Shown here: positions 1 through 64,000 of the stretch, one piece after another
Layout: the number at the start of each line of letters is the position of its first letter
Position numbering within the stretch: the stretch's first letter is position 1
DNA from: Rhizomicrobium sp.
GTDB lineage: Bacteria; Pseudomonadota; Alphaproteobacteria; Micropepsales; Micropepsaceae
Assembly: GCA_035512055.1 (NCBI GenBank)
Contig: DATKEP010000064.1
Span: 720 to 64,719 of the forward strand
Reading direction: 5' to 3'
Length of the DNA stretch: 64,000 nt
Notes under the pieces: model-generated
Databases searched by the model: none
What the model saw: only the letters and a program-made list of their open reading frames with translations
What the model was told of the DNA's origin: nothing
Made by a program: the position numbers and the translations under genes

Positions 1-170
1 GCGAGAGCGTGGCGAAAGGCGCGCGCATTTTGGCGCCGCCGCTTGAAACCAAACCCGGTTTGACTTTCAAGCTGTGTGATGAAACGGGTCTGCGCGCCCG
101 GTTCGTGGCCGCGCGTGACAAGGACCAATACCGCTGCGTGCGCAAACTGGGTTGGGGGGATTTGTTCTGA
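1..170 (+). CDS. 3' end of a hypothetical protein (starts before the window)
   Basis: Open frame from position 3 to TGA at 168-170 (ESVAKGARILAPPLETKPG...KLGWGDLF), followed by a REP-like palindrome; no recognisable motif. Confidence 0.55.
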   Translation, partial: ESVAKGARILAPPLETKPGLTFKLCDETGLRARFVAARDKDQYRCVRKLGWGDLF

Positions 171-182
171 ATACCCTAAAAC

Positions 183-262
183 TGACATTCCCGCGCAAGC
201 GGGAATCCAATTTCTACGGTTTTGATCAACAAAGTTGGATCACCACATTCGCGGGAATGGCA
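183..262. repeat. REP-like palindromic element, copy 1 (GTCATTCCCGCG..GCGGGAATCCA family)
   Basis: tgacattcccgcgcaagcgggaatcca...tggatcaccacattcgcgggaatggca; homologous to 12878-12959 and 19716-19760. Confidence 0.8.
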
Positions 263-270
263 TAATACTA

Positions 271-513
271 CTACCTCTTCGGAATCGTCTGCAATTGCAG
301 TGCATGCAGCACGCCGCCCATATGTCCCTTCAGCGCTGCGTAGACCATCTGATGCTGGGCGACGCGGCTCTTGTCGTTGAAGGCCGATGACTTGATCGTC
401 GCGGCCCAGTGATTGTCGTCACCGGCCAGATCCTTCATCTCGATCTCGGCGTCAGGAAAAGCCGCCCGAATATAGGCTTCGATCTCGCTGGCTTTCATGC
501 CCATGGCTCGCAC
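271..513 (-). CDS. bolA: BolA family protein
   Basis: DLAGDDNHWAATIKSSAF...RVAQHQMVYAALKG...LHALQLQT; directly downstream of purL. Confidence 0.9.
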   Translation of the reverse strand: MRAMGMKASEIEAYIRAAFPDAEIEMKDLAGDDNHWAATIKSSAFNDKSRVAQHQMVYAALKGHMGGVLHALQLQTIPKR

Positions 514-516
514 CTT

Positions 517-2721
517 TCAGTTCGTGACGGGAATTTCTTCGCCCGCCATATAATTCGGGAACCAGCCTTCAAAGCCCAGTTTCAGATCGGCGATCTTTAC
601 GCTGTCCCCGTCGTCCAGGGTGATCGCGTCGCCGCCGGTCTTGCCCAGTTCCGCCACCGGGATATAGGTGGCGCGGGCTTCTTCGACGATCTTCTCTGCC
701 TCGGCAAAAGGCGCGGCGATCACATAGCGCGCCTGGTCTTCTGCGAACCAGAAGGGGATGGCCTCGGGCAATCCAGCCAGGCCGATGCTGGCGCCAATGC
801 CCTTTGCCATCGCCATCTCCGCGACCGCGACCAGCAGGCCGCCGTCCGACACGTCATGCACAGTGTCCACGCGGCCCTGCTCGATGAGGCCCCGCACGAA
901 ATCGCCGTGTTTCTTCTCGACGCCCAGGTCAACGGCCGGTGCGGCACCTTCCTCCCGCCGCTCGATCTCGCGCAGATAGATCGACTGGCCCAGATGGCCG
1001 CGTGTTTCGCCGATCACAATGACGACGTCGCCAGCGCGCTTGAACGCCAGCGTGGCCATTTTTTTCACGTCCTGCATCAAGCCCACGGCCCCGATCGCGG
1101 GCGTGGGAAAAATGCCTTCGCCATTGGTCTCGTTGTAGAGCGAACAATTGCCGCCGATTACGGGAAAGTCCAACGCCCGGCAGGCGGCGCCGATGCCGTC
1201 GATGCCTGCCACGATCTCCCACATGATCTCGGGCTTCTGCGGATTGCCGTAATTCAGATTGTCAGTGACGGCGAGCGGCTTGGCGCCCACAGCAGTCAGA
1301 TTGCGCCAGGCTTCGGCTACGGCCTGCTTGCCGCCCTCCAGCGGATTGGCGCGGCAATATCGCGGTGTCACGTCGGTGGTGATGGCCAGCGCTTTGTCCG
1401 AGCCATGCACGCGCACCACGGCCGCATCGCCGCCCGGCACCTGCACCGTGTCGGCCATCACGGTATGGTCATACTGTTCCCAGACCCAGCGGCGCGACGC
1501 CATGTCGGGCGAGGAGAGAATGGTTTTCAGCGACGCCAGCACTGGCTTGGATTTGTCATAGGCGGGCTCGCCGCCGAGCGGCTCGCGCTCGGTGAAGGGG
1601 CGCTCGTAGACCGGGGCTTCATCCGACAATGCCGTGATGGGCATGTCGGCTTCCACCTTGCCCTTGTGCTTGACCACCAGCCTATTTGTGTCGGTGGTGA
1701 TCCCGATCACCGCGAAATCCAACTCCCACTTGGTGAAGATGGCTTGGGCTTGCTTCTCGCGGCCGGGCTTCAGCACCGCCAGCATGCGTTCCTGGCTTTC
1801 CGACAGCATCATCTCATAGGCCGTCATATGCGCCTCGCGCTGGGGCACTTTGTCGAGGTCAAGCTCGATGCCGGAGCCGCCCTTGTCCCCCATTTCGGCG
1901 GAGGAAGAGGTCAGGCCGGCCGCGCCCATGTCCTGGATGGCGATGATCGCGTCGGTCGCCATCAATTCCAGGCAGGCTTCCAGCAAAAGCTTTTCGGTGA
2001 AGGGATCGCCCACCTGCACGGTCGGGCGCTTTTCCTCGGACGCGTCGTCGAATTCCGCGCTGGCCATGGTGGCGCCATGGATGCCGTCGCGCCCGGTCTT
2101 GGAGCCGATATAAACGACCGGATTGCCCGCGCCCTTGGCGGCGGATTTGAAGATCTTGTCGGTGCGCGCCAGGCCCACGCACATGGCGTTGACCAGGATG
2201 TTGCCGTTGTAGCTGGCATGGAAATTGACTTCGCCGCCCACTGTTGGCACGCCCATGCAATTGCCATAGCCGCCAATGCCCGACACCACGCCCGATACCA
2301 GGTGCCGGGTCCTGGGATTATCCGGCTCGCCGAAACGCAGCGCATTCATCATGGCGATGGGGCGCGCGCCCATGGTGAATACATCGCGCATGATGCCGCC
2401 AACACCCGTGGCCGCGCCCTGATAGGGCTCGATAAAGCTGGGATGGTTGTGACTTTCCATCTTGAAGATGGCGGCATCGCCGTCGCCAATGTCGATCACC
2501 CCGGCATTTTCGCCCGGACCCTGGATCACCCACGGCGCCTTGGTCGGTAGCTTTTTCAGATGCGCGCGAGTGGATTTGTAGGAGCAATGCTCGCTCCACA
2601 TCACGCTGAATATACCGAGCTCCACCATGCTGGGCTCGCGGCCCATCAGCGCCAGGATACGGTCATATTCGGCGTCTGAAAGCCCGTGCTCGCGGACGAT
2701 CTCAGACGTAATTTTGCTCAT
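517..2721 (-). CDS. purL: Phosphoribosylformylglycinamidine synthase subunit PurL
   Basis: [39 protein letters not shown] motifs. Confidence 0.98.
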
Positions 2722-2731
2722 GCCACGCTAC

Positions 2732-3400
2732 TCAAGAAAGAGCTTCGATCAGGCTCTGAAACAGCGCACGGCCGTCAGTGCCGCCCAGCGTCTCGTCCAC
2801 CACCCGCTCGGGATGGGGCATCAGCCCCAGCACATTGCGCTTTTCGCTCAGGATACCTGCGATATTGCGGGCCGAGCCGTTCGGGTTTTCGCCCTTGGCA
2901 TAGCGGAAAGCCACGCGGTTCTCGCCTTCCAGCCGATTGAGCGTCTCTTCATCGGCGAAATAGCTGCCCTCGCCATGCGCCACCGGAAAGCTCACGCGCT
3001 GGCCGCTCTCATATTTGCGGGTGAAACCGGACTGGGTCTCTTCCACTTCCAGGCCCACCGGCTTGCAGACGAACTTCAGTCCGGCATTGCGCATCAGCGC
3101 GCCCGGAAGCATGTGGCTTTCGGTCAGGACCTGGAAGCCGTTGCACACGCCAAGCACCATGCCGCCCTTGTCGGCATGGGCCTTGACCGATTTCATCACC
3201 GCCGATTGCGACGCCATGGCGCCGCAGCGCAGGTAATCGCCGTAGGAGAATCCACCCGGCAGCACCACCAGATCGACGTCCGGCAATTCGCTGTCCTGAT
3301 GCCACACCATGTGCGGCGGCGTGCCGGTCATCTGCTCCAGCGCGACCTTGGCGTCGCGGTCGCAGTTGGAAGCGGGGAAGACGATGACGGCTGACTTCAT
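2732..3400 (-). CDS. purQ: Phosphoribosylformylglycinamidine synthase subunit PurQ
   Basis: [35 protein letters not shown]; start placed at ATG 3400 overlapping the purS stop (ATGA). Confidence 0.97.
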
Positions 3401-3639
3401 GCCTTCAACTCGATCTCGTACTTCTCGATCACCGTATTGGCGAGCAGGTTTTCGCACATCGCTTTGAGCTCTCTCTTGGCCTCATCGGCATCGCTGCCCG
3501 ACAATTCCAGGTCGATGACTTTGCCCTGGCGCACCTCACCGACCGAGTCAAAGCCCAGACCATTCAAGGCATGGCCGATGGCTTTGCCCTGGGGGTCGAG
3601 AACACCATTCTTGAGGGTAATGAAGACGCGCGCTTTCAC
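3397..3639 (-). CDS. purS: Phosphoribosylformylglycinamidine synthase subunit PurS
   Basis: [13 protein letters not shown]...VRQGK...LLANTVIE. Confidence 0.97.
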
Positions 3640-4400
3640 TGAACCAGAACCGGACCTTTGTTCTCGCCTTGCACCGATTCGGGCATGATTCCCAAGCGTC
3701 TTGCGACTTCGCTATAGGCCTCCACCACCCCGCCCAAGTCGCGGCGGAAACGGTCCTTGTCCAGTTTCTCGTTGGTGGTCACATCCCACAGCCGGCAATT
3801 GTCGGGGCTGATCTCATCGGCCAGCACGATGCGCATATAATCGTTTTCCCACAGCCGCCCGAATTCCAGCTTGAAATCCACCAGCTTGATGCCGGCGCCC
3901 AGGAACAGGCCGGACAGGAAGTCGTTCACCCGGATGGTGAGGTTGACGATGTCATCCAGGTCCTGCGGCGATGCCCAGCCGAAGGCCGTGATGTGTTCCT
4001 CGCTGACCCAGGGGTCCTGCAGGCCGTCATTCTTGTAGTAATATTCGATAATGGAGCGGGGCAGCGCGGTGCCTTCCTCGATCCCCAGCCGCTTGGACAT
4101 GGAACCGGCGGCCACGTTCCTGACCACCACTTCCAGTGGAATGATCTCCACTTCCTTGATCAGCTGCTCGCGCATGTTCAGCCGGCGCACGAAATGGGTC
4201 GGCACGCCGATGCCCTGAAGCTGGGTCATCAGATATTCGCTGATGCGGTTGTTGAGGACGCCCTTGCCCTCGATTGTGTCCTTCTTGGCGCCATTGCCGG
4301 CGGTGGCGTCATCCTTGAAGTACTGGATGACGGTGCCCGGCTCGGTGCCTTCGTAGAGGATTTTGGCTTTGCCTTCGTAGATGACGCGGCGGCGCTTCAT
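3636..4400 (-). CDS. purC: SAICAR synthase
   Basis: [40 protein letters not shown]. Confidence 0.98.
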
Positions 4401-4619
4401 GGCAGTGTTCCTGTCGCCCGTTGAAACCGCAATTTAGGGAGGTGGGGGCTCGGGGGCAATGATTCCCGCCGCGGCATCGGCGCATGGCAGGTTCCCGTCC
4501 ACAGAAATGTTTCAAATCAATAGCTTAGGGCGATTCCAGACGAGACACTTGCCATCGGCCTGGCAGCCGGACTGGACAGGGGGCCCCTTGGTCGTCTTCG
4601 AATGGCGAGAGGAGGGCGA

Positions 4620-6500
4620 ATGACGCGGCATTTGGGCAGGCTTGCAGCGGGCTTGATGTGGCTTTCGGCGCCGGCGTTGGCCGACACTGGCTGGCCGCAA
4701 TATGGCGGCGACCAGGGCGGGCAGCGGCATTCCACCGCAACCCAGATCACGCCCGCAAATGTCGGACAGCTCCATCAGGTCTGGAGTTTTTCGACCGGCG
4801 ACGCCAAGCGCCACGCCCAGGCTCTGAAGGGCTCGTCCTTCGAGAACACGCCCATCCTGGACGAAGGCAAGCTCTTCGTCTGTTCCGCCTTCCAAGAGGT
4901 CATCGCGCTCGACCCGAGCATGGGAAAGCCAATCTGGCGCTTTGACCCGCATGCCCCCGACGATGCCAGACTTTTCTATCCCAATTCCCATGTGTGCCGC
5001 GGTGTGGCCTACTGGAAGGGTCCCGATGGCCGAGGGCGCATTTACCTCGCCGCCAACAATCGCCGGCTTTACGCGCTGGATGCCGCGACCGGCTTACCGA
5101 TCCAAAGCTTCGGCGATCATGGTGCCGCCGTGATCTATGACGGCACGCTTCATCACCAAACCGAGATGGAGTTCACATCCGCGCCCATCGTCAGCCGCGG
5201 GATTATCGTGATCGGCTCGTCGCTGGACGACAATCAGCGGGTGGACGAGCTGCGCGGCACCGTGCGCGCCTTCGACGCCCTGACCGGCGCGCCGAAATGG
5301 AGCTTCGATCCGGTGCAGGGCGCCCATATGCGCGCAGGCGCAGCCAATGCCTGGGCGCCGCTGTCGGCTGACGATGCGCGCGGGCTCGTCTATGTGCCGA
5401 CATCAAGCCCCAGCCCGGATTTCTGGGGCGGCTACCGTACCGGCGACGACCGCTACACCAGCGCCATAGTGGCATTGAAAATCGACACCGGCGAAGTCGT
5501 CTGGTCGTTCCAGACCGTGCATCACAATGTCTGGGATTATGACCTGCCGGCCCAGCCGACACTGGGCACGGTGACGTACAAGGGCCAAACCGCGCCTGCT
5601 TTATTGCAACCGACCAAGCAAGGCCTGCTGTTCACCATCAACCGCGAAACTGGACAGCCGCTGATCCCGGTCGAGGAGCGCGAGGTGCCGCAAGGGGCGG
5701 CGCCGGGCGACAAGCTCTCGCTCACCCAGCCCTTCCCGGTTGCACCGCCGCCGCTGGCGCCCAATCACATCGCACCCGAAGACGCTTTTGGCCTGACATT
5801 CTGGGATCGCGGCAGATGCCGCGACGCCATCCAGGCTGCGCGCCATGACGGGCCCTTCGCGCCGCCCAGCGCCAAAGGGACCTTGGTGTATCCCTTTACC
5901 GGCGGCGGCACCAATTGGGGCGGGCTGTCATTCGATGCCGCGCGCGATATCGTCTTCGTCAACACCTCGAACCTGATCCATGTGGTGACGCTGATTCCGG
6001 CCAAGGATGTTGGCGCGATGCAGGCCGCGCATCCGCATGAGGAGATATCCCGCAATCGCGGCGCGCCCTATGGCATGTGGCGTCGCGTGCTGCTGTCGCC
6101 CTTTGGCATGCCCTGCAATCCGCCGCCCTGGGGCCAGCTGCATGCGGTGGACATGCATAGCGGGCGTATCCTGTGGTCGGTGCCGCTGGGCACGACCGCC
6201 GATTTTGCGCCCTTCAGCCAATATGTGCTGGGCAAGAGCGGCATGCTCAATCTCGGCGGGCCCATTTCCACCGACAGCGGATTGGTCTTCATCGGTGGCA
6301 CGATGGATTATTATTTGCGCGCCTTCGATGCAAAGACTGGCGCGGAGTTGTGGAAAGGGCGCTTGCCGGCGGGCGGCCAGGCCACGCCCATGACCTATTT
6401 GTGGCAGGGCAAGCAGTATGTCGTGATCGCCGCCGGCGGGCACGACAAGGCTGGCACCAAGCGGGGCGATCAGGTGATTGCATTTGCGCTGGGCGGTTAG
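4620..6500 (+). CDS. PQQ-dependent dehydrogenase (glucose/quinate/shikimate family), signal peptide and no N-terminal membrane anchor
   Basis: WPQYGGDQGGQRHS, ENTP, CRGVAYW, HHNVWDYDLPAQP, ATPMTY beta-propeller motifs; start at ATG 4620 after GGAGGG. Confidence 0.9.
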   Translation: MTRHLGRLAAGLMWLSAPALADTGWPQYGGDQGGQRHSTATQITPANVGQLHQVWSFSTGDAKRHAQALKGSSFENTPILDEGKLFVCSAFQEVIALDPSMGKPIWRFDPHAPDDARLFYPNSHVCRGVAYWKGPDGRGRIYLAANNRRLYALDAATGLPIQSFGDHGAAVIYDGTLHHQTEMEFTSAPIVSRGIIVIGSSLDDNQRVDELRGTVRAFDALTGAPKWSFDPVQGAHMRAGAANAWAPLSADDARGLVYVPTSSPSPDFWGGYRTGDDRYTSAIVALKIDTGEVVWSFQTVHHNVWDYDLPAQPTLGTVTYKGQTAPALLQPTKQGLLFTINRETGQPLIPVEEREVPQGAAPGDKLSLTQPFPVAPPPLAPNHIAPEDAFGLTFWDRGRCRDAIQAARHDGPFAPPSAKGTLVYPFTGGGTNWGGLSFDAARDIVFVNTSNLIHVVTLIPAKDVGAMQAAHPHEEISRNRGAPYGMWRRVLLSPFGMPCNPPPWGQLHAVDMHSGRILWSVPLGTTADFAPFSQYVLGKSGMLNLGGPISTDSGLVFIGGTMDYYLRAFDAKTGAELWKGRLPAGGQATPMTYLWQGKQYVVIAAGGHDKAGTKRGDQVIAFALGG

Positions 6501-7798
6501 CCGAAGACTCTCTTGAATATCGTGTCCACCTGCTGCAGGTGATAGCCAAGATCGAACATGGCTTCGAGCTTCGCCGCCGGCAAAGCCTTCGACACATCCG
6601 AGTCACCCTTGAGCAGGTCGAGCAGATTGCCTTCGCCGTTCCAGGCGCGCATGGCATTGCGCTGGACCAGCCGGTAGCTGTCCTCACGCGGCAGGCCAGC
6701 CTGGGTGAGCGCCAACAGCACGCGCTGGCTGTGCACCAGCCCGTGAGTGGCATCGAGATTCTTCTGCATGCGTTCGGGATAAACCACCAGCTTCTCGATC
6801 ACGCCGGTCATGCGCGCCAGCGCGAAGTCCAGCGTGATGGTGGCATCTGGACCGATATAGCGCTCCACCGACGAATGAGAGATGTCGCGCTCATGCCACA
6901 GCGCCACATTCTCCATCGCCGGGATGGCATAGCTCCTCACCATGCGCGCCAGGCCGGTGACATTTTCCGTCAGGACCGGATTGCGCTTATGGGGCATGGC
7001 GGAGGAGCCCTTCTGGCCCGGCGAGAAATATTCCTCGACCTCCAGGACCGCGGTGCGCTGTAAGTGGCGGATCTCGGTTGCCAGACGCTCCAGCGACGAG
7101 GCGACCACGGCCAGCGCGGCAAAATAGGCGGCATGGCGATCGCGCGGGATCACTTGCGTCGAGACCGGTTCGACTTTCAGCCCCATCGCCTTAGCGACAT
7201 GCTCTTCAACGCGCGGATCGATATTGGCGAAAGTGCCCACCGCGCCCGAAATGGCGCAGGTGGCGATTTCCTCCCGCGCCGCGGCCAGACGCGCCCGCGC
7301 GCGGCTGAACTCGGCATAATAAGTGGCGAGCTTGACGCCGAAGGTGGTGGGCTCGGCATGGATGCCATGGCTGCGACCGATGGTCGGCGTCATCTTGTAT
7401 TCGAAGGCGCGCTTCTTGAGCGCGGTCAGCAGTGCGTTTGTATCTTCGATCAACATGTCCACGGCGCGCGCCAGCTGGACGTTGAGGCAGGTGTCCAGCA
7501 CGTCGCTCGAAGTCATGCCCTGGTGCACGAAACGCGCTTCCGGTCCCACGATCTCGGCCAGGTGGGTGAGGAAGGCGATCACGTCATGCATGACCTCGCG
7601 CTCGATCTCGTCGATCCGCGACACGTCGAATTTCGCGTCCTTGCCCTTCTCCCACACCTTCCTGGCGGCCTCTTTGGGCACCACGCCCAGCCCGGCCAGG
7701 GCATCGGTGGCATGCGCCTCGATCTCGAACCAGATGCGGAATTTGGTTTCGGGCGACCAGATTTGAACCATCCGGTCGCGGGCGTAACGGGGAATCAT
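6497..7798 (-). CDS. purB: Adenylosuccinate lyase
   Basis: MIPRY start, HQGMTSSD, GRSHGIHAEP, GSSAMPHKRNP signature. Confidence 0.98.
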   Translation of the reverse strand: MIPRYARDRMVQIWSPETKFRIWFEIEAHATDALAGLGVVPKEAARKVWEKGKDAKFDVSRIDEIEREVMHDVIAFLTHLAEIVGPEARFVHQGMTSSDVLDTCLNVQLARAVDMLIEDTNALLTALKKRAFEYKMTPTIGRSHGIHAEPTTFGVKLATYYAEFSRARARLAAAREEIATCAISGAVGTFANIDPRVEEHVAKAMGLKVEPVSTQVIPRDRHAAYFAALAVVASSLERLATEIRHLQRTAVLEVEEYFSPGQKGSSAMPHKRNPVLTENVTGLARMVRSYAIPAMENVALWHERDISHSSVERYIGPDATITLDFALARMTGVIEKLVVYPERMQKNLDATHGLVHSQRVLLALTQAGLPREDSYRLVQRNAMRAWNGEGNLLDLLKGDSDVSKALPAAKLEAMFDLGYHLQQVDTIFKRVFG

Positions 7799-7920
7799 GG
7801 AACACCGGCAAGAAGTTGCCGCTGCTTCTATCCTGTCGGGGACCAAAGGGCAAAGCCGCCAGTTGACGCTGCCGCGGGGGACGGGCGTTACTGGTCCTGC
7901 CACGCCAACGGAGACAGGGC

Positions 7921-8232
7921 ATGTCCAATCTGTACGATTCCGAAGACATCAAGAAGCTGGGCAAAGTGGGCGCGGGCGCGCCCAAGGCCTGGGAGACGTT
8001 TCTCGCCTTCGACAAGGCGGCGCTGGGCGATGGCGCCATCCCCAAGAAATACAAGGAGCTGATGGCGCTGGCGGTGGCGCTCACCACCCAATGCCCCTAT
8101 TGCCTGGCCATCCACAAGGATAACGCCGCCAAGGCGGGCGCGACCGCAGAGGAGATTTCCGAGACGGTATTTATCGCCGCCGCCTTGCGCGCGGGCGCCG
8201 CCGTCACTCACGGCACGCATCTGATGGGATAG
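7921..8232 (+). CDS. Carboxymuconolactone decarboxylase / AhpD-like protein
   Basis: KYKELMALAVALTTQCPYCLAIH (CxxC-x-x-H), EEISE. Confidence 0.88.
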   Translation: MSNLYDSEDIKKLGKVGAGAPKAWETFLAFDKAALGDGAIPKKYKELMALAVALTTQCPYCLAIHKDNAAKAGATAEEISETVFIAAALRAGAAVTHGTHLMG

Positions 8233-8245
8233 GCCTTCGCCAGCG

Positions 8246-8947
8246 TCATGTGACGTAGTGGAACCCCGCCTCCTGCAGCAGGGGCAGGGTCGCAAGTGCG
8301 CCCGGCGTCAGGATCACGCCCGGCAAAAGATGGTTGGTGAGGTCGGCGGCGACCTCCTCCTGGCCGCCGGCGGAGCCTGCCGCGATGGCGCGGCCGGCTG
8401 CCGCCCAGATGGCGTTATGACAGGCCATGAAGATCACGCCGCGCTTCATCAGCACGGGAATAGAGAGATCCTGCGCATCGCCCTTGCCTGGCACGATCAG
8501 GCTGTTGGCGGCGAACTTGCCGTTGGTCAGCTTGGCAAGGCCATATTTGTCCCACGCCGCCTGGTCGAACAGCGCCATCTGAGCGTCGCCCCGTGTCATG
8601 GAAACGGTCAGGAAGTCGCGATTCTGGTAGGACAGGGTCTGGCCGTTCAGGGCGTTGCGCATATAGCCGGTCCAGCCGCTGGCCAGGTCTTTGTTGTCCC
8701 AAACCTGACGCGGGCTGCCGTGATAGGCTGCGACTTCGCGAATGGCGGCATCGTCCCACATGTCGCGCGTCTCCAGCACCAGCGGAACGCTCTTGAAATC
8801 GCGCCGGGGCTTGAGCCGGGAAAGGCGCGTTTCGAGTTCGGAGATGGTGGCGGCGCCGGTTGCGGCTGCGGCCGGTTCGGCTGTCGTGGCGGCAATGCCT
8901 GCGGCCAATGCAGCGGTCAATCCGGAAAGTGCGCGGCGCGTGAACAT
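8246..8947 (-). CDS. Tat-exported protein, probable DsrE/DsrF-like fold
   Basis: MFTRRALSG twin-arginine leader with AxA cleavage; RGVIFMACHNA and LLPGVILTPG...LQEAGF C-terminal motifs. Confidence 0.6.
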   Translation of the reverse strand: MFTRRALSGLTAALAAGIAATTAEPAAAATGAATISELETRLSRLKPRRDFKSVPLVLETRDMWDDAAIREVAAYHGSPRQVWDNKDLASGWTGYMRNALNGQTLSYQNRDFLTVSMTRGDAQMALFDQAAWDKYGLAKLTNGKFAANSLIVPGKGDAQDLSIPVLMKRGVIFMACHNAIWAAAGRAIAAGSAGGQEEVAADLTNHLLPGVILTPGALATLPLLQEAGFHYVT

Positions 8948-8991
8948 GGCAGCTCTCCTTTTCTTTTCCGGAATTCTAGCGCGTGGCGGTG

Positions 8992-9711
8992 TCAGAGCAA
9001 ACCCAGGGACTTGTTGCTGGCATGGCCGCCGCGGCCGATCACCAGATGGTCGTGCACGGACAGTCCCAGCGCCTTGGCGGCGGCCACGATCTCCCGTGTC
9101 ATCGATATGTCAGCTTTGGACGGCGTCGGATCGCCGCTGGGATGATTGTGCACCAGGATGATGGCTGAGGCCGACAGTTCCAGCGCGCGCTTGACGATCT
9201 CGCGCGGATAGACCGGCGTGTGATCCACCGTGCCCCTGTTCTGGACCTCGTCGGCGATCAGCACATTCTTGCGGTCCAGGAATAGCACGCGGAATTCCTC
9301 GCTCTCGGCCCGTGCCATGGCCGCCGTGCAATAGTCCAGCAGCGCCGACCAGGATGAGAGTGCCGGCCGGCCCATCACGCGGGTCTTGGCCAGCCTTTGG
9401 GCGGCGGCCTCCACGATCTTGAGATGGCTGGCCACCGCCTCGCCGACGCCCTTGATCTCCATCAGCCAGGCGCGGGGCGCAGCGATCACCTCGGCAAAAC
9501 TGCCGAAGCGCGCCAAGAGTGCCTTGGCCAGGGGCTCGGTGTCGCGCCGGGAAAGGGCGGCGAACAAAGTCAATTCCAGCAGTTTGTAATCGGGCATGGC
9601 ATCGGCGCCGCCCATGGCGAAGCGCGCCCCCAAGCGCTCGCGATGGCCGTCATTACCGTTCTCAAGACGCGCAGCACCAGGCGTCGTCGATGGTGCGTTC
9701 GCCTCGTCCAC
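8992..9711 (-). CDS. radC: RadC family protein (JAB/MPN domain)
   Basis: [38 protein letters not shown]. Confidence 0.95.
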
Positions 9712-9718
9712 GTGTTGC

Positions 9719-10552
9719 TCAGAGGTAAGGTGGTCTGTGAAGGCCCTTGGGCGAAAGCGTGAAAATTTCCACGCCTGTCTGCGTCACACCCACCGAATGT
9801 TCGAACTGCGCCGACAAGGAACGGTCGCGCGTCACCGCGGTCCAGCCGTCGCTCAGCACCTTCACCCCGAAGCCGCCCAGATTGATCATCGGCTCGATGG
9901 TGAAGAACATGCCGGGCTTGAGCACGATGCCGCCGCCGGGCTTGCCGTAATGCACGATGTTTGGCAGGGCGTGGAACACCTTGCCCAGGCCGTGGCCGCA
10001 AAAGTCGCGCACCACCGCGCATTTCTCCTGGGTCTCGGCAAAGGACTGGATGGCATGGCCAATGTCGCCCGTCGTGGCGCCCGGCTTCACTGCCGCGATG
10101 CCGCGCATCATGGAATCATAGGTGATCTCGACCAGGCGTTCGGCCTTCCGCTTGACCTCGCCCACCGGATACATGCGCGAGGTGTCGCCGTGCCAGCCAT
10201 CCAGGATGACGGTTACGTCGATATTTATGATGTCGCCGTCGCGCAAAGGCTTGTCGTTGGGAATGCCGTGGCAGACCACGTGTTTGATGGAAGTGCAGAC
10301 GGTATGGCGATAGCCGCGATAGCCCAGGCAGGCCGGAAGCGCCCCATGGGCGATGATGTAGTCATACGCGACCTTGTCGAGCGCAGCAGTGGTGCCACCC
10401 GGCTTGACCAGGGGCGCCAGCAGGTCCAGCACATCGGCGGCAAGCCGGCCGGCCCGGCGCATGCCCTCGAAATCGGCCGGATCGTGCAAGGTTATGGTGA
10501 AGTGCGCCTTGCGCGCGGCTTCAAAAGTGTCGGATTGGGCTAAGATGGTCAT
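9719..10552 (-). CDS. map: Type I methionine aminopeptidase
   Basis: [42 protein letters not shown]; start at ATG 10552. Confidence 0.97.
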
Positions 10553-10610
10553 GTTGTGAGGTAATATAGTATCCCCGGGCGATAAAACCAAAGCCCGGTA
10601 ACAGGAATTG

Positions 10611-10878
10611 GAGCATGTTTTTCCTAAGTGAAATCGCCCGCGCCGTAGGGATTTTGCGACGTGGGCAGAAGAAGGGCGAAGGCCGTATCGGGGAATACGG
10701 ACGAGCCCTTCGACGAACCCACGGCATAAAAGACCACGGCCCTTCGGGTTGCCGTCCGGCGGCCGCCCGCGACGTCGCCGCGCTCGACCGTATTGCCGAT
10801 ACGCTCTTCGCGCGGCTCCTGGCGGATCGCCTCGCCGGACGGCAACGCAGGCTATTTGCACTTAAGAAAAGCATGCTC
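10611..10878. repeat. MITE/REPIN-like element with imperfect terminal inverted repeats and two inverted internal hairpin modules
   Basis: Left gagcatgttttttcctaagtgaaat versus reverse complement of right gagcatgcttttcttaagtgcaaat; internal modules homologous to each other and to 15900-15978. Confidence 0.75.
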
Positions 10879-10881
10879 TAA

Positions 10882-11631
10882 ATGCCCAAAACGGCAGCAA
10901 TATTGGCGATCGGGGACGAGATCCTTTCGGGTCGTACCCAGGATACCAACAGCAATACCATCGCGCGGTTCCTGGCCAGCATGGGGATCGACCTGAAAGA
11001 GGTGCGGGTGGTGGGGGATGTGGAGGCGGAAATCGTCCCCGCCCTGAATGCGCTGCGGGATCGGTACGATTTCGTCTTCACCACCGGCGGCATCGGCCCC
11101 ACTCATGACGACATCACCGCTGATGCGGTGGCAAAGGCGTTCGGCCTGGACATCGGCTATCACCCGGAGGCCTATGCCATGCTGGAGGCGCGATATCCGC
11201 CTGGCGAATTCACCGACGCCCGCAAGCGCATGGCGCGCACGCCCCATGGCGCGTCACTGGTGGTCAATACGGTATCCGCCGCGCCGGGATTTCATATCGG
11301 CAATGTCTATGTGCTGGCAGGCGTGCCCAAGGTGATGGCGGCGATGCTGGAAACGATTGCGCTCGAACTGCCGCGCGGCCAGGCCATGACCAGCGTCACG
11401 GTCGAGGCCGACATGCCGGAAGGCAAGATCGCGGCCGGGCTGGCCTCCTTGCAAAAAGATCATCCGGAAATCGCCATCGGCTCCTATCCTTTCTACCGCG
11501 AAGGCGCCGCAAATCCCTTTGGCGCACAACTGGTGATACGGGGGCGCGACGCCGAGGCGGTCGAGCGGGTGGTTGTGGCGCTTGAACGCATGCTGAAGGA
11601 GCTTGGTGCTGCGCCGCGGCGTGTGAATTAG
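10882..11631 (+). CDS. Molybdopterin-binding / CinA-like protein (MoCF domain)
   Basis: IGDEILSGRTQDTN, TTGGIGPTHDDIT, AGVP, IGSYPF. Confidence 0.9.
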   Translation: MPKTAAILAIGDEILSGRTQDTNSNTIARFLASMGIDLKEVRVVGDVEAEIVPALNALRDRYDFVFTTGGIGPTHDDITADAVAKAFGLDIGYHPEAYAMLEARYPPGEFTDARKRMARTPHGASLVVNTVSAAPGFHIGNVYVLAGVPKVMAAMLETIALELPRGQAMTSVTVEADMPEGKIAAGLASLQKDHPEIAIGSYPFYREGAANPFGAQLVIRGRDAEAVERVVVALERMLKELGAAPRRVN

Positions 11632-11691
11632 CTTTTCCGCCGCCGCATGAAATGACAGGCTCTGCTCAACCAAAATGCAGGGGAAAATACC

Positions 11692-12870
11692 ATGGACATC
11701 AAGAAGCGCGATTTTCTGACGGGTGTATCGCTTATCGGCGCCGGCCTTGCCGCGGCCAGCGGCGACGCCCTGGCCCAGGGACGCAGCCCCCAGAATCCTG
11801 ACGGCGGTTATCCGCCCGGCGTTCCCAAGGCCACCGGCCGCAGCATGCTGGACAGTCCGCACTATATCGGCACTGCCAGCAAGGGCTATGGCTTCAAGGC
11901 GAACTGGTCGCGCACATTGCCGATGGTTCCCACCGTCGATCCCAACTACAAGCCGCGCCGCATCAACAAGGCAATCGAGCTATGGGAAGACAACCAGGTC
12001 GTCGCTTATGCGGAATACGGACCTTCCGGTGCACCTGACACCTATGAGGAAGGCAAGCGCATGGCCAAGACCTATTGCGACGCCATCAATTACGAGATGG
12101 AGAATGACTCCTTCAACTTCGATGGCCTGCGCAACTTCATGCAGGGTTTGGTCGATGGCGGTCCCACGCCGTCCGGCCACCGCACGCCGATGGTGTTCGT
12201 CACCCTGCCGGCATGGGGCTTCGACGGTCCTTCGATGCGCGCCAATGTCTGGCAAATCCATCAGTCGCTGGCTGCGGGCGCCCATGGTTGCCTGATCTGC
12301 GAAATGGAATCGCCGGAGGCGGCCGAGATCGCCATCGCGGGCGGGCGTTACAAGTGGACCTGGCCGGGGGTGGAGGAGCTTCCGATTGAAGGCGTGCGGG
12401 GCGCAGGCAGCCAGGCTTTCGCGGCTCACATCTGGGGCCTTAGCCAGGATGAATATCTCCGTGTCGCCGATACCTGGCCGCACAATCCCAAGGGCGAGAT
12501 CACCATGGGCTTCAAGCTCGAGAACCGCCGCTCAGCCATGGCGGCCGAGCAGCTGATGGCGGTGAAAGGCCTGGCCTTTGCCGAACCCGGTCCCAGCGAC
12601 AATGGCTGGTCCCACCTGCAATGGGATGCGATCCGGGGAGACTTGACGCGGGAACAGCGCGCTGGCCTGCCGGCCTCCAAGCGCTTGGAGGAAGACCTGG
12701 AACGCATTCGGCTCGCGGCCAAGGCGAACAACATCAAATGGCTGGGCAATGGCCCGCCTGGCGCCAATCCCCAGCAGGAGATCGACCAGGGAAGGCGCAT
12801 GGGGCCGGCTGGTACCGAGGATCGGGTGCAGGCTGACCGGCTCTATACCAAGCGGAAAATGCCGTACTGA
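11692..12870 (+). CDS. Exported HpcH/HpaI aldolase/citrate lyase-fold protein (divergent)
   Basis: Tat-like leader MDIKKRDFL...ALA; DAINYEMEN, FKLEN, AFAEPGPSD match HpcH-type positions. Confidence 0.6.
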   Translation: MDIKKRDFLTGVSLIGAGLAAASGDALAQGRSPQNPDGGYPPGVPKATGRSMLDSPHYIGTASKGYGFKANWSRTLPMVPTVDPNYKPRRINKAIELWEDNQVVAYAEYGPSGAPDTYEEGKRMAKTYCDAINYEMENDSFNFDGLRNFMQGLVDGGPTPSGHRTPMVFVTLPAWGFDGPSMRANVWQIHQSLAAGAHGCLICEMESPEAAEIAIAGGRYKWTWPGVEELPIEGVRGAGSQAFAAHIWGLSQDEYLRVADTWPHNPKGEITMGFKLENRRSAMAAEQLMAVKGLAFAEPGPSDNGWSHLQWDAIRGDLTREQRAGLPASKRLEEDLERIRLAAKANNIKWLGNGPPGANPQQEIDQGRRMGPAGTEDRVQADRLYTKRKMPY

Positions 12871-12877
12871 TCTTGGT

Positions 12878-12959
12878 TGTCATTCCCGCGCACGCGGGAA
12901 TCTAACTTCGTCCTGAGTGCGATAGCTGAAGTTGGATGCCCGCGTTCGCGGGTATGACA
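12878..12959. repeat. REP-like palindromic element, copy 2
   Basis: tgtcattcccgcgcacgcgggaatct...tggatgcccgcgttcgcgggtatgaca, with internal aacttc/gaagtt inverted repeat. Confidence 0.85.
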
Positions 12960-12967
12960 AGAAGGGC

Positions 12968-13837
12968 CTATTCCAACTTCAGCGCCTTCGCCGCCGTCGT
13001 GAACGCCGTCTGTGCGTCCTTGTTGGTGGCGAAGGTTTTGCGCGCCGTGTCCAGCGCTTCCTTCGCCTTCTGGTTTTCACCCAGCACGGTATAGGCGCGC
13101 ATCAGCCTCACCCAGCCCAGCGCATCGTTGGGATCGGTCTTCAAACGCGCCGCCAGCATCTCGACCATGGCGCGGGGATTGGGCGCGCTGCCCGGCGTTT
13201 GTGATGTCAGCATGGCGATGCGGTCCACCAGGATCTGATGCAGCGGCGCGGTCGCGGGTACGTCAGCGAGCAGGTCCTGCCACAAGGCAAGCGCGCCGGC
13301 GCGGTCGTGGCGAGCTGCCTTCGCCATTCCCAGATAGAAGCGTGCGGGCCCGTTCTTGGGATCGGCCTTCAGAGCGGCGTTGAAGGCGTCTTCGGCTTCA
13401 GGCGGCACCTGGCCGCCACCGTCAGCCACCAGCACTTCGCCAAAGGCCGCGTCCAGCCCCGCATCGCCCTTGCCGGTCAGCGCGATCACTTTCGCCAGCG
13501 CCTTGGCGGCATCGCGCGGATCGCCCGCCGCCATATAGGCCTGGCCCAGATAGCGCCAGGCGCGCGCATCTTCGGGATGGGCGCGCACGCGGTCGATCAG
13601 GTAAGGCACCAGGCCGTTGATCTCGCGGATGTTGAGACCTTGCGCCGACCTTTCGGCCAGATGCGGCCGGCCCACCAGAAAATAGGTGCCGCCGCCGACG
13701 GCCAGCATGAACAGTGTAATGGCGCCCAGCATCAGCGCGCGGCCCTTCTTTTGGGTCATGCGCCACAGCGGCACAGTGGCGAAAGCGACCGCGAGCAATG
13801 CGATCACGACAAAACCGATCACAGGAACCAGGCTCAC
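12968..13837 (-). CDS. CycH/CcmI-like TPR protein (c-type cytochrome biogenesis factor family)
   Basis: Two N-terminal TM segments, TPR repeats (ARAWRYLGQAYM), C-terminal LAARLKTDPNDALGWVRLMRAY. Confidence 0.8.
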   Translation of the reverse strand: MSLVPVIGFVVIALLAVAFATVPLWRMTQKKGRALMLGAITLFMLAVGGGTYFLVGRPHLAERSAQGLNIREINGLVPYLIDRVRAHPEDARAWRYLGQAYMAAGDPRDAAKALAKVIALTGKGDAGLDAAFGEVLVADGGGQVPPEAEDAFNAALKADPKNGPARFYLGMAKAARHDRAGALALWQDLLADVPATAPLHQILVDRIAMLTSQTPGSAPNPRAMVEMLAARLKTDPNDALGWVRLMRAYTVLGENQKAKEALDTARKTFATNKDAQTAFTTAAKALKLE

Positions 13838-14586
13838 GACTTTTTCCCCTGGCTTTTGGGGCCTCTATATTTGTTGCGCACCAGGGCCACGATCATGCCG
13901 CGGATGGTGCGCACTTCCTGATCGCTCAGGCGGGAACGCATTATCATGGCGCGGATGTTGCGCACCATGGTTTCGCGCTTGGCGGGGGGAAACAGGAACT
14001 CGGCCGCGTCCAGCTCCTTTTCCAGATGCTCGAACAGGCCGCTCAATTCCTCGCGCGTGGCGGGCACCGCTACGGAGGGTCTTGTGCGCAAGGCAGGCGT
14101 GGTGTCGCCCGATTTGAGCCACTCATAGCCCAACAGCAGCACCGCCTGACCCAGATTCAGCGACCAGAAATCGGCGGTCGGGATGGTGATCACGGCGTCG
14201 CACAGGCTCATTTCGTCATTGTCGAGGCCGGCGCGTTCGCCCCCGAACAGGATGGCGGTGCGCACGCCGGTCTGGCATGCCGCGCGCAAACGCCGTGCAC
14301 CCGCTTCGGGGGTATGGATTTCCTTCACCACGTCACGGCCGCGCGCCGTGGTTGCCAGCACCAGCTGATAGGGGGCTAATGCTTCGGCCGCCGTAGGATA
14401 AATCTTTGCGGCCTCCAATATGTCGCCCGAGCCCGAGGCCAGCATCTGGGCCTTGTCATTGGGCCATTCCATCTTTGGCGCGATCAGGACCAGCTCCTTC
14501 ATCCCAAAATTCTTCATCGCCCGGGCGGCGGCGCCCACATTTTCGCCCATCTGGGCTTTCGACAGGATGACGGCAGGTGGGGTCAT
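13834..14586 (-). CDS. SPOUT RNA methyltransferase, TrmJ/LasT family
   Basis: [37 protein letters not shown]. Confidence 0.92.
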
Positions 14587-14668
14587 TTGGCGCTTTGACG
14601 GGCCGGTTTTTGTCAGTAACTTCTCGCCCCGCTATATCCCCTCCAGCCCCATTTTTCGAGGAAATCCG

Positions 14669-15880
14669 ATGGACAAGATCAAGGTTGCCAACCCCGTCGT
14701 CGAGCTGGACGGCGACGAGATGACGCGCATCATCTGGGACCTGATCAAGAAGAAGCTGGTCCTGCCCCATCTGGACATCGACCTTCATTATTATGACCTG
14801 GCCATCCAGAACCGTGACGCGACCGAAGACAAGGTCACGGTCCAGGCCGCCGAGGCGATCAAGAAATATGGCGTGGGCGTGAAATGCGCCACCATCACCC
14901 CCGACGAGGCGCGGGTCGAGGAATTCCACCTCAAAAAGATGTGGAAGTCGCCCAACGGCACCATCCGCAACATCCTGGGCGGCGTGATCTTCCGCGAGCC
15001 CATCATCTGCAAGAACGTACCCCGCCTGGTGCCGGGCTGGACCCAGCCCATCGTGGTCGGCCGCCATGCCTTTGGCGACCAGTACAAGGCGACGGACTTC
15101 GTCTTTCCGGGCAAAGGGGTGCTCTCGATCAAGTTCGTGGGCGAAGATGGCAAGGTGATCGAGCACGAAGTGTTCAAGGCGCCGGGCGGCGGCGTGGCCA
15201 TGGCGATGTACAATCTTGATGAGTCCATCAGGGAATTCGCCCGCGCCTCGATGAACTATGCGCTGGCCCGCAAGTATCCGCTCTATCTTTCCACCAAGAA
15301 TACCATCCTCAAGGCCTATGACGGCCGCTTCAAGGACCTGTTCCAGGAGATTTTCGACGCGGAATTCGCCGACAAATACAAGGCCGCCGGCATCACCTAT
15401 GAGCACCGGCTGATCGACGACATGGTGGCCTCGGCGCTCAAATGGAGCGGCGGCTATGTCTGGGCGTGCAAGAACTACGACGGCGACGTGCAGTCCGACA
15501 CGGTGGCGCAGGGCTTTGGCTCATTGGGCCTGATGACCTCGGTGCTGTTTACGCCCGATGGCAAGACGGTGGAAGCCGAAGCAGCCCATGGCACGGTGAC
15601 GCGCCACTACCGCGAATATCAGAAGGGCAAGTCCACCTCGACCAATTCCATCGCCTCGATCTTTGCCTGGACGCGCGGACTGACCCATCGCGCCAAGCTG
15701 GACGGCAACGACAAGCTGGCCAGGTTCTCATCCACCATGGAGAAGGTCTGCGTGGATACAGTCGAACAGGGCTACATGACCAAGGATCTGGCGCTGCTGG
15801 TTGGTCCGGACCAGAAATGGCTGACCACCGAGGGCTTTCTCGACAAGGTCGACGAAAATCTGCAAAGGGCTATGTCGTAG
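14669..15880 (+). CDS. icd: NADP-dependent isocitrate dehydrogenase
   Basis: [48 protein letters not shown]; start at ATG 14669. Confidence 0.98.
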
Positions 15881-15899
15881 CGCCGATCTTGCGCGTAGT

Positions 15900-15978
15900 A
15901 TTTTGCGATCTCAGCAGAAGGCCGCGCGGGGCGTGCCTAGCGTACGTAAGCACGGCCGACGCACTGAGAGCGCAATAG
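15900..15978. repeat. Single copy of the three-stem module also found twice in 10611-10878
   Basis: ATTTTGCGA-tctcag-CAGAAG-gccgcgc-GGGG-cgtgc..gtacg-taa-gcacggc-CGACG-ca-ctgaga; same anchor motifs as 10651-10723. Confidence 0.7.
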
Positions 15979-15992
15979 ACAAGCGCCTCTAG

Positions 15993-16727
15993 TTATTCCG
16001 CCGCGTCGCGGTTCGCCTTCTTTTGCGCATACATCGCCTGGTCGGCGCGCGCCATCGCGCCGTCGGGATTGTCGCCCGCCTTCAGTTCGAAGGCGCCATA
16101 GGCAAAGCTGACGGGAATGCTGTTGCCATTCCACTGAGTGGGCGAGGCTTCCACCGCGGCCGCCAGCTGGTCGGCTTTCTTCAGCGCCTGTGCCTGGTTG
16201 GCGTGGGAAAGCAGCACGCCGAACTCATCGCCGCCCAGCCGGCCGACACAATCGCTCTCGCGAACATGGTTCTGAAGCACGTCGGCGAAATGGGCCAACA
16301 CCGCATCCCCCGCCGCATGCCCGTAGGTATCGTTGGTCTTTTTCAGGTGATTGAGGTCGAAATAGATCAGCGAGGCCGGCGTCTTGTAGCGGCCGGTGAA
16401 GGAGATATAGCGCGTCAGCTCGCGCACAAAGGCACGCCGGTTGAGCAGCGGCAGCAGACTGTCCTGGTCGGCGGCTTTTTCCACCTCGTCCAGCCGGGCC
16501 TTGGTTTCCGACAACTCGCGGCGCAGATCTTCCACTTCGTTCATCAGCCCGATGATGGCGTTGCGCACCTTGGGCGTGAATTCGGATTCCGGAATGCCCA
16601 GCACGCTGGCCGAGGTCTGTGCGGCATCCACGCCGTCCGGGCCGGCCGTGGCTTCGATCCGGCGTGCATAAGCGGTCTGGGCCACCGAGCGGACAGGCCG
16701 GGAGGAGCTGTTGCGTTCGACTTTCAT
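15993..16727 (-). CDS. Diguanylate cyclase (coiled coil + GGDEF)
   Basis: DSLLPLLNRR, NDTYGHAAGD, RESD I-site five residues before GGDEF. Confidence 0.95.
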   Translation of the reverse strand: MKVERNSSSRPVRSVAQTAYARRIEATAGPDGVDAAQTSASVLGIPESEFTPKVRNAIIGLMNEVEDLRRELSETKARLDEVEKAADQDSLLPLLNRRAFVRELTRYISFTGRYKTPASLIYFDLNHLKKTNDTYGHAAGDAVLAHFADVLQNHVRESDCVGRLGGDEFGVLLSHANQAQALKKADQLAAAVEASPTQWNGNSIPVSFAYGAFELKAGDNPDGAMARADQAMYAQKKANRDAAE

Positions 16728-16800
16728 TGCGAATCCGCCATTCTGGCTGGGTTAATGGGTAACGGCCGGCGTTTAAGGTTGCGTTTAATCTTCCCAAAGA

Positions 16801-16808
16801 ATGGTTAA
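16801..16808 (-). promoter_or_regulatory. CtrA-associated TTAACCAT motif upstream of the GGDEF gene
   Basis: atggttaa on + strand; further TTAA half-sites at 16752 and 16773/16785. Confidence 0.5.
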
Positions 16809-16890
16809 TGAGAACTAAAACGGCACTTTCCTTGGATGTTTTGCTCCGTATACTGCGCCGCTTCGCTGGGACCCCCCGTTCAAGGGCCGC

Positions 16891-17391
16891 ATGGCAAAAC
16901 GAAGCAAAATCCTGAAGCCCACCGTTGGCATCATCATGGGCAGCCAGTCCGACTGGGCGACCATGCATATGGCTGCCCAAATGCTCGAGGCCCTGGGCGT
17001 GGCGCACGAGACCCGAATCGTTTCGGCCCACCGCACGCCGGACCGCATGGCGGCCTACGCCAAGGGGGCCCAGGCGCGGGGCCTCAAGGTGATCATCGCC
17101 GGCGCAGGCGGAGCCGCGCACCTGCCGGGCATGGTAGCCAGCATGACGACCTTGCCGGTGCTGGGCGTGCCCGTGGAAAGCCGGGCCCTGAAGGGACTGG
17201 ATTCGTTGCTCTCCATCGCCCAAATGCCGGGTGGCGTGCCGGTGGCGACTTTTGCAATCGGCGAGGCTGGCGCCAAGAACGCAGCCCTGCATGCTGCTGC
17301 CATCCTGGGCCTTTCCGATGCGTCCGTGAAAAAGCGCCTGGATGCCTGGCGCGCCCGCCAGACGAAATCGGTCGCCCAACGGCCGAAATGA
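16891..17391 (+). CDS. purE: N5-CAIR mutase
   Basis: [37 protein letters not shown]. Confidence 0.98.
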
Positions 17392-17401
17392 AACCGCCAA
17401 G

Positions 17402-18487
17402 ATGAAGATGTTGGACAGGCCCGTTCCGCCGGGCGGCACAATCGGCATTATTGGCGGGGGCCAGCTGGGGCGCATGCTGGCGCTGGCGGCGGCGCGGCTG
17501 GGGCTCAAGACTGCGATCTACAATGACGCGGCCGATGCGCCGGCCTTCCAGGTGACCGAGACTGCCGTCGCCGCACCTTACGAGGATTTGGACGCGCTGG
17601 CTCGCTTCGCCGACGCCTGCGATGCAGTGACATTCGAGTTTGAAAATCTTCCCGCCCATGCCATTGCCCATCTGGCAGGGCATGTGCCGGTGCGCCCGGG
17701 CGCCCATGCGCTGGCGGTGACGCAGGACCGGCTGTCGGAAAAGACATTTGTCGAAAAACTTGGGCTGAAGACCGCGCCATTTTTCGAAGTGTCGTCGGTA
17801 TCGCAGGCGAAGGAGGCGTTCGACAGGCTGGCCGGGCGGGGCATCTTGAAGACGCGGCGCTTTGGCTATGATGGCAAGGGCCAGGCAAATGTCATCAGTG
17901 GCGCCGGGGCGGTGAAGGCTTTTGAAAGCTTCAAGGGTGCACCCGCCATTCTCGAGGGCTTTGTGGATTTTTCCTATGAAGCGTCCGTCGTTGGTGCGCG
18001 GGGCGCCGATGGTGCCTTTGCGGCCTATGACCCGCCGGAGAACGAGCACGAACACCATATCCTGCGCCGCTCCACCGCCCCGTCGCGGCTAAGCGCTGCC
18101 CAGGTGGAAGAAGCCAAGACGATTGCAAAAAAGATCGCCGATGCGCTCGACTATGTCGGCGTGCTGGCGGTGGAACTGTTCGTGGGCCGCGACGGCGCTT
18201 TGCTGGTCAACGAAATCGCGCCGCGCGTTCACAATAGCGGCCATTGGACCATCGAGGCCTGCCAGTGCTCCCAGTTCGAACAGCATATCCGCGCGGTGGC
18301 GGGCTGGCCCTTGGGCGATCCCCGCCGCCATGCCGACGCCGTGATGGAAAACATCATCGGTGCCGAGGCCGATGCCTGGGAAAGCCTTGCCAAAGGCGGC
18401 GCTTTGCATCTTTACGGCAAGAAAGAGGCGCGGCCCGGCCGCAAGATGGGTCATTTGACCCGGCTAAAGCCGTTGACGAAGCCCTGA
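17402..18487 (+). CDS. purK: N5-CAIR synthetase (ATP-grasp)
   Basis: IGGGQLGRM, TFEFEN, GYDGKGQ, NEIAPRVHNSGH, RKMGH; start at ATG 17402. Confidence 0.97.
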   Translation: MKMLDRPVPPGGTIGIIGGGQLGRMLALAAARLGLKTAIYNDAADAPAFQVTETAVAAPYEDLDALARFADACDAVTFEFENLPAHAIAHLAGHVPVRPGAHALAVTQDRLSEKTFVEKLGLKTAPFFEVSSVSQAKEAFDRLAGRGILKTRRFGYDGKGQANVISGAGAVKAFESFKGAPAILEGFVDFSYEASVVGARGADGAFAAYDPPENEHEHHILRRSTAPSRLSAAQVEEAKTIAKKIADALDYVGVLAVELFVGRDGALLVNEIAPRVHNSGHWTIEACQCSQFEQHIRAVAGWPLGDPRRHADAVMENIIGAEADAWESLAKGGALHLYGKKEARPGRKMGHLTRLKPLTKP

Positions 18488-18508
18488 GCGATCCGTAGGT
18501 TCCGGCCC

Positions 18509-18592
18509 ATGACGACGACCGCGACCAAGACGGCCACCAAGACCAAGGCGCCCAAGACCATGGGCCGGGCCTGGACCGTCGCGCGCGCTTAG
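18509..18592 (+). CDS. Thr/Lys-rich attenuator leader peptide (27 aa) of asd
   Basis: MTTTATKTATKTKAPKTMGRAWTVARA: 9 Thr, 4 Lys, 2 Met; followed by antiterminator/terminator pair. Confidence 0.85.
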   Translation: MTTTATKTATKTKAPKTMGRAWTVARA

Positions 18593-18652
18593 GCAAAAGC
18601 GAAACCGACCAAGACCAGGCCCCGCCGGAACCCGGACGGGGCTTTTTCTTTT
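18567..18652 (+). terminator. Attenuator terminator and overlapping antiterminator upstream of asd
   Basis: Terminator gccccg-ccgg/ccgg-a-cggggc + tttttctttt (18619-18652); gggcctgg (18567-18574) is the exact complement of ccaggccc (18615-18622), which overlaps the terminator 5' arm. Confidence 0.85.
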
Positions 18653-18703
18653 CCGCGGCGGTGGCGAGAGCCAGAACCGCAAAAAAATAAACGGAGTTGT
18701 GCG

Positions 18704-19708
18704 ATGAGGAATAGGAACGTTGCGATAGTCGGCGCTACCGGCGCCGTAGGCCGCGAATTTGTCGGCTGTATCGAGGCGCGCGGGCTGCCGCTCAATTCGC
18801 TCAAGCTGCTGGCGTCGGCCCGGTCGGCCGGCAGGACGCAGCGCTTTCGCGGCCTGGAACTGACGGTCGAGGAATTGACCGAAGACGCTTTCAAGGACGT
18901 GGATATCGCGCTGTTTTCGGCTGGAAGCAGTATTTCGAAGGCTTTCGCGCCGGCGGCGGTAAAGGCGGGCGTTGTGGTGGTAGACAATTCATCGGCTTTC
19001 CGCGCCGATCCTGCAGTTCCCCTGGTCGTGCCTGAGATCAACGCCCGGCGCATCAAGGACCATAAGGGCATCATCGCCAATCCCAATTGCGCGGCGATCA
19101 CCACACTGGTGCCGCTCTGGCCGGTGCATCAGGTCAATCGTGTCAAGCGCCTGATCGTCTCAACCTATCAGGCAGCCTCGGGCGGCGGTGCCGCGCTTAT
19201 GGAGGAGCTTGAGCTATCCACGCGCGCTTATCTCGACGGCAAATCCTATCCGCCCAAGGTGGTGAAATACCCTTACGCCTTCAATCTCTTCAGCCACAAC
19301 ACGGCCATCGATATGAATACCGGCTATAACGACGAAGAGAGCAAGGTAATCAAGGAGACGAAGAAGATCTTCGAGGATGACTCCATCGCCGTGTCTGCCA
19401 CTTGCATCCGCGTGCCTGTGCTGCGCGCCCATTCCGTCTCGATGACGTTCGAGTGCGAGCGGCCGATCACACCGGAAGAGGTGAAGACGCTATTGACCAG
19501 GGCGCCAGGCGTGAAGCTGGTCGATGACTGGGCCGACAATTATTTTCCCATGCCCAAGGACGCCTCCGGCCAGGGCGACGTGCTGGCGGGCCGCATCCGC
19601 AAGGACCTGTCGGATGCTACAGGCAAGTCGATCAGCATGTTCGTGGCGGCGGATCAGCTTTTGAAGGGTGCGGCGCTAAATGCTGTGCAGATCGCTGAGC
19701 TCTTATAG
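18704..19708 (+). CDS. asd: Aspartate-semialdehyde dehydrogenase
   Basis: VGATGAVG, VDNSSAFR, IIANPNC, STYQAASG, TCIRVPV, DQLLKGAALNAVQIAE. Confidence 0.96.
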   Translation: MRNRNVAIVGATGAVGREFVGCIEARGLPLNSLKLLASARSAGRTQRFRGLELTVEELTEDAFKDVDIALFSAGSSISKAFAPAAVKAGVVVVDNSSAFRADPAVPLVVPEINARRIKDHKGIIANPNCAAITTLVPLWPVHQVNRVKRLIVSTYQAASGGGAALMEELELSTRAYLDGKSYPPKVVKYPYAFNLFSHNTAIDMNTGYNDEESKVIKETKKIFEDDSIAVSATCIRVPVLRAHSVSMTFECERPITPEEVKTLLTRAPGVKLVDDWADNYFPMPKDASGQGDVLAGRIRKDLSDATGKSISMFVAADQLLKGAALNAVQIAELL

Positions 19709-19715
19709 ATTGTTT

Positions 19716-19760
19716 TCATGCCCGCGATTGATTGGCATTCCCGCATGCGCGGGCATGACA
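19716..19760. repeat. REP-like palindromic element, shortened copy 3
   Basis: tcatgcccgcg...ttcccgcatgcgcgggcatgaca. Confidence 0.7.
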
Positions 19761-19763
19761 ATT

Positions 19764-20483
19764 CTACTTTGATCGGGATTTCGCCCAGTCCGCGAACATC
19801 GGAAAATTTGATAGCGCTTCCTTGGCCTTGGCCTTGAACTTCTCGAACTGCATTACATTCTCGATGCGGGCTGCGAGGAATTCCTCGGTAGGCTTTTCAT
19901 CCTCGCTGGTGTCATTAAACCAGCGCATGGCGGTCGTGCCGTAAACGCCGGCCAATATTCCGCGCTTGGTGTAGAAATTGAAATCGGTCGAGGTATCGCC
20001 GGCTGCCCGCCACATCGCATCCACTGTGTGATAGACCAGCCTTGCACCCAGCGCCGCATGCATGGGCAAGGACAATAGCGCGGCCGCGCGGCGGGCCGCT
20101 TCCTTGTGGGGCTTCAGGATGGCGAACCGCGTCTTGACCGCGGTGGCGATGCGCTCGCGGATCTTCATCGTCTTCAGGTCCATCGCCGCCAGCCGATTTT
20201 CCATCTCCGCATCGGTATGGGTGGAATAGAATTCCACCAGGCCGATGGGCCCTCCCTCGAACAGCCGAGCCAGATCAACCTTTGTCGCGCCGGCCTCCTC
20301 GCCCGCCTTCTGCAGAACCTTGTCGGTAAAGCCATCAAAGGCGGCGTGCGGCAGCGCCTTGGCGAGGACCCTTTCGCGCATCTCCTGGTCTGTCATCGCT
20401 TTGGCCCTTGTCCCGGTCTTTTGCTTTGGCTCGACCTTCTTTGCGGGCTTCCTGCTGGCGGACTTTTTGGCAGCCTCGGTCAT
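19764..20483 (-). CDS. COQ9 family (ubiquinone biosynthesis) protein
   Basis: AAFDGFT, VDAMWRAAGDTSTDFNFYTKR, RIENVMQFEK; start at ATG 20483. Confidence 0.92.
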   Translation of the reverse strand: MTEAAKKSASRKPAKKVEPKQKTGTRAKAMTDQEMRERVLAKALPHAAFDGFTDKVLQKAGEEAGATKVDLARLFEGGPIGLVEFYSTHTDAEMENRLAAMDLKTMKIRERIATAVKTRFAILKPHKEAARRAAALLSLPMHAALGARLVYHTVDAMWRAAGDTSTDFNFYTKRGILAGVYGTTAMRWFNDTSEDEKPTEEFLAARIENVMQFEKFKAKAKEALSNFPMFADWAKSRSK

Positions 20484-20488
20484 GGCGG

Positions 20489-21037
20489 TCAGCTTGCCGA
20501 TTGATAATGGCGTATTTCGGACTCGAAGATCAGCCTCGACATGTCGCTGAGCCGCGAGGTGTAGAGCCGCCCGTCCAGATGGTCGCATTCATGCTGCACC
20601 ACCCGCGCGTGAAAGCCGCGCGCCACCCGCTCGATTTTCTCACCTTCCAACCCAAGGCCCCGGTAGCGGATATGGTCGGGCCGCTCGACCCAGCCGCGCA
20701 GGCCTGGAACCGACAGGCAACCCTCCCATCCGCCCTCCAGGTTGGGGGCAAGGATTTCCACTTCTGGATTGATCAGAACCGTCAGGGCCGCAGTGTGGTC
20801 GAAGCGCTCCTCCTCCGACAGGCCGGCGTCGCTGCGTCCCTCCGGGGCCTGGAACACTACAATCCGCAAGGGAACATGGACTTGGGGGGCGGCCAGCCCG
20901 GCTCCATTGGCGTCAATCATGGTTTCGACCATGTCATTGACAAGCCTGCGTATTTCGGGATGCCGGGGCTCTGCCACAGCGCGCGCGGGGGTGACCAGGA
21001 TGGGATGGCCCATGCGGGCGATTTTCAGGATTGCCAT
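20489..21037 (-). CDS. def: Peptide deformylase
   Basis: [26 protein letters not shown]. Confidence 0.96.
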
Positions 21038-21179
21038 GGCTCGGAATATGGCCCGGGGCGGGGATGTGCCTCAAGGATCGCGGGGCCCCTCGAAACAGTT
21101 AATTTCCGTAGGTAGACAGGCAAATACCCTTCTGGTATCACCCGCGCCTCTATTTTGGGCCATTTCCGGGAGTTTCGCT

Positions 21180-21392
21180 TTGCAGATCATTGTCCGCGAC
21201 AACAACATCGACCAGGCGCTCAAGGCGCTGAAGAAGAAGATGCAGCGCGAAGGCATCTTCCGGGAGATGAAGCTGCGCGGCGCCTATGAGAAGCCCAGCG
21301 AAAAGCGCGCCCGTGAGCGCGCCGAAGCGGTGCGCCGCTATCGCAAGCTGCAGCGCAAGCGCATGCAGCGCGAGGGTCTTCTCCCGCGCTAG
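21180..21392 (+). CDS. rpsU: 30S ribosomal protein S21
   Basis: TTG start; [30 protein letters not shown]...YEKPSE. Confidence 0.97.
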
Positions 21393-21619
21393 ATTTTCTT
21401 GCCTGACTTCGGAAGAGCCGCCGGTTTACTGGCGGCTTTTTTGTCTCTGCGCTTCTGGCTTACGTAATAGGCGCCGGCCGCGCCAATCGCGGCGCCAGCC
21501 AGCACCAGCAGCAAGGTTCCTGCGCCCGGCGCGATCTGGTCGCCGGCCACCTCGGTGACGGTCTTGAGGTCATCCGCGATGGTTTCGCGCCGCCGCAACA
21601 GGTTCTTGAGCTTCAGCAC
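21389..21619 (-). CDS. Small single-pass membrane hypothetical protein
   Basis: Hydrophobic [18 protein letters not shown] followed by a Lys-rich tail; immediately downstream of the CDF transporter. Confidence 0.55.
21416..21442 (+). terminator. Intrinsic terminator of rpsU
   Basis: agccgcc/ggcggct stem followed by a T run; lies inside the antisense 76-aa ORF. Confidence 0.7.
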
Positions 21620-21631
21620 GGGTGAAACATC

Positions 21632-22678
21632 TCAGGTGCAATCGGCGCAGACCGCGACTTCGACCGTGACATGGGACAGGTCCGGATATCGGCGGCGCAG
21701 AGTCGCCTTGATCGCTTCGGCACTGACGGCGTCAGGAGAAACCAGCGACACGATCAGCCCGCGATGGCCAGGCCCCAAGCGCCAAAGATGGAGGTCGGGA
21801 ATGCGCGCCTTGAGCTCGCTCTGCAGGAAATTGCGGATTTCTTCCGACATGCCGGGATCGGCATCGGCGTCCAGCAGCACCAAGCCACTGTCGCGGATCA
21901 GGCCGTATGACCAGGAGGCGATCACAAAAGCGCCGACCAATCCGCTGACGGGATCCAGAATCCCCAGCCCGAAATAATAACCGCAAGCCAGCGCCACGAT
22001 GGCCAGTACGCTGGTGGCGGCATCAGCCAGCACATGCACGTATGCGGCGCGCATATTGTTGTCATGGCCATGCGCGTGCGCGTGGTCATGACCATGGCCG
22101 TGCGAATGGTCATCCTTCAGGATCAGGGCGCTGATCAGATTCACGGCCAGCCCGATGCAGGCGATCAATAGCGCGTCGCCATAGGCCACCGCGACCGGAC
22201 TGATGATGCGCTGAATCGATTCAACCGCAACGGCAAGGGCGGTCACGCCCAGAAGGATTGCGCTGGAAAAAGCCGCCAGATCGCCAAACTTTCCCGAGCC
22301 AAAGCTGAAACGCCCGCTGCCCGCATGGCGCCGCGCCAGCCAGTAGGCGCCCGCCGCCAGCCCCAGTGCCCCCACATGGGTCGCCATGTGCGCGCCGTCG
22401 GCGAGAAGCGCCATGGAGTGATAGGCAAGACCGCAGACGATCTCCACGCACATGAAGATGGCGGTAACGATCGCCGCCCATTTCGCACGGGACTCCGCCC
22501 GGGAATGACCCTGGCCCAGGAACACGTGATCGCGGGTCCAGATGCCGTGATCGTGCGGCTTTTCGGCGGCACGGCTATGATCGTGATCATGATCATGGTG
22601 GTGGTCATGGTCATGGTCGTGGTCATGGGAATGACCATGCGAATGATTGTGACCGTCCAGGGTGTGGTCGTGCGCCAT
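21632..22678 (-). CDS. dmeF: CDF family Co/Ni efflux transporter, DmeF-like
   Basis: SMALLADGAHMATH, AAYVHVLADAATS, DLHLWRLGPGH; His-rich N-terminus and loop. Confidence 0.88.
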   Translation of the reverse strand: MAHDHTLDGHNHSHGHSHDHDHDHDHHHDHDHDHSRAAEKPHDHGIWTRDHVFLGQGHSRAESRAKWAAIVTAIFMCVEIVCGLAYHSMALLADGAHMATHVGALGLAAGAYWLARRHAGSGRFSFGSGKFGDLAAFSSAILLGVTALAVAVESIQRIISPVAVAYGDALLIACIGLAVNLISALILKDDHSHGHGHDHAHAHGHDNNMRAAYVHVLADAATSVLAIVALACGYYFGLGILDPVSGLVGAFVIASWSYGLIRDSGLVLLDADADPGMSEEIRNFLQSELKARIPDLHLWRLGPGHRGLIVSLVSPDAVSAEAIKATLRRRYPDLSHVTVEVAVCADCT

Positions 22679-22871
22679 GCGGATCAGTCTAGCGCGCTAC
22701 CGCTGTAAAATCAGCTAGGCGAATGCGCCCAAAAGCGGCAGAAGGGCCCCTGCGGCAACAAGTGCGCCGAGCAGCAAAAGCCGGGGATTTCGAATCGGGC
22801 GAAGCGACATGACCCTGACATAGTCCGATCCGGCGTCATTGCAACCTTACTGGCGTCGCGGATATGCGTGT

Positions 22872-24482
22872 TTACATCGACTGCGGCGCGCGGCAGGTGA
22901 AATTCGCCGCTTCGTGAATATCGCCATGTCCGTTGAAATGCGCCTCCAACGGAAAGCGGCAGATCGGACGCGTGGCTGTGACATGTTTGCTTTCGTCGAC
23001 ATGGGCGCCGATGAACAGTGATGGCGCTTCTCCGCTCGTCATCCATTTGTCGAGTGCCTTGACCATGTCGTGGTCGGGATCGTCGCTGACGGGGGCGCCG
23101 GTGGCTCCGCCGATGTGGGAAAAGCCTGCCCCGCCAGAGCAATGGCCCATGCCGGCCAGCGGGAAAAAGCGGAAGAAGCCGTCGGTCGCAGCCTGGCCGT
23201 AGCGCGCGACGATGCGGTTGTAGAAATCCACATCCATCATCGGCGTGATCACCGGATCGGCCCAGCCCTGAAAGAAGATGAACCGGCCGCCGCGCGCCTT
23301 GAAGCGGTCGAAGTCCACCTTTTCGTCATAGACCTCGGGCAATGTCGAATTGCCCACCTTGGTCTTCAAGGCGCGCTCGGTGTCGCGGTCGAAGTCGAAA
23401 TTCACATTCTTGAAATCGGGATCCTGGAACACCGTCAGCTTCCAGAACTCCGCGCTGCTGCCGCCTGGCGCGGCGCCGCCATCTTGCGCCAGCCAGCCCA
23501 GCTCGCTGCCGCGCACCTGGCCCGGCATCAGCACGGTGCCGTCGGACTTCCTGGCACCGGCATAGATGTGGCGCGCCGCTTCAACCTGCACCGGCGTCAG
23601 GCAGTCGGTCTTTTGTGTCTGGCTGCATTGGAATTGCACGGGATCGACGTTGCAGCGGCGCGGATCGGAGATCACGCCATCCTCGACCCCGTCGAGCTTG
23701 TCACAGGCCGCCACCATGTGCCGGTTGAGGATCGCCACGCTCTCGGCCGTGATGGCGCTTGGGTCACGCAATGCCGGATTGGCATTCCAGGTATGGCCGA
23801 ACATCAAAGCGGTCCATTTCCAGGGCGCCGCGCCCGCAACAAAACCGTCATAATCGGTGGGAAAGCGCGTCGCTTCCATCAAGGCGTGATGGCCGCCCGC
23901 TGAACAGGCGACGAAATAGTTCTTCACCGACGGTTTGCCGTAAAAGGCGCGCACGACCTGCTTGGCGGCGACTGTTGAGAGATGCAGCGCCCGCCACGCC
24001 CAGTCGATCATCTTCTCGGGGTGCTTGTAGGCCCATTTTTGGCCACTGCCGCCCAATGGATCGCTCAGATCGGTCAGATGGCCATTGTCGGTGGACATGG
24101 TGGCAAAGCCCGCGAGCAAGGCATCGCGCATGGGACCGGGCGAGATCGCACCGGCGCTGCCGCCCGAACCTTCGCCGCGGAACTTGCCATTCCACTGGGC
24201 GGCCGGCGGCAGCCAAACTTCGAAGCCGATATGGGAGTCGGCGGTCGGCGTGGCCTTCCCGATCACGCGGCAGAAGGGCGCGCTGACCTTGGTCGTGCCT
24301 ACCGTGTCGCCATCGTTCAGATATTCGGCGCTCTGGATGACGGTGTTGGGCGCGACAGTCCGGCCCGTCAAGGCGGAGCAGCTTTGGGCATCACCGGACG
24401 AGGGGCCGGCGGCACGCACGGCACCTGAAAGCAGGAATGGCGCGAGTGCCGCGGCAGAAACAATTGGTTTGAGATGCCCCAT
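22872..24482 (-). CDS. Secreted tannase / feruloyl esterase family alpha/beta hydrolase
   Basis: Signal peptide; WLPPAAQWNGKF, ACSAGG, YDGFVAGAP, GWADPVI, GMGHCSGG (CS-D-HC triad). Confidence 0.92.
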   Translation of the reverse strand: MGHLKPIVSAAALAPFLLSGAVRAAGPSSGDAQSCSALTGRTVAPNTVIQSAEYLNDGDTVGTTKVSAPFCRVIGKATPTADSHIGFEVWLPPAAQWNGKFRGEGSGGSAGAISPGPMRDALLAGFATMSTDNGHLTDLSDPLGGSGQKWAYKHPEKMIDWAWRALHLSTVAAKQVVRAFYGKPSVKNYFVACSAGGHHALMEATRFPTDYDGFVAGAAPWKWTALMFGHTWNANPALRDPSAITAESVAILNRHMVAACDKLDGVEDGVISDPRRCNVDPVQFQCSQTQKTDCLTPVQVEAARHIYAGARKSDGTVLMPGQVRGSELGWLAQDGGAAPGGSSAEFWKLTVFQDPDFKNVNFDFDRDTERALKTKVGNSTLPEVYDEKVDFDRFKARGGRFIFFQGWADPVITPMMDVDFYNRIVARYGQAATDGFFRFFPLAGMGHCSGGAGFSHIGGATGAPVSDDPDHDMVKALDKWMTSGEAPSLFIGAHVDESKHVTATRPICRFPLEAHFNGHGDIHEAANFTCRAPQSM

Positions 24483-24536
24483 CCGCTTCCCCCAATTCTG
24501 ATTTTGGGGAAACTCTCTGCCCTCGCAAGGATAGCG

Positions 24537-25349
24537 TCAAGACGGCGGCGGCGAGTGCATGTAGCTCTGCACCAGCGAGCCGGCCACCAGCCGCCAGCCA
24601 TCCACCAGCACAAAGAAAATCAGCTTGAAGGGCAGGGAGATGATCACTGGTGGCAGCATCATCATGCCCATGCTCATCAGGATCGAGGCCACTGCCATGT
24701 CGATGATCAGGAAAGGCACGAAGATCAAAAAGCCGATCTCGAAGGCTCGCTTGAGCTCGCTCAGCATGAAGGCGGGCGCAAGCGTGGTCACCTCGATCTT
24801 GGCGGGGTCATTGACCGCCGTTTTATGGGCCATGTCGGCAAACAGTTTCAGGTCGGCATCGCGCACATGCGCCAGCATGAATTTTTTCATCGGCACCAGC
24901 GCCTGGGTGAAGCCCTGCTCGGTGGTGACCTGGTTGCTCATCATGGGCTTGATGCCCTGGGTGTAGGCGTCGGTGAGCGTGGGGCTCATGATGAACAGAG
25001 TGAGGAACATGGCCAGCGACACGATCACGCTGTTGGGCGGAGAGCTTTGAAGGCCCAACGCGGTGCGCAGCAGCGACAGCACCACCACGATGCGCACAAA
25101 GCTGGTCATCATGATGATGATCGAGGGCGCAATCGACAGGACCGTGACCAGGGCCACGATCTGCAGCATGCGGTCGGTGAAGAGCCCATTGCCGTTGAGG
25201 TCGATGGAAAGTCCATTGGCGGCAGGGGTGGCCGCGGCGGCCGCCGCGGCATTGGCGGGTGCCATGTGCAGCGGCGCGGCAAAGGCGGCTGCCGGCATCA
25301 CGATCGCCAGAAGAAGCAGGAAGGGCAGCAGGCGCCTGATCAAGGTCAT
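24537..25349 (-). CDS. fliP: Flagellar export protein FliP
   Basis: MMTSFVRIVVVLSLLR, PPNSV, SELKRAFEIGF, LPFKLIFFVLVDGW. Confidence 0.97.
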   Translation of the reverse strand: MTLIRRLLPFLLLLAIVMPAAAFAAPLHMAPANAAAAAAATPAANGLSIDLNGNGLFTDRMLQIVALVTVLSIAPSIIIMMTSFVRIVVVLSLLRTALGLQSSPPNSVIVSLAMFLTLFIMSPTLTDAYTQGIKPMMSNQVTTEQGFTQALVPMKKFMLAHVRDADLKLFADMAHKTAVNDPAKIEVTTLAPAFMLSELKRAFEIGFLIFVPFLIIDMAVASILMSMGMMMLPPVIISLPFKLIFFVLVDGWRLVAGSLVQSYMHSPPPS

Positions 25350-25630
25350 GGCTTGCCCGCATCCTTGGCGGGAATGCCGGTCTCCAGGATGGAGGCGCCA
25401 TCGGGACCGGACAGAACCAGATGTTCGACATTGTCGCGGCGGACGATGAAAAGGCGCTGGCGCGGCCCCACCATTAATGTCTCCACGATCGCAAGCCGCT
25501 TGTCGCTGATTGCGCGGGTGACGCCGGGAACGCCGAAGCGGCGCGCGAGCAAGCCGGCGCCGCCCACCATGGCCAATACGAGAAGGAGCGCGGCGAAGTA
25601 GCGCAGGAGATCGATGAATTCCATGGGCAT
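25346..25630 (-). CDS. fliO: Flagellar protein FliO
   Basis: N-terminal TM helix, RLAIVETLMVGPRQRLFIVR; translationally coupled to fliP. Confidence 0.85.
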   Translation of the reverse strand: MPMEFIDLLRYFAALLLVLAMVGGAGLLARRFGVPGVTRAISDKRLAIVETLMVGPRQRLFIVRRDNVEHLVLSGPDGASILETGIPAKDAGKP

Positions 25631-25649
25631 TGATTAACAGGCATCAAGC

Positions 25650-25664
25650 TTAATCGCGGGTTAA
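25650..25664. promoter_or_regulatory. CtrA box (TTAA-N7-TTAA)
   Basis: TTAA-tcgcggg-TTAA in the fliO/flgB divergent intergenic region. Confidence 0.85.
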
Positions 25665-25701
25665 AGCGCGGCAGATCGTGCCCGGCAAAATCTTCTGGGC
25701 A

Positions 25702-25716
25702 TTAAGTCGTGCTTAA
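25702..25716. promoter_or_regulatory. CtrA box (TTAA-N7-TTAA)
   Basis: TTAA-gtcgtgc-TTAA in the same intergenic region. Confidence 0.85.
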
Positions 25717-25769
25717 GCATGAGGGGCGCAGGCTCGCGCCGTATTCAAGGCTAACAGAAGGTTACCGCC

Positions 25770-26168
25770 ATGGACCTGCCGGATGTACCGCTACTCGCGA
25801 TGCTGCGCGAACGCATGAACTGGCTGCATCAGCGCCAGGACGTGCTGTCCGAGAATGTCGCAAATGCCGATACGCCAAACTTTGTCGCGCGCGACCTGAA
25901 GCCGCTCGATTTCGAGCAGGCGCTTGGCACGGTGTCCACCGGTCCATCGCTGTTGACCACAAATGTGCGTCACATTTCGCTGACGCCCACACACATGGGC
26001 AAGTTTGAAGACCATGAAACGCCGGACCAAGAATCCAGCCCCAACGGCAATTCCGTCGCGCTGGAAGCCGAAATGGTCAAGGTGTCCGAAACCCAATCGC
26101 AGTTCCAGGCCGCGGCCAATCTCTATGCCAAGGCCATGAGCATGATGAAAGTAGCGATCGGTCACTAG
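25770..26168 (+). CDS. flgB: Flagellar basal body rod protein FlgB
   Basis: RQDVLSENVANADTPNF, SPNGNSVALEAEM. Confidence 0.96.
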   Translation: MDLPDVPLLAMLRERMNWLHQRQDVLSENVANADTPNFVARDLKPLDFEQALGTVSTGPSLLTTNVRHISLTPTHMGKFEDHETPDQESSPNGNSVALEAEMVKVSETQSQFQAAANLYAKAMSMMKVAIGH

Positions 26169-26175
26169 GAGCTTT

Positions 26176-26193
26176 CGCGTGAGCGAGAGCGAC
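26176..26193 (+). repeat. Short repeat CGCGWGAGCGRGAGCGAC, intergenic copy
   Basis: cgcgtgagcgagagcgac; matches two in-frame copies in the flhF-like gene (56317-56375, minus strand). Confidence 0.5.
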
Positions 26194-26219
26194 CTACATA
26201 AAGCATAAGGAGACGAAAA

Positions 26220-26627
26220 ATGGACTTTTCAAAATCCATGTCAGTTGCCGCCTCCGGCATGCGGGCCCAGACCGACCGCATGAAGGTCATCGCGGAAAAC
26301 ATCGCCAACGCCAATTCGACCTCACCGGTCAAGGGCGGCGATCCCTATCGCCGCAAGATCGCCACCGTCACCCAGAATTTCAACGATGAACTGGGCGCCA
26401 CGCTGGTCAGTGCCAGCAAGCCGCTCACCGACAAGAGTGAATTCAAGAGCCAATATGATCCCGGCAATCCCAATGCCGATTCCCAGGGCTATGTGAAGCT
26501 GCCCAATGTCGACAGCCTGGTGGAAATCATGGATATGCGCGACGCGCAGCGCTCCTACGAGGCCGATTTGCAGATGCTGGATACCACCAAGCAGATGATG
26601 GCCCGCACGGTCGATCTGCTCAAATAG
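26220..26627 (+). CDS. flgC: Flagellar basal body rod protein FlgC
   Basis: IAENIANANST, DPYRRK, YDPGNPNAD, YVKLPNVD. Confidence 0.97.
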   Translation: MDFSKSMSVAASGMRAQTDRMKVIAENIANANSTSPVKGGDPYRRKIATVTQNFNDELGATLVSASKPLTDKSEFKSQYDPGNPNADSQGYVKLPNVDSLVEIMDMRDAQRSYEADLQMLDTTKQMMARTVDLLK

Positions 26628-26638
26628 GGAGATAAACG

Positions 26639-26953
26639 ATGACCATTCCCGCCGCCGCAGCCGCCGCCTACCGCGCCGCCGCGCAAATGAATCCGCAAGG
26701 TCCCGCAGCCGGTGTCACGCCGGCGGAATTGCCGGGATCGAGCTTTTCGGATTTCCTGTCTGGCGCGATCAAGGACTCCATCAGCACCATCCGTCAGGGC
26801 GAACAGGCGGCAACTGCCCAGGTGCAGGGCAAGGCCAATCTGGTGGATGTGGTCCAGCAGGTGAACAGCGCCGAGCTGACCCTCGATACCGTGGTGGCGG
26901 TGCGCGACAAGGTCGTGGCCGCCTACCAGTCCATCATGAACATGCCGATCTGA
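26639..26953 (+). CDS. fliE: Flagellar hook-basal body protein FliE
   Basis: LVDVVQQV..AELTL..VVAVRDKVVAAYQSIMNMPI. Confidence 0.96.
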   Translation: MTIPAAAAAAYRAAAQMNPQGPAAGVTPAELPGSSFSDFLSGAIKDSISTIRQGEQAATAQVQGKANLVDVVQQVNSAELTLDTVVAVRDKVVAAYQSIMNMPI

Positions 26954-26993
26954 GTTCGCCTCTCACCCTTCGCATGCGGCCAAAGGAATAATC

Positions 26994-27257
26994 ATGGATC
27001 CCGCCATCACCATCGACTTCGCCCGCAGCTCCATCCTGGTGCTTCTGGAAATCATCGCGCCTTCCATGATCACTGCCCTGGTGGTGGGTCTTGGCATCGG
27101 CCTACTTCAGGCCGTGACCCAGATCCAGGAACAGACACTGGTATTCGTGCCCAAGATCGTTGCCAGCTTCGTGGTCCTGTTGCTTGTGCTGCCCTTTGTT
27201 GGCGCGGCGCTGAGCGGTCTGATGAACGATGTCGCCAACAGGATTGCGGCTTACTGA
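26994..27257 (+). CDS. fliQ: Flagellar export protein FliQ
   Basis: LLQAVTQIQEQTLVFVPKI. Confidence 0.96.
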   Translation: MDPAITIDFARSSILVLLEIIAPSMITALVVGLGIGLLQAVTQIQEQTLVFVPKIVASFVVLLLVLPFVGAALSGLMNDVANRIAAY

Positions 27258-27316
27258 ATGAAAAAACGGGACTACCGCTCTCGCTGCTTGAGCCCCGTTT
27301 TTTGCAACAGGTTGCC

Positions 27317-28084
27317 ATGACCATCCATCTTCCCGCGCTGTCCGGCATTGTCCTGACCTACCTGCTGGTGTTCAGCCGCGTAGGCGCAATGGTCATGCTG
27401 TTGCCGGCGCTGGGCGAAATGACGGTGCCGGCGCCGGTGCGCCTGGTGCTGGCGCTTGGCATTACCAGCGCACTGACGCCGCAGATTCAGGCCAGCTATC
27501 CCGGTGTTAACCCGCAAACCACGCTTGCGCTGGTGGTCCTGATCGTTCAGGAGGTCACGGCCGGCGTCTTGGTGGGCGCGATGGCGCGCATCGTCATGAG
27601 CGCCTTACAGGTTGCCGGCTATCTGATCGCCACCCAGACGGGCCTGGCCTATGCCCAGACCATTGACCCCACCCAGAACACGCAAGGGGCCGTCCTGGGC
27701 AACTTCATGTCGCTGCTGGGCACGACCCTGATCTTCATCACCAACCTGCATCACCTGGCGATCGGCGCCATTGCCGGCAGTTATCACATGCTGCCGCCCG
27801 GCGGCCATCTGCCCACCGGCGACATGGCGCAACTGGTTATCCAGCTTACATCTTCCTCGTTTGCGCTTGGCTTCCAGCTCGCCGCGCCCTTCCTCGTCTT
27901 CGGCTTTGCGGTCTATGCGGGGCTGGGCGTGCTGGCGCGGCTGATGCCGCAGCTGCAGATTTTCTTCGTCGCGGTACCGATCAACATCATGTGCGGCTTT
28001 CTGATCATGCTGGCACTGATCGGATCGCTGATGACGGTATTTCTGACCTACTACGCCAACTCCATGGCCGTGTTCTTGAGGTAG
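27317..28084 (+). CDS. fliR: Flagellar export protein FliR
   Basis: LVFSRVGAMVMLLP, AGYLIATQTGL, RLMPQLQIFFV; start at ATG 27317. Confidence 0.96.
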   Translation: MTIHLPALSGIVLTYLLVFSRVGAMVMLLPALGEMTVPAPVRLVLALGITSALTPQIQASYPGVNPQTTLALVVLIVQEVTAGVLVGAMARIVMSALQVAGYLIATQTGLAYAQTIDPTQNTQGAVLGNFMSLLGTTLIFITNLHHLAIGAIAGSYHMLPPGGHLPTGDMAQLVIQLTSSSFALGFQLAAPFLVFGFAVYAGLGVLARLMPQLQIFFVAVPINIMCGFLIMLALIGSLMTVFLTYYANSMAVFLR

Positions 28085-28087
28085 GCC

Positions 28088-29170
28088 GTGGCGGAAGACC
28101 AGGACAAATCCCAGCAGACCGAAGAGCCGACACAAAAACGGCTGGATCAGGCGCGCGAGCAGGGCGACGTCGTCAAATCCACCGAGGTTACGGCCTTCAT
28201 CCTTCTGGGCGGCGGCACCCTCGCCATCGCCATTTTCGGAAAGTATACCGCCGTCGGTTTGGCGCGCACGCTGTCGATGTTCCTGGAACAGCCCGAAACG
28301 ATGAGCGTGGATGGCGCCGGTCTTTCGGCCATGATGCGTGTGCTGGTACCCAAAATCGCCATGGCGTTGATGCCCATCTTCGCGGTGGTCTTGGCGGCGG
28401 GCGTCGCCGGCCATGTGCTGCAGGCGCGCCCCGGCTTCGCGCTGGACAAGATCGCGCCGGATTTGTCCAAGCTCTCGCCGCTTGCCGGTTTCAGGCGCCT
28501 GTTCGGCATCGAAGGCTGGATGAACCTGCTCAAGGGCCTGGTGAAGATGGCCATCGTCGGAATCGCCATCTGGACTCAGCTCTGGCCCGAGCGCGGCGGT
28601 CTGGAATCCATTCTCAACCAGTCCACCGTGGGCGTGGTGGACGACATGTCCCGTCTTCTGTTCAAGGTCCTGACGGCGTCGCTGGTGTCGCTGGGCACGA
28701 TCGCGGGTGCAGATTATTTTTGGCAGCGCATGCGCTGGCTGTCGCGCAACCGCATGTCCAAGCAGGACATCAAGGAAGAATACCGCCAGAATGAAGGCGA
28801 TCCCGTCATCAAGTCCAAGATCCGCGCGCTGCGCCAGGAACGCGCAAGGAAGCGGATGATGACGGCCGTGCCGAAGGCCACGGTGGTGATCATGAATCCG
28901 ACTCACTATGCCGTGGCGCTGAAATATGAGAGCGGCAAGATGGCCGCGCCCGTCTGTGTCGCCAAGGGCGTCGACGCGCTGGCCTTGCGCATCCGCGCCG
29001 TGGCCGAGGAAAACGACGTGCCGGTCGTGGAAAATCCGCCGCTTGCGCGCGCACTGCACGCGGCCATCGAAATCGACGAGTCCGTGCCGCCGGAACATTT
29101 CAAAGCGGTGGCGCAGGTCATCGGCTACGTTTTGCGCCTGAAAGGCAGGCTGCCTGCGCGCATCAACTAG
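28088..29170 (+). CDS. flhB: Flagellar export protein FlhB
   Basis: KSQQTEEPTQKRL, MSKQDIKEEY, EGDP, NPTH autocleavage motif. Confidence 0.97.
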   Translation: MAEDQDKSQQTEEPTQKRLDQAREQGDVVKSTEVTAFILLGGGTLAIAIFGKYTAVGLARTLSMFLEQPETMSVDGAGLSAMMRVLVPKIAMALMPIFAVVLAAGVAGHVLQARPGFALDKIAPDLSKLSPLAGFRRLFGIEGWMNLLKGLVKMAIVGIAIWTQLWPERGGLESILNQSTVGVVDDMSRLLFKVLTASLVSLGTIAGADYFWQRMRWLSRNRMSKQDIKEEYRQNEGDPVIKSKIRALRQERARKRMMTAVPKATVVIMNPTHYAVALKYESGKMAAPVCVAKGVDALALRIRAVAEENDVPVVENPPLARALHAAIEIDESVPPEHFKAVAQVIGYVLRLKGRLPARIN

Positions 29171-29355
29171 GCGCGCTACCCACAGTCGATTCCCACACCG
29201 CGAAGTTCCTCGCGCCTAAGCGGCTGATTCGAGCCATTAATTATTTTGACCGGGAAGTGCTGAACACCGTTCGCGCCGCCTAGAAATTCGTTAACAAATT
29301 CAGCCATTTAGTGCTCGGAAACGTTTGGTTAACCAAATCTTGTATTGTGGGGTTA

Positions 29356-31524
29356 ATGAGCGCTTCCAAATCCCTTTCCGAAGCCGGCCTTGGCGTACCG
29401 ACCGGCGCCTGGCGCTGGGCGTCCTTGGCCTTCATTTTGCTGGCCCTGATAGCCGCCGGCCTCACCCTTGCGGCGCCGCAGGTTGCAGGTCTTGCTGGTT
29501 ACGCGCTTCTACTGGGCATTGCCGTGGTGGCGGTGCTTTTTGTCTTCGCGATCTGGCCGCGCGGCGGCGGCGCCACCCGGGACGCACTGCGGGTCGCCGA
29601 AGCGGCAGGCAAGGCCAACATCGCCTGGGCGATCACCGGCGAGGGCGGCGCGGTGCTGGACTGCAACCCCGTTTATCGCCGCATGGCCGGCGTGAGTGAA
29701 AAGGAAACGCCGCCGCCACCGGAACTGGCGCTGGCAGGCGAGCCTAGCGCGGCCGTGCTCTATCGCCTGTCGCGCGATGCCGCCGAAGGCCGCGCCCGCG
29801 AGGAAACATTCCAAGTATTGCCGGGGCTCGAGATCGTCGCGGCAGTTCGCTCCTTGCCGGACAAACAGGCGGTCTGGTGGTTTACACCGCGCCTTGCCGC
29901 TTCGACATCGCCGCAGCCGGTCCTGTCGCGGCCCGCGAAATCCGCTCCTGAACCTGCCGTCTCCGCGCCGGTTGAGCCTGCACCTGTTGCGCCAGTCGCG
30001 ACTGCACCTATGGCGCCTGCCTCCGAGGCTTCGCAGAATATCGGCGATCTCTTCCGCGACGCGCCCATGGGAGTGGCCTTTGCCGATGCCCATGGCGCAA
30101 TCGGTGATGCCAATGCGGCACTGGCAAGGTTCTTCGGCGTTTCCGCAAGCCTTGCCGGAAGGAATTTCGGCGACCTGGTCGACGCTGGCGACCGCGCCCA
30201 GGTCATGGCGCTGATCACACGCGCCGCAGCCGGCGAGATGGGGTTGAAGGCGATCGAATTGCGCGGGCTCAAGGGAGCCAATGGCGATGAGCGGATGGCC
30301 GAGCTTCTGGCCAGTCCCATGGCCGGCAAGGCGATCCTCTATCTGGTGGACGTTTCCGAACAGAAGGCACTGGAAACCAAATTCGCCCAGTCGCAGAAGA
30401 TGCAGGCGGTGGGTCAGCTCGCCGGCGGCGTGGCGCATGATTTCAACAACCTGCTCACCGTTATCATCGGCAATTGCGAATTCCTTTTGATGCGCCATCA
30501 GGCGGGCGATCCCTCATTCAAGGAAATCAACGAGATTCATCAAAACGCGCTCAGGGCGGCTGCGCTGGTCAGCCAGCTGCTGGCCTTCAGCCGCAAGCAG
30601 ACGATGCAGCCCAAGACGCTGGCGCTGGGCGAGGTGATCGGCGAACTCGCACAAATGCTGCGCCGCCTTGTGGGAGAGGGCATTGCGCTCAATGTCGAAC
30701 GCGATGCCGATCTCTGGCCGGTGCATGCGGACGAAGCCCAGCTCGGCAATGCCATCATCAATCTGGTCGTCAATGCCCGCGATGCCATGCCGTCAGGCGG
30801 CACGGTGTCGATCCGCACGGCCAATGAAACCATAACGCAAGCCGGCGCGCTGGGCAGCGCCATCATGCCGCCGGGCGATTATGTGCGCATCGAAGTGTCC
30901 GACACCGGCACCGGCATGTCGAAGGAGATTCAGAGCAAGATTTTCGATCCCTTCTTCACCACCAAGCCGGTGGGCCAGGGCACAGGACTTGGCCTTGCCA
31001 CCGTCTATGGCATCGTCAAGCAGTCCGGCGGTTTCATCACGGTCGACAGCGAGTTGGGCCAGGGAACCATCTTCAAGGTCTATCTGCCGCGCAAGATGGA
31101 TGCCGGCGAGGCGGCGCCCGTCGAAGCAGCACCTGCCGTCACCCGCGACATTACCGGGCAGGACACAATCCTTCTGGTGGAAGACGAAGAGGCGGTCAGG
31201 AGCTTTGCGGCACGCGCGCTGCGCATGCGCGGTTACAATGTGCTGGAAGCGTCGGGCGGCGAGGAAGCGCTGGAACTCGTCAAGAGCGACAACAACAAGA
31301 TCGACCTGATCATCACCGATGTGGTGATGCCCAACATGGACGGCCCCACCATGGTGCGCCATGTCAAGGCGCTCAAACCGAACCTTGCCGTCATTTTCAT
31401 GTCGGGTTATGCCGAAGAAGCCTTCCGCCGCAATGACCAGAATTCGGAAGACATCCACTTCCTGCCCAAGCCCTTCGGCCTCAAGCAATTGGCCGCCAAG
31501 GTGAAGGAAGTGCTGGCGGGTTAA
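29356..31524 (+). CDS. cckA: Hybrid sensor histidine kinase CckA
   Basis: Two TM helices, PAS-like region, SQKMQAVGQLAGGVAHDFNNLL, NLVVNARDAM, GTGLGLATVYG, C-terminal receiver; follows flhB; start uncertain (GTG 29311 or ATG 29356). Confidence 0.9.
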   Translation: MSASKSLSEAGLGVPTGAWRWASLAFILLALIAAGLTLAAPQVAGLAGYALLLGIAVVAVLFVFAIWPRGGGATRDALRVAEAAGKANIAWAITGEGGAVLDCNPVYRRMAGVSEKETPPPPELALAGEPSAAVLYRLSRDAAEGRAREETFQVLPGLEIVAAVRSLPDKQAVWWFTPRLAASTSPQPVLSRPAKSAPEPAVSAPVEPAPVAPVATAPMAPASEASQNIGDLFRDAPMGVAFADAHGAIGDANAALARFFGVSASLAGRNFGDLVDAGDRAQVMALITRAAAGEMGLKAIELRGLKGANGDERMAELLASPMAGKAILYLVDVSEQKALETKFAQSQKMQAVGQLAGGVAHDFNNLLTVIIGNCEFLLMRHQAGDPSFKEINEIHQNALRAAALVSQLLAFSRKQTMQPKTLALGEVIGELAQMLRRLVGEGIALNVERDADLWPVHADEAQLGNAIINLVVNARDAMPSGGTVSIRTANETITQAGALGSAIMPPGDYVRIEVSDTGTGMSKEIQSKIFDPFFTTKPVGQGTGLGLATVYGIVKQSGGFITVDSELGQGTIFKVYLPRKMDAGEAAPVEAAPAVTRDITGQDTILLVEDEEAVRSFAARALRMRGYNVLEASGGEEALELVKSDNNKIDLIITDVVMPNMDGPTMVRHVKALKPNLAVIFMSGYAEEAFRRNDQNSEDIHFLPKPFGLKQLAAKVKEVLAG

Positions 31525-31572
31525 GCGCCGATTGCGCTTGCAAAGTGCATTCCTGCCTCTATGGTCCGGCCC

Positions 31573-31908
31573 ATGAAAAAGAGCCTTGCCGTGACCTTTT
31601 GCCTGCTGCTTGCAGGCTGCTCCGAAGCCGACTGGAACCATGCGCTGAATTACACCGGCATGGGTGGGGACGAGGATTCCGCCACCCAAGCAGGCGCCTC
31701 TGCGGTCGCACCCAAGTCGGCGACCATCTCAGCGACCACGTCAACCGCCGCAGCCGCGCCCGAAGCGCCTGCACAAGCCGTCCCCAACAGCGATATCTGC
31801 CGCGCGGTGGCCACGCAGGACGCCACGTCCAACGATTTCGATCCGGCGACGCAAGCGCGCGTCTTTGCGCGCAGTTTTTCGCAGTGCGTCGCTATCTACT
31901 CACGCTGA
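31573..31908 (+). CDS. Small hypothetical lipoprotein
   Basis: MKKSLAVTFCLLLAGC lipobox; Ala/Thr linker; Cys pair in the C-terminal domain. Confidence 0.7.
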   Translation: MKKSLAVTFCLLLAGCSEADWNHALNYTGMGGDEDSATQAGASAVAPKSATISATTSTAAAAPEAPAQAVPNSDICRAVATQDATSNDFDPATQARVFARSFSQCVAIYSR

Positions 31909-33001
31909 ACCGAAATTCCGTGACCTGGTGATACTCCGTGTCCTGCCGCAGCAGGGCGCTTGGAAATGACGGAATGTTCGGCGCATTGGGAAAGGCCTGC
32001 GCTTCCAGCGCGACGGCGCTATGGATCTGATAGCCCTTGATCAGCGCCACACTCGGCGGCGCGTAATTGGCGCTATAGACCTGAACTCCGGCTTGGGTGG
32101 TCCATTCTTCAAGCCTGCGTCCCGATTTCGGATCATCCAGCCGCGCCGCCAGCCGCAAGGTGCCGGGTTTGCCGTTGATTGCGAAATTCTGGTCGAAGCC
32201 ATGGGCGCGCTGGATGGCGGGATCGGGATCGTTGATGTGGGCGCCGATCGCTGTGGGGCGGCGGAAGTCGAAGGCGGTGCCGGCGACGTTTCGCATTTCG
32301 CCGGTCGGCACATTCTTTTCGTCAACCGCGGTGATCTGATCGGCATTCACCGTCAGGAGCTGGTCAAGCACCGGACCTGACGCATCACCCGCCATGTTGA
32401 AATAGGAATGATTGGTGAGGCTGATGATCGTGTCCTTGTCGCTGACCGCGCGATAGGCGATGCGTAAGCTATTGTTGCGCGTGAGGGTATAGGTCACGCT
32501 TACATGCAGCGTGCCCGGAAACCCCATGGTGCCGTTGCGATCGCGCAGGGACAGAACCAACTGCGGCTCCACGCCATCCTTGGGGGCTGCGTCCCAGACC
32601 CGCTCGTCATAGGGCTTGTTTTCGGCCTCGTTCAGCACATAAGCATCGCGTGCCACCCGATACTCGATGTGGTTGATCTGGTAGCTGTTGTCCTTGATGC
32701 GGTTGGCGAAGCGGCCGATGGTGGCGCCGTAGCGGCCCTTGTAATCCAGGCTGGTATAGTCGGCCAGGCGGTCGAAGCCCTGCACGACGTCGGCCAGCTT
32801 GCCGTCGCGTCCGGGCACGCGGATGGCGGTAATGATCGCACCATAATTGGTGATACTGGCTTGTACGCCATTGGCGTTTGTCAATGTGAACAGGTCTACG
32901 CCCTTGCCGGCAACCCCGCCCCAGGCCGTGACAGTGATATTGGCCTCGGCCGGCAGCGTTATTGCGAGCCACGCAGCGGCGGCGAAGCAGACAAATCTCA
33001 T
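31892..33001 (-). CDS. galM: Aldose 1-epimerase family protein with signal peptide (copy 1, divergent)
   Basis: ITNYGA, GATIGRFANRI, GFPG, TNHSYFN, GFDQNF, ALEAQAFPNAPN; start at ATG 33001. Confidence 0.88.
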   Translation of the reverse strand: MRFVCFAAAAWLAITLPAEANITVTAWGGVAGKGVDLFTLTNANGVQASITNYGAIITAIRVPGRDGKLADVVQGFDRLADYTSLDYKGRYGATIGRFANRIKDNSYQINHIEYRVARDAYVLNEAENKPYDERVWDAAPKDGVEPQLVLSLRDRNGTMGFPGTLHVSVTYTLTRNNSLRIAYRAVSDKDTIISLTNHSYFNMAGDASGPVLDQLLTVNADQITAVDEKNVPTGEMRNVAGTAFDFRRPTAIGAHINDPDPAIQRAHGFDQNFAINGKPGTLRLAARLDDPKSGRRLEEWTTQAGVQVYSANYAPPSVALIKGYQIHSAVALEAQAFPNAPNIPSFPSALLRQDTEYHQVTEFRFSVSR

Positions 33002-33189
33002 GAATCCCTCCAAAGAATGGCGAGCGTACAAAGCGATTCCAGCCTGCGCCATATCACGCCCGCCATATTGCGCACGCGAAGTGGATGTTGCTTGACCTTT
33101 GCGTGCAGCTGACGTTTGACCAAGCGATGCACGCCTGATTATCTGTCGCCACGGTCGCCGGTGAGCCGACCGAGGGAGAGGAAATTCCA

Positions 33190-34212
33190 ATGAAAAATCT
33201 GCTGTTTTCGGCCGCGCTGGTCGCGGCTGTCGGGTTCGGCACGGTTGCGGCTTTCAGTCAGGCGAATGAGGATGAAGTCGCCGCCCGCCAGGCGAAATAT
33301 CCGCTGGCGGCCAAGGCGGGCCAAGACAGCCACGCCTTCGACCAGGCGCCGGCCGGCGCGACCAACCAGGGCAAGTTTGACGACAAGACCTGGAAATTCG
33401 GTCACGCCTGGGATGCGCCGCCGGGGTCCAAGATATGGAACCCGGTCAAGATCAAGATGATGCGGGGCGGCATGGTCACGGGCGGCACGGTATTCTCTGC
33501 CACCGATCCGGAAACCTATTGCGCGATGGCCAATGCCGGTTACGACTTCATCTGGACCGAGCATCAGCATGACGCGCGGGACTGGAAGACCACGCAGCAC
33601 ATGTGGGCAGCTTGCCCCTATGCCAAGGCGGTGCCGGGCGTGCGCGTGGCCTATACCGACGAGCGCGAAGAACAGCATGCGCTGGACGCAGGCGCGCTGG
33701 TGCTGGTGGTGCCCACGGTGCGTTCTTATGAAGAAGCCATCAGAGCGCGCGACTGGGCCTATTTCCCGCCGCTCGGACGGCGCAGCAATGGCGGCGGCCA
33801 GGCCTTTGCTCTCTACAACAATGTGCCGGGCGGCTATCGCAATACCATCAACGACAATCTGGTCCTGGTCCTGATGATCGAGACCCTGGCGGGCCTGAAG
33901 GATGCCGACCGCATCGCCAAGATTCCCGGTGTCACCGCGGTGTTCGCGGCCTCTGGCGATCTGGGCAATCATTCCGGCTACAAGCAGAACGATCCCGACT
34001 ATGAACGCGAGATCAACATCGTCCATGACGCCGCCATCAAGGCGGGCGTGCGGCTGTGCGGGCCTTATGCCTGGCGCGACCGACCCGATTTCACCTGTTT
34101 CCAGGCGGGCAGCGAAGGCGGTGCTATCGCACGCGGCGTGAAGGACGAACTGGGCAAGGACTGGAACACCCAGCCGGTCCCCGAAGTCGGCCCCTGGGCG
34201 AAAACGAAGTAA
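33190..34212 (+). CDS. HpcH/HpaI aldolase family protein with Sec signal peptide
   Basis: GYDFIWTEHQH, GVRV, ALDAGA, YFPPLGRRS, MIET, ASGDL. Confidence 0.85.
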   Translation: MKNLLFSAALVAAVGFGTVAAFSQANEDEVAARQAKYPLAAKAGQDSHAFDQAPAGATNQGKFDDKTWKFGHAWDAPPGSKIWNPVKIKMMRGGMVTGGTVFSATDPETYCAMANAGYDFIWTEHQHDARDWKTTQHMWAACPYAKAVPGVRVAYTDEREEQHALDAGALVLVVPTVRSYEEAIRARDWAYFPPLGRRSNGGGQAFALYNNVPGGYRNTINDNLVLVLMIETLAGLKDADRIAKIPGVTAVFAASGDLGNHSGYKQNDPDYEREINIVHDAAIKAGVRLCGPYAWRDRPDFTCFQAGSEGGAIARGVKDELGKDWNTQPVPEVGPWAKTK

Positions 34213-34312
34213 TTTCCAACCCCATCCGGTCTGGCGGCGCAAGTGCTGCCAGACCGCCTTCCCCTTGCCGCGCTGTGCGCGAAGGGAAGAAGGGTCTGGG
34301 TTGACCAGAACC

Positions 34313-34340
34313 AGGGCGCCGTGTCCGCGGCGCCCTTTTC
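34313..34340 (+). terminator. Intrinsic terminator downstream of the aldolase gene
   Basis: agggcgccg/cggcgccct stem plus ttt. Confidence 0.65.
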
Positions 34341-34443
34341 ATTCGCTTCATTGTCCTCAGTTTGGGTGGTGCTTTCGTTGATTCTGGCAGCGCGTCGTGC
34401 GGTTTATCCCGGTTAACAAGGGTTCCCTGGGTGTCCGTGATAG

Positions 34444-34701
34444 ATGCGTAAGTATTCCTGCCTAGTCGCCGCCATCGCCTTGATTGCATCGCCCTCCGCA
34501 TGGGCAGGCACACTCGCCGCTGGAAAGCCGGCCGGTGTCCGACAGGCGGCATTGACGACCGGGAGCTCGATCGTGGCCGGCGGCCTCGGTGCCATAGGCA
34601 TCGCCGTCATGGCCGTGGCGCTCTCGGGTAGCAACAACGGCACCGCCAATCGGTCGTCAGGCAACACCACCACGACGACGACCACCACCGCGACGTCCTG
34701 A
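34444..34701 (+). CDS. Small secreted protein with a second hydrophobic helix and poly-Thr tail
   Basis: Signal peptide (SAWA), GKPAGVRQA segment, AGGLGAIGIAVMAVAL helix, NTTTTTTTTATS end; GC3-rich codons. Confidence 0.75.
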   Translation: MRKYSCLVAAIALIASPSAWAGTLAAGKPAGVRQAALTTGSSIVAGGLGAIGIAVMAVALSGSNNGTANRSSGNTTTTTTTTATS

Positions 34702-34730
34702 ATCGGTTTAAAACGGCTGGCCAGGCTACG

Positions 34731-35843
34731 CTACTTGGCGGTCGAAAAACGGAACTCCGTCTTCTGATAGAAGATCTGTCCCGGCTTCAGCTCGGTGGTC
34801 GGGAAGGCGGGAATATTCGGCGCATTGGCGAAATGCTGGGTCTCCAGGCAGAAGGCGCCACGCTTGATATATTGCGCGCCGCCCTTGCCGATAATCGGCT
34901 TCTCATTGTTGGGCAGATAAAGCTGGATGCCCGGCTGGGTGGTCCACACGTCCATTACCCGGCCTGACGTCGGTTCCACCACATGGGCGGCGGGGCGAAG
35001 CTTGCCCATGACTCCTCGCACGATGAAGTTGATGTCATAGCCCGGCGTGGCCACGATCGCCGGATCGGGCCCGTTAATGTCCTTGCCGATGGCTTTCGGC
35101 TTGGTGAAGTCAAAGCCGGTGCCCGCCACTTTCATCACTTCGCCGGTCGCCATGTGATTGGCGTCGGTCGGTGTCACCGCATCGGAGAAGACCTGCAGGC
35201 GATGGTTCAGCACGTCGCCATTGCCCGCGCCTTTCAAGTTGAAATAGGAATGGTTGGTGGGATTGAGCACCGTCGGCTTGTCGGTCGTGGCGCGGTATTC
35301 GATGTTGAGCGAATTGTTGGCCGTGAGGGTATAGATCACGGTGAAATCCAGATTGCCGGGATAGCCCTGGTCGCCGTCAGGCGAGACTATGTGCAGGATC
35401 AGGGACGGCGAAGGCCCGTCCAGCGGGGTGGCGCTGTAGACGTGATAGGAAAAGCCGATCGGGCCGCCATGGATGTTGTTTGGCCCTGCATTGGCCTTGA
35501 GGTGATAGGTCTTGCCTTCCAGCGTGAACTGGGCGCCGCCGATACGGTTGGCGAAGCGGCCGATCACCGCGCCATAGGTCGTGCCCGTCTTGTAGCCGTC
35601 GAGCGCGTCATAGCCGAGCACGACATCTGCCAATTTGCCGTCGCGGTCGGGCACATTCAGGCTGACCAGATAGGCGCCGTAATTGGTGATGCGTACGCTC
35701 ATGCCATGGGAGTTGGTCAGGGTGTAGATGTCCACCGCCTGATGATCGGCGGTTTCGCCCCAGGGCGCCTTGTCGATTTTCGCCTCGGCCGGCAACGCGG
35801 CCAGAAGGCCCGCGCTTACAAGCGCGGCGGCAAAGGATTTCAT
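34731..35843 (-). CDS. galM: Aldose 1-epimerase (mutarotase) with signal peptide (copy 2)
   Basis: GAVIGRFANRI, NNIHGG, NPTNHSYFNL, GYDINF, FCLETQHF; start at ATG 35843. Confidence 0.93.
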   Translation of the reverse strand: MKSFAAALVSAGLLAALPAEAKIDKAPWGETADHQAVDIYTLTNSHGMSVRITNYGAYLVSLNVPDRDGKLADVVLGYDALDGYKTGTTYGAVIGRFANRIGGAQFTLEGKTYHLKANAGPNNIHGGPIGFSYHVYSATPLDGPSPSLILHIVSPDGDQGYPGNLDFTVIYTLTANNSLNIEYRATTDKPTVLNPTNHSYFNLKGAGNGDVLNHRLQVFSDAVTPTDANHMATGEVMKVAGTGFDFTKPKAIGKDINGPDPAIVATPGYDINFIVRGVMGKLRPAAHVVEPTSGRVMDVWTTQPGIQLYLPNNEKPIIGKGGAQYIKRGAFCLETQHFANAPNIPAFPTTELKPGQIFYQKTEFRFSTAK

Positions 35844-36061
35844 GGCATTTCCCAAGTTTTTCTATTGCGCGCGGGAGGTTAGCGGCTGGTTCCCGGGCTG
35901 AACAGGCCGAAATGTATGGCCTAACTGCCCCGCATTCCTCAAAGGGAATGGGCCAGGCCGGCTATGAACAGCAGGCCCGCGGTCGGCACTTCGCAGGGCC
36001 TTCGGGTTTACCATCCGGCGCGGATATTGTGTCCGGGATGTCATTTTTCGTTCATCTCAAA

Positions 36062-36089
36062 TTGCGCCCTAAGGCGTTTCTGCTACATT
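36062..36089 (+). promoter_or_regulatory. Putative sigma70-type promoter (TTGCGC-N16-TACATT)
   Basis: ttgcgc 36062-36067, gctacatt 36082-36089; resembles the Caulobacter housekeeping consensus; no ORF follows. Confidence 0.45.
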
Positions 36090-36095
36090 TTGCGA

Positions 36096-36610
36096 CAGGT
36101 TTGGAATCTTCGGTAAGACCCCGGAAGGCTCCAGGCTTGGGAGAGGGAGCGGCTTAGTCTGCTCCCGATCCTCCCCTCCTTCGCGGCGCGATGAGTTTGG
36201 GCCGAGCCCATCAGGTGCACCGTGTGAACCGGCAGCACACGGAGCATTGAGTCAGCCTGCTGAGTTTTGGACCGGTTATCCGCCCTCACAAGAAAGACAA
36301 CCGGCCCGGTCCTCCGGGTACTCGCTGGCGACTCCGGTTACGGAGTCCGCTGGGGGCCTTCTAAGGGTCCCTGGCCTCGCCCGATACGAACCGTATCAAT
36401 CGAGCTGAAATTCCGATTTGTTCGGTCCGTCATTCGCTGATTGCGAAAATCGCAAGACCATCAACAGCACTAAAATTACAACCAAAGTCTTTCAGGCGAC
36501 CTTAAGTGACCCTGTGTAAACATCTGTCCTCCCCCGGATTCTCCCTCTAACCCTGGGGGCTCCAACATTGGGCTCGGAAGGCATAGGACCCTTCCGGGCC
36601 CTTCTTTTTT
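36096..36610 (+). ncRNA. Candidate large structured non-coding RNA (family not identified)
   Basis: Putative promoter upstream, about ten consecutive hairpins (most need G-U pairs valid only on +), 12-bp terminator with U-tract at the 3' end, no credible + strand ORF. Confidence 0.45.
36570..36610 (+). terminator. Intrinsic terminator with no upstream + strand CDS
   Basis: gggctcggaagg (36570-36581) / ccttccgggccc (36590-36601) + ttctttttt. Confidence 0.75.
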
Positions 36611-36898
36611 CCGAACTCTTAAGCAGGCCGGTGTCAACATCCTGCCGCCCCAAGCCCCGCCAAACCCTAGGCCAGGGGCAGTTACCAATGGGCCCGAAGG
36701 CTGGGGCTGGCCTTCGGGCTCTTGCTTTAATCGCAAGCCCATCAACACAACCATCGCATGTATTTCTCCCACGCTGCCCCTCTCCGGGTGATTCGGCCCG
36801 GTTCTGCTTATTCAACCATACCACCGCCTAGCTCGGGGTGATTATATACTTGACAAATAACTTGCCCCTAACTAGCTTTGTGATCAAGGAGATTGGTC

Positions 36899-37504
36899 AT
36901 GAGCATTTTAGACGTAACATTCTTTCAAGCCGAAGAAGCGGCATATTCCAAGCTGGAAAGTGTACTTTGGCCCAAGGGCACAGAATGCCCTCATTGTGGC
37001 GTGGTCGGCACTGGCGTGAAGATCAATGCCAACCCCGAAAAGAAGGTCCGCTACGGCCTCTGGAAGTGCGGTGACTGCAAAAAGCAGTTCACGGTGACGG
37101 TGGGCACGGTTTTCGAGTCTAGCCATATCCCGCTGCATAAGTGGCTACAGGCCGCCTATCTGCTCAATTCCAGCAAGAAGGGCATCAGCGCCAAGCAGAT
37201 CGAACGCACCGTGCAGGTCACATACAAATCGGCTTGGTTCATGATGCACCGTTTGCGCGAGGCTATGGCCCCGGCTGGCAAGTTGCCCCCGATGGGCGGC
37301 GAAGGTCGCGTAATCGAAGCCGACGAAACCTTTATGGGCAAGCGCGACGGCAAGCCTTCTGAGCCCGACACATTCGTTTCCGGCTTTGGCTGGGTTGAGC
37401 ATCCCCGCATCGAAACGCAGCGCAAGATTGTCGCCTTGGCGGAACGCGGCGGTTCTGCTCGCTGTTTCGTGGTGGATAGGAACTGCAAGACAGACCACCA
37501 ATGA
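36899..37504 (+). pseudogene. IS1595-family (ISXO2-like) transposase, C-terminally truncated
   Basis: Zn ribbon CPHCG...WKCGDC, QFTVTVGTVFESSHIPLHKWLQA, KGISAKQ, TYKSAWFMMHRLREAM, IEADETFMG; stops at ~200 aa; a KRRSHADLIG remnant near 37546-37575 resembles the usual KRLTY C-terminus. Confidence 0.85.
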
Positions 37505-37599
37505 GCAAATAACGGTCCTGCGACAAACCGCTCTCATCCGTGAAAGCGGCGTAGTCACGCAGACTTGATCGGTCGTTATGAAACGGAAGGCCCACCGAA

Positions 37600-37758
37600 A
37601 TGCCCGTTAGCAAACAGCCCAGAAAAGCGCCACTGGCTAAGGCTAGTCAAATCAGGCGATTCAAGGAGGCCGCACGCGAACTTGAATGCGACGAATCTGA
37701 AAAGGCATTCGACAAGATGCTACGGAAGCTGGCTAAGGCAGAGAAGCCCGCCAAATAA
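37600..37758 (+). CDS. Small (52 aa) ORF following the IS1595 transposase
   Basis: MPVSKQPRKAPLAKASQIRRFKEAARELECDESEKAFDKMLRKLAKAEKPAK; below the ORF-track cutoff; I recall this FKEAARELECDE type downstream of alphaproteobacterial IS1595 transposases (not verified). Confidence 0.65.
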   Translation: MPVSKQPRKAPLAKASQIRRFKEAARELECDESEKAFDKMLRKLAKAEKPAK

Positions 37759-37767
37759 ATGGCCGAG

Positions 37768-37959
37768 TCAGGGCGGTTTGCGGCGGGAAGCCTGGTATCC
37801 AGAAGCCCCCATCAGTGGAGAGGCTTTGGCTAATTCCCTGTAGCCCTCTGCGATGGCCGACCAGCTTTCCTTGAGGTGTTTGCCTTCGGATTGATTGGCT
37901 ATCGCATCGGCCTCTTTGGCCTTGGTCAGATACCATTCTGCCGTGTTGGTCTTGACCAC
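37768..37959 (-). CDS. Small hypothetical passenger protein (63 aa)
   Basis: Amphipathic helical AEWYLTKAKEADAIA...KESWSAIAEGYRELA; lies inside the IS. Confidence 0.55.
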   Translation of the reverse strand: MVKTNTAEWYLTKAKEADAIANQSEGKHLKESWSAIAEGYRELAKASPLMGASGYQASRRKPP

Positions 37960-37971
37960 AGGGGCGCCCGA

Positions 37972-38172
37972 TCACGTGTCCAGCGTCTTCAGCAATTTCT
38001 GCCGTCGGGCGATGATTTCTGCCGCCTCGATCCAAGCCGCATAAGCTTGTGTCTGCCCTCTTTCCTTGTACTTGAGCGCATATTTTCTGGCCTCGACTTC
38101 CGCTTCGATGCCGTATGTGGCGATCATGGACGTGGCCAGAGCCTTCGGGTCGTCGGTCAAATCGCCCCCCAA
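37972..38172 (-). CDS. Small hypothetical passenger protein (66 aa)
   Basis: ALATSMIATYGIEAEVEARKYA...YAAWIEAAEII; tandem with 37768-37959; start uncertain. Confidence 0.55.
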   Translation of the reverse strand: MGGDLTDDPKALATSMIATYGIEAEVEARKYALKYKERGQTQAYAAWIEAAEIIARRQKLLKTLDT

Positions 38173-38411
38173 TGTTTATGCCGTAATCCCCTATCTCTAC
38201 TGGTTCGCTACATCTTGCGACAATTACAAAAAGGAAAGGCCCAGAAGTCTCTCCAACTTCCGGGCCTTCCCATCGATATTCCCCCCAACGGGGTCTGCTG
38301 GGGAGGACCAAATGTTTATAGGAGCCGCATTAACAGGCTCATACCGTCCCGAATCAGAGGGAATTTGCCCCCTATTTGCAAAGTATATAATCGCCTACCT
38401 TGGGGTGATCC

Positions 38412-38426
38412 GAACATCCGTGGAAC
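38412..38426. promoter_or_regulatory. Alphaproteobacterial LexA box (GAAC-N7-GAAC)
   Basis: GAAC-atccgtg-GAAC upstream of recA. Confidence 0.75.
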
Positions 38427-38480
38427 AACATCTTGTATAATTATTACATATCAGCACGTTACTCAGTATCTTGCCAATGA

Positions 38481-38495
38481 GAACAAACAGTGTAC
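38481..38495. promoter_or_regulatory. LexA box variant (GAAC-N7-GTAC)
   Basis: GAAC-aaacagt-GTAC, 75 bp upstream of the recA ATG. Confidence 0.7.
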
Positions 38496-38569
38496 ATTCT
38501 TCCCATCACACCGATGCTGGATTCGCTTGGGGATCGGCGGGCGCTGTGGAATAACCGAGGGAGTTTGGC

Positions 38570-39649
38570 ATGTCACAGGCGGCTTTGCGGGTAGTGGGCA
38601 AGGAACAGAATAACGATCGCAAGCGCGCACTCGAGGCCGCGCTCAGCCAGATCGACCGGGCGTTCGGCAAGGGCTCAGTCATGAAGCTGGGCAGCCGTGA
38701 TCTTGGCCTGGCAACCGATGCGGTCTCCACCGGCTCGCTGGGGCTCGACATCGCTCTGGGCATTGGGGGGCTGCCACGCGGCCGCGTTGTCGAAATCTAC
38801 GGCCCGGAATCTTCGGGCAAGACCACCCTGGCCCTGCATGTGGTGGCGGAGATCCAGAAGAAAGGCGGCACCGCCGCCTATGTGGACGCCGAACATGCGC
38901 TCGACCCAGTCTATGCCAAGAAGCTGGGCGTGGATATTGACGAGTTGCTGATCTCCCAGCCGGACACCGGAGAACAGGCACTGGAGATCACCGACACGCT
39001 GGTGCGCTCCGGCGGTGTCGACATCGTGGTGGTGGATTCGGTTGCCGCGCTGACACCCAAGGCCGAACTCGAAGGCGAAATGGGCGATCAGCTGCCAGGT
39101 CTTCAGGCACGTCTGATGAGCCAGGCGCTGCGCAAGCTCACCGGTTCGATCTCCAAGTCCAACACCATCGTGATCTTCATCAACCAGATCCGCATGAAGA
39201 TCGGCGTCATGTTCGGCAATCCTGAAACCACCAGTGGCGGCAATGCCCTGAAATTCTATGCTTCCGTGCGACTCGATATCCGCCGTATCGGCGCCATCAA
39301 GGATCGCGACGAAGTGGTGGGCAACCAGACACGCGTGAAGGTGGTCAAGAACAAGGTGGCCCCGCCCTTCAAGCAGGTCGAGTTCGACATCATGTATGGC
39401 CATGGCGTGTCCAAAACCGGCGAGCTTATCGACTTGGGAGTGAAGGCTGGCATCGTTGAGAAGTCGGGCTCCTGGTACTCCTTCGACGGTTCGCGCATCG
39501 GCCAGGGCCGCGAGGCCGCCAAGACCTTCCTGGCCGAGAACACCGACATCGCCGACAAGATCGAAAATGCCATCCGCGCCAATGCCGGCCAGATCGGACA
39601 GAATCTGGTACTGGACGCCTCCGAAAAGGGCGAGGCGGAAGAAGAATAG
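38570..39649 (+). CDS. recA: Recombinase RecA
   Basis: [51 protein letters not shown]. Confidence 0.99.
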
Positions 39650-39743
39650 GGTCCTCGACTTATTGGCGTGGACTCCGGCTCGCGCCTAGCCAAGACCCAA
39701 AAGAACGTCGTTTCGGGGTTCGCAGCCCGACACGATTCCTCGG

Positions 39744-39787
39744 CAAGAGGCGTCGCCTGTGAATGGGCGGCGCCTCTTGTTTTTTTT
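39744..39787 (+). terminator. Intrinsic terminator after recA
   Basis: caagaggcgtcgcct / gggcggcgcctcttg stem plus T run. Confidence 0.75.
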
Positions 39788-39885
39788 GGAGAGAGAACGG
39801 GCAAAAACGAATGGTCGCTCTTCGCTTCCCTCATAAGGAAAGCCACGCGTGACAAGGTTTTTTAGAGCCGTTACAACCTGACTCC

Positions 39886-42555
39886 ATGAAAAGCCTCTCC
39901 GACGTCCGCTCAGGATTCCTCGAATTCTTCGCCGAACGGGGCCACGCCGTGGTCTCGTCCTCCCCGCTGGTGCCGCGCAACGATCCCACCCTCCTGTTCA
40001 CCAATGCGGGCATGGTCCAATTCAAGAACCTGTTCACGGGTGCCGAGAAGCGCCCCTACAGCCGAGCCACCACGGTACAGAAATGTGTCCGCGCCGGCGG
40101 CAAGCATAACGACCTGGACAATGTCGGATACACGGCCCGCCATCACACCTTCTTCGAGATGCTGGGCAATTTCTCCTTCGGCGATTATTTCAAGGACGAG
40201 GCCATCACCTTTGCCTGGGATTTTGTCACCAGGGTGATCGGGCTGCCCAAGGATCGCCTGCTGGTCACGATCTACAACACCGACGACCAGGCGCGTCAGC
40301 TCTGGAAGAAGATTGCAGGCCTGCCCGATGACAAGATCATCGGCCATCACTCCAATCTCTGGGCGATGGGCCCCACCGGTCCTTGCGGCTATTGCTCCGA
40401 AATCTTCTACGACCAGGGGCCCTCCGTCGCTGGCGGGCCGCCCGGCTCGCCGGACGAGGATGGCGACCGCTTCCTGGAATTCTGGAACCTGGTCTTCATG
40501 CAGTTTGAGCAGGTGGACGAGAACACCCGTCTCGACCTGCCCAAGCCCTCCATCGACACCGGCATGGGACTTGAGCGCATCGCCGCCATCCTGCAGGGTG
40601 TGACCAACAATTATGACGTGGACCTGTTCGGCCACCTGATTGCTGCCTCGGAATCGGCCAGCGGCGTGGCGAGCACCGGCGAGGCCACCTTCAGCCACCG
40701 CATCATTGCCGACCATCTGCGCGCCACCTCTTTCCTGATCGCCGATGGCGTGCTGCCGTCCAACGAGGGCCGCGGCTATGTGCTGCGCCGGATCATGCGC
40801 CGCGGCATGCGCCATGCGCATCTCCTGGGCACCAAGGATCCCTTGATGCACCGGCTGGTGCCGGCGCTGGTGGCCGAGATGGGCTCGGCCTATCCGGAAC
40901 TGCAGCGCAACGAAGCTCTGATCGCCGAAACGCTGAAGCTGGAGGAAATCCGCTTCCGCGAAACCCTTGCGCGCGGCCTCAAGCTTTTGGACGAAGCCAG
41001 TGTGGGCCTGAAGAAAGGCGACCGTCTCCAGGGCGAAGTCGCATTCAAGCTCTACGACACTTACGGCTTTCCGCTCGACCTGACGGAAGAGTCGCTGCGC
41101 GCCCGCGGCGTCAGCGTGGACACCGAGGGCTTCTCGGCCGCGATGCAAAAGCAGAAAGCCGAAGCCCGTGCGTCATGGGCCGGTTCCGGCGAAGCCACCA
41201 GCGAGGCACATTGGTTCGCGGTGCTGGACGAAGTCGGCCGCACGGAATTCCTGGGCTATGACACCGAGGAAGCCGAAGGCCAAGTCCTGGCCATCTTCAA
41301 GGATGGCGGCCGGGTGATGGCTGCCCAGACCGGCGAGGCGGTGGAGATCGTCACCAACCAGACGCCATTTTATGGCGAATCGGGCGGCCAGGCCGGCGAC
41401 GCCGGCCATATCACCTCGCCCAAAGCCAAGGGCCAGGTCACCGACACCCAGAAATGGCTAGGCGCGCTTCACGTCCACAGCGTGCGCGTGACCGAAGGCA
41501 GCTTCCTGCCGGGCGATGCGGTGGACCTGATTGTGGAGTCCGAACGCCGCCGCGCCACGCGTGCCAATCACAGCGCCACCCATTTGCTGCACGCCGCGCT
41601 GAAGCGCGTGCTGGGCAACCATGTCAGCCAGAAGGGTTCGCTGGTGAATGCGGAACGGCTGCGCTTCGACTTTTCCCATCCCAAGCCGGTGACGGCGGAC
41701 GAGTTGGAAAAGATCGAGGCCCAGGTCAATGCAGTGGTTCGCCAGAATTCCGACACCACCACGCGGCTGATGCCCACCAGCCAGGCCATTGCCGCCGGCG
41801 CGGAAGCGCTGTTCGGCGAAAAATATGGCGATGAAGTGCGCGTACTTTCGATGGGCTCTGATCTGGAAGCCGAGAAAGCCTATTCGGTCGAATTGTGCGG
41901 CGGCACCCATGTCCATCGCCTGGGCGATATCGGGCTTTTCACCATCGTCGCGGAAAGCGCGGTGGCGGCGGGTGTGCGCCGCATCGAGGCGCTGACATCC
42001 GAACATGCCCGCCGCTATCTCAGCGGTCAGGCGGGAATTGCACGCGAGGCAGCCTTTGCCATCAAGACGCCGATCGGGGAATTGGCGGGACGCGTGGCGC
42101 AGCTTTCTGATGAACGCCGGAAGCTGGAACGCGAACTGGCCGAAGCCAAAAAGCAGCTGGCGTTGAGCGCCGGCAATGTTTCGCAGGGGGTCGAGGTTTC
42201 CGGCGCGAGTCGCAGGGTTATCGGCGGTGTCGGTACGGACTTGCGCCTGGTTCAGGGCGTTGCGCCGAAAGACCTGAAGAGCCTGGCTGACGAGGCCAAG
42301 AAGCGCATTGGGTCGGGCGTGGTTGCTTTTGTGACCGCAGCCGATGGCAAGGCGTCAATTGTGGCAGGCGTCACAGATGACCTGACTTCGCGGATCAGCG
42401 CGGTCGATCTGGTGAAGGCGGCGGCGGAAGCCTTGGGCGGCAAGGGCGGCGGCGGGCGGCCCGACATGGCGCAGGCCGGCGGGCCGGACAATGGCAATCC
42501 GCACGTCGCGCTGGAGGCAATCGAGAAGAAGCTGGGTGAGCTGGCGCCGGTTTGA
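39886..42555 (+). CDS. alaS: Alanine--tRNA ligase
   Basis: [32 protein letters not shown], editing HSATHLLH and ELCGGTH, C-terminal [13 protein letters not shown]. Confidence 0.99.
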
Positions 42556-42559
42556 CGGC

Positions 42560-42775
42560 CTAGGCAATAATATCTGGCAGCAGCCCGTTATTGATCTCGG
42601 TGATCTCGTCCTTCAGCTGAAGCTTGCGCTTCTTCAGCCGCGACAGCTGCAGCAGGTCGGGATTGGGCGCCTGCGACAGCGCCTCGATCGTCGAATCCAG
42701 GTCGCGATGTTCCTGCGTCAGCTGGGCGAGCTTGGCGCGGGCCGCAACTTCCTCGGGACCGACAACGCCCGTCAC
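42560..42775 (-). CDS. DUF465 / YdcH family coiled-coil protein
   Basis: EHRDLDSTI...DLLQLSRLKKRKLQLKDEI. Confidence 0.88.
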   Translation of the reverse strand: MTGVVGPEEVAARAKLAQLTQEHRDLDSTIEALSQAPNPDLLQLSRLKKRKLQLKDEITEINNGLLPDIIA

Positions 42776-43392
42776 TTATTCCCCTTCCGCCGGCCTTTCG
42801 CCAATTCCTCGCCCCAGCGTTTTACTTGCGGCCAATCATAGCCGAACAGATCCAGCGCCCGGCCCACCATCTGATCCACCAAATCCGTCAGGCCGCGCGG
42901 CTCGGCATAAAAGGCCGGCACTGGCGGCAACAGGATGGCGCCCATTTCGGCCAAGGACGTCATCGTGCGCAAGTGGCCCAGATGGAGTGGGGTTTCGCGC
43001 ACCATCAATACCAAAGGCCGGCGCTCCTTCAGCATCACATCGGCGGCGCGGGTCAAAAGGCTGGTAGTGACCCCGGTAGCTATCTCACTCATGGTGCGCA
43101 CCGAACAGGGTGCGACCAGCATGCCCTTGATCTTGAAGCTGCCGCTGGCGATGGGCGCCGCAATATCATGGATCGCATAGCTGTAATCGGCCTTTGCGGC
43201 GACCTGGCGGGATGTGAGCTTGGTTTCATAGCCAATGGTCATTTCCGCTGGCTTGGTCATCACCAGGTGCGATTCTATCCCCAGCTCGGCCAGGGCCTCC
43301 AGCGCGCGGATGCCATAAGCCACGCCGGAGGCGCCCGACAGGCCGATAACCAGCCGTTCTGATTTACTTTTCGGGTTCCGGTCCAGTTTCAT
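42772..43392 (-). CDS. ubiX: Flavin prenyltransferase UbiX
   Basis: GLSGASG, IASGS, APCS, RAADVMLKERR, RETPL, PPVPAFY. Confidence 0.95.
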   Translation of the reverse strand: MKLDRNPKSKSERLVIGLSGASGVAYGIRALEALAELGIESHLVMTKPAEMTIGYETKLTSRQVAAKADYSYAIHDIAAPIASGSFKIKGMLVAPCSVRTMSEIATGVTTSLLTRAADVMLKERRPLVLMVRETPLHLGHLRTMTSLAEMGAILLPPVPAFYAEPRGLTDLVDQMVGRALDLFGYDWPQVKRWGEELAKGRRKGNK

Positions 43393-43552
43393 GGCCCCCC
43401 GTTAGCACTTATTAAGACAAGGGCAAAGAGTTTCGGTTCCTATACTTTTTTGGGGGATGACAGGGACGGGGTTTGGTGCTTCACTTTTTTCGCCAGGCGC
43501 GGCGCCATGGGGCGCGCGTCAGCCGACCGAAGTCTAACGATGAGGTGCATGC

Positions 43553-43726
43553 ATGGCGCTGCAGGGACATATCCTTCACCTGTCCAACCAGCATAAAAAA
43601 ATACAGGACATTATCGAGGCCGAAATGGCCAACCCCGATTGGGATGAAATGCGGGTCGCCGCACTGAAAAAGCAAAAACTTCGAATCAAGGACGAGCTCG
43701 AGCGGCTGAGAGCAGCTGTCAACTGA
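43553..43726 (+). CDS. DUF465 / YdcH family small protein (57 aa, missing from the ORF track)
   Basis: MALQGHILHLSNQHKKIQDII...ALKKQKLRIKDELERL; GAGG upstream. Confidence 0.85.
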   Translation: MALQGHILHLSNQHKKIQDIIEAEMANPDWDEMRVAALKKQKLRIKDELERLRAAVN

Positions 43727-43780
43727 GCCTCCTTCTTCCCCGTGAGGCGGGCGCCTACCGGCGCCGCCCGCGGGGAATAG

Positions 43781-45442
43781 TTACAAGGTTTTCGCCCTGT
43801 CGCGCAAAACGAATTTCTGGATTTTGCCCGTCGAAGTCTTGGGCAGTTCGGAAAACACCACCGTGCGCGGCAGCTTGAATTTCGCGAGGCGCGAGCGCGC
43901 AAACTGGATGATTTCCGCTTCGGTGACCGCGGCGCCGGCGCGCAATTCCACGAATGCGCAAGGATGCTCGCCCCATTTGGCGTCGGGCCTGGCCACCACG
44001 GCCACAAAGAGAACGCCGGGGTGACGCGCAATGGCGTCCTCTACTTCGATTGAAGATATGTTTTCGCCGCCGGAAATGATGATGTCCTTGCTGCGGTCTT
44101 TGAGCTGGATATAGCCGTCCGGATACATCACGCCCAAATCACCGGAATGAAACCAGCCGCCTTTCAGCACCTCCTTGGTGGCCTTGGGATTCTTGAGATA
44201 GCCGCGCATGACGATATTGCCACGGAACATCACCTCGCCGATGGTCTTGCCATCGGCCGGCACCGGCTTGAGCGTCTTGGGGTCGAGTACGGCCAGCTCT
44301 TCCAGTGGCGCATAGCGCACGCCCTGTCGCGCCTTCTTGGCGGCACGGCCGCCGGCATCCAGTGCATCCCATTCTTCATGCCATTCATTGACCACGGCCG
44401 GGCCATAGACTTCGGTCAGGCCGTAGACATGCACCACCTCGAAGCCAGCTTCCGCCATGGCCGCCAGCACGCTTTCCGGCGGCGGCGCGGCGGCGGCCAT
44501 GAAGCGCACCTTCTGCGGGAAGCTCTTGCGTTCTTCCGGCGCGGCATTGATCAACGTAGACATGACGATGGGCGCGCCGCACAGATGCGTCACTGCATGC
44601 CTGGCCAGGGCGTCGAAAATCGCCGGCGCACGCACCCAGCGCAGGCAGACATGCGTGCCCGCGACCGCCGACAGCGACCAGGGCATGCACCAGCCATTGC
44701 AGTGGAACATGGGCAGTGTCCACAGCAGCACGGGATGCTCGACCATGGTGCCGGCCAGCGCATTGCCGTAGCACATCAAGGCGGCGCCGCGATGATGATA
44801 GACCACGCCTTTGGGATCGCCGGTCGTGCCGGACGTATAGTTCAGCGCAATCGCGTCCCATTCGTCGCCGGGCATGACCCAGGCAAATTCCGGATCGCCG
44901 CCTTTGAGGAATTTCTCATAGTCTATGGAGCCAAGCCGGGCGCCGGTTTGCGGGAATTCCGGATCGTCATAGTCAATCACCAGCGGTTTTTTCTTGAGCT
45001 GCTTGAGCGCCGCGGCAACGGTTGCGGAGAATTCGCGGTCGGTGATCAGGATCTTGGCTCCGCCATGCTCCAGCATGAAGGCGATTGCGGCCGGATCGAG
45101 CCTTGTGTTCAACGCGTTCAGCACCGCGCCCAGCATCGGTACGCCATAATGGGCTTCCAGCATCGGCGGGGAGTTGGCCAGCATCACTGCCACCGTGTCC
45201 CCTTTGGCGATGCCCATTTGTGCGAGTGCGCAAGCCAGCCTGCGGCTCCTGGCGTAGAAGGTGGCGTAGTCGGTGCGCTGGCTGCCGTGGATGATGGCGG
45301 TATGTCGCGGAAATACCGTGGCCGCCCGTTCCAGGAAGGATAGCGGCGTCAGCGGCTGGTGGTTGGCTTGTGTCCGGTCCAGGCCGGTTTGATAGGCCTT
45401 GGCCTTTGTGACGGTTTTGCGTTTGGACTTTTTGGCGGCCAT
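43781..45442 (-). CDS. Acyl-CoA synthetase (AMP-binding, 3-methylthiopropionyl-CoA ligase-like clade)
   Basis: LTPLSFLERAA, NYTSGTTGDPKGV, LPMFHCNGW, YGLTEVYGP, GWFHSGD, KTSTGKIQK; start at ATG 45442. Confidence 0.93.
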   Translation of the reverse strand: MAAKKSKRKTVTKAKAYQTGLDRTQANHQPLTPLSFLERAATVFPRHTAIIHGSQRTDYATFYARSRRLACALAQMGIAKGDTVAVMLANSPPMLEAHYGVPMLGAVLNALNTRLDPAAIAFMLEHGGAKILITDREFSATVAAALKQLKKKPLVIDYDDPEFPQTGARLGSIDYEKFLKGGDPEFAWVMPGDEWDAIALNYTSGTTGDPKGVVYHHRGAALMCYGNALAGTMVEHPVLLWTLPMFHCNGWCMPWSLSAVAGTHVCLRWVRAPAIFDALARHAVTHLCGAPIVMSTLINAAPEERKSFPQKVRFMAAAAPPPESVLAAMAEAGFEVVHVYGLTEVYGPAVVNEWHEEWDALDAGGRAAKKARQGVRYAPLEELAVLDPKTLKPVPADGKTIGEVMFRGNIVMRGYLKNPKATKEVLKGGWFHSGDLGVMYPDGYIQLKDRSKDIIISGGENISSIEVEDAIARHPGVLFVAVVARPDAKWGEHPCAFVELRAGAAVTEAEIIQFARSRLAKFKLPRTVVFSELPKTSTGKIQKFVLRDRAKTL

Positions 45443-45519
45443 GGGCTTTTCGCACGCTAGAGAAACCAAGTTTGCGCGGCAAGTTTGGACGAATGTTGCC
45501 GCGATGATAGAAGCCCCGC

Positions 45520-46137
45520 ATGAGCACGCTCGACAAGCCCCAAGCAAAGCCGCGCGGCCTTCGCGCCGTCTATGCCTGGATGGTGCAGAACGCCAAGGGC
45601 CCGCATGCCTGGGCGGCGGTGGCCGTCTTTGCCTTCGCGGAGGCCAGCTTCTTCCCCATTCCCGCCGACGTGATGGTGTTGCCCATGATGTTGGCGGACC
45701 GTTCCCGCGTCTTCCGGCTGGGCGCCTGGGTCGCCTTCTGGTCGGTGGCCGGCGGCATGCTGGGTTATGCGATCGGCCACCTCTTTTGGCAAACGGCGGG
45801 GCTTTGGCTGATACACGCCCTGCATGTGCCGCTCGAGCGGGTCGAGGCGCTGAGGCTCAAATACACCCAGCACGCCTATTTTATCATGGTGCAGGGCGCG
45901 ACCCCCATCCCCTACAAGCTGGTGACCATTGCGAGCGGCCTGGCGGGCGTAAGCTTTCCACTTTTCATGCTCTATTCCGCCATCACCCGCAGCATCCGCT
46001 ACATCGTGATCGAGGCCATGCTGGTTCACTTCTTCGGCGAACGGGCACAGGCGCTGCTGGAGAAATATCTCGAGGCGGCGCTGGTCGTGTTTCTAGTTGT
46101 GCTGATTTTGGGCTTCGTCGCTCTTAAATACCTTTAG
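45520..46137 (+). CDS. YqaA / DedA (VTT domain) family membrane protein
   Basis: FAEASFFPIPADV, SVAGGMLGY, TPIPYKLVTIASG, RSIRY. Confidence 0.92.
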   Translation: MSTLDKPQAKPRGLRAVYAWMVQNAKGPHAWAAVAVFAFAEASFFPIPADVMVLPMMLADRSRVFRLGAWVAFWSVAGGMLGYAIGHLFWQTAGLWLIHALHVPLERVEALRLKYTQHAYFIMVQGATPIPYKLVTIASGLAGVSFPLFMLYSAITRSIRYIVIEAMLVHFFGERAQALLEKYLEAALVVFLVVLILGFVALKYL

Positions 46138-46163
46138 CGGCGCGCCTTTTTGCGTCGTGACGC

Positions 46164-46856
46164 TCAATCCTGCTCCAATTCGCTCGACGTCTTCCACTCA
46201 TCCGAAGCCGGCGCCCCTTCGCCCACAGCCGGAACAACTGGCGGCATGGCCAACGGATCGCCGGTGGTTTCGGCGATGGATTTCAGGGCTGCGCCTTTCT
46301 TGGCGGCGCGTTTTTGTGCACGCTCATGCTTGGCGGCGGCGCGGCTAACCGCCAGGTCTAGCTCCAGCTGCGAGCACAGACCCAGCGTCACCGGGTCCAC
46401 CGCCTTGATATTGGCGGCGTTCCAGTGCGAGCGCTCGCGGATCTTGGCAATGGTCGCCTTGGTCGTACCGATCAGCTTGATGATGTCGCTGTCGGTGAAT
46501 TCCGGATGATTGCGGATCAGCCAGTAAACCGCATCAGGCTTGTCCTGGCGCTTGGAAACCGGCGTATAGCGCGGGGCGCGCTTCAGACGCACATTCGGCA
46601 TCTTGTGCTTGGCGGGCGCCATCTTCAGGCGCTTGCGCGGGTCCTTTTCGGCGTCGGCGATCTGCTCGCGGGTGAGCTGTCCGGTGGCCACCGGGTCCTG
46701 GCCCTTGATGCCCTTGGCCACGTCTTCGTCGGCGATGCCTTTCACTTCCAGCGGATGCAGGCCGCAAAAGTCGGCGATCTGCTCGAAGGAGAGCGCGGTA
46801 TTGTCCACCAGCCATACGGCGGTGGCTTTGGGCATCAGGGGTTTCTGGTCGACCAT
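46164..46856 (-). CDS. DUF1013 family protein
   Basis: PLMPKATAVWLVDNTALSFEQIADFCGLHPLEV, RYTPVSKRQDKPDA. Confidence 0.92.
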   Translation of the reverse strand: MVDQKPLMPKATAVWLVDNTALSFEQIADFCGLHPLEVKGIADEDVAKGIKGQDPVATGQLTREQIADAEKDPRKRLKMAPAKHKMPNVRLKRAPRYTPVSKRQDKPDAVYWLIRNHPEFTDSDIIKLIGTTKATIAKIRERSHWNAANIKAVDPVTLGLCSQLELDLAVSRAAAKHERAQKRAAKKGAALKSIAETTGDPLAMPPVVPAVGEGAPASDEWKTSSELEQD

Positions 46857-46967
46857 GGTCTTCTCCCGTTGAGCGGGGGCCTTTTCCGGACCCGCCGCCC
46901 CTCGTCAGGCTAGTCCTTTCGAGGAATGCGGTCTTTTAGCCATCCCGCGGTCAGGGCGCAAAGACTT

Positions 46968-47945
46968 TCAAGCACATTGAAGCAAGATTTTGCCGGTATG
47001 ACCCTTTTGGGCCATGAATTCATGGGCTTTTTGGGCGTCGGCCAGGCGAAAGACCCGCTCCACGACCGGCCTGACCCGGGTCCCAGCCAGCGGCCAGACC
47101 TCCCGCAACAGCGTGTCGCGGATGGCGCGCTTCTGCTGCGCCGACCGCGCACGCAAGGTCGTGGCGGCAAGCGTAAGCCGCTTGATCAATACGGGCGCGA
47201 AATTGATTTCCGCCCTGGCGCCATCCTGATAGGCGATATTGACGATGCGGCCCCAGATGCTGGCGGCCTCGATGTTGCGTTGGATGTAGGAGCCACCGAC
47301 CATGTCGAGGATCACATCCACGCCCTCGCCCCTGGTTTCTTGCTTCACCACCGCGACGAAATCCTCGGCTCTGTAATTGATGGCGCGTGCCGCGCCGAAG
47401 GCCTTGCACATTTCGCATTTCCGATCGCTGCCGGCGGTGGTGAAGATGCGTGTGCCCCGCGCGGCAAAAATCTGGATGGCGAGGCTGCCGATGCCTGAGG
47501 TGCCGCCATGGATCAGAAGTGTCTCACCCGGCTGGAGCCTTCCGCTATCCATGATATTGGTCCATGCGGTGAAGGCTGCTTCGGGAAGACCTGCGGCATC
47601 CACGATCTCCACGCCTTGCGGCACCGCCAACAGTGAGCCGGTATCGGCCGTCGCGAACTCCGCATAACCACCGCCAGACAGAAGCGCACAGACCTTGTCG
47701 CCGATGCGCCAGCCGGTGACGGCTTGTCCCATCTCCACAATCGTGCCCGACACTTCCATGCCCAGAATGTCGGAGGCGCCCGGTGGCGGCGGATAGAGCC
47801 CGCGCCCCTGCAAGAGATCGGCATTGTTGAGACCGGCGCCTTCGACCGCGATCAGCACCTGTTCGGGGCCGGGCCTGGGCTTTTGTCTTTCGCCCAGGAC
47901 AAGCCGGTAGTCCCGTCCGGGGTTCTGTATCTCGATGACTCTCAT
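46968..47945 (-). CDS. NAD(P)H-quinone oxidoreductase, PIG3 family
   Basis: YPPPPGASDILGMEVSG, LLSGGGYAE, IHGGTSGIG, DMVGGSY, HTGKILL. Confidence 0.93.
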   Translation of the reverse strand: MRVIEIQNPGRDYRLVLGERQKPRPGPEQVLIAVEGAGLNNADLLQGRGLYPPPPGASDILGMEVSGTIVEMGQAVTGWRIGDKVCALLSGGGYAEFATADTGSLLAVPQGVEIVDAAGLPEAAFTAWTNIMDSGRLQPGETLLIHGGTSGIGSLAIQIFAARGTRIFTTAGSDRKCEMCKAFGAARAINYRAEDFVAVVKQETRGEGVDVILDMVGGSYIQRNIEAASIWGRIVNIAYQDGARAEINFAPVLIKRLTLAATTLRARSAQQKRAIRDTLLREVWPLAGTRVRPVVERVFRLADAQKAHEFMAQKGHTGKILLQCA

Positions 47946-48005
47946 GGCTTGCACGCATTTGCCGCGGGGCACACACTAACCTGGCAATGCATCAGGGCCA
48001 AAGTC

Positions 48006-48197
48006 ATGGACCTCGACGATCTTCAACCGCGCAAAAAGCTGCCGGACATCGTGCTTGGCGAAGACATCGGCGCGCTTTCCGCCCACGAGTTGGAAGCGCG
48101 CATCAAGCGCCTGGAACAGGAAATCGCGCGCTGCCGCGAGGCCATCGGCGCGCGCCAGGCCACAAAGTCTGCGGCTGAAAACTTCTTTAAGAAGTGA
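48006..48197 (+). CDS. DUF1192 family protein
   Basis: GEDIGALSAHELEARIKRLEQEIAR...KSAAENFFK. Confidence 0.9.
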   Translation: MDLDDLQPRKKLPDIVLGEDIGALSAHELEARIKRLEQEIARCREAIGARQATKSAAENFFKK

Positions 48198-48340
48198 GAT
48201 TTCCCAATCCCGACGTGACCTTAAACGTTAATACGCACAGTGGAATACACCTTAATCGGCGCTTCTGGCGCCGTTTACCAACCAACCCGCTTCCCGGTTC
48301 GTGCGCGTCTTGATAGCGTCATGGGGCAAGCGGGGACGAA

Positions 48341-48841
48341 ATGCTCAACGACCAGCAGAACCAGGCCGACAGCGCGCAGGCCTTCACGGACTCCATCATG
48401 TTCGACAAAACATTCGATGAGGGTATGGCGTTGGTGGAAGAGACCGCGCGCTATCTCGATGGCAAGGGCCGCGCGGAAGCCCGTGCGCTGCCCCGAAAAG
48501 CCGCAATGCTCTACGCCGGGGAAAGCATGCGCATCACCACCCGCCTGATGCAGGCCGCAAGCTGGCTACTGGTGCAGCGTGCGGTGCGCGATGGCGACAT
48601 GGCGCGGGCTGAAGCGCTCAACGATCGCTACCGGCTGGGCAGCCGTGAAATCTGCCTGGGGTCTTGCGCCGAGGACGTTTCGCCCTTGCCGGTCGAGCTC
48701 AAGGATCTTCTGGTGCGCAGCGACAACCTCTATCGCCGTATCGCCCGGCTAGACGATGTTCTGTTCGGCGAGGGCGTGGTGCCGCCAATGGGTGCGCGTG
48801 CCCAAATAGATGCATTGGCGCAAGCTTTCGGGGCAAAATGA
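48341..48841 (+). CDS. rcdA: Regulator of CtrA degradation RcdA (DUF1465)
   Basis: FDEGMALVEETARYLDGKGR, YAGESMRITTRLMQAASWLL. Confidence 0.92.
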   Translation: MLNDQQNQADSAQAFTDSIMFDKTFDEGMALVEETARYLDGKGRAEARALPRKAAMLYAGESMRITTRLMQAASWLLVQRAVRDGDMARAEALNDRYRLGSREICLGSCAEDVSPLPVELKDLLVRSDNLYRRIARLDDVLFGEGVVPPMGARAQIDALAQAFGAK

Positions 48842-48888
48842 ATGGATGGCGCGCATAGGCTGTCGCCATGCACCAAGGCCGGCCACAA

Positions 48889-48921
48889 GCAAAACGCCGC
48901 CGGGATAAGGCGGCGTTTTGC
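48889..48921. terminator. Bidirectional terminator between rcdA and rpmE
   Basis: gcaaaacgccgcc / ggcggcgttttgc perfect 13-bp inverted repeat. Confidence 0.75.
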
Positions 48922-48939
48922 TATTCGGTGAAATTCCGC

Positions 48940-49164
48940 TCAGGACTTTACGAAGTCGGCAAACTTCTTGTTGAAGCGCGTCAGGCGTCCGCCGCGGTCC
49001 ATCAGCTGCTGCTGACCGCCGGTCCAGGCCGGGTGGGTGGAGGGATCGATGTCGAGTGTTACCTTCTGGCCCGCCGTGCCGTAGGTGGTGCGCGTGCGGT
49101 AGGTGGTGCCGTCGTTCAGCTGAACGTCGACAAAGTGATAGTCGGGGTGAATGCCCTTTTTCAT
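48940..49164 (-). CDS. rpmE: 50S ribosomal protein L31
   Basis: [10 protein letters not shown]...[14 protein letters not shown]...RLTRFNKKF. Confidence 0.97.
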
Positions 49165-49327
49165 GGACAGCGGAACCTTTCGTGGCAGGCGGCCCATTCC
49201 GACGGGCACGCGGGGCAGCCGGGGCTTATACGGGAGGGTCCAGATCAAGGCAACAGGTCGCCGAAGCAACAGGCCCATGACATTGGCCCGTTCCGGCCTA
49301 TATAAGCCCTAACCTGTTAACGAGGCA

Positions 49328-51148
49328 GTGCTTTTGGCAAGGGGCGACACCAGTTTCACCACCGAGACCGCCCGGGTCGCGGCGGGCCGGCCCAAAAGCC
49401 GGTCCCTGGCGCCGCTCAGGGGGGTGCTGCCGTTCCTGAGGCCCTATCGGGGGCGGATCATCGTGGCCTGCCTGGCCCTGGTGGCCTCCTCCTCAGCCAC
49501 GCTTGTGCTGCCTCTGTTCATGGGCCGCCTGGTGGATGCGCGCGGACTGTCCGCCGCCCAGGCCCATGCCCTGACCGGCTTCTATTCCGCCTTCATCATT
49601 GCCGCTGCCGTGCTGGGAGCGGCCTCGGCCACCCGCTTCTACGCCGTCACCTGGTTGGGCGAGCGTGTGGTGGCCGACATCCGCAAGGCGGTGTTCGACA
49701 ATGTGCTGAGCCTGTCGCCCCAGTTCTTCGAAACCACGCGCACCGGCGAGGTGCTGTCGCGCATGACCGCCGACACCACCCTGATCCAGACCGTGATCGG
49801 GTCATCGGCGTCGCTGGCCATGCGCAACCTGGTCAACATGACCGGCGGATTGATTCTGATGTTCGTCACCAGTTTCCGATTGGCCTTGCTGGTGGTGGGT
49901 GCGGTGGTGATCGTGCTTCTGCCCATCCTGGTGTTCGGCAGGTGGGTGAGAAGGCTTTCCCGCCAGAGCCAGGATTCCATTGCCGAAACCGCCGCGCGCG
50001 GCACCGAGACCCTCAATGCCGTGCCAACGGTGCAGGCCTTCACCCAGGAAAATTTCGAACGCCGCGCCTTTGGCGATGCGGTGGAGCGCGCCTTTGGATT
50101 TGCGCGTGACCGCACCCGGGCGCGTGCCGTCCTGACGGCGGTTGCCATCTTCACGGCCTTCTCCAGCCTGGCTACGGTGCTGCTGGTCGGTCTGCACGAT
50201 GTCATCGGCGGCCAGATGAGCGGCGGCCAACTGGTCGAATTCATTATCTTCGGCTTTCTGGTGGGCGGCGGCGTGGGCTCGCTGTCCGAAGTGTGGGGCG
50301 ATCTGCAGCGGGCCGCAGGCGCCACCGAAAGACTGATGGAACTGCTGCATGAATTGCCGGCGATCCGTGCGCCGGCTCGCCCCCTCGCATTACCGGCAAA
50401 CCCTGCGGGCTCCGTCCGCTTTGAGAACGTCACGTTCCGTTATCCGTCGCGGCCCGAATTCAAGGCGCTCAACAACTTCTCGCTGGAAGTGCCCGGGGGA
50501 GAAGCGGTGGCGCTTGTGGGCCCCAGCGGCGCGGGCAAATCGACGGTATTTCAGTTGATGCTGCGCTTCTTCGAGGCCCAGTCCGGTCGGATTCGCTTTG
50601 ACGGCGCCGATATCACCCAACTCGATCCCACGGCTCTGCGCCGCAATATCGCGGTGGTGGCGCAGGAGCCGGTGATCTTCTCCGGCAGCATCGCCGCCAA
50701 TATCCGCTATGGCCGGGAGGATGCGACGGATGCAGAGGTGCGCGCTGCCGCGCGGGCAGCCGCCGCCAGCGAATTCATCGAAAAGCTGCCTCAGGGTTTT
50801 GAAACGGTGGTGGGCGAACGCGGCATGACCCTGTCGGGCGGTGAGCGCCAGCGGCTGGCCATCGCCCGCGCCATCCTGCGCGACGCGCCGCTCCTGCTGC
50901 TGGATGAAGCCACCAGCGCGCTGGACGCGGAAAATGAGCGGCTGGTGCAGACCGCCCTTTCCAATCTGATGGTGGGCCGCACCACATTGGTGATCGCGCA
51001 CCGTTTCTCCACCATTCAGCGCCTCAAGCGAATTGTGGTGATGGATGAGGGACGTGTGGTGGCCCAAGGAAATCATGCCGAATTGATGGCGGGTGGCGGA
51101 CTTTATGCCCGCCTTGCCTCCCTGCAATTCGCGGACACCACGGCATGA
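49328..51148 (+). CDS. ABC exporter, fused TMD + NBD (MsbA-like)
   Basis: GERVVADIR, GPSGAGKS, LSGGERQRLAIAR, LLLDEATSALD, IAHR. Confidence 0.95.
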   Translation: MLLARGDTSFTTETARVAAGRPKSRSLAPLRGVLPFLRPYRGRIIVACLALVASSSATLVLPLFMGRLVDARGLSAAQAHALTGFYSAFIIAAAVLGAASATRFYAVTWLGERVVADIRKAVFDNVLSLSPQFFETTRTGEVLSRMTADTTLIQTVIGSSASLAMRNLVNMTGGLILMFVTSFRLALLVVGAVVIVLLPILVFGRWVRRLSRQSQDSIAETAARGTETLNAVPTVQAFTQENFERRAFGDAVERAFGFARDRTRARAVLTAVAIFTAFSSLATVLLVGLHDVIGGQMSGGQLVEFIIFGFLVGGGVGSLSEVWGDLQRAAGATERLMELLHELPAIRAPARPLALPANPAGSVRFENVTFRYPSRPEFKALNNFSLEVPGGEAVALVGPSGAGKSTVFQLMLRFFEAQSGRIRFDGADITQLDPTALRRNIAVVAQEPVIFSGSIAANIRYGREDATDAEVRAAARAAAASEFIEKLPQGFETVVGERGMTLSGGERQRLAIARAILRDAPLLLLDEATSALDAENERLVQTALSNLMVGRTTLVIAHRFSTIQRLKRIVVMDEGRVVAQGNHAELMAGGGLYARLASLQFADTTA

Positions 51149-52206
51149 ACCGGCGGCTCAGGTCCCGGCGCGGCCTGATGATCATGGCCGGAGTCGCGGT
51201 GATCGTCTTTGTCGGCCGCATCCTGTGGGCGAATGGCCTGTTCTCCAGCGCGCCCACCGCCTTTTTCGGGACCTGCATGATCGAGGGCCCTTTGCCGGGC
51301 GTGGAAGACATCGAAAGCGCCAATGGCGTGACGTTTGTTTCGGTAGCCAGCACGCGCGAGCCTGATGTCCGCGACGGCATTTATGTGCTTTCGGACAGCG
51401 GCGGCCTGACACGCCTTTCCGGCGCCCCCAAAGACTTTCACCCCCGCGGCATCGGCATCTATCGCTCGCCGGACGGGACGGGCATTTTCCTGTTGGCGGT
51501 GAACCGGCATGCCCAAACGGTCAACGGAATGGCCCGCTTCAGCATCGACAGTTTCGAGGTCACCAATCCCAAGACAGGCCCCGCCCTGGTGGCGCAGGGC
51601 ACCATCGAAGGCGGCCTCTTGACCGATCCGCAGGATGTGGCGCCAGCGGGGCCGGGCGCCTTCTATGTCAGCAATGGCACGGGCGGGCCCGACATTGTCC
51701 GGTCGCTGGCCGCTTATGGCGTGCTGCCCGGTTCCAATATCCTTTATTTCAATGGCATGGCCTTCCGGGTCGCGGCCGACGGTCTTTATGGCGCGCGCGG
51801 ACTGATATTGACGCCGGATGGGGGGCACCTATTGGTGGCCAGCCTGACCAGCCGCAGCATCAAGTCGCTCGCCCGCGAGCCTTTCTCCGGCAATCTGACA
51901 GAGGCGGACTCGCTCACGCTTCCCGCGGCACCCGAAAAAATCACCCTAGATTCCACAGGTGAGATCTGGGCCGCCGGCCATGCCAGTCTTTTCAGCTTGC
52001 GCGATTTTGCGGAAGACGCCGGCAGGCGCGCGCCATCCCAGGTCTTCCGCATCAGCCTGACAAGTGGTGTGCCGCAACAAGCCGAGCAGGTTTATGGAAA
52101 TGACGGAAGCCAGATCGCCGGAGCCAGCGTCGCCGCTCTTGCCGGCAAGCAGCTCCTGATCGGTTCCAGCTTGGATCGGAAGCTTTTGGCCTGTCCGCAA
52201 AAATAA
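51145..52206 (+). CDS. Paraoxonase / strictosidine-synthase-like beta-propeller (SMP-30/arylesterase superfamily)
   Basis: N-terminal anchor, GVEDIE, FHPRGI, FYVSN, ILTPDG, APEKI; ATGA-coupled to the ABC exporter. Confidence 0.72.
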   Translation: MNRRLRSRRGLMIMAGVAVIVFVGRILWANGLFSSAPTAFFGTCMIEGPLPGVEDIESANGVTFVSVASTREPDVRDGIYVLSDSGGLTRLSGAPKDFHPRGIGIYRSPDGTGIFLLAVNRHAQTVNGMARFSIDSFEVTNPKTGPALVAQGTIEGGLLTDPQDVAPAGPGAFYVSNGTGGPDIVRSLAAYGVLPGSNILYFNGMAFRVAADGLYGARGLILTPDGGHLLVASLTSRSIKSLAREPFSGNLTEADSLTLPAAPEKITLDSTGEIWAAGHASLFSLRDFAEDAGRRAPSQVFRISLTSGVPQQAEQVYGNDGSQIAGASVAALAGKQLLIGSSLDRKLLACPQK

Positions 52207-52235
52207 AAGGACCATCCGATGGATGGCCCTTTTAT
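52203..52235. terminator. Probable bidirectional terminator between the propeller gene and ctrA
   Basis: ataaaagg-accatcc / ggatgg-cccttttat. Confidence 0.6.
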
Positions 52236-52255
52236 GAACGCCCCGTTGGAACGGG

Positions 52256-52957
52256 TTACGCTACTTGAACAATTTCGTCGCTGTTGGGATCGCGCAGTAC
52301 ATAGCCGCGGCCCCACACGGTTTCGATATAATTGGCGCCTTCGGTGGCCGCCGCCAGCTTCTTGCGCAGCTTGCAGATGAAGACGTCGATGATCTTCAAC
52401 TCCGGCTCGTCCATGCCGCCATAAAGGTGATTGAGGAACATTTCCTTGGTCAGGGTGGTGCCCTTGCGAAGGCTGAGCAGCTCCAGCATCTGATATTCCT
52501 TGCCGGTCAGATGCACGCGCTGGCCGTCCACTTCCACGGTCTTGGCGTCGAGATTGACGGTAAGCTTGCCGGTGGTAATGACCGACTGGCTGTGGCCCTT
52601 GGAGCGGCGCACGACAGCCTGGATGCGGGCGACCAGCTCGTCCTTGTGGAACGGCTTGGTCATATAGTCGTCGGCACCGAAGCCGAGCGCCTTGACCTTG
52701 GCCTCGACGATCGCATTGCCCGACAGGATCAGGACCGGCGTCTGCACCTTGGCGACTCGGAGTGCCTTCAACACTTCAAAGCCGCTCATATCGGGCAGCT
52801 GCAAGTCCAGCACGATAATGTCGTAATCGTAAAGTTTACCCAGATCGATCCCTTCTTCGCCGAGGTCGGTGGTGTAAACGTTAAGACCTTCGCTGCGAAG
52901 CATCAGCTCAATGCTGCGCGCCATAGCGCTGTCATCTTCGATCAGGAGTACGCGCAT
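52256..52957 (-). CDS. ctrA: Cell-cycle master response regulator CtrA
   Basis: MRVLLIEDD...[20 protein letters not shown]...[25 protein letters not shown]...ETVWGRGY. Confidence 0.98.
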
Positions 52958-53041
52958 TCGATGCCCCTCTCTTAACATTCGCGATCGACGCCACACCGTG
53001 TGGCAACGGTTAATCGGTTTCCGGACGGTAAGCGCAAATAG

Positions 53042-53108
53042 TTAACAGCTACTTTAACAAGTCGGGTCGGCTTTAGTCCTTCCTCACCCCGGATTAAGGC
53101 CGGGGTAA
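53042..53108. promoter_or_regulatory. Near-consensus CtrA sites in the ctrA/fliI divergent promoter
   Basis: TTAA-N8-TTAA (53042-53057) and TTAA-N7-GTAA (53094-53108); extra TTAAC half-sites. Confidence 0.55.
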
Positions 53109-53252
53109 GGGTGATTCCCAGGCTAAGGGGCTTGATTCAGTTTGTTAAGTTTACCGCCGTTTAAATTCTTGGCCCCAAAATGGCCGGCAGGTGGAGATGA
53201 AAATCTCCAAAAATTCAGCTTTCGGGCGAAAAATCGCCCAATGAGACAGGTC

Positions 53253-54584
53253 ATGCACGCCCTGATCAAGGATATCGAGGCCGTTCCAACCCTCTGCCGG
53301 TTTGGCCGGGTCGCCCGAATCGAGGGGTTGGCGGTGGAAATCACGGGCGCCCAGGGTGCGGTGAGTCTGGGGGCGCAATGCCGCATAACCGTCGGAAATA
53401 ACAAGAAAATCCCTTGCGAAGTTGTGGGGTTCCGCGACGGCCGGGCCTTGGTCATGCCACTGGGTTCGTTGGATGGAATCACGCTTGGGGCAAGGGCCGA
53501 TTTTGAAGACCGGGCGGCGGAGATATTTCCCTGCAGGGCTTGGCTGGGACGCGTCATTGACGGCTTCGGTTTGCCCTTGGACGGCAAAGGCCCGCTCGTC
53601 CAGGGCAGGGTCGCCTATTCGATCAAAGCTGCACCGCCTCCCGCCACACTGCGTGGCCGTGTCGGCAAAAAGCTGGATCTCGGCATTCGTGCCTTGAACA
53701 GCTTCGTCACCTGCTGCGCCGGCCAGCGCATGGGCATCTTTTCGGGTTCCGGTATCGGTAAATCCACTCTGCTTTCCATGCTGGCGCGCAATTCCAATGC
53801 CGATGCCATCGTATTCGGGCTGATCGGCGAACGCGGCCGCGAAGTGAAGGAATTCATCGAGGACGATCTGGGCGAAGAAGGCCTGGCACGTTCAGTGGTG
53901 GTTGCCGCCACGTCCGACGAAGCGCCGCTGGTGCGCCGCCAGGCCGCCTATGTCGCGATGACGGTGGCGGAACAGTTGCGCGACAGCGGGCTGAATGTGC
54001 TGCTGCTGATGGATTCGGTCACGCGGTTTGCCATGGCGCAACGCGAGATCGGCCTGTCGGCGGGGGAACCGCCGGCCAGCAAGGGTTACACACCCACCGT
54101 TTTCGCCGAGCTGCCCAGGCTTCTGGAACGTGCCGGACCGGGACCGGCTGGCTGTGGCACCATCACCGGCCTGTTCACCGTGCTGGTGGAAGGCGATGAC
54201 CATAATGAACCAGTGGCGGACGCCGTTCGCGCCATCCTGGACGGTCATATCGTTTTGGAACGTGCCATTGCGGAACGCGGGCGGTTTCCAGCCATCAACA
54301 TCCTTAAGAGCGTCAGCCGCTCCATGCCCGGCTGCAACAGCGAGGCAGAGCAAAGGCTGGTTTTACAGGCCCGGCAACCCCTGACCCTTTACGAAGACAT
54401 GGCCGAACTGATCCGGCTGGGCGCCTACAAGGCTGGCACGAATCCTGAAGTGGACGAAGCCATGAGGCTTTACCCGCACCTCGAGACCTTTTTGGCACAG
54501 TCCAAGGACGAGCGCGCGACGTTGAGCCAGGGCTATGACGCGCTGTCCACGATCATGGGTTCAGCGCCAGGGAGTGCGCAATGA
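53253..54584 (+). CDS. fliI: Flagellar export ATPase FliI
   Basis: GQRMGIFSGSGIGKS, GERGREV, DSVTRFA, GEPPASKGY, ILDGHIVL; start uncertain (53241 or 53253). Confidence 0.96.
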   Translation: MHALIKDIEAVPTLCRFGRVARIEGLAVEITGAQGAVSLGAQCRITVGNNKKIPCEVVGFRDGRALVMPLGSLDGITLGARADFEDRAAEIFPCRAWLGRVIDGFGLPLDGKGPLVQGRVAYSIKAAPPPATLRGRVGKKLDLGIRALNSFVTCCAGQRMGIFSGSGIGKSTLLSMLARNSNADAIVFGLIGERGREVKEFIEDDLGEEGLARSVVVAATSDEAPLVRRQAAYVAMTVAEQLRDSGLNVLLLMDSVTRFAMAQREIGLSAGEPPASKGYTPTVFAELPRLLERAGPGPAGCGTITGLFTVLVEGDDHNEPVADAVRAILDGHIVLERAIAERGRFPAINILKSVSRSMPGCNSEAEQRLVLQARQPLTLYEDMAELIRLGAYKAGTNPEVDEAMRLYPHLETFLAQSKDERATLSQGYDALSTIMGSAPGSAQ

Positions 54585-55009
54585 ACCGGACCGATACACT
54601 GCTTCGCCTGAAACGCTTCCGGGTCGACGAGATGAAACGCCGTATCGCTTCGATCGAGGCCATGAAGACCGATCTGGAGCGCAAGCTGACCGACCTGGAC
54701 GACAATGTCGCCCGCGAAAAGCAGCGCGCCGGCGACTCCGACATCGGGCGCCTTGCCTTCCCCTCCTTCCTGCGCTCGATCGAGGCACGCCGCGAAAATC
54801 TGCGCACCACGCTCAAGGAAATCGAGCGGGAGCATGCCGCCGCGCACAGCGACCTTAGGGATGCCTTCCATGACCTCAAGTCGCTGGAAATTGCCACCGA
54901 ACAGCAGGCCAAACGGCTGGCGGAAATGCAGGCCCGCCGCGCCCAGGCACGCCTGGACGAGATGGCCCTTGTCAGACATCTGCGCAAGCACACGCTGCGC
55001 TCTGCCTGA
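54581..55009 (+). CDS. fliJ: Flagellar export protein FliJ
   Basis: TLLRLKRFRVDE..., coiled coil, LDE near the C-terminus; coupled to fliI. Confidence 0.88.
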   Translation: MNRTDTLLRLKRFRVDEMKRRIASIEAMKTDLERKLTDLDDNVAREKQRAGDSDIGRLAFPSFLRSIEARRENLRTTLKEIEREHAAAHSDLRDAFHDLKSLEIATEQQAKRLAEMQARRAQARLDEMALVRHLRKHTLRSA

Positions 55010-55088
55010 CGCCAATCCCGACTTTTGTCGGGACGCAGGCGCGTTCTGGAAAGCTTTGCCGAAATCCCCCGGCGCCCCGAAGAGCAGG

Positions 55089-55313
55089 CTAAACTACGAA
55101 AGCCAGGATGGCGCAGGCCAGGACCACCAGTCCCAGGGCGCGCAAGATCAGCGCGCTCCAGGACATCATGGGCCTGATACGGCCTTCCCATTCCATGTTG
55201 CGCAGCGCCAATGACTGCTGCCGCTCGAAGCACAGCTGCTCATGCCGGACATCGGCATAGGCGGAAATCGCAATCCCCTTGCCGCGAGGGGCGGATATAC
55301 CAATCGCAGACAT
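55089..55313 (-). CDS. Small hypothetical protein with a C-terminal TM helix (74 aa)
   Basis: GGAGAG RBS before the ATG; C-terminal WSALILRALGLVVLACAILAFVV. Confidence 0.5.
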   Translation of the reverse strand: MSAIGISAPRGKGIAISAYADVRHEQLCFERQQSLALRNMEWEGRIRPMMSWSALILRALGLVVLACAILAFVV

Positions 55314-55520
55314 CTCTCCAGACCTTCAAATCCAAGCCCCCTCGGGTTGCAGTAACGCCGGTGCCGATTTCGCCGTTCCATGGAATTGTGCTGCGCGGCA
55401 CGCACTGTGGCGCAAAAGTCGCAACCGCGTCCGTTTTGGGACGAAATCCGGGTTTGCGCTCCAGTTGAACCGGAAAATCACAGGCCTATGATTCCCAAGG
55501 CTTAAGTCGGGGCTCATGTC

Positions 55521-55946
55521 ATGTCATTTTCCGAGACAATCTCGCCCTTCTTCGGGCGCTGCGCCTTTGTGTGGTTCTATTTGACCAGTGCGCTCGACAT
55601 ATTGGGCAATTGGCACGCCATCGTTGCCGATATGGCCGGCAAGCATGTGCCGATCCCACCGCTTGTGCTGCTGGTGGTGGTGGTCTTCATCCTGATGGGG
55701 TGTCTTTCCCTGCTCTTTGGCTATCACACCCGCCATGGCGCGATACTTCTGTTCGGCATGACCATCATTGCGGCCGTCACCATGCATGACTTCTGGCACT
55801 ATTCGGAGGCCGGCGCGCGCGCCTATCAGTTCGGCATTTTCGCCCGTGACTTTGCGATCTGCGGCGGACTGCTGCTGATGGTCGGAATGGGGCCAGGGCC
55901 ATTTGCCGTCGACAATTCCGGCAAAAAGGGCGGCAAGAAGCACTAG
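55521..55946 (+). CDS. DoxX family membrane protein
   Basis: FFGR, four TM helices, LLFGYHTRHGA, HDFW, FAICGGLL..GPGPFAVD. Confidence 0.88.
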   Translation: MSFSETISPFFGRCAFVWFYLTSALDILGNWHAIVADMAGKHVPIPPLVLLVVVVFILMGCLSLLFGYHTRHGAILLFGMTIIAAVTMHDFWHYSEAGARAYQFGIFARDFAICGGLLLMVGMGPGPFAVDNSGKKGGKKH

Positions 55947-55949
55947 CCC

Positions 55950-56744
55950 TTAGTGAGCGCTGATCTCAAGCAATTGCGCCGCCAGCGCGCCAGGCTCCAG
56001 CATTTCCAGCGCATCTTCGGGGCGGGGGCCATAGGTGACATGGGCAAGCCGCGCCCCAGACAGGCTTGCGGCCAAGACCGCGCCAAGCCGGCGCGTGCGA
56101 TCCAGCCCGGTGACGATCAGCCGGCGAAAACGGAACCGGGTGACGATGTCGGCGACATCCTCGGCATCGTTAAGGGCGGAGACCACGCCGATGGTTTCGA
56201 CGCCCTCAATGTCGCCCAGTGCCGAAAAGGCCGAAGCGGCGCGGGGGTTGAGCGGGTTGAAGCCGTCGGCTTCCATCACCGTCAGCAGCTCGGGCAGATT
56301 GCAGGTCGTATTGTGTTCGCTCCCGCTCTCGCGCACGCTTCTGGTTCTATTGTCGCTCCCGCTCTCGCGGACGCTCCTTCTGCGAAACAGCGCAAGCCCG
56401 TCGGCGCGGGCAAGTTCCGTCTGGCGCCCGATCAGGCGGGCCGAATGCGCGATCTTTGCGGCAACCGCGCTTTTGCCGGAGCCGGCGGGACCAACCAGAA
56501 GGATCCCCCCTGCCTTTTGCAGATCGATGGGAGCAGGTAGCAGCCGCCTTGTCAGCGCCTGGGCCAGCGCCACATCGGCGCCGACATCCGCGAAATTGCT
56601 GCAATCGCGCAGCAGTGCCTGTGCCAGCAGGTCCGGCAGCCGATGGCGCTTCAAGGCGGACCCCAAATGCCGGCGCAGGTCTGCCCGGGGAAATGCGACC
56701 AGATTGCCAGGTGCCGGAGCTGCTGATGTGAGGCCCGGCGCCAT
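55950..56744 (-). CDS. Short, degenerate FlhF-like SRP-family GTPase
   Basis: Directly after flhA; P-loop LVGPAGSGKS, TGLDRT (cf. TKLD), LAHVTYG; lacks an N-terminal B domain. Confidence 0.7.
   Translation of the reverse strand: MAPGLTSAAPAPGNLVAFPRADLRRHLGSALKRHRLPDLLAQALLRDCSNFADVGADVALAQALTRRLLPAPIDLQKAGGILLVGPAGSGKSAVAAKIAHSARLIGRQTELARADGLALFRRRSVRESGSDNRTRSVRESGSEHNTTCNLPELLTVMEADGFNPLNPRAASAFSALGDIEGVETIGVVSALNDAEDVADIVTRFRFRRLIVTGLDRTRRLGAVLAASLSGARLAHVTYGPRPEDALEMLEPGALAAQLLEISAH
56317..56375 (-). repeat. In-frame 36-bp-period duplication inside the flhF-like gene
   Basis: tcgctcccgctctcgcg(c/g)acgct at 56317-56339 and 56353-56375, encoding SVRESGSDNRTR / SVRESGSEHN. Confidence 0.85.
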
Positions 56745-56752
56745 GGCGGCCC

Positions 56753-58855
56753 TCAGATCTGGCCCAAGGTGCGCAAGCGCACCGAGGCATGGATTTCATT
56801 CTGGCTCATCACCACCGTCTGGGGCCGGAAGCGCTCGATGATGGAACGAACGAAGGGACGAATTTGGGGAGACGTCAGCAGGATCGGGACTTCGTTCTTG
56901 GCGCCCGCCTCGTCAAAGGATTCGCGCACCGCCTGGATGAATTGCTGCAGCCGCGACGGCGCCATAGCGAGCTGGCGCTCTTCGCCTTGGCCGACGATGG
57001 ATTCGGCAAAGGCCTGTTCCCAATTGGGCGACAGCGCCAGCAGCGGCAGGTAGCCGGACGGCGACAGGTTGGCGTTGCAAAGCTGGCGGGCGAGGCGCGC
57101 GCGCACGTGCTCGGTGATGTAAAGCGCGTTTTTGGTGTGGCCGACCGCTTCGGCAACGCCTTCCAGGATGGCAGGCAGGTCGCGGATGGAGACCCGCTCG
57201 CTGAGCAGCGTCTGCAGCACGCGCTGCACGCCGGTGACCGAAATCTGAGAGGGGATGAGTTCTTCCACCAGCTTCTTGTTCTCCGGCGGCAGGTCGTCCA
57301 GCAGTTTCTTGGTCTCGGCATAGGACAGAAGCTCGGCCATATGGCTTTTGAGCACTTCGGTCAGATGCGTGGTGAGCACGGTGCCGGGATCTACCACGGT
57401 GAAGCCGCGGAAGGAGGCCTCTTCCTTCAGGCTGCCGGTGACCCAGGTGGCAGGCAGGCCGAAGGCCGGTTCGGTGGTGTGCGTACCGGGCAGATCGATG
57501 GGCAGCCCTTTGGGGTCCATGATCAGGAAGCTGCCGGGGAAAAGCTCGCCCTTGCCGGAATCGAATTCCTTGATGCGGATGCGGTACTCGTTGGCGCCCA
57601 GCTGCATATTGTCGAGGATGCGCACCGCCGGCATGACAAAGCCCATCTCCTGTGCCAGTTGGCGGCGCAGTGCCTTGATCTGGTCGGTGATGCGGTGGCC
57701 TTGCACATCGTTGATCAGGGGAAGCAGGCCATATCCCAATTCGATGCGCAATTGGTCCAGTGCCAATGCCGTCGAGATCGGCTCCTCCTTGGGCGGACCG
57801 GCGGCTTGCGCAGACTCGGCGGCAGCCTGCTGGCTGCGGGCGTTCTTGCGCTTGTGGGCATACCAGGCCAGCGTGCCTGTGCCGCCGGAGAGCAACCCAA
57901 ACACCAGTGTCGGCATGCCGGGCAGGACCGCGACAATGCCCATCACCGCGGCGGCCATGCCCAGCGCCTGGGGATAGAAGGACAATTGGCCCATCAGCGC
58001 CTTGTCGGTTGCGCCTTCGACGCCGGCCTTCGACACCATCAAGCCTGCGGCAGTCGAGACAATCAGCGCCGGCATCTGCGATACCAGGCCGTCGCCGACC
58101 GTCAGCAGGGTGAAGGTCTGGGACGCGTCGGCGAAGCTCATGCCCTTCTGGGCCACGGCAATGATGATGCCACCGACGATATTGATGCCCACGATCATCA
58201 GGCCGGCAATGGCATCGCCGCGCACGAATTTGCTGGCGCCGTCCATGGCGCCGAAGAAATTGGATTCCGCCTCGATATTCTTGCGCCGAGCCTTGGCCTC
58301 TTTCTCGTCAATCAGGCCGGCAGAGAGGTCGGCATCGATCGCCATCTGCTTGCCGGGCATGGCGTCCAGGCTGAAGCGTGCCGCAACTTCGGCGATGCGG
58401 CCCGAACCCTTGGTGATGACGACGAAGTTCACGATGATCAGGATGGCGAAAACGATCAACCCGATCACGAAGTTGCCTTGCATGATCAGCTTGCCGAAGG
58501 CCTGGATGACATAGCCGGAGGCGGCAGTGCCCTCATTGCCATGGCCCAGGATCAGCCGGGTCGACGCCAGGTTCAGCGCCAGCCGCATCATGGTGGTGAT
58601 GAGCAGGATGGTGGGGAAGGACGAGAATTCCAGCGGCTTCCTGATGAACACGGCCGTCATCAGGATCAAGATCGAGAAGCTGAGCGAAAAGGCCAGGCTG
58701 ACATCCAGCATCCATGTCGGCAGCGGCAGGATCAGCACCACCAGGATGGCCATGATGCCGATCGCAAGCCCGAGGTCGGACTTGCGGATGAACTCCATGA
58801 CCTTGGCGGGCGACAGATCGAAGCCCGATGTCGCTGTGGTGCTGATGTCAGACAT
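56753..58855 (-). CDS. flhA: Flagellar export protein FlhA
   Basis: FSSFPTILL, NLASTRLIL, KGSGRIAEVAARFSLDAMPGKQMAIDADL, GAMDGASKFVRGDA. Confidence 0.98.
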   Translation of the reverse strand: MSDISTTATSGFDLSPAKVMEFIRKSDLGLAIGIMAILVVLILPLPTWMLDVSLAFSLSFSILILMTAVFIRKPLEFSSFPTILLITTMMRLALNLASTRLILGHGNEGTAASGYVIQAFGKLIMQGNFVIGLIVFAILIIVNFVVITKGSGRIAEVAARFSLDAMPGKQMAIDADLSAGLIDEKEAKARRKNIEAESNFFGAMDGASKFVRGDAIAGLMIVGINIVGGIIIAVAQKGMSFADASQTFTLLTVGDGLVSQMPALIVSTAAGLMVSKAGVEGATDKALMGQLSFYPQALGMAAAVMGIVAVLPGMPTLVFGLLSGGTGTLAWYAHKRKNARSQQAAAESAQAAGPPKEEPISTALALDQLRIELGYGLLPLINDVQGHRITDQIKALRRQLAQEMGFVMPAVRILDNMQLGANEYRIRIKEFDSGKGELFPGSFLIMDPKGLPIDLPGTHTTEPAFGLPATWVTGSLKEEASFRGFTVVDPGTVLTTHLTEVLKSHMAELLSYAETKKLLDDLPPENKKLVEELIPSQISVTGVQRVLQTLLSERVSIRDLPAILEGVAEAVGHTKNALYITEHVRARLARQLCNANLSPSGYLPLLALSPNWEQAFAESIVGQGEERQLAMAPSRLQQFIQAVRESFDEAGAKNEVPILLTSPQIRPFVRSIIERFRPQTVVMSQNEIHASVRLRTLGQI

Positions 58856-58963
58856 TTGTCTCACGCTTCCTTCAGATCATGCCCGCCGCTCGCCCAAGCT
58901 CGCGGCGTTCGTCACTTGAAATGATTTGCCGGATCATTTCGTTCGCCACCGGCGAACCGTTCC

Positions 58964-60355
58964 TCACCCAGCCATCTTCGTTTCAAGCGCCCGCTGCTCG
59001 CCATGGCCCGGGATGGAGAGCCCGGCATCGGAATATTCCTTGAGCTTGTTGCGCAGGGTGCGGATGGAGATGCCCAGGATGTTCGCGGCATGGGTGCGGT
59101 TGCCCAGGCAATGGTCCAGCGTGTCCAGGATCAGGTCACGCTCGACATCGCTGACGGTGCGGCCCACCAGCGAGCGGGTGACGGCGGTCGCCGAAATCAC
59201 TGCGTTGTGCACGCTGGGATTTTGCGGGATCATGGCGGAGGCGGCGCCCACCTGCGTGCCATCGGGCAGGCGAATGGCTTCCGGGCCGATCTCCGTGCCT
59301 ATTGCCAGCAGCACGGCGCGGTGGATCGTGTTTTCCAGCTCCCGAACATTGCCTTTCCAGTTATGGGAGAGCAGCAGCCGCTCGGTCTGGGAGGAGATCG
59401 GGCGATAGGCCACGCCATTGGCTTCGGCATATTTGCGGGCGAAGTGGTGCGCCAAAGCGCGAATGTCCTTGGGCCGCTCGCGCAGGGCGGGCAGGCGCAG
59501 ATTCACGACATTCAGGCGATAGAGCAGGTCTTCCCGGAAAGTGCCGTGACGCACGGCCTCGGCCAGGTCGCGGTTGGACGTGGCGATGATGCGGATGTCC
59601 ACCTTGACGGGCTTGGTGCCGCCGACGCGGTCGATCTCGCGCTCCTGGATGGCGCGCAACAGCTTGGCCTGGAGCCGCGCATCCATTTCGCTGATTTCAT
59701 CGAGCAGGAGCGTGCCGCCATTGGCTTCCTCGAACTTGCCGATGCGCCGGGCGATGGCGCCGGTGAACGCACCCTTCTCGTGACCGAACAGTTCCGATTC
59801 CAGCAGATTCTCCGGAATGGCGGCGCAATTGACAGAGATGAAGGGCTTGTCCGAGCGCTGGGACTTGCGATGGACGTAGCGGGCCAGCACTTCTTTGCCG
59901 GTACCGCTTTCACCGGTGATCAGGATCGAGGCTTCACTGCCCGCGATCTGGTCTGCCAGTGACAGGACCGCGTCCATGGCCTCGTCTTCATGGACCAGCT
60001 GGTGGGATTCGTCGGCCACTGCCGCCAGGACTGCGGCAATCAGTTCGGGATCGGCGGGAAGAGGCAGATATTCCTTGGCGCCCGCGCGAATAGCCGCGAC
60101 TGCGCGGCTTGTGTCGGTGCCGACGCCGCAGGCCACCACGGGCGTGCAGATCCGCTCGGCGGAAAGGCCGCGCACCAGGCTGCCGATATCCAGCGCCACG
60201 TCGCAGAATACGAGGTCCGCGCCCACCCCGCCGCGAAGCGAGGCAAGGGCCTGTTCTATATCCGTGGCGTGGGTGACTTTCGCCCCCTTGTCCATGGCGA
60301 TTTTGGTGGCCAGGCCAATCTGGCCCTGAAGTCCGCCGACGATGAGTAGACGCAT
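58964..60355 (-). CDS. flbD: Sigma54-dependent flagellar activator FlbD
   Basis: Receiver-like N-terminus, GESGTGKE, ESELFGHEKGAFTGA, WKGNVREL, C-terminal HTH (GNRTHAANILGISIRTLRNKL); fliN-flbD-flhA order. Confidence 0.9.
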   Translation of the reverse strand: MRLLIVGGLQGQIGLATKIAMDKGAKVTHATDIEQALASLRGGVGADLVFCDVALDIGSLVRGLSAERICTPVVACGVGTDTSRAVAAIRAGAKEYLPLPADPELIAAVLAAVADESHQLVHEDEAMDAVLSLADQIAGSEASILITGESGTGKEVLARYVHRKSQRSDKPFISVNCAAIPENLLESELFGHEKGAFTGAIARRIGKFEEANGGTLLLDEISEMDARLQAKLLRAIQEREIDRVGGTKPVKVDIRIIATSNRDLAEAVRHGTFREDLLYRLNVVNLRLPALRERPKDIRALAHHFARKYAEANGVAYRPISSQTERLLLSHNWKGNVRELENTIHRAVLLAIGTEIGPEAIRLPDGTQVGAASAMIPQNPSVHNAVISATAVTRSLVGRTVSDVERDLILDTLDHCLGNRTHAANILGISIRTLRNKLKEYSDAGLSIPGHGEQRALETKMAG

Positions 60356-60384
60356 GGTTGTTGTCCTCTAATTCCCGGCCTTCA

Positions 60385-60738
60385 TTACGAGCCCGATCCG
60401 GCCTTGATGATTTCTGTCATGGTGATGCCCAGCCGGTCTTCCACCAGCACCACTTCGCCGCGCGCCACCAGGCGGTCATTCACATAGATGTCGATGGCCT
60501 CGCCCACCTTGCGGTCGAGCTCCACGATTGTGCCCCGGGCGAGCTTGAGCAGCTGGCTGACTTCCATGGCGCTCTTGCCCAGCACCGCGGATACGGTGAC
60601 TGGCACATCGAACACTGCTTCCAGGTCGGCGGCGGAGTGTTTGGGCGCCGCATCCGCTACGGAGTCGGAATCGAGCAGGGCAGCGCCTGCTGCGCCGTCA
60701 TGGCTGAGATCGGGCAGATCGACATTGTCGCTCGCCAT
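60385..60738 (-). CDS. fliN: Flagellar motor switch protein FliN
   Basis: DVPVTVSAVLG, VELDRKVGEAIDIYVNDRLVARGEVV. Confidence 0.96.
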   Translation of the reverse strand: MASDNVDLPDLSHDGAAGAALLDSDSVADAAPKHSAADLEAVFDVPVTVSAVLGKSAMEVSQLLKLARGTIVELDRKVGEAIDIYVNDRLVARGEVVLVEDRLGITMTEIIKAGSGS

Positions 60739-60744
60739 GGGAGG

Positions 60745-61365
60745 TTATCCTTTCACGCTGGCAGAAAAACGGTGGGTAATAAGGGAGGTCAAAGCTTCTT
60801 CGATCGCGTCTTCGCTGCGCTCGGCGCCGCCGCCGCGCCATTCGATCCGGCAGTCGCCCGCCTTCATGCCCGGCTCCGCGGCGATGGCGATGCGGCCGTC
60901 ATAACCTTCTTCCTGGGCGATTGCCGCCAGGCGCGGTTCTATGGCCTGCGCCACGACGGGGGAGGTACGAAGAGTGATGCGCGGCTCGCCAATGGCCTGA
61001 TGCATCGCCTGGCGAAGCGCGATTTCCACATCCCCGGTCGGCAATGCGGCAAGGGCCGCGGAAGCGATTCTCTTGGCCATGGCCAGCGCCAGGCGGGCCG
61101 CTTCATCACGGAGGCTTTCGATCTCGCCATGACTCTGGTCCAGCGTGGCGCGGACGGAGATGGTCAGCGCAGCAATGCTGCGATCCAGCGCCTCGGTGTT
61201 GCGGGCCTGGGCGCTGTTCTCGCCCTGGATGCGGGCCTCGGCCCGGATGCGCTCCAGTTCCTCGGTCGTGAGGGTTTGTTTCTGACGCGCGCGGGCGGCG
61301 GGGGCCTGGCGGTCTTCCTTGCCCAGGAATTCGGTGTCGAAGGTGAATTTGCTTTGCGAGGCCAT
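60745..61365 (-). CDS. fliH: Flagellar assembly protein FliH
   Basis: KFTFDTEF, GDCRIEWRGGG; lies between fliG and fliN. Confidence 0.9.
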   Translation of the reverse strand: MASQSKFTFDTEFLGKEDRQAPAARARQKQTLTTEELERIRAEARIQGENSAQARNTEALDRSIAALTISVRATLDQSHGEIESLRDEAARLALAMAKRIASAALAALPTGDVEIALRQAMHQAIGEPRITLRTSPVVAQAIEPRLAAIAQEEGYDGRIAIAAEPGMKAGDCRIEWRGGGAERSEDAIEEALTSLITHRFSASVKG

Positions 61366-62399
61366 CAGTACACCAGCTCGTCTTCGCCGCTGCCGCCGGT
61401 GATCATGATTTCGCCCTTGTTGGCGAGGTCCTTGGCGACATTGACCATGCGCATCTGGGCTTCATCCACGTCCTTGAGGCGCACCGGACCCATGGCCTCC
61501 ATGTCGTCGCGCAGGATCTTGCCGGCACGTTCGCTCATGTTAGAGAAGAAGACGTCGCGCAGACCGTCGGTGGCGCCCTTAAGCGCCAGGCCCAGCTTGT
61601 CTTTCTCGATATTGCGCAGCAGCGTTTGGATGGAACCCGGATCGAGCTTGCCCAAATCTTCGAAGGTGAACATCAAGGCCTTGATGCGCTCGGCGGAATC
61701 GCGATTGCGTTCTTCCAGCGCGGTGATAAAGCGGCTTTCCGTCTGGCGGTCGAAATTGTTGAAGATTTCCGCCATCTGTTCATGGGCGTCGCGCTTGGCG
61801 GTGCGCGCCAAGTTGGACATGAATTCCACGCGAAGCGTCTGCTCGACCTTGTCGAGAATATCCTTCTGTACGCTTTCCATGCGCAGCATCCGCTGCACCA
61901 CTTCCAGCGCGAATTCCTCAGGCAGAGAGCCCAGCACGCGCGCGGCATGTTCGGGCTTGATCTTGGACAGCACCACCGAAACGGTCTGGGGATATTCGTT
62001 CTTCAGATAGTTGGCCAGCACCGACTCGTTCACATTGGCGAGCTTGTCCCACATGGTGCGACCGGCGGGACCGCGGATTTCCTCCATGATGACGCCGACC
62101 TTTTCCGGCGGAAGAATGTTGGCAAGCAGCCTTTCGGTGGACTCATAGGAACCCATCAGCGAGCCGGTGCCCGACATCTGGGAGACGAAGTCCACCAGCA
62201 ACTTTTCGATCAGGCCGGCGGAAATCGAGCCCAGATTGGACATGACCTGGGAGACTTCCTTGATCTCCTCTTCGTCCATCATCTCCCAGATGCGCTGCGA
62301 GTGATCCTCGCCCAAGGCCAGCATCACGATGGCGGCGCGCTCGGCGCCGGTGAGGGAGCGGATATCGTCTTTGACAGGGGCTTTGGCGGATTTCGACAT
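61365..62399 (-). CDS. fliG: Flagellar motor switch protein FliG
   Basis: [36 protein letters not shown]. Confidence 0.97.
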
Positions 62400-62402
62400 G
62401 GA

Positions 62403-64000
62403 TTAAACCGGTTGATGCAGCCAGGTGCGGATGATCGCCAGCGCTTCTTCGGGATGCGCCGTGACCACTTCACCGACTTTCTTGATGGAGGAATTGCTGA
62501 CCTGACCGTCGATGCGGCTGATGTCGATGCTGGGCGCGGGCGGCGGCAGGGCGATCGTCGGGGCACCGCCCTCGGCTGCCGCTGCCGGGACCCCGGCCGG
62601 AGAAGGCAGGCTGCCAGCAATCGGAGAGACGTTGGCAATGGCCGAGCGGCCGCGGTTAACCGAGGCCGCCTGGGCCGCGAACATGCGGTTGATCAGCGGC
62701 TTGGCCACGAACAGACCAATCAGCAGCGCCGTCACGCACAGGATGGCGGCCTCGATGATCTTGAACCAGTAGGCGCCGTCCAGGCCCAAGACTGGCTTGG
62801 ATGCTGGCGTCCCGCTGGCGCTGTCGTCCGCGCGGGCAAACTGCATGTTGGTGACTTGCACCTGGTCGCCGCGGGATGCATCGAAGCCCATCGCCGACTT
62901 CACCAGGGCGGTGATTTTGCTCATTTCCTCCGGCGTGCGCGGCTTGTAGGCGGCTGAACTATCGCCGGACCCGTCCACGACGACGGCAACCGATAGTTTT
63001 TTCACGTCGCCGCCGTCCACCGTGGACGTCGTGACCTTCTTGGAAATTTCGTAGTTGGTGGTTTCCTCGGTGCGGCCCGATGTGTCCTTGCTGTTGTCAC
63101 TGCTGTTCTGGGCCTGGGCATTCGGCAGCGCATTGGCGACCGAGACGGCATTGCTGTTGCCGGAGGTGTTGGAGGAATTCTGCTCGATGGTCTGGGTCGA
63201 GCGCACCACCTTGGTGTCGGGATTATAGTCTTCGCTGGTGGTCTGGGTGTGGTTGTAGTTGATGTCCGCGGCAACCTGGACCTGGACATGGTTGGCGCCG
63301 ACTACGCTCGCGACGATGGATTCGATGCGCTGGCGAAGCCCGTTCTCGTAATTGGTCGTGTCCTCATCCTGGTTGCGGGCGAGCGCATCGGGCCCGGACT
63401 TTTCGTCGCCGCCGGCCAAGAGGTTGCCGCGATCATCCACAATGGCGACGCGGTCGGGCGACAACCCGGCCACCGCCGCCGCCACCAGATGCTGGATTGC
63501 CAGGACCTGGCCGCGGTCAAGGCGGCCCGCGGTCCTCAGCACGACCGAGGCGGAAGGTTGCTGGTCGTCGCGCGAAAAGATCTGGCGTTCGGGAATGACG
63601 AGATGGACGCGGGCCGTCTGGATACCCTCGATGGTCTGCATCGAGCGAGCCAGTTCGCCTTCCAGCGCGCGCTGGTGGTTGATGTTCTGCACAAAGGCGG
63701 TGGTGCCGAAGGCATCGGACTTGTCGAAAATCTCATAGCCCACGCCGGCTGCCGGCAGATTGTCCTGTGCAAGCGCCATCCGCAGCTTGGTCACCTGGTC
63801 GGCCGGCACCAGGATCGTGCCGCCGTCCTTGACGTCGTACTTGACCGCCATGCCGTCGAGCTTGGTGGTGACTGCGGCGGCGTCGCGCGATTCCAGTCCG
63901 GAGAAGAGAATGGTCTTGGGCGGCTCGGTGATGGCGCCCGCGATATAAAGAAAGAAGGCGGTGAGCACGGCGGCGACACCGGCCATGACGCCGAACCGCG
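62403..64000 (-). CDS. fliF: Flagellar M-ring protein FliF (5' end outside the window)
   Basis: GYEIFDK, ALEGELARSM, ARVHLVIPER, PSASVVL, NYEISK, HPEEALAIIRTWL. Confidence 0.97.
   Translation of the reverse strand, partial: RFGVMAGVAAVLTAFFLYIAGAITEPPKTILFSGLESRDAAAVTTKLDGMAVKYDVKDGGTILVPADQVTKLRMALAQDNLPAAGVGYEIFDKSDAFGTTAFVQNINHQRALEGELARSMQTIEGIQTARVHLVIPERQIFSRDDQQPSASVVLRTAGRLDRGQVLAIQHLVAAAVAGLSPDRVAIVDDRGNLLAGGDEKSGPDALARNQDEDTTNYENGLRQRIESIVASVVGANHVQVQVAADINYNHTQTTSEDYNPDTKVVRSTQTIEQNSSNTSGNSNAVSVANALPNAQAQNSSDNSKDTSGRTEETTNYEISKKVTTSTVDGGDVKKLSVAVVVDGSGDSSAAYKPRTPEEMSKITALVKSAMGFDASRGDQVQVTNMQFARADDSASGTPASKPVLGLDGAYWFKIIEAAILCVTALLIGLFVAKPLINRMFAAQAASVNRGRSAIANVSPIAGSLPSPAGVPAAAAEGGAPTIALPPPAPSIDISRIDGQVSNSSIKKVGEVVTAHPEEALAIIRTWLHQPV

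Follow-up and report, generated by a model that had tools for sequence, protein, structure and literature searches.

What is the 268-bp palindromic segment between the divergent map and cinA-like genes, and how did it come to stand directly before a start codon? The window (the whole stretch of 64,000 nucleotides that was analysed) holds this segment at 10611-10878. The original prediction described it as a REPIN/MITE-like element with two inverted copies of a three-stem module, and proposed either a non-autonomous element recognised by its structure, for example by a HUH/RAYT transposase, or a structured RNA. We examined its parts, its site in relatives, its copies elsewhere and the sequence flanking these copies.

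The element and its site in the map/cinA-like gap

The features of the locus are listed below in order of position.

9719-10552, minus strand: map, methionine aminopeptidase (Peptidase_M24)
10603-10606, plus strand: AGGA, the Shine-Dalgarno sequence that the cinA-like gene had ancestrally, which the insertion leaves 275 nt upstream of the ATG and which is predicted to be unpaired (P = 0.99)
10611-10878, no strand: whole element, probable palindromic MITE, 268 bp, GAGCATG...CATGCTC, bounded by terminal inverted repeats (TIRs)
10611-10633, plus strand: left terminal inverted repeat (detected arm 10608-10633)
10637-10750, plus strand: module A, a long hairpin containing three inner stems, with the conserved loops CAGAAG, GAAGG and CGACG; match to covariance model R1 with 90 bits, E = 1.8e-21; folds as a hairpin
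10738-10851, minus strand: module B, the architecture of module A on the opposite strand with other stem sequences; match to covariance model R1 with 100.9 bits
10740-10748, no strand: small central hairpin CCCTTCGGG at the symmetry axis, where modules A and B overlap
10856-10878, minus strand: right terminal inverted repeat (detected arm 10856-10881)
10879-10880, no strand: TA adjoining the right end; it belongs to TAA and would be one half of the presumed TA duplication; its left counterpart at 10609-10610 is TG
10882-11631, plus strand: cinA-like gene (MoCF_biosynth and FLAD1_M)

The two detected TIR arms (10608-10633 and 10856-10881) were 26 nt long and 85% complementary. Within the 64 kb the TIR word occurred in two places only, both of them element ends, where 0.01-0.02 would be expected by chance. 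Modules A and B, of ~114 nt each, were inverted with respect to each other and overlapped at the central CCCTTCGGG hairpin. Their identity was only 68/118, and the words common to both were CAGRAG, GCGAAGRS, CGTATCGG..AATACGG, CGAGC, and CGACG. The stem AAGGGC/GCCCTT of module A was CCGCGC/GCGCGG in module B, so that the sequences differed while complementarity was kept. The outer stem of module B (10748-10761 with 10833-10846) was complementary at 14/14 positions; in the copy of another genome, L046, it shows C>T compensated by G>A. The window held a single copy of the element, and the covariance model matched only its two modules.

Most of the earlier description of the segment therefore stands. 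TIRs enclose two opposite modules, both of which are full-length covariance-model matches; the anchor words (CAGRAG, GAAGRS, CGTAT/ATACG, CGA, CGACG) are all present, and the stems are indeed replaced by other complementary sequences (AAGGGC/GCCCTT and CCGCGC/GCGCGG). The element was also correctly placed 3 nt ahead of the cinA-like ATG, as it ends at 10878 and the ATG begins at 10882. Two details needed correction. The stems spelled out for module A are present, but they start at 10660 and not at 10651, and the element lies in the map/cinA-like gap without filling it, since 58 nt are left on the map side.

Two ORFs of 88 aa and 117 aa run through the element. Neither matched Pfam, and in the L046 copy a stop interrupts the 88-aa frame after 14 codons; a protein-coding reading was rejected on these grounds. 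In a permissive search of Rfam 15, the best matches scored 13-20 bits against thresholds of 41-168, and the elements in 16 loci gave no match, so the proposed comparison with Rfam yielded no family for the window or for other members. The only gathering-level Rfam matches were unrelated to the element: a sul1 RNA at 3007-3062 of L104 (72 bits) and a whalefall-1 RNA at 6822-6873 of L124 (43.5 bits). No promoter or terminator consensus was found in the element, and a literature search with the core and TIR sequence strings gave no match.

An empty site in relatives, which the original prediction had named as a check, was found repeatedly. Two other Rhizomicrobium spp. loci (L166 and L167, CinA 81% and 80% identical, respectively) kept the map/cinA order with a gap of ~60 bp and no element. 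The junction reads ...aaagcccggttacAGGAtgctgaATG in L166, with the empty-site string including the Shine-Dalgarno sequence as ...acAGGAtgctgaATG, and ...gcctGGAActtgaATG in L167; in the window it reads ...ggtaacAGGAattg[268 bp]taaATG. Soil-metagenome contigs (Logan) of closer relatives skipped 269-271 nt exactly at the element site, where they read AGGATTCTAAATG, AGGTTTCTAAATG or AGGAATCTAAATG. One of them (X4 record 24) had 11 differences in 382 nt compared with the window. The filled allele was present in the source sample X1 at a depth of ~10. Judged by these alignments, 10611-10878 is an insertion. As the empty alleles carry CTAA at this place, the element would have landed at CTAA, a YTAR site, downstream of the AGGA Shine-Dalgarno sequence of the cinA-like gene and ahead of its ATG.

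The spacer of 6-7 nt between the Shine-Dalgarno sequence and the ATG of cinA differed in every empty allele (ATTCTAA, TTTCTAA and AATCTAA in X1, X2 and X4, and likewise in L166 and L167). The region around 10600-10610 of the window is a small hypervariable spot at the translation start.

Copies in other genomes and the fold of the modules

An exact scan for the TIR word, which covered 185,579 species genomes, found two other Rhizomicrobium MAGs, L046 and L023. The L046 copy (1205-1489) was full, 285 bp long and ~90% identical in aligned blocks; it lay in an unrelated operon and exactly filled the space from a stop codon to the ATG of the next gene. L023, from another species, is orthologous to the L046 locus and held a 99-bp internal-deletion derivative at 3257-3355 from which both module cores were lost. 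At another locus, L093 (element at 4449-4713), relatives in runs X30/X31 showed a 34-nt remnant made of 8 nt of the left end and 26 nt of the right TIR, joined with 3-nt microhomology. The 99-bp L023 copy and the 34-nt L093 remnant are decay products of the element.

A scan for the apical hairpin listed at least 118 loci. All but one of the matches listed came from Alphaproteobacteria or alphaproteobacteria-like MAGs, and the exception, in Gordonibacter, was rejected as a chance match. Many Rhizomicrobium MAGs were among the matches listed, with at least 8-10 loci in the richest genomes; the other hosts among them were Xanthobacteraceae, Hyphomicrobiaceae, Kiloniellaceae, Pelagibius, Maricaulaceae, Parvularculaceae, Sphingomonadales, Inquilinus limosus, Mesorhizobium sp. 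LHD-90, and Rhodospirillaceae LM-1. With the window element as query, nhmmer found full-length copies in dozens of the listed loci. At least 44 copies with recognisable TIRs stood at different loci, 41 of them 250-300 bp long, a few of 330-420 bp and one of 99 bp, with TIR complementarity of 19-25 out of 26. The existence of additional copies is thus established, at unrelated loci and across genomes.

In 709 kb the covariance model detected 178 modules, nearly all of them in inverted pairs overlapping at the central hairpin; a model built from family members, as had been suggested, therefore recovers both modules of the window together with these. The same two-module palindrome occurred under quite different terminal repeats in other lineages (GGGTCAAAACTCATTA, AGCCCGCATTTCTCACAC, ACCCGGATTTCTCAAAC, GGCTCTGTGG), and the design with other TIRs was seen in Xanthobacteraceae, Kiloniellaceae, Maricaulaceae, Sphingomonadales, Inquilinus, and Mesorhizobium. 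On plasmids, the module core matched only in Terrarubrum; plasmids of Sinorhizobium, Agrobacterium and Mesorhizobium gave no match to it.

Locus L094 showed a composite arrangement. At the 263-aa ORF of 5688-6479, a solo MITE arm of ~50 nt lay exactly on the TAG stop, and a full MITE followed at ~7435-7704; the two bracket a gene for a 199-aa membrane protein. The bracketed unit at 6477-7704 was 1228 bp long with 46-nt inverted ends and contained no transposase. It was considered as a candidate IS and rejected as a solo arm and a full MITE around the membrane-protein gene.

The whole element gave a predicted RNA fold of −149 kcal/mol (z = −7.1 compared with shuffles) and a DNA fold of −82 kcal/mol (z = −5.7). 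A single strand, DNA or RNA, would by these predictions adopt a four-way 'cloverleaf' formed by the TIR stem, module A, the central hairpin, and module B. From a model-free alignment of 30 diverse modules, RNAalifold predicted three nested inner stems, with compensatory double changes in 11 of 20 pairs; this alignment was not fitted to the model. The alignment of 141 distinct modules was fitted to the model, and covariation counts taken from it lean towards the model: standard pairs filled 94.8% of cells compared with 70.9% in shuffles (0 of 500 shuffles reached this value), both sides had changed in 19 of 20 pairs, and the covariation score was 0.57 compared with 0.15 in shuffles and at most 0.13 in slid registers. 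The covariation described for the three-stem module was thus supported by the 94.8% pairing and by the doubly changed pairs.

The collection scan required a 22-nt apical core, so the apparent invariance of this core is partly by construction. Metagenome copies found independently had CGTAG/CTACG and CGATG/CATCG in place of CGTAT/ATACG, and because of these variants the apical stem can be said to covary too. The outer stem and the TIR arms also retained complementarity across sequence change. The words CAGGAG, GCGAAGAG, TCGAGC, and CGACG were conserved, as were the internal loops, including tandem G-A/A-G adjoining the apical stem.

Several copies carried an extra mini-hairpin of 18-19 nt (GTCGGTAGCGACAGCGTACCGAC or GTCCATAGCGGCCGCGTATGGAC) in the internal loop after CAGG. 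It occupied a constant spot in either module, namely module B of L046 (1405-1428), L054, L079, L111, L118, L127, L150, and L156, and module A of L107 and L121. Such a mini-hairpin resembles either a nested micro-insertion or an expansion segment that is optional.

Flanking TA, gene junctions and mode of movement

TA adjoined 53 of 88 element ends compared with a background of 1.8% (p = 3e-69). Of the remaining 35 ends, 29 were one substitution away from TA, where 35% would be expected (p = 9e-9). A pyrimidine preceded the TA in 23/24 cases and a purine followed it in 27/29, and the target is therefore YTAR. The non-TA ends are what would be given by a TA duplication decaying in a genome of 62% G+C. 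TA on both sides was present in only 12 of 44 copies, and on one side only in 29. Models with a 3-bp (TNA) or a 4-bp (YTAR) duplication were rejected, because the flanks were not direct repeats in those registers.

The window copy itself is flanked by TG...TA. Compared with the empty alleles (AGGAATCTAAATG), a clean TA duplication at this locus needs two further changes in the left flank, and for the locus taken alone a plain 269-nt insertion before CTAA with no duplication fits better. An ancestor with TTAA is nevertheless plausible, since the spacer differs among all three empty alleles. The L093 locus was equally ambiguous on duplication, with an empty allele from a relative that is only ~94% identical.

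TIR subfamilies were lineage-specific, and two of them coexist in one genome (L023 compared with L053/L093). The TIR variants were common to both arms of a copy; this is expected when both ends bind one transposase. TIRs together with a TA duplication within CTAG or YTAR are a mark of IS630/Tc1-mariner and of some IS5-group elements. The element would accordingly be of the kind that is moved in trans by a TA-targeting DDE transposase binding TIRs of 25-30 bp; an IS630/Tc1-mariner-like or IS5/IS427-like enzyme would suit these ends.

The search for such a partner gave negative results. No autonomous IS with matching TIRs was present in the fetched loci (n = 118; TIR pairs 60-4000 bp apart), and a search of the loci for generic inverted repeats spaced 700-2600 bp apart yielded the L094 unit as its one candidate and no partner IS. 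Five TIR types had no match in PLSDB plasmids. A metagenome scan with the window-type TIR returned five more MITE copies, with chance matches for the rest and no IS. ORF clustering of 120 loci (~0.9 Mb) found no recurrent neighbour gene beside the copies. Elsewhere in the window, at 36837-38395, 23-nt inverted repeats (GGTGATTATATACTTGACAAATAACTTGCC...), which are AT-rich for the genome, stand 1.56 kb apart; this pair could be an IS or a regulatory palindrome.

Element ends often met genes closely. By a heuristic gene call, twenty-two ends lay ≤5 nt from a stop codon, and in 15 of these the stop was formed by the flanking TA and the terminal base of the element. Where the element enters the TA of a TAA or TAG stop, the G at each of its ends would re-create TAG. 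Five ends lay ≤5 nt from a start codon. Copies fitted exactly between a stop and the next ATG in operons at L046/L023 and L060/L126, and the Terrarubrum plasmid copy lay between PTS IIB and IIC genes. The excess of one-TA copies is explained by the TA being kept where it serves as a stop codon.

For the cinA mRNA, the predicted probability of being unpaired was 0.02 for the TIR stem and 0.99 for the Shine-Dalgarno AGGA. The AGGA was single-stranded 1 nt ahead of the stem base, and the AUG followed directly after the stem. Formed in the mRNA, the TIR stem would bring the displaced Shine-Dalgarno sequence and the AUG back together and keep the gene translatable. The insertion may be tolerated because of this re-joining.

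Three other readings of these data were weighed. The HUH/RAYT proposal corresponds to a REPIN-like element, in which the inverted modules would be recognised as folded single-stranded DNA by a HUH/Y1 transposase (RAYT or IS200/IS605-type) and the 'TIRs' would be no more than the base of the hairpin. It is in keeping with a pair of inverted, structured modules whose loop words are conserved and whose stems covary, and also with modules more conserved across lineages than the ends, the negative search for a DDE partner in loci, PLSDB plasmids and metagenome matches, the fit of the window locus to insertion next to CTAA without duplication, and the one-sided TA of 29 of 44 copies. However, TA is enriched at both ends and the non-TA ends resemble decayed TA, while the TIRs of 25-30 bp start right at the edge of the insertion and differ between subfamilies. 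A GTAG-type REP head is absent, the modules are ~110 nt and not 20-40 nt long, and clustering revealed no recurrent Y1-like ORF near the copies in ~0.9 Mb. We regard this reading as unlikely; the HUH/RAYT mechanism gives way to the subfamily-specific TIRs, to TA in YTAR with decay, and to the negative result for a recurrent Y1/RAYT-like neighbour gene. A site-specific or other non-DDE recombinase could instead cross over at the TA core of YTAR with no true duplication. It gains from the number of copies with exactly one TA (29 compared with ~21 expected under independent end decay) and from the single YTAR held by the empty alleles of both the window and L093. Stop-codon use explains the retention of TA on one side, however, no gene for such a recombinase was found near the copies, and its mechanism needs no long TIRs, so we give it very little credence.

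The alternative that the segment is first of all a functional structured RNA, be it a cis-regulatory leader, a processing or stability element of the cinA-like mRNA or an sRNA gene, and not a mobile element, draws on the strong covariation with conserved internal loops, on the transcribed location in the window and at operon junctions elsewhere, and on the RNA fold z of −7.1. Against it, the site is empty in close and more distant relatives and copies adjoin unrelated genes. With one module in sense and the other in antisense on either strand, no strand is preferred; the Rfam search gave no family, the scan for a promoter or terminator consensus was negative, and the metatranscriptome run X18 had no contigs on the element. 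We consider it improbable, and a locus-specific structured regulatory RNA, the other half of the original proposal, is rejected by absence from the site in relatives and presence at unrelated sites. The claim of a non-autonomous mobile element, on the other hand, is upheld by multiple copies, relatives with an empty site and the lack of coding capacity. We conclude that 10611-10878 is probably a non-autonomous palindromic MITE, most likely mobilised in trans by a TA-targeting DDE transposase.

One feature is unusual for a DDE-mobilised MITE and sits uneasily with it: across lineages, conservation is stronger in the internal modules than in the TIRs. The module motif consists of three covarying stems, fixed internal loops including tandem G-A pairs and an optional extra hairpin, and it was kept across families while the transposon ends were exchanged. 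Ordinary MITE biology does not explain a fold of ~110 nt that is kept in both halves across families with replaced TIRs. Its conservation could come from a transposition step that reads structure, from a site for a host protein, or from selection that favours a compact, harmless transcript fold and acts against a long perfect palindrome. Recognition of the modules by their structure, in DNA or in RNA, is possible. More tentatively, the ~110-nt module may be a sequence- and structure-specific motif selected in its own right, either as the cis-site of a transposition machinery that reads ssDNA structure or as a mobile RNA module bound by a conserved host factor; we put this forward as a conjecture that is more doubtful than not. 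If it were true, the RNA module could insulate operon junctions by re-joining split Shine-Dalgarno and AUG and by re-creating stop codons.

Meaning of the family and comparison with known repeat systems

The element family is apparently a new, so far undescribed and widespread alphaproteobacterial MITE superfamily with structured modules. A 2024 review of prokaryotic MITEs names only CIR and Rickettsia palindromic elements for Alphaproteobacteria (PMC10969869). The superfamily would thus be added to the Alphaproteobacteria of both soil and sea, and it is unusual in that a covarying internal fold outlives terminal-repeat change, where ordinary MITEs are constrained at their ends only. For annotation, it accounts for 'gaps' of 265-290 bp that soil MAGs show at stop codons and operon junctions, as well as for spurious ORFs running across these gaps. 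The window copy is a natural test case: its 268 nt part a Shine-Dalgarno sequence from its start codon, and yet the gene appears intact. Since it separates the two in this way, structure-mediated bridging from Shine-Dalgarno to AUG is directly testable.

Among known systems, the element resembles MITEs mobilised by IS630/Tc1-mariner elements, such as RUP of S. pneumoniae with IS630-Spn1 and Nezha of cyanobacteria, in its TIRs, TA target, non-autonomy and multiple copies. IS630 itself uses CTAG. For RUP and Nezha a partner IS with matching TIRs is known, whereas none was found for the element here. REPINs are similar in that two hairpin units, inverted to each other, make up a larger hairpin, and in their high copy number and extragenic position. 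REPs, however, are 20-40 nt long with a GTAG-type head, lack long TIRs and TA duplication, and flank a RAYT gene, none of which was seen for the element here. Classification as a REP/REPIN in the defined sense was rejected because of the ~110-nt units, the distinct TIRs of 25-30 bp and the TA-enriched flanks.

CcrM-associated intergenic repeats (CIR) of Caulobacter, Brucella and other Alphaproteobacteria are strictly intergenic, ~110 nt long, conserved between species and terminated by 5'-TA-3', with two-armed predicted structures (PMC2229807). The likeness lies in the alphaproteobacterial hosts, the intergenic position, the ~110-nt unit and the terminal TA. CIR have conserved GANTC sites and no TIRs, whereas the element here has TIRs, and by description the two are set apart. 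GANTC was absent from 10611-10878 and occurred in the elements at 1.7 per kb compared with a background of 1.9 per kb. A CIR repeat was rejected on this lack of enrichment and on the core having no match in rhizobial plasmids.

The enterobacterial ERIC/IRU and YPAL are ancient imperfect palindromes of transcribed intergenic regions with terminal TA, retained at orthologous sites across species and found in variants with internal insertions or deletions (PMC2229807; PMC10969869). The imperfect palindrome, the transcribed intergenic position, the terminal TA and the deletion variants are shared with the element here. ERIC is 127 bp long with short TIRs and has no two-module cloverleaf, and the phylum-level host range and the sequence differ.

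Correia/NEMIS of Neisseria is a non-autonomous palindromic MITE with TIRs of ~25 bp, terminal TA and a TA target duplication; it is often co-transcribed with its neighbours into RNA that folds as long hairpins (PMC2229807 Table 1; PMC10969869). The element here is like it in being a non-autonomous palindromic MITE, in its ~25 bp TIRs and in its terminal TA. Correia is 100-155 bp long, folds as a single plain stem-loop and contains promoters and an IHF site. Unlike Correia, the element here is 265-290 bp long, shares no sequence similarity with it, showed no IHF or promoter motif in a scan, and is built so that each half is a conserved covarying hairpin module.

Follow-up and report, generated by a model that had tools for sequence, protein, structure and literature searches.

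A Thr- and Lys-rich leader upstream of asd in Rhizomicrobium and its relatives has the anatomy of a ribosome-mediated transcription attenuator

Aspartate-semialdehyde dehydrogenase (Asd) performs the shared second step in the synthesis of lysine, diaminopimelate, threonine, methionine and isoleucine. To our knowledge, the regulation of its gene outside the enterobacteria is poorly known; in E. coli itself, the 1982 paper on the asd sequence is said to have reported the gene as being without an attenuator. Precedents for single properties of the element described here come from other phyla, other target genes and other sequences: the lysine biosynthesis cluster of Thermus thermophilus is reportedly preceded by a lysine-sensing leader peptide, a precedent for Lys control codons, and the leader peptides of Actinobacteria (ilvB, leuA, trp, cys) provide one for leaderless leader ORFs.

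At the level of mechanism, the classical comparison is thrL of Enterobacteria (Rfam RF00506, Thr_leader), where, as in the Rhizomicrobium element, a short Thr-rich leader ORF is combined with mutually exclusive 1:2, 2:3 and 3:4 helices and an intrinsic terminator ahead of an aspartate-family gene, and where two amino acids are sensed, as is proposed for the present one. The two systems differ in what they read and control (Thr and Ile for thrABC, as against Thr and Lys codons ahead of asd) and in how the leader ORF begins (with a Shine–Dalgarno sequence in thrL, probably leaderless here), and they share no sequence or structure similarity (no Rfam match at E ≤ 10). Within the Alphaproteobacteria, trpL/rnTrpL of S. 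meliloti is also a leader-peptide attenuator, carried on a leaderless small mRNA that starts at the AUG of the leader ORF (PMC10117765; PMC6614838); it uses Trp codons and controls trpE(G), and functions in trans have been shown for both its RNA and its peptide.

With respect to the target gene, the described system to compare is SEP5, an S. meliloti sORF with six Thr and three Lys codons, which Hadjeras et al. 2023 (PMC10117765) placed in the 5′ UTR of an ‘aspartate dehydrogenase’ gene and suggested may be a leader peptide. Translation of SEP5 was detected by Ribo-seq and Western blot, and the sORF was stated to be conserved only in Sinorhizobium (PMC10117765). The gene downstream of SEP5 is asd (its product contains Semialdhyde_dh domains and is 42% identical to the Asd of our locus); like the element described here, SEP5 is therefore an alphaproteobacterial sORF with a Thr/Lys cluster (..ARKTTAKTTTKTV) directly upstream of asd. 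SEP5 excepted, full-text literature searches returned no description of an asd attenuator. A preliminary description of this DNA had held that none was known for alphaproteobacterial asd; this stands for the form found here, which is undescribed in the literature searched, but not for SEP5, whose role was suggested in 2023 (PMC10117765).

The element lies in a 64-kb stretch of Rhizomicrobium DNA (64,000 nucleotides, hereafter the window), with purE and purK as its upstream flank and a gene for an asd_B-type aspartate-semialdehyde dehydrogenase as its downstream flank. The features of the locus, in order, are:

17342..18487, forward strand: purK, the upstream gene
18473..18478, forward strand: −35 hexamer (TTGACG) of the predicted leader promoter, inside the last codons of purK
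18485-87, forward strand: stop codon of purK, between the −35 and −10 boxes of the predicted leader promoter
18496..18501, forward strand: predicted −10 hexamer (TAGGTT), 17 nt past the −35 hexamer and ending 7 nt ahead of the leader ATG
18509..18592, forward strand: leader ORF of 27 codons plus TAG, encoding MTTTATKTATKTKAPKTMGRAWTVARA (ATG at 18509, TAG at 18590-92)
18512..18559, forward strand: control-codon run, with 8 of the 9 Thr codons (ACG/ACC) and all 4 Lys codons (AAG)
18543..18565, forward strand: region 1, the 5′ strand of the anti-antiterminator, from folding and from family-wide 1:2 pairing
18563..18574, forward strand: region 2 (GGC.GGGCCUGG), encoding G-R-A-W and common to the 1:2 and 2:3 helices
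18580..18588, forward strand: the nearly invariant block CGCGCGCGC, 2–5 nt past region 2 and just before the stop codon
18615..18626, forward strand: region 3 (CCAGGCCC.GCC), the 3′ strand of the antiterminator, overlapping the 5′ arm of the terminator
18619..18652, forward strand: intrinsic terminator from RNA folding, comprising the hairpin 18619-18642 (regions 3:4) and the T-tract 18643-18652
18654..18680, forward strand: variable palindromic insert between the terminator and the asd ribosome-binding site
18693-96, forward strand: asd ribosome-binding site (GGAG), upstream of the asd ATG at 18704
18704..19708, forward strand: asd, aspartate-semialdehyde dehydrogenase (asd_B type, 334 aa; NF011456, 416 bits; TIGR01296, 394 bits)

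The leader peptide contains 9 Thr, 4 Lys and 1 internal Met, and the probability of at least 13 Thr plus Lys among 27 residues is 7e-7 given the composition of the neighbouring genes; the ninth Thr codon (18575-18577) falls past region 2. The terminator hairpin, closed by G18619–C18642, consists of 6 bp, a bulged A and a further 4 bp, is followed by TTTTTCTTTT (18643-18652) and folds with −24.5 kcal/mol (z = −4.2); a simple terminator scanner missed this bulged structure, which RNAfold finds. Upstream of it, gggcctgg (18567-18574) is complementary to ccaggccc (18615-18622), and the extended antiterminator (18563-18626, with 18563-74 paired to 18615-26) folds with −34.9 kcal/mol (z = −2.6). Since the 3′ strand of the antiterminator and the 5′ arm of the terminator share bases 18619-18626, the two structures are mutually exclusive. 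The preliminary description had thus been accurate in its account of the 27-codon leader and its residues, of the 8-bp antiterminator, of the GC-rich terminator with U-tract and its exclusion by the antiterminator, and of the distance to asd, whose ATG lies 51 nt downstream of the end of the T-tract at 18652. Region 1 and the promoter were absent from that description and are added by the present analysis.

The third helix of the set, 1:2, has its 5′ strand within the control codons: in the window, CCAAGGC (18543-49, CCA.GGC) pairs with GCCUGG (18569-74). A nested hairpin (18550-54/18561-65) is confined to the long leader variants of 25–29 codons. In the family at large, region 1 is formed by the final Thr-Lys-Pro codons (ACC AAG CCC) and pairs with GGGGCU, region 2 reads GGGGCUGGG (G-A-G codons), region 3 reads CCCAAGCCCC and overlaps the 5′ arm of the terminator, and region 4 reads CGGGGC. 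The likeness of region 1 to region 3, and of region 2 to region 4, follows classical attenuator logic. The palindromic insert at 18654-18680 is missing in relatives with a gap of 20–24 nt and is therefore probably outside the switch.

Comparison of the Asd protein with one genome per species returned 80 loci, the closest of which belong to metagenome-assembled genomes (MAGs) of Rhizomicrobium/Micropepsales with up to 92% identity. The family set comprised the window and 56 proteobacterial loci whose Asd is at least 67% identical to that of the window (L001–L056), and the attenuator module was present upstream of asd in all 56. Its carriers are MAGs of Micropepsales, three species of Asticcacaulis (among them A. 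biprosthecium C19, locus L039), R. electricum DSM 21034 (L055) and six further MAGs that bear the label Gammaproteobacteria. All 56 related loci have leader ORF homologues of 21–29 codons; a GC hairpin (GGGGC-type, −12 to −23.5 kcal/mol) follows the leader in 57/57 sequences, with an uninterrupted T-run behind it in 56 and GTTATTATTTTT in its place in L019. No comparable module was seen upstream of asd in the 24 loci of other phyla (0/24). A covariance model (R1) built from the 57 distinct sequences gave one true match in the 64-kb window (18509-18651, 91.9 bits) and exactly one copy in each of L001–L056 (58–129 bits), always before asd, and no match in L057–L082. Two further matches in the window, at 22586-22626 on the reverse strand and 58164-58308 on the forward strand, fall within coding sequence and were rejected as false positives. 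Rfam 15 yielded no match at gathering score in the whole window and nothing relevant at E ≤ 10 in 18300-18900. The conservation of the module in the window and its 56 relatives makes it almost certainly a real attenuator, and the 57 sequences provide a seed alignment for a new RNA family that would be of use in annotation.

Pairing of the helices was assessed across the 57 sequences by folding each sequence, by permutations in which pairing partners were swapped, and by column counts on pairs in register. Native 2:3 duplexes averaged −19.9 kcal/mol, against −17.8 kcal/mol for partner-swapped ones (z = −7.4, 0/5000 permutations), and native 1:2 duplexes −12.5 against −11.1 kcal/mol (z = −6.2, 0/5000 permutations). 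In column counts, the 2:3 helix was 85% paired with 10 double-change cells (0/500 shuffles; raw alignment, in register), and in the 1:2 helix 85% of cells were paired, with compensatory changes in four of the five pairs (0/500 shuffles). Compensation in the 2:3 helix is illustrated by GGGCCUGG/CCAGGCCC in the window, GGGGCU-GGG/CCCAAGCCCC in most loci and GGGCUUCGG/CCGAAGCCC in L044, L046 and L049. The lower stem of 3:4 is 96% paired and invariant, and is therefore conserved yet carries no co-variation signal. RNAalifold, run on raw MAFFT alignments, returned no consensus helices or spurious ones, because bulges shift the register. Without the 3′ arm of the terminator, the antiterminator is the minimum-free-energy structure in most of the 57 sequences (46/57 by one criterion). 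Counted from its first base, the stop codon is 26–31 nt ahead of the 5′ arm of the terminator in 56 of the 57 (median 28), and the sequence in between varies despite this fixed spacing.

Taken as a whole, we read the element as a ribosome-mediated (leader-peptide) transcription attenuator that would set asd transcription by the charging of tRNA-Thr and tRNA-Lys, and give this reading a probability of roughly 85%. A multivalent Thr and Lys attenuator of asd had already been proposed in the preliminary description, and is supported by the conservation, in-frame enrichment, spacing, co-varying helices and linkage to asd, as well as by an independent analogue, the Thr/Lys sORFs ahead of the asd of an unrelated lineage in several Rhizobiales. 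Transcription would begin at a promoter overlapping the end of purK, at or a few nucleotides from the leader AUG, and a ribosome would translate the 27 codons of the leader. With ample Thr-tRNA and Lys-tRNA, the ribosome would cross regions 1 and 2 and reach the stop codon; region 2 would be covered, or would pair again with region 1 once the ribosome had passed, region 3 would pair with region 4, and the hairpin with its U-tract would end transcription ~50 nt before asd. When either Thr or Lys is short, the ribosome would stall on Thr/Lys codons on or adjoining region 1, leaving region 2 free for region 3, so that the antiterminator would form, the terminator would be blocked and the polymerase would enter asd.

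A simulation in which a ribosome footprint of −15/+14 nt was masked and the RNA refolded illustrates how read-through could rise with uncharged cognate tRNAs, within an equilibrium model and for an assumed footprint. The free RNA of the window folds into 1:2 plus terminator (−55.4 kcal/mol, against −51.4 kcal/mol with the antiterminator forced). In the simulation, placing the A-site on Lys11 or Lys13 replaced the terminator by the antiterminator, and with the A-site on Lys7, Lys16 or the stop codon the terminator stayed. At equilibrium, 45 of the 57 family members flipped to the antiterminator for some stall site and 12 never did, and the structure-flipping stall sites were Thr/Lys in 69%, against 32% elsewhere. 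When the 3′ arm of the terminator was withheld, mimicking co-transcriptional folding, any stall upstream of region 2 permitted 2:3 pairing in 57/57. Under the −15/+14 footprint, region 2 is not directly masked by a ribosome halted at the stop codon, and termination under plenty would therefore need timing or steric effects, or re-pairing of 1:2.

Which amino acids the leader would sense depends on its codons. Enrichment in Thr and Lys is in frame in 57/57 sequences, and each of the 56 related loci keeps the Thr/Lys codons ahead of asd, the comparison that had been proposed as a check on this leader. Across the 1360 residues of the family leaders, Thr makes up 26% and Lys 13%, against backgrounds of 4.5% and 5.8% in purE, purK and asd; the main codons are ACC, ACG and AAG, and nearly every residue between positions −11 and −20, counted from the stop, is T or K. 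Part of this pattern would also be produced by a sensor of threonine only, in which the Lys codons serve the sequence shared by regions 1 and 3 (CCAAGCCC) and an unstructured, A/C-rich 5′ end. Thr outnumbers Lys two to one in the leaders, those of Asticcacaulis and of the gammaproteobacterial MAGs contain many Thr with just 1–3 Lys, and one AAG per leader lies inside region 1, where CCAAGCCC mimics region 3, so the enrichment in Lys is partly structural. However, outside region 1, between positions −13 and −20, Lys still reaches 21–37%, against the background of 5.8%; Asn, Gln and His, whose codons are equally fit for A/C-rich unstructured RNA, are scarce; and the independent leaders of Rhizobiales also mix Thr and Lys (..AKTTTKTV). 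Sensing of threonine only is, in our judgement, improbable, and we retain joint sensing of Thr and Lys.

Sensing of Met, which the preliminary description had added in brackets, was rejected as unsupported: the internal Met of the window aligns with I/L/M/F/K in relatives, a variable position, and codon 3, where Met is frequent, lies upstream of region 1 at too great a distance to play a part in sensing.

The C-terminal part of the leader (..P-x-G-A-G-x-A-R-A*) is conserved across the family because RNA elements are encoded there. It includes CGCGCGCGC, which is read as ..ARA* in most sequences and as ..RAR* or ..RARR* in the others; this conservation in two reading frames places the constraint at the level of nucleic acid, where a role for the block is likely. 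Its pairing partners within the antiterminator loop vary. Lying ~10 nt past the 1:2 hairpin, the block possibly fits a hairpin-stabilised RNA polymerase pause site. The switch itself leaves CGCGCGCGC unexplained, and the element has its own predicted promoter and terminator, both of which would also suit a ~140-nt terminated transcript acting mainly as a trans-acting or dual-function RNA, or through a functional peptide, with cis control of asd being secondary. For such functions rnTrpL/peTrpL of S. meliloti offers an alphaproteobacterial precedent (PMC6614838, PMC7298713). Nevertheless, the element is always found just upstream of asd, in the same orientation and in one copy per locus, and the peptide is conserved only in its composition and its RNA-constrained parts; a function in trans would, moreover, be compatible with the cis mechanism. 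We therefore consider it very unlikely that cis control of asd is the secondary role, and continue with attenuation of asd as the preferred reading.

Upstream of the leader, a match of the TTGACG-N17-TAGGTT type was found in 48 of the 57 loci, compared with 8 of 5000 random positions, and three more loci have near-matches. In the 48 matching loci the −10 box lies 7–10 nt from the leader ATG, and the spacer is 17 nt in 45. No Shine–Dalgarno sequence was seen ahead of the leader ATG. From the −10 box 7 nt ahead of the ATG, transcription is predicted to start at ~18508-18509, and the leader mRNA is probably leaderless, as judged from these sequence elements. With the purK stop codon inside the leader promoter, read-through from purEK would run into the same terminator. 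Six loci (L006, L012, L017, L018, L028 and L042) are missing the canonical promoter; in these, the stop codon of an upstream frame or small ORF adjoins the leader ATG or overlaps it, and five of the six have extra sequence between purK and the leader. This sequence is an uncharacterised small ORF in L006, L012 and L028 (the two of these small ORFs tested had no Pfam match), a remnant of the 3′ end of the small ORF in L017 and ~275 nt in L042; in L018 there is too little upstream sequence to tell.

The module is kept before asd in the loci with an extra small gene, and also where the upstream gene is unrelated to purK, as in Asticcacaulis, the gammaproteobacterial MAGs, L045, L055 and L056. The idea that we are dealing with the terminator of the purEK operon plus a chance open frame, to which it may be granted that this is the first terminator downstream of purK (stop 18487) and that open frames of ~25 codons are common in GC-rich DNA, is effectively refuted, as the ORF, the terminator and the promoter accompany asd even when another gene takes the place of purK, and in-frame Thr/Lys, a fixed stop–terminator spacing and co-varying helices are kept in 57 sequences.

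Returning to SEP5, the leader attenuator of the window differs from it in ORF length, start type and downstream structure, and does not belong to the SEP5 type. SEP5-type ORFs have 38–43 codons (38–39 in the SEP5 region itself), are led by a Shine–Dalgarno sequence and end in ..AKTTTKTV*, with the Thr/Lys cluster at the extreme C-terminus, unlike the 27-codon leader of the window. In the SEP5 region no T-run terminator is present, and the asd ribosome-binding site GGAGAGA finds its complement in a conserved CUCUCCCCGG block, an arrangement that points to control at the level of translation. Covariance model R1 had no match in the SEP5-type loci L081 and L082, with L083–L087 lying outside the scan. 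A homology search with S. meliloti asd returned no relatives below 86% identity, which left Caulobacter, Rhodobacter, Sphingomonas and others unsampled. Outside Sinorhizobium, Martelella and Mesorhizobium also have SEP5-type ORFs before asd, Hoeflea has a shortened one (MRTVIKTKTAI), and the type is absent from Georhizobium and Rhizobium albus. As the SEP5 type and the window type are structurally unrelated, at least two forms of Thr/Lys leader control of asd probably exist in the Alphaproteobacteria. This makes the role suggested for SEP5 more credible and extends the range of its type to other genera of Rhizobiales.

The two forms would pair Thr/Lys leaders with different expression platforms, an intrinsic terminator and a leaderless ORF in Micropepsales, Asticcacaulis and the gammaproteobacterial MAGs, versus sequestration of the ribosome-binding site with a Shine–Dalgarno-led ORF in Rhizobiales. 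Thr/Lys leader control of asd might accordingly be an old trait, widespread in Alphaproteobacteria and some Gammaproteobacteria, in which the sensor was kept and the platform exchanged, and in which CGCGCGCGC would act as a pause site synchronising a leaderless-initiating ribosome with the polymerase; we offer this as a tentative proposal that we ourselves think somewhat unlikely.

The window element is, on well-supported grounds, a real addition to the classical leader-peptide attenuators, of ordinary mechanism; it is an expected extension of attenuation, the principle of which is not new. It would be the transcriptional counterpart of the concerted feedback of Lys and Thr on aspartokinase, and would supply a concrete cis-regulatory mechanism for an entire, poorly studied order of Alphaproteobacteria from soil and fresh water, most of them uncultured, as well as for the cultivable Asticcacaulis; it would thereby help in understanding how the aspartate pathway is regulated there. 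It also adds another predicted example of a leaderless leader peptide.

Searches for the transcript gave a few minor observations. The window sequence itself was found only in soil metagenomes. For an Asticcacaulis relative, a metatranscriptome contig (Logan) spans leader and asd in one piece (L039, 2325-3498) and starts ~22 nt upstream of the leader ATG, and could derive from DNA or read-through; a second metatranscriptome run held just a 213-nt piece within asd. When upstream DNA is folded along with the leader, a helix between 18496-18511 and 18559-18574 is predicted. This helix was discounted for the RNA made from the leader promoter, as its 5′ strand precedes the predicted start; it could form in read-through RNA from purEK.

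Compared with the asd usual in Rhizobiales, the asd gene of the window (18704-19708) is only 42% identical, and the same asd lineage, together with the leader, is found in Asticcacaulis (81-83% identical to the window's asd) and in gammaproteobacterial metagenome-assembled genomes (68-71%; comparison of the window gene with related loci L037, L039, L040 and L047-L054). This occurrence of one leader-bearing lineage in both groups suggests that asd and its attenuator moved together by horizontal transfer. Features noted in or near the leader are listed here.

L006 1793-2281, ORF between purK and the leader (140-190 aa across the three loci)
L012 1797-2357, ORF in the same position
L028 1253-1669, ORF in the same position
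Window 18580-18588, nearly invariant CGCGCGCGC in the last codons of the leader ORF
Window 18654-18680, palindromic insert of variable sequence, CCGCGGCG...CGCCGC, downstream of the terminator and ahead of the asd ribosome-binding site

Extra sequence enlarges the purK-leader interval in five related loci: L006, L012 and L028, which carry the ORF (no Pfam match for that of L012 or L028, the two tested); L017, where all that is left of this ORF is a 3'-end remnant; and L042, with ~275 nt of additional DNA. All five lack the canonical leader promoter, and in each the leader start codon directly adjoins or overlaps the stop codon of the preceding frame, a combination that suggests translational coupling or read-through transcription at these loci. 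At the other end of the leader ORF, the CGCGCGCGC block is kept in two reading frames; an RNA polymerase pause site is one possibility.

The palindromic insert, which occurs once in the window, is shared with L006, L013, L019, L025, L030, L031, L034 and L035 among the listed loci. Other genomes lack it and have a terminator-to-asd gap of 20-24 nt, and a third group carries a far longer insert of 100-170 nt, preceded in L019, L025, L030 and L034 by a second copy of the opening ~40 nt of asd. This arrangement resembles a small, palindromic mobile element whose target duplication is unusually long.

The SEP5-type Thr/Lys sORF has been reported as Sinorhizobium-specific (PMC10117765). Among Rhizobiales asd upstream regions (L081 2553-2787, L082-L085), we found it also in Martelella and Mesorhizobium and, in a short form, in Hoeflea; it was not found in those of Georhizobium or Rhizobium albus. 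The conserved CUCUCCCCGG block that follows the sORF is complementary to the asd ribosome-binding site.

On the minus strand, window 22540-22680 is a coding stretch of repeated His and Asp (HDHDHDH...), which probably forms the N-terminal part of a protein that transports or binds metal; it gave rise to a false hit of the covariance model.

Follow-up and report, generated by a model that had tools for sequence, protein, structure and literature searches.

Gene content and transcription of the locus

The window analyzed is a stretch of 64,000 nt from Rhizomicrobium sp., a soil alphaproteobacterium. Its positions 31892-35843 harbor an aldolase gene between two genes for proteins of the aldose-1-epimerase family, designated GalM-A and GalM-B. 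The features of this region, and two genes located elsewhere in the window, are the following:

31892-33001, minus strand: GalM-A, a divergent aldose-1-epimerase-family protein of 369 aa (Pfam PF01263, Aldose_epim, 2.9e-70; leader MRFVCF...PAEA)
33002-33189, no strand: intergenic region of 188 bp separating the divergent GalM-A and aldolase genes
33190-34212, plus strand: HpcH/HpaI-fold class II aldolase of 340 aa (Pfam HpcH_HpaI 5.6e-13, 49 bits versus a cut-off of 25)
34313-34336, plus strand: terminator-like hairpin ~100 nt past the aldolase stop, with a 10-bp stem containing 8 G-C pairs, followed by TTTTCATT
34444-34701, plus strand: small open reading frame (ORF) of 85 aa, read from the sequence, with a signal peptide (heuristic), one hydrophobic helix and a Thr-rich tail
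34731-35843, minus strand: GalM-B, a canonical aldose 1-epimerase of 370 aa (Pfam 5.3e-85; leader MKSFAA...PAEA)
4602-6500, plus strand: soluble, leader-bearing PQQ dehydrogenase of the glucose/quinate/shikimate family (TIGR03074, 639 bits; Pfam PQQ 1.1e-213), context only
11692-12870, plus strand: distant HpcH-fold protein with a Tat(KR) leader, detected by profile-profile comparison, context only

The aldolase gene is on the strand opposite to both GalM genes. Comparison of 24 syntenic loci showed that, on the aldolase side of the intergenic region, GTTTGACC and, after ~17 nt, TTATCT-like boxes are kept, as is a CCATATTGC block on the GalM-A side. No palindromic operator common to GalM-A and the aldolase was seen in this region in the 24 loci, and a consensus promoter scan of it gave no match. 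The terminator-like hairpin implies that the aldolase transcript is monocistronic. The gap between the aldolase and GalM-B is filled by the 85-aa ORF, which occupies the same slot in 7 syntenic loci (36-52% protein identity). GalM-A, the aldolase, the small ORF and GalM-B are four separately transcribed genes and not one operon. They occupy a slot of variable content that is bordered by a hybrid histidine kinase gene on one side and by recA on the other. All four gene products, the small membrane protein included, are predicted to be extracytoplasmic.

Export signals

Signal peptides were called with a heuristic that considers n-region charge, Kyte-Doolittle hydrophobicity and an AXA-type site, and not with SignalP. 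By this measure GalM-A, the aldolase and GalM-B possess Sec-type signal peptides with a basic n-region and AXA-type sites at residues 20-25. Their best 12-residue hydrophobic stretch, starting at residues 3-6, scored 2.27-2.39, as compared to ≤1.45 for six cytoplasmic controls. An earlier note on this DNA, made from the sequence alone, had assigned the same domains and coordinates to these three genes and a signal peptide to each product, which agrees with the present data.

We also considered whether the leaders are wrong-start artefacts or uncleaved anchors facing the cytoplasm, so that the proteins would be cytoplasmic. Several observations make this hardly credible. Ribosome binding sites precede GalM-A (GGAGGG before the ATG at 33001) and the aldolase (GGAGAGG), both of them strong, as well as GalM-B (a weaker GGGAAA). 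No start codon precedes 33190 in the aldolase frame, and reading of the sequence revealed no ATG, GTG or TTG in codons 2-24. Residues 36-89 of the aldolase, a segment that begins directly past the leader, are conserved across phyla; this and the lack of a start in codons 2-24 make an internal true start, which the note had named as a refutation of its proposal, unlikely. The leader was found in the whole aldolase clade, and hydrophobic leaders of unrelated sequence but with the same features are present in all relatives down to 30-34% identity. Furthermore, the basic n-region places the protein body outside according to the positive-inside rule, and in one fusion protein (P0271) the mature aldolase is located behind a leader-bearing amidohydrolase. 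Taken together, the aldolase clade appears to be Sec-exported.

The aldolase

The aldolase consists of the leader (residues 1 to ~23-25), a conserved N-terminal extension (residues 36-89), a TIM barrel (~90-290) and a conserved C-terminal tail. As the note had claimed, the catalytic residues of HpaI are kept: H127, R152, E231 and D257 align with H45, R70, E149 and D175 in matches to Protein Data Bank (PDB) sequences. H127, E231 and D257 are invariant and R152 is nearly so among 38 family members. The AF2 model has a pLDDT of 89.9, and in a Foldseek search it superposed on HpcH, YfaU and HpaI with target TM scores of 0.80-0.84.

The best-characterized mechanistic model is Escherichia coli HpaI/HpcH, the 4-hydroxy-2-oxoheptanedioate aldolase (PDB 2v5j and 4b5s; target TM 0.79-0.83). 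This enzyme is cytoplasmic and serves aromatic catabolism, whereas no aromatic-pathway genes are found near the aldolase of the window. E. coli RhmA/YfaU, the 2-keto-3-deoxy-L-rhamnonate aldolase (PDB 2vws), has the same fold and the same His/Arg/Glu-Asp metal site, and JGI pipelines automatically name the present family "RhmA". However, identity to RhmA is only ~23-25%, with 58 bits versus a cut-off of 441 bits. RhmA is cytoplasmic and has no leader, whereas the aldolase of the window has a leader, is extended by 55 conserved residues at the N-terminus and by a tail at the C-terminus, has an E-x-Q-H motif where characterized enzymes such as RhmA have D-x-E-H, and is encoded without an adjacent dehydratase gene.

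Some of these differences would also fit a protein that has the aldolase fold but no aldolase role in vivo, for example an oxaloacetate/beta-keto-acid decarboxylase or a binding or structural protein. The protein scored far under every NCBIfam equivalog cut-off (74.8 bits versus 368.8 for HpaI), the DxEH motif is altered, the long conserved terminal extensions are absent from characterized enzymes, and the Arg is lost in related exported clades. However, the clade shows little or no variation at the His, the Arg and the two metal ligands, and the modeled fold superposes on active aldolases; we regard this explanation as improbable.

The two GalM proteins

GalM-A and GalM-B share 46% identity and differ in their relation to characterized enzymes. 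GalM-B resembles GalM of Lactococcus lactis (1l7j) and human GalM (1snz): it has all four catalytic-site motifs (IHGG, NHSYFN, YDINF and LETQ) and belongs to the NCBIfam PRK11055 galactose-1-epimerase subfamily (274.6 bits versus a cut-off of 240). In contrast, GalM-A is under both NCBIfam GalM cut-offs. Its equivalents of His170, Asp243 and Glu304 are kept, whereas GalM-A and all its orthologues have another residue in place of the HGG-motif His (L. lactis His96, human His107), and in the orthologues this region consistently reads L-[NK]-[ED]-x...N-[KR]-P-Y. Export of a GalM-family protein is not new by itself, since the exported mutarotase Mro of Acinetobacter calcoaceticus was reportedly described by Gatz et al. 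in 1986.

The replacement of this His, with the catalytic His, Asp and Glu retained, is compatible with a changed and possibly acidic substrate. GalM-A may thus open or anomerize cyclic 2-keto(-3-deoxy) sugar acids and hand the open-chain form directly to the aldolase, in a role akin to that of NanM for NanA. The periplasmic sialic acid mutarotase NanM speeds up the supply of the right keto-sugar-acid form to a pyruvate lyase pathway and is a precedent for such a service (PMC8461474). The head-to-head arrangement of GalM-A and the aldolase, 188 bp apart, is kept in most of the Micropepsales clade. However, the pairing is absent outside this one order, is missing in a part of it (L028-L030, L122, L125, L128 and L132), and was seen neither for the genome's two further paralogues of the aldolase, which have no GalM next to them, nor for any orthologue in other phyla. 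NanM has a beta-propeller and not a GalM fold, NanA belongs to the class I aldolases and is cytoplasmic, and no sialic acid genes are present here. The GalM-A substitution may simply mean lower activity or another aldose, and no operator common to the two genes was seen. Direct coupling therefore seems quite unlikely to us.

Distribution and neighborhoods of the exported aldolases

The exported aldolase clade is conserved and undescribed. It was found at at least 237 places in species-representative genomes (64-93% identity), in Micropepsales, Acidobacteriota and Steroidobacteraceae, and a paralogue search extended the family to Burkholderiales, Verrucomicrobiota and Armatimonadota. The phyla represented are thus Acidobacteriota, Pseudomonadota, Verrucomicrobiota and Armatimonadota. 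The family is set apart from cytoplasmic HpcH proteins, with 129 representatives at E<1e-30 versus 5816 at E<1e-3.

Adjacency of GalM to the aldolase was restricted to Micropepsales, where it occurs within a conserved kinase-to-recA block. In this block the aldolase is constant, and the number of flanking GalM copies varies from 0 to 4. The flanks (flagellar genes, hybrid kinase, recA and alaS) are as conserved as the GalMs, and the GalM adjacency is thus no independent evidence of a functional link. The inserts in the slot also vary: L007 has SDR, CHRD and cytochrome-c PQQ dehydrogenase genes, and L004-L008 have another small gene. The module of three genes that the note put forward as a candidate is not supported by these data; the genes are separate, oppositely oriented transcription units.

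Other neighbors were counted at 156 aldolase loci. A soluble PQQ dehydrogenase of the glucose/quinate/shikimate type was located directly downstream and co-directionally, at a gap of 0-231 bp, at 7 of these loci (Bryobacterales, another Acidobacteriota lineage and Opitutales), and PQQ dehydrogenases were found within 6 kb at 17. On the aldolase tree, PQQ adjacency requires at least 5 changes. A Tat-signal enolase-superfamily (MR_MLE) dehydratase is encoded 86 bp downstream of the aldolase at L149 and ~1.2 kb upstream at the related L135, where one called ORF intervenes. At two loci (L163 and L150) the aldolase directly adjoins an SGL lactonase, and FMN 2-hydroxyacid dehydrogenases are near it at four. 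Pathway partners are absent at most aldolase loci elsewhere. Other recurrent exported neighbors were two M20 peptidases with a VWA protein, M13 and M16 peptidases, and amidohydrolases; the above fusion is the one true case of an amidohydrolase joined to the aldolase. These peptidases and amidohydrolases hint at a different or broader role of the aldolase, but exported peptidases are common in these phyla and chance adjacency is likely.

Sugar-acid enzymes encoded in the genome

The genome encodes three exported aldolases. Leaders are present on 8 of its 9 GalMs and on all 5 SGL lactonases, and 10 of its 18 MR_MLE dehydratases have twin-arginine (Tat) leaders. Eight leader-bearing GalMs in a single genome is an unusual number. 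There are ~37 PQQ-propeller matches in the genome. The note had correctly recognized a PQQ dehydrogenase near position 4620 of the window. Its match is confined to positions 150-782 of TIGR03074, which indicates a protein without the membrane anchor; it is 27 kb from the aldolase cluster and shows no syntenic link to it. Two GalMs abut PQQ dehydrogenases, one of these pairs also being beside an exported GH51 arabinofuranosidase, and a distance of 2.6 kb separates one GalM gene from that of an exported lactonase. One operon combines a Tat-signal PQQ dehydrogenase, an NHL/SGL propeller and a Tat-signal xylose-isomerase-like barrel. The C73 operon encodes, in this order, a TonB receptor, a cupin, an aldolase, two Tat-signal FMN dehydrogenases and a cytochrome c. 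None of the genome's three exported aldolases is adjacent to an exported dehydratase, lactonase or PQQ dehydrogenase.

These data bear on the possibility that the genes are neighbors by descent only, the aldolase being a stand-alone periplasmic enzyme of another pathway and the GalMs merely sharing its variable slot. The enzyme could possibly cleave 4-hydroxy-2-oxo acids that exported FMN 2-hydroxyacid dehydrogenases form out of imported hydroxy acids, act on keto acids derived from peptides or amino acids, or condense pyruvate with aldehydes from periplasmic PQQ alcohol dehydrogenases. In its favor are the aldolase's own ribosome binding site, promoter-like boxes and terminator, the equally conserved slot flanks with inserts that differ between relatives, the recurrent peptidase and amidohydrolase neighbors, the C73 operon, and a very high cross-phylum conservation that suits one fixed, general substrate. 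However, the PQQ glucose-type dehydrogenase, lactonase and Tat-dehydratase neighbors in several lineages, as well as the exported sugar-acid enzymes of this genome, fit a sugar route better. We consider a stand-alone role rather unlikely, although its chance is appreciable.

A candidate periplasmic sugar oxidation route

The reading that we prefer, with a confidence slightly short of even, is that these four separately transcribed genes and their counterparts elsewhere in the genome include scattered components of a non-phosphorylative route of sugar oxidation in the periplasm, with the aldolase most likely as the last step. An exported mutarotase would provide the right anomer, a soluble PQQ-type aldose dehydrogenase would convert it to the lactone, and an exported SGL lactonase would open the latter to the aldonic acid. 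A Tat-exported enolase-superfamily dehydratase would then yield a 2-keto-3-deoxy acid or, alternatively, a Tat-exported FMN 2-hydroxyacid dehydrogenase a 2-keto acid. The exported, divalent-metal-dependent aldolase would cleave this keto acid, the metal-pyruvyl complex bound by Glu231/Asp257 being acted on by Arg152 and His127. The products would be pyruvate (or hydroxypyruvate) and a short aldehyde, and the aldehyde may be taken up or further oxidized. We infer export itself, the substrates, the order of the steps and any functional tie of the aldolase to its two GalM neighbors. The general idea of an extracytoplasmic sugar route with aldol cleavage, put forward in the note, is in line with the exported enzymes of this genome and with the neighbors in other phyla; the order it gave (mutarotation, oxidation, aldol cleavage) omits the lactonase and dehydratase steps needed for a 2-keto-3-deoxy acid. 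In the neighborhood analysis that it called for, the GalM adjacency was confined to one order, and oxidative partners appeared elsewhere.

Several findings count against a sugar-acid route. The aldolase is monocistronic and opposite in strand to the GalMs, whose adjacency is lineage synteny only; its three copies here have no adjacent exported dehydratase, lactonase or PQQ dehydrogenase, and at most loci elsewhere the pathway partners are absent; and GalM-A is devoid of a substrate-positioning His. In addition, pqqC was found neither in this 98%-complete genome nor in a same-genus genome, so that the quinoproteins either depend on PQQ scavenging or do not use PQQ.

In the periplasm, the route would correspond to the RhmD/RhmA, Weimberg-Dahms and De Ley-Doudoroff schemes of the cytoplasm. 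RhmD (enolase superfamily) and RhmA/YfaU (HpcH family) form a cytoplasmic dehydratase and aldolase pair that handles non-phosphorylated sugar acids by the same logic. Acetic acid bacteria and pseudomonads carry out periplasmic oxidative fermentation by means of a PQQ glucose dehydrogenase and of gluconate and 2-ketogluconate dehydrogenases. The proposed route is similar in that quinoproteins and flavoproteins would oxidize sugars outside the cytoplasm and deliver the electrons to the respiratory chain, but these systems differ from the present genome with its lack of pqqC. To our knowledge, oxidative fermentation stops at keto-aldonic acids, with no periplasmic dehydratase or C-C cleavage step, class II aldolases have so far been described only inside cells, and pyruvate release outside the cytoplasm has no precedent, the last point being a further argument against the route. 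No publication describing a class II aldolase in the periplasm was retrieved by a literature search. Aldose-1-epimerase genes are associated with oxidative pentose pathways, as illustrated by AraM (PMC5507952). If correct, the proposal describes a new periplasmic route of sugar-acid breakdown, supported by this genome and by relatives in several phyla.

A second aldolase-fold protein in the window

The note had also pointed to another exported aldolase-fold protein at 11692, and our analysis identified it as a distant Tat-signal relative of the HpcH fold. It has no Pfam match and no BLASTP similarity to the aldolase, and the relationship emerged from hhalign against the aldolase family (96% probability, E 2.8e-9, 199 columns). 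An equivalent of Arg70 is missing, and this copy has Asn in place of the His. The gene is 20 kb from the aldolase cluster and is one of 8-9 paralogues in the genome, and a relative of its product (L159:6703-7674) matches PF03328 directly.

The three proteins encoded at the locus are predicted to be exported

The slot studied here lies between a hybrid histidine kinase gene and recA, and its features and neighbors are as follows:

29311-31524, + strand, hybrid histidine kinase gene, left neighbor of the slot
31892-33001, - strand, GalM-A, mutarotase (Pfam Aldose_epim PF01263, 2.9e-70)
33190-34212, + strand, HpcH/HpaI-fold aldolase (Pfam HpcH_HpaI, 5.6e-13)
34444-34701, + strand, small ORF of 85 codons, whose product has a signal peptide, a single hydrophobic helix and a tail rich in Thr
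34731-35843, - strand, GalM-B, mutarotase (Pfam Aldose_epim PF01263, 5.3e-85)
36893 onward, IS1595 remnant, recA and alaS, right side of the slot

GalM-A, the aldolase and GalM-B all start with a basic residue followed by a 12-residue hydrophobic core and AXA-type sites at residues 20 to 25. Leaders were scored heuristically on Sec-type criteria, namely, a basic n-region, a hydrophobic h-region of 10 to 15 residues, and small residues at -3/-1. The three hydrophobic cores, which begin at residues 3 to 6, reached Kyte-Doolittle values of 2.27 to 2.39, as compared to at most 1.45 in six cytoplasmic controls. In the case of the aldolase, leaders were kept in relatives down to 30 to 34% identity, where they differ in sequence, are alike in character and are often followed by Pro/Ala/Gly-rich linkers. 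The signal peptides that the earlier note had assigned to both mutarotases and the aldolase are thus confirmed, and an extracytoplasmic location of the three proteins is very likely, as judged from their sequences. An internal true start of the aldolase is improbable, since position 33190 is the first possible start in the frame, the leader contains no internal start codon, and residues 36 to 89 are strongly conserved and confidently modeled. We consider an error in the localization call very remote. P0271, a protein of 883 aa from an ENA metagenome, is apparently a genuine fusion in which a signal peptide and an amidohydrolase (Amidohydro_1/3) precede a mature aldolase that lacks a leader of its own. 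An argument for export based on disulfides was discarded: Cys 111, 142, 290, and 303 are invariant in 70 homologues, but the Cys111 equivalent is also found in a cytoplasmic HpaI.

The aldolase belongs to a widespread and undescribed clade

The PF03328 profile matched residues 113 to 269 of the 340-aa aldolase with 49.1 bits (gathering cut-off, 25). At E<0.01, 21 PDB family members were matched, and the best solved relatives by sequence were the class II pyruvate aldolases 7v8t, YfaU (2vws), and HpaI (4b5s), with E values of ~1e-17. The AF2 model (pLDDT 89.9) is an HpcH-type (beta/alpha)8 barrel that superposes on HpcH, HpaI, YfaU, and SwHKA; Foldseek matched it to 4mf4, 2vws, 4b5w, 2v5k, and 7nnk with E values of ~1e-16 and target TM scores of 0.80-0.84. 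H127, R152, E231, and D257 align with the catalytic His45 and Arg70 and the metal ligands Glu149 and Asp175 of HpaI, respectively. Among 38 family members, H127, E231, and D257 do not vary and R152 is conserved in at least 90%; the retention of the HpaI active site noticed earlier holds across the family.

The aldolase nevertheless scored below every NCBIfam equivalog cut-off (HpaI, GarL, RhmA; score/cut-off in bits, 74.8/368.8, 69.2/393, 68/406.75, and 58.3/441), and these scores are so far under the cut-offs that it represents a separate clade. The D-x-E-H motif reads E-x-Q-H, and the protein has a conserved N-terminal extension and a C-terminal tail, both of which the characterized enzymes lack. 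Fold and active site predict a class II aldolase function for the exported clade; a non-aldolase function, to which the low scores and the altered motif might point and the conserved catalytic positions do not, appears improbable.

Among species-representative genomes, homologues at 64-93% identity occupy at least 237 places, including ones in Micropepsales/Rhizomicrobium-like Alphaproteobacteria (the lineage of the window), many Acidobacteriota, and Steroidobacteraceae, and a paralogue search added Burkholderiales, Verrucomicrobiota, and Armatimonadota. In a library clustered at 50% identity, 129 representatives were retrieved at E<1e-30 versus 5816 at E<1e-3. The window's own genome harbors three copies, namely, the window copy, one on contig C77 (78% identity), and one on contig C73 (58%), in addition to cytoplasmic HpcH genes.

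Textbooks place class II pyruvate aldolases, sugar-acid dehydratases, and lactonases in the cytoplasm. A literature search for a periplasmic class II aldolase was negative, and nothing relevant was retrieved for class II aldolase with signal peptide and PQQ or for HpaI with periplasmic and signal peptide; for Tat-exported enolase-superfamily dehydratases, it returned only one unrelated paper. The sequence data show that a clade of exported aldolases exists and is widespread; it is so far undescribed.

The mutarotase-aldolase-mutarotase cluster is not supported as a functional unit

The earlier note presented the three genes as a candidate periplasmic sugar-processing module. The aldolase gene is encoded on the + strand and both GalM genes on the - strand. 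A spacer of 188 bp separates the aldolase from GalM-A, which is transcribed away from it, and one of 518 bp separates it from GalM-B, which is transcribed toward it. About 100 nt past the aldolase stop there is a hairpin with a 10-bp G+C-rich stem and a T-run, and the genes thus do not form one operon. In the intergenic region between GalM-A and the aldolase no shared operator was found, only separate conserved promoter-like blocks; TTGACC and TTATCT-like boxes are kept on the aldolase side in 24 syntenic loci, and the aldolase ribosome-binding site is GGAGAGG. Neither a consensus promoter scan of this region nor an Rfam search of 31500-36300 produced a match. The small ORF is located in the gap from the aldolase terminator to GalM-B and occupies the same slot, at 36-52% protein identity, in seven related syntenic loci.

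We also inspected 156 fetched aldolase-family neighborhoods. A GalM gene was near the aldolase in Pseudomonadota only; there was none in the fetched loci of Acidobacteriota, Verrucomicrobiota, and Burkholderiales, nor beside the other two aldolase paralogues of the window's genome. Every GalM-linked locus is the same block of flagellar export genes, hybrid kinase, slot, recA, and alaS. Within the slot the aldolase is constant, and the GalM copies number zero (locus L122), one (L028-L030, L125, L128, L132), two (most loci), or four (L115). Because the adjacency is confined to this one synteny block and is absent elsewhere and from the paralogues, it says nothing that common descent does not already explain. 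The three genes are not a real local unit, and the narrow module claim fails on the earlier note's own criterion of co-occurrence in other genomes. The earlier interpretation is supported in part: the exported clade stands, and periplasmic sugar-acid processing gains support at the genome level. The opposite view, in which the aldolase is merely syntenic with the mutarotases and serves another role, is in keeping with the single block; in the light of the genome-level data presented below, we regard it as rather unlikely.

Some relatives have extra genes in the slot. In L007, from a Rhizomicrobium MAG, a co-directional insert (L007:7141-10830) with an SDR, a CHRD-domain protein, and a cytochrome-c-fused PQQ dehydrogenase is located between the orthologous aldolase and GalM-B. 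Pairs of CHRD protein and PQQ dehydrogenase occur ~5 times in the window's genome.

GalM-A may be a non-canonical mutarotase

The two mutarotases share 46% identity and score 237.5 (GalM-A) and 285.9 bits (GalM-B) against PF01263 (cut-off, 27). With 274.6 bits, GalM-B passes the PRK11055 subfamily cut-off of 240, GalM-A remains below it (226.1), and neither reaches the Leloir equivalog cut-off. A 1986 Acinetobacter paper reportedly provides a precedent for an exported mutarotase. The GalM active site, which we take to consist of His96, His170, Asp243, and Glu304 (L. lactis numbering; Thoden et al. 2003), is complete in GalM-B. In GalM-A and all its orthologues the His96 equivalent is replaced (LNEA for IHGG in GalM-A) and the other three residues are retained. 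In place of the HGG histidine, GalM-A and its orthologues have L-[NK]-[ED]-x...N-[KR]-P-Y, and in the nearest GalM-A paralogue (C73:63268-64407) Gln replaces the catalytic Glu (FQTQ for LETQ). Together with this C73 paralogue, GalM-A may form a non-canonical or inactive mutarotase subfamily.

By analogy with NanM and NanA, the divergently encoded GalM-A could be coupled directly to the aldolase by opening cyclic keto-sugar acids for it. The gene arrangement and the replaced histidine are compatible with such a role, the missing shared operator and the restriction of the pairing to one order speak against it, and we consider direct coupling quite unlikely.

Neighbors of the aldolase family in other genomes

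Apart from syntenic genes, the aldolase in the 156 loci is most often accompanied by a PQQ dehydrogenase of the glucose/quinate/shikimate family that is soluble and has a leader. In 7 loci (Bryobacterales, another acidobacterial lineage, Opitutales) this dehydrogenase is encoded directly downstream and co-directional, with gaps of 0-231 bp; PQQ dehydrogenases in general are present within 6 kb of the aldolase in 17 loci. PQQ matches cluster beside the aldolase gene and are not spread across the flanks, and a minimum of five changes on the aldolase tree is required to account for the association. Other neighbors were also observed: a Tat-signal enolase-superfamily dehydratase is found 86 bp downstream of the aldolase in L149 and, in the related L135, ~1.2 kb upstream of it, separated by a single called ORF; SGL lactonases adjoin the aldolase in L163 and L150; a second HpcH-fold gene is a neighbor in L159; and FMN 2-hydroxyacid dehydrogenases are nearby in 4 of 156 loci. 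Amidohydrolases of the P0271 type are neighbors of the aldolase in L041, L068, L116, and L163. Fused forms were rejected as Rosetta-stone evidence, as two of the three long proteins resemble merged or truncated gene calls and only P0271 looks genuine.

A proposed dispersed periplasmic sugar-acid route

In the window's genome, leaders were identified in 8 of 9 GalMs and, of Sec or Tat type, in all 5 SGL lactonases (contigs C126, C26, C29, and twice C117). Soluble PQQ dehydrogenases with leaders are also present. Twin-arginine leaders are carried by 10 of the 18 enolase-superfamily (MR_MLE) dehydratases, at the following contig positions:

C116:47041-48306
C175:4349-5566
C29:15351-16664
C8:16043-17482
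C128:225-1481
C3:34310-35584
C2:28295-29650
C83:6671-8170
C45:4027-5424
C39:2894-4153

Two of the GalMs adjoin PQQ dehydrogenases, and an exported lactonase is encoded 2.6 kb from a GalM. One of the two PQQ-linked GalMs is exported and belongs to L177 (C16:28000-36103); its neighbors there are an exported GH51-type alpha-L-arabinofuranosidase and a PQQ dehydrogenase whose gene is truncated at the contig end. As these counts, together with the three exported aldolases, indicate, all steps of a non-phosphorylative sugar-acid route (dehydrogenase, lactonase, dehydratase, aldolase) are encoded with export signals in this genome, by genes that are scattered. We tentatively favor, at somewhat less than even confidence, the view that the aldolase completes a periplasmic oxidative route for sugars or sugar acids whose genes are dispersed, with the exported GalMs at the entry of the route. 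Such a route would be an extracytoplasmic analogue of the RhmD/RhmA, Weimberg-Dahms, and De Ley-Doudoroff schemes.

Several observations weigh against this reading. The dehydrogenase, lactonase, and dehydratase steps show no linkage to the aldolase in this genome, and most aldolase loci elsewhere are devoid of any pathway partner. Exported peptidases (M20, M13, M16) and amidohydrolases recur as neighbors of the aldolase, with one genuine fusion. No pqqC was detected in the window's genome (98% complete), despite ~37 PQQ beta-propeller matches, or in a same-genus genome; it is present in 10 of 61 genomes of the class. The organism may scavenge PQQ, or its quinoproteins may be "empty." Furthermore, the formation of pyruvate outside the membrane would be odd.

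That many soil bacteria (Micropepsales, Acidobacteriota, and some Verrucomicrobiota and Burkholderiales) run a full non-phosphorylative periplasmic sugar route is a more doubtful proposition. It would proceed via a mutarotase, a quinoprotein aldose dehydrogenase, a lactonase, a Tat-exported enolase-superfamily dehydratase, and the exported class II aldolase, so that hexoses and pentoses would be oxidized and split to pyruvate and a small aldehyde before crossing the inner membrane; in this organism, scavenged PQQ would be required. If this holds, C-C bond cleavage in central sugar catabolism would for the first time be placed outside the cytoplasm. A conserved exported clade that occurs in hundreds of uncultured soil species, repeatedly beside periplasmic dehydrogenases, would place part of carbohydrate or hydroxy-acid catabolism, C-C cleavage included, outside the cytoplasm. 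This would alter models of carbon and electron flow in abundant soil oligotrophs and of leaked public goods (pyruvate, small aldehydes), as well as the annotation of these aldolase genes, which at present receive the automatic name "RhmA." For biocatalysis, metal-dependent aldolases that are secreted and probably robust would also be of interest.

Related genes and operons in the window and its genome

Two further genes of the window, which the earlier note had mentioned alongside the cluster, are 20-27 kb away and not linked to it:

11692-12870, distant HpcH-fold protein with a Tat(KR) leader (MDIKKRDFL...), of a family without the catalytic Arg; paralogues on C144, C52 (twice), C73, C97, C125, C28, and C6
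4602, start of a soluble PQQ dehydrogenase gene

The former protein was correctly recognized as aldolase-fold (hhalign, 96%) and is one of 8-9 paralogues; no BLASTP similarity exists between it and the aldolase, and the relationship is at the profile level only. Its C73 copy directly follows a PQQ dehydrogenase. The second gene encodes a soluble glucose-family enzyme; it is 27 kb off and was rejected as the aldolase partner, with ~30% identity to the two partner-locus PQQ dehydrogenases matched full-length (L079, L051).

Two operons elsewhere in the genome have related content:

L097 (C73:44000-62000), 4873-13981, - strand, TonB-dependent receptor, JmjC/cupin, exported aldolase paralogue (C73), two Tat-signal FMN 2-hydroxyacid dehydrogenases, cytochrome c
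L176 (C18:44000-52000), 2486-6687, + strand, Tat-signal soluble PQQ dehydrogenase, exported NHL/SGL propeller, Tat-signal xylose-isomerase-like TIM barrel

The FMN dehydrogenase/cytochrome c/TonB arrangement of L097 was rejected as a general context, being restricted to the C73 paralogue and a few loci (3/76 by tblastn, 4/156 overall). L137, from an Acidobacteriaceae MAG, has a similar set in which an aldolase is accompanied by two FMN dehydrogenases. The PQQ dehydrogenase of L176 shares 50% identity with the aldolase-linked PQQ dehydrogenase of Solibacteraceae.

Follow-up and report, generated by a model that had tools for sequence, protein, structure and literature searches.

Between an aldose 1-epimerase gene and recA, the window (the whole 64,000-nucleotide stretch of Rhizomicrobium sp. 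DNA analysed here) carries a conserved core of seven hairpins at 36225-36405, which is now known in at least eight copies, that of the window included, all from Rhizomicrobium-like soil bacteria. We hold with moderate confidence that this stretch, whose homology reaches from about 36215 to 36500, belongs to a conserved, structured and non-coding kind of passenger carried by an IS1595-family transposon and is present here as an orphan; we would class the core as a candidate structured RNA that is new, narrow in distribution and associated with mobile elements. An initial annotation had described positions 36096-36610 as an unrecognised structured non-coding element, and this description was borne out by the absence of any Rfam match or coding signal and by pair conservation and covariation across eight copies. 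For the further description as a large ncRNA or ribozyme-like element we found no support, the conserved part being about 180 nt (at most about 280 nt) of consecutive local hairpins. The candidate had also been said to abut an IS1595 relic; it is indeed linked to a mobile element, but it lies inside an older decayed IS1595-family element rather than merely next to a relic. If transcribed, the core would found a structured RNA family not described before and, to judge from our literature search, the first tied to IS1595 DDE transposons; this search returned nothing on RNAs of IS1595 elements.

Layers of inserted material upstream of recA

The 2.7-kb spacer that holds the candidate is bounded by the aldose 1-epimerase gene (34731-35855, minus strand, Pfam Aldose_epim) and by recA (38570-39649, plus strand), which is followed by alaS, and its G+C content is 50-57%, compared with about 62% in the surroundings. 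A paralogous aldose 1-epimerase gene is present at 31892-33190, also on the minus strand; the two paralogues are 2.8 kb apart, have blocks of DNA that are 71-84% identical, and are separated by an HpcH/HpaI-like ORF and an 85-aa ORF. A scan of species-representative genomes with the epimerase yielded 36 loci, mostly from Rhizomicrobium-like MAGs, in about 26 of which the epimerase gene and recA lie next to each other in divergent orientation, separated by 0.25-4.7 kb. The closest relatives, whose epimerase is 92-94% identical, do not possess the candidate, and the DNA that they have in common with the window is confined to about 135 nt by the epimerase gene and about 200 nt by recA, apart from one further block in L002. 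Therefore, the sequence from about 35990 to 36590 of the window is inserted material. A regulatory leader of the epimerase was rejected as the identity of the core, in that these relatives keep the epimerase and about 135-420 nt upstream of it without the core.

Native intergenic sequence remains beside the epimerase gene at 35856-35990, where nhmmer and blastn found matches in loci L002, L003, L005 and L020; the epimerase-side block is about 420 nt long in these loci, and the window retains about 135 nt of it. Homology to the core-less relatives ends at about 35990, which marks the left junction of the inserted material. The following sequence (35991-36224) has no detectable relative, holds promoter-like hexamers (36063-36090) and a long 5' hairpin (36096-36139), and lies outside the conserved element. 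A 16-nt word, GCTACATTTTGCGACA (36082-36097), which overlaps the -10 hexamer and start site of the initial annotation, is repeated at 38207-38222 in a younger IS as GCTACATCTTGCGACA, and a second short repeat shows similar spacing (35994-36007 and 38137-38150). These two short repeats hint that 35990-36100 may have been derived from a related element.

Downstream of the core, homology to L006 continues on the plus strand through a 3' extension (36406-36499), delimited by the nhmmer alignment, which reaches 36499, and by comparison of right ends. The extension contains a variable hairpin, which can be drawn as TTCGC/GCGAA at 36433-36447 or as TTGCGA/TCGCAA at 36441-36455, together with CATCAACA, and it is closed by TTTCAGGCGA (36490-36499), the truncated start of the right-end sequence, which reads TGTCAGGTGATTCG in L006. 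The next stretch (36500-36721, plus strand) is material of another layer and holds two terminator-like hairpins; positions 36500-36589 have no relative in any locus, and 36590-36729 have a counterpart in L002 only, where it stands directly before an IS right end. Neither nhmmer nor tblastn found a match to 35990-36225 or 36495-36590 in any locus, and no relic of the small ORF described below was found there.

Repeats, nhmmer and flank comparison reveal another right end of an IS1595-family element, a decayed one, at 36722-36836 on the plus strand. Its first part (36722-36747) duplicates the block of the hairpin and CATCAACA and is 85% identical to 36441-36466; it then contains GGGTGATTCGGCCCGGTTCTGCTTATTCAACCATACCACCGCC (about 36786-36828), the consensus being ..GGTGATTCGTACC..TTTGCTTACTCAAGTATATAATCGCC, and ends with the 8-mer TAGCTCGG (36829-36836). 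In addition, nhmmer matched positions 574-665 of L063 to 36728-36828 of the window. The younger IS1595-family element (36837-38395, plus strand) is itself a relic, with inverted repeats at 36837-36859 and 38373-38395 that are 87% complementary, a truncated transposase (36899-37504) reduced to the zinc ribbon (Pfam Zn_ribbon_IS1595) and three small ORFs, and it shows 72-75% nucleotide identity to elements in L005, L006 and L013. The 8-mer that follows it, TACCTTGG (38396-38403), agrees with the left 8-mer TAGCTCGG at 6 of 8 positions. From 38396 to 38569 extends the recA upstream region on the plus strand, which is common to all relatives and gave nhmmer matches in 25 of them. The window thus reads as a stack made up of an old relic holding the candidate, a second decayed right end and the younger IS relic.

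This layering bears directly on the proposal that 36096-36610 is an independent ncRNA gene of about 515 nt, transcribed from the plus strand between a promoter and an intrinsic terminator of its own and possibly ribozyme-like, which we now consider extremely unlikely. Every stem listed for it was found in the sequence at its place, and on either strand the fold of the 515 nt was better than that of dinucleotide-shuffled sequences (z = -3.69 on the plus strand and -3.28 on the minus strand). The proposed promoter, TTGCGC-N16-TACATT (36063-36090), is present as well, but it fails a standard sigma-70 scan, which reported 0 promoter-like sites; its first hexamer has 3 of 6 matches, and it is absent from all homologues. 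The proposed terminator is terminator-like in the window, where a strong plus-strand hairpin (36570-36601) is followed by TTCTTTTTT and a T-run to 36610 (a second terminator-like hairpin lies at 36690-36721), but it is located beyond the truncated right end of the core-bearing element, in sequence of different origin. Neither it nor the promoter nor the long 5' hairpin, which had been counted as part of the RNA, has a counterpart in the seven other copies or in about 35 related loci, whereas homology and covariation are limited to 36225-36405 according to the covariance model and to about 36215-36500 according to nhmmer. The closest relatives are without the whole stretch, and no large-RNA family of Rfam matches it. 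The promoter, 5' hairpin and terminator are private to the window and stem from different layers of the decayed IS stack, so that the proposed 515-nt transcription unit is a join across these layers. For annotation this is a caution, an apparent 515-nt RNA gene with promoter and terminator being a collage of successive insertions.

Conservation and covariation of the core

Searches for known RNAs and proteins were negative. No model of Rfam 15, including group I and II introns, GOLLD, ROOL, HEARO, OLE, raiA and alphaproteobacterial sRNAs, matched the window at the gathering score, and ARAGORN detected no tRNA or tmRNA in the window or in ten homologous loci, in agreement with the earlier statement that the element lacks the hallmarks of RNase P, tmRNA, SRP and 6S RNA. 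A permissive Rfam search of the candidate region returned nothing up to E = 10 apart from two chance miRNA matches, and a search over the core in seven homologous loci gave nothing at E values up to 1. As the initial annotation had noted, there is no credible ORF, no ORF of the region having a Pfam match. The public sequencing runs that contain the stretch are all soil metagenomes and represent close relatives at low depth; within the candidate, these relatives differ by indels of 1, 2 and 4 nt, which means that nothing in it is read as protein. A decayed protein gene, or the pseudogene of a protein passenger, was rejected on the same grounds, namely the absence of a Pfam match and indels that are not multiples of three.

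The first homologue, in L006, was a weak nhmmer match (E = 1e-10) to 36223-36499 of the window, with compensatory changes in several hairpins, and nhmmer found the core in L006, L040, L063, L161 and L158. When metagenome contigs were scanned for the exact pattern of the two invariant H3 halves, at least two true copies (L040 and L063) were recovered, the remaining hits being mostly coding sequence or chance matches; contigs encoding homologues of the small ORF yielded L161, L158/L159 and L168. Further copies of the core probably exist. The H3 pattern had no match in viral contigs, and an origin of the core from a plasmid or phage was rejected for want of any DNA or protein match.

To describe the structure, seven local hairpins were assigned by hand. 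H1 is formed by 36220-36226 and 36236-36242, H2 spans about 36249-36265, H3, the most conserved in sequence, pairs 36272-36280 with 36296-36304 (CCGGTTATC with GACAACCGG), and H4 is formed by 36305-36309 and 36314-36318; these are followed by H5 (36330-36336/36341-36347), H6 (36349-36360/36364-36375) and H7 (36383-36388/36392-36397). A covariance model built on these hairpins with L040 and L006 as the only seed sequences, the window being excluded (model R1), found the window at 36225-36405 on the plus strand with 85.5 bits (E about 4e-25). It also recovered L063, L161 and later L168 (76 bits); about 35 further related loci gave no match, and the window gave one copy only. When six copies were used to build a new model (R2), the window scored 156 bits, and L158 and L015 were added.

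Pair statistics were computed on five-, six- and eight-copy versions of the alignment. Counted over local hairpins only, in eight related sequences whose alignment was fitted to the model structure, 90.8% of cells were occupied by standard pairs, compared with 30-50% when the 3' partners were slid by 1-3 columns. Both sides had changed in 25 of 44 pairs, as opposed to 4-9 in the slid controls, and none of 500 column shuffles of the eight-copy alignment reached the observed pair values. Compensatory pair conservation thus goes beyond the controls, as is generally expected of a structured RNA. The eight copies come from one narrow clade and one genomic site, and several of the pair changes may have been inherited rather than independent. 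Watson-Crick pairs dominate (255 of 303 cells).

Most of the covariation falls in H5, H6 and H7, in which the stem sequence changes almost completely and pairing is kept. The stem of H7, for instance, reads GATACG/CGTATC in the window but CTACG/CGTAG in L006 and AGCCCGGC/GCCGGGCT in L168. H3, in turn, keeps its sequence, that of a 9-bp inverted repeat whose spacer is fixed at 15 nt, and its one clean double change, from T-A to C-G, occurs in L161 and L158. Five of the seven stems vary freely in sequence and yet stay paired, from which we infer that the constraint acts on the folding of a single strand, most simply of an RNA. The form of H3 counts against an RNA, as an inverted repeat with a fixed spacer also fits a DNA operator for a dimeric protein.

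The carrier transposon, its cargo slot and its target site

In L006, the stretch that matches the core is located inside a 2.95-kb element with terminal inverted repeats and an 8-bp target duplication. The transposase of this element is intact, with the domains DDE_Tnp_IS1595 (PF12762, 5e-33) and zinc ribbon (PF12760), and the same families were found in L158; related elements measure 3.2 kb in L005 and 2.3 kb in L013. Repeats beginning GGnnATTATATACTTGA... are present at both element ends in L005, L006, L013, L158 and the window, and the flanking 8-mers are identical in the first four of these and agree at 6/8 positions in the window. With transposase, inverted repeats and 8-bp duplication all observed, the carrier is an IS1595-family insertion sequence.

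The transposase and the right-end sequence are common to these elements, as is a small, lysine-rich ORF that lies on the opposite strand; the cargo varies. Every copy of the core occupies one slot, between the small ORF, which reads leftward, and the right inverted repeat. In sister elements, the same slot holds a gene for a protein of 100-189 aa on the recA-orientation strand, which overlaps the small ORF divergently, the two starting at a common CATG (1126-1653 in L160, 299-817 in L169, the 139-aa ORF of L013 and JGI contigs of P0008 and P0012). Several of these slot proteins possess an R-N-x3-H motif, and one gave a sub-threshold HepT/HEPN match (E = 0.05); PADLOC reported nothing for them. 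Other parts of the elements carry further cargo, among it DUF6731, NYN and SocA_Panacea proteins. An origin of the core from a slot protein was rejected, in that tblastn with five slot proteins against all cores hit only a spurious ORF of L168 (100 aa) that is the core itself. Homology to a frameshifted protein gene, which according to the initial annotation would speak against an RNA, was thus not found with either Pfam or the slot proteins.

The small ORF encodes a lysine-rich protein of 45-72 aa (...DAWPKFEKLVKSAAKMGPKPH...) and lies beside the right end of every intact element. It is found at 1365-1514 of L006 (plus strand of that locus), with homologues in L005, L013, L040, L063 and L158-L169, and is absent from the window. 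Substitutions among 11 distinct copies numbered 77, 30 and 477 at the first, second and third codon positions, and this strong third-position bias marks the ORF as a true coding sequence. Its protein has no Pfam or PADLOC match and was represented by only 14 clusters in a database of 5.8 billion proteins.

Two further sequences were noted in these elements. On a distant branch, the slot contains a tRNA-like sequence with a 30-nt insert, which lies on the recA-orientation strand and not in the core (438-536 of L165, minus strand; also in L163, L164 and L166). It scored 25 bits with the Rfam tRNA model, for which the gathering score is 29, was negative with ARAGORN, and has TGGCGTACCCGC in common with the 5' side of H5 of the core. 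The second is a palindromic motif, GYAATWWWWATTRC (GCACTAAAATTACAA in the window, 36467-36481), located 25-45 nt inboard of the right inverted repeat. All element copies have it, in one orientation or the other and irrespective of whether they carry the core (for example L006, L013, L015 and L161), and it is probably a protein-binding site of the element end.

The right end of the IS is situated 172-175 nt upstream of the recA ATG in eight copies (174 nt in the window, where the ATG is at 38570), about 16 nt upstream of GAAC-N7-GAAC (38412-38426 in the window), a sequence which we take to have the form of an alphaproteobacterial SOS box. In the window, L006, L158 and L005, an older right end, now decayed, stands before the intact or younger IS, together with the 8-mer that also follows the new element. 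Repeated insertion at one site was observed in the window (36722-38403) and in L006, L158, L005, L013, L040, L063, L168 and L002; the insertion 8-mers differ between lineages and agree within each. Such strict choice of a single site is unusual for a cut-and-paste DDE element. The core is not needed for transposition or targeting, as sister elements that lack it also insert at this recA site. What these loci present is a classical cut-and-paste IS that returns to one position near the recA SOS box and swaps its cargo there, protein genes in some copies and an RNA-like module in others.

Repeated insertion at the recA site leaves stacks consisting of a decayed old end, an 8-mer, the new copy and the 8-mer again. 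The core of the window belongs to the oldest layer, from which the transposase, the small ORF and the right end that once went with it are gone. Relics nevertheless keep the core paired despite badly eroded IS ends, with 38 of 43 pairs retained in the window and 31 of 36 in L015, which suggests either selection independent of mobility or too little time for decay.

Strand, expression and possible function of the core

The initial annotation had doubted the strand of the RNA, and rightly so, as the indicators of strand disagree. All four copies compared folded better than shuffled sequences, and in each the z-score was better on the plus strand (-4.1, -3.5, -3.8 and -3.6, against -3.3, -2.8, -2.7 and -1.7 on the minus strand). 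G.U cells outnumbered A.C cells on the plus strand by 20 to 8, a count that is biased by the fitting of the alignment on that strand. The slot protein genes and the tRNA-like sequence of L163-L166 also lie on the plus strand. The consensus folding energies are about equal (-29.4 kcal/mol on the plus strand and -30.9 on the minus strand), H3 pairs better on the minus strand, and the core is directly upstream of the leftward small ORF. On balance, we lean to the plus strand, which has a moderately high share of our belief, while the minus strand has a considerably smaller one and a slight remainder is left for a role at the DNA level or no function.

With regard to expression, the sigma-70 scan found no promoter in the window or L006, a search by eye of both strands gave nothing convincing, and no terminator is conserved across copies on either strand. 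The combination of promoter and terminator conserved together with the RNA, as in an independent sRNA gene, was accordingly not observed. None of the public RNA runs contained the candidate stretch, and three metatranscriptomes covered recA only. In the scenario that we favour, that of a passenger RNA, transcription would most likely come from the plus strand, starting in the divergent control region that it would have in common with the small ORF, as in the case of the slot protein genes, and would run toward the right end without a conserved terminator. The copy in the window is probably not expressed from its original promoter. We would guess that the core serves as an alternative, non-protein cargo, a stable structured RNA that benefits the element or its host. 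A role outside transposition itself is suggested because core-less sisters use the same site and two relics without transposase keep the core folded.

It is also possible, although we think it unlikely, that the core is read from the minus strand as the long structured 5' leader of the small ORF and downstream cargo genes, starting near or inside the right inverted repeat, reading inward and acting in cis on translation or stability; as an account of function, such a leader is nearly as good as our guess of a passenger RNA. The small ORF is real, strongly constrained and leftward, and the core is immediately upstream of it in every intact copy. Furthermore, only on the minus strand does H3 become a perfect 12-bp stem with G.U pairs, and the variants of the window and L006 are wobble-compatible there only; the consensus energy is marginally lower on this strand, and CTGACA-N18-TGTAAT can be read by eye on the minus strand of L006 near the right end. 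However, the promoter scan finds nothing there, the z-scores are weaker on the minus strand in 4/4 copies, and the A.C cells are fewer than the G.U cells. Nor does the ORF need this leader, since in core-less copies a slot protein gene directly adjoins its start codon. The window and L015, moreover, keep a folded core even though the small ORF is gone or truncated.

Some of the same features could arise if the hairpins acted as DNA, as inverted repeats or structures at the right end of the transposon that are bound by, for instance, a host factor, the transposase or the small basic protein, or if they were functionless hairpin-rich IS debris, which we regard as improbable. The fixed-spacer inverted repeat of H3, whose single double change is symmetric as in an operator, the presence of GYAATWWWWATTRC as a second palindrome near the right end of all copies, and the dominance of Watson-Crick pairs, owing to which both strands fold equally, would all be compatible with this, and the region is a graveyard of IS relics. 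Yet the stems of H5-H7 change almost completely and still pair, which is not how protein-binding palindromes evolve, and neutral debris would not keep 91% pairing. Core-less sister elements reach this target site as well, and we know of no need of DDE transposons for subterminal hairpins. We consider it highly improbable that the core is a functional RNA partner of the IS1595-family transposon or of its small basic protein, for instance in directing or licensing insertion at the recA site, or in coupling the element to the SOS-controlled recA promoter through transcription out of the right end; if so, it would be the first case of a structured RNA dedicated to a DDE-type element of the IS1595 family.

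RNAs hidden at IS ends can be central to the function of the element, as recent studies of TnpB, IscB and IS110 have demonstrated, and given these precedents a conserved RNA in another IS family merits attention. Like the omega-RNAs and right-end RNAs of IS200/IS605 elements (TnpB, IscB; HEARO in Rfam), the core is structured, lies inside an IS near one end and, if read from the plus strand, points out through that end without a terminator of its own, and the insertion site is very specific. In contrast to those systems, there is no TnpB or IscB gene here, the transposase is of the DDE type, target duplications are 8 bp long, Rfam is negative, and the core is not needed for targeting. The bridge and seek RNAs of IS110 and IS1111 are likewise multi-stem RNAs encoded by an IS with strict target choice, but they adjoin a DEDD recombinase gene, their loops pair with target and donor DNA, and the enzyme class of IS1595 differs. 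In an informal check of the H3 loop (CAAGAA) as a guide, it complemented the 8-mer TTCTTGGA in L063 but did not track the target in L006, L040 or L168, and the idea was rejected.

RNA-OUT of IS10 and the 5' leader of IS200 are small structured IS-borne RNAs that act on the element's own genes, and a minus-strand leader would be of this kind; they act, however, at the start of the transposase gene, whereas the core is at the opposite end, 1.5-2 kb away, much longer and optional. The core resembles the orphan 'motif' families of Rfam in its conserved covarying hairpins, narrow range, link with mobile DNA and lack of a known function, but it matches none of the 4227 Rfam models at the gathering score or at E up to 1-10 and is known from few copies, at least eight. 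With hairpin repeats of the REP or MITE type it has in common that GC-rich intergenic hairpins stand beside IS remnants. It differs from them in being single-copy in the window and in every locus, in its length of 180-280 nt, in its seven different covarying stems and in having no terminal repeats of its own, and a REP or MITE repeat was rejected, with neither a repeat search nor the covariance model detecting a second copy in the window.

As a separate observation, the window contains a palindromic repeat of about 32 nt, TGnCATTCCCGCGCAnGCGGGAATCnAAnTTC, in three copies (183-214, 12878-12909 and 19733-19764). It is unrelated to the core and looks like a REP-type intergenic repeat of this genome.
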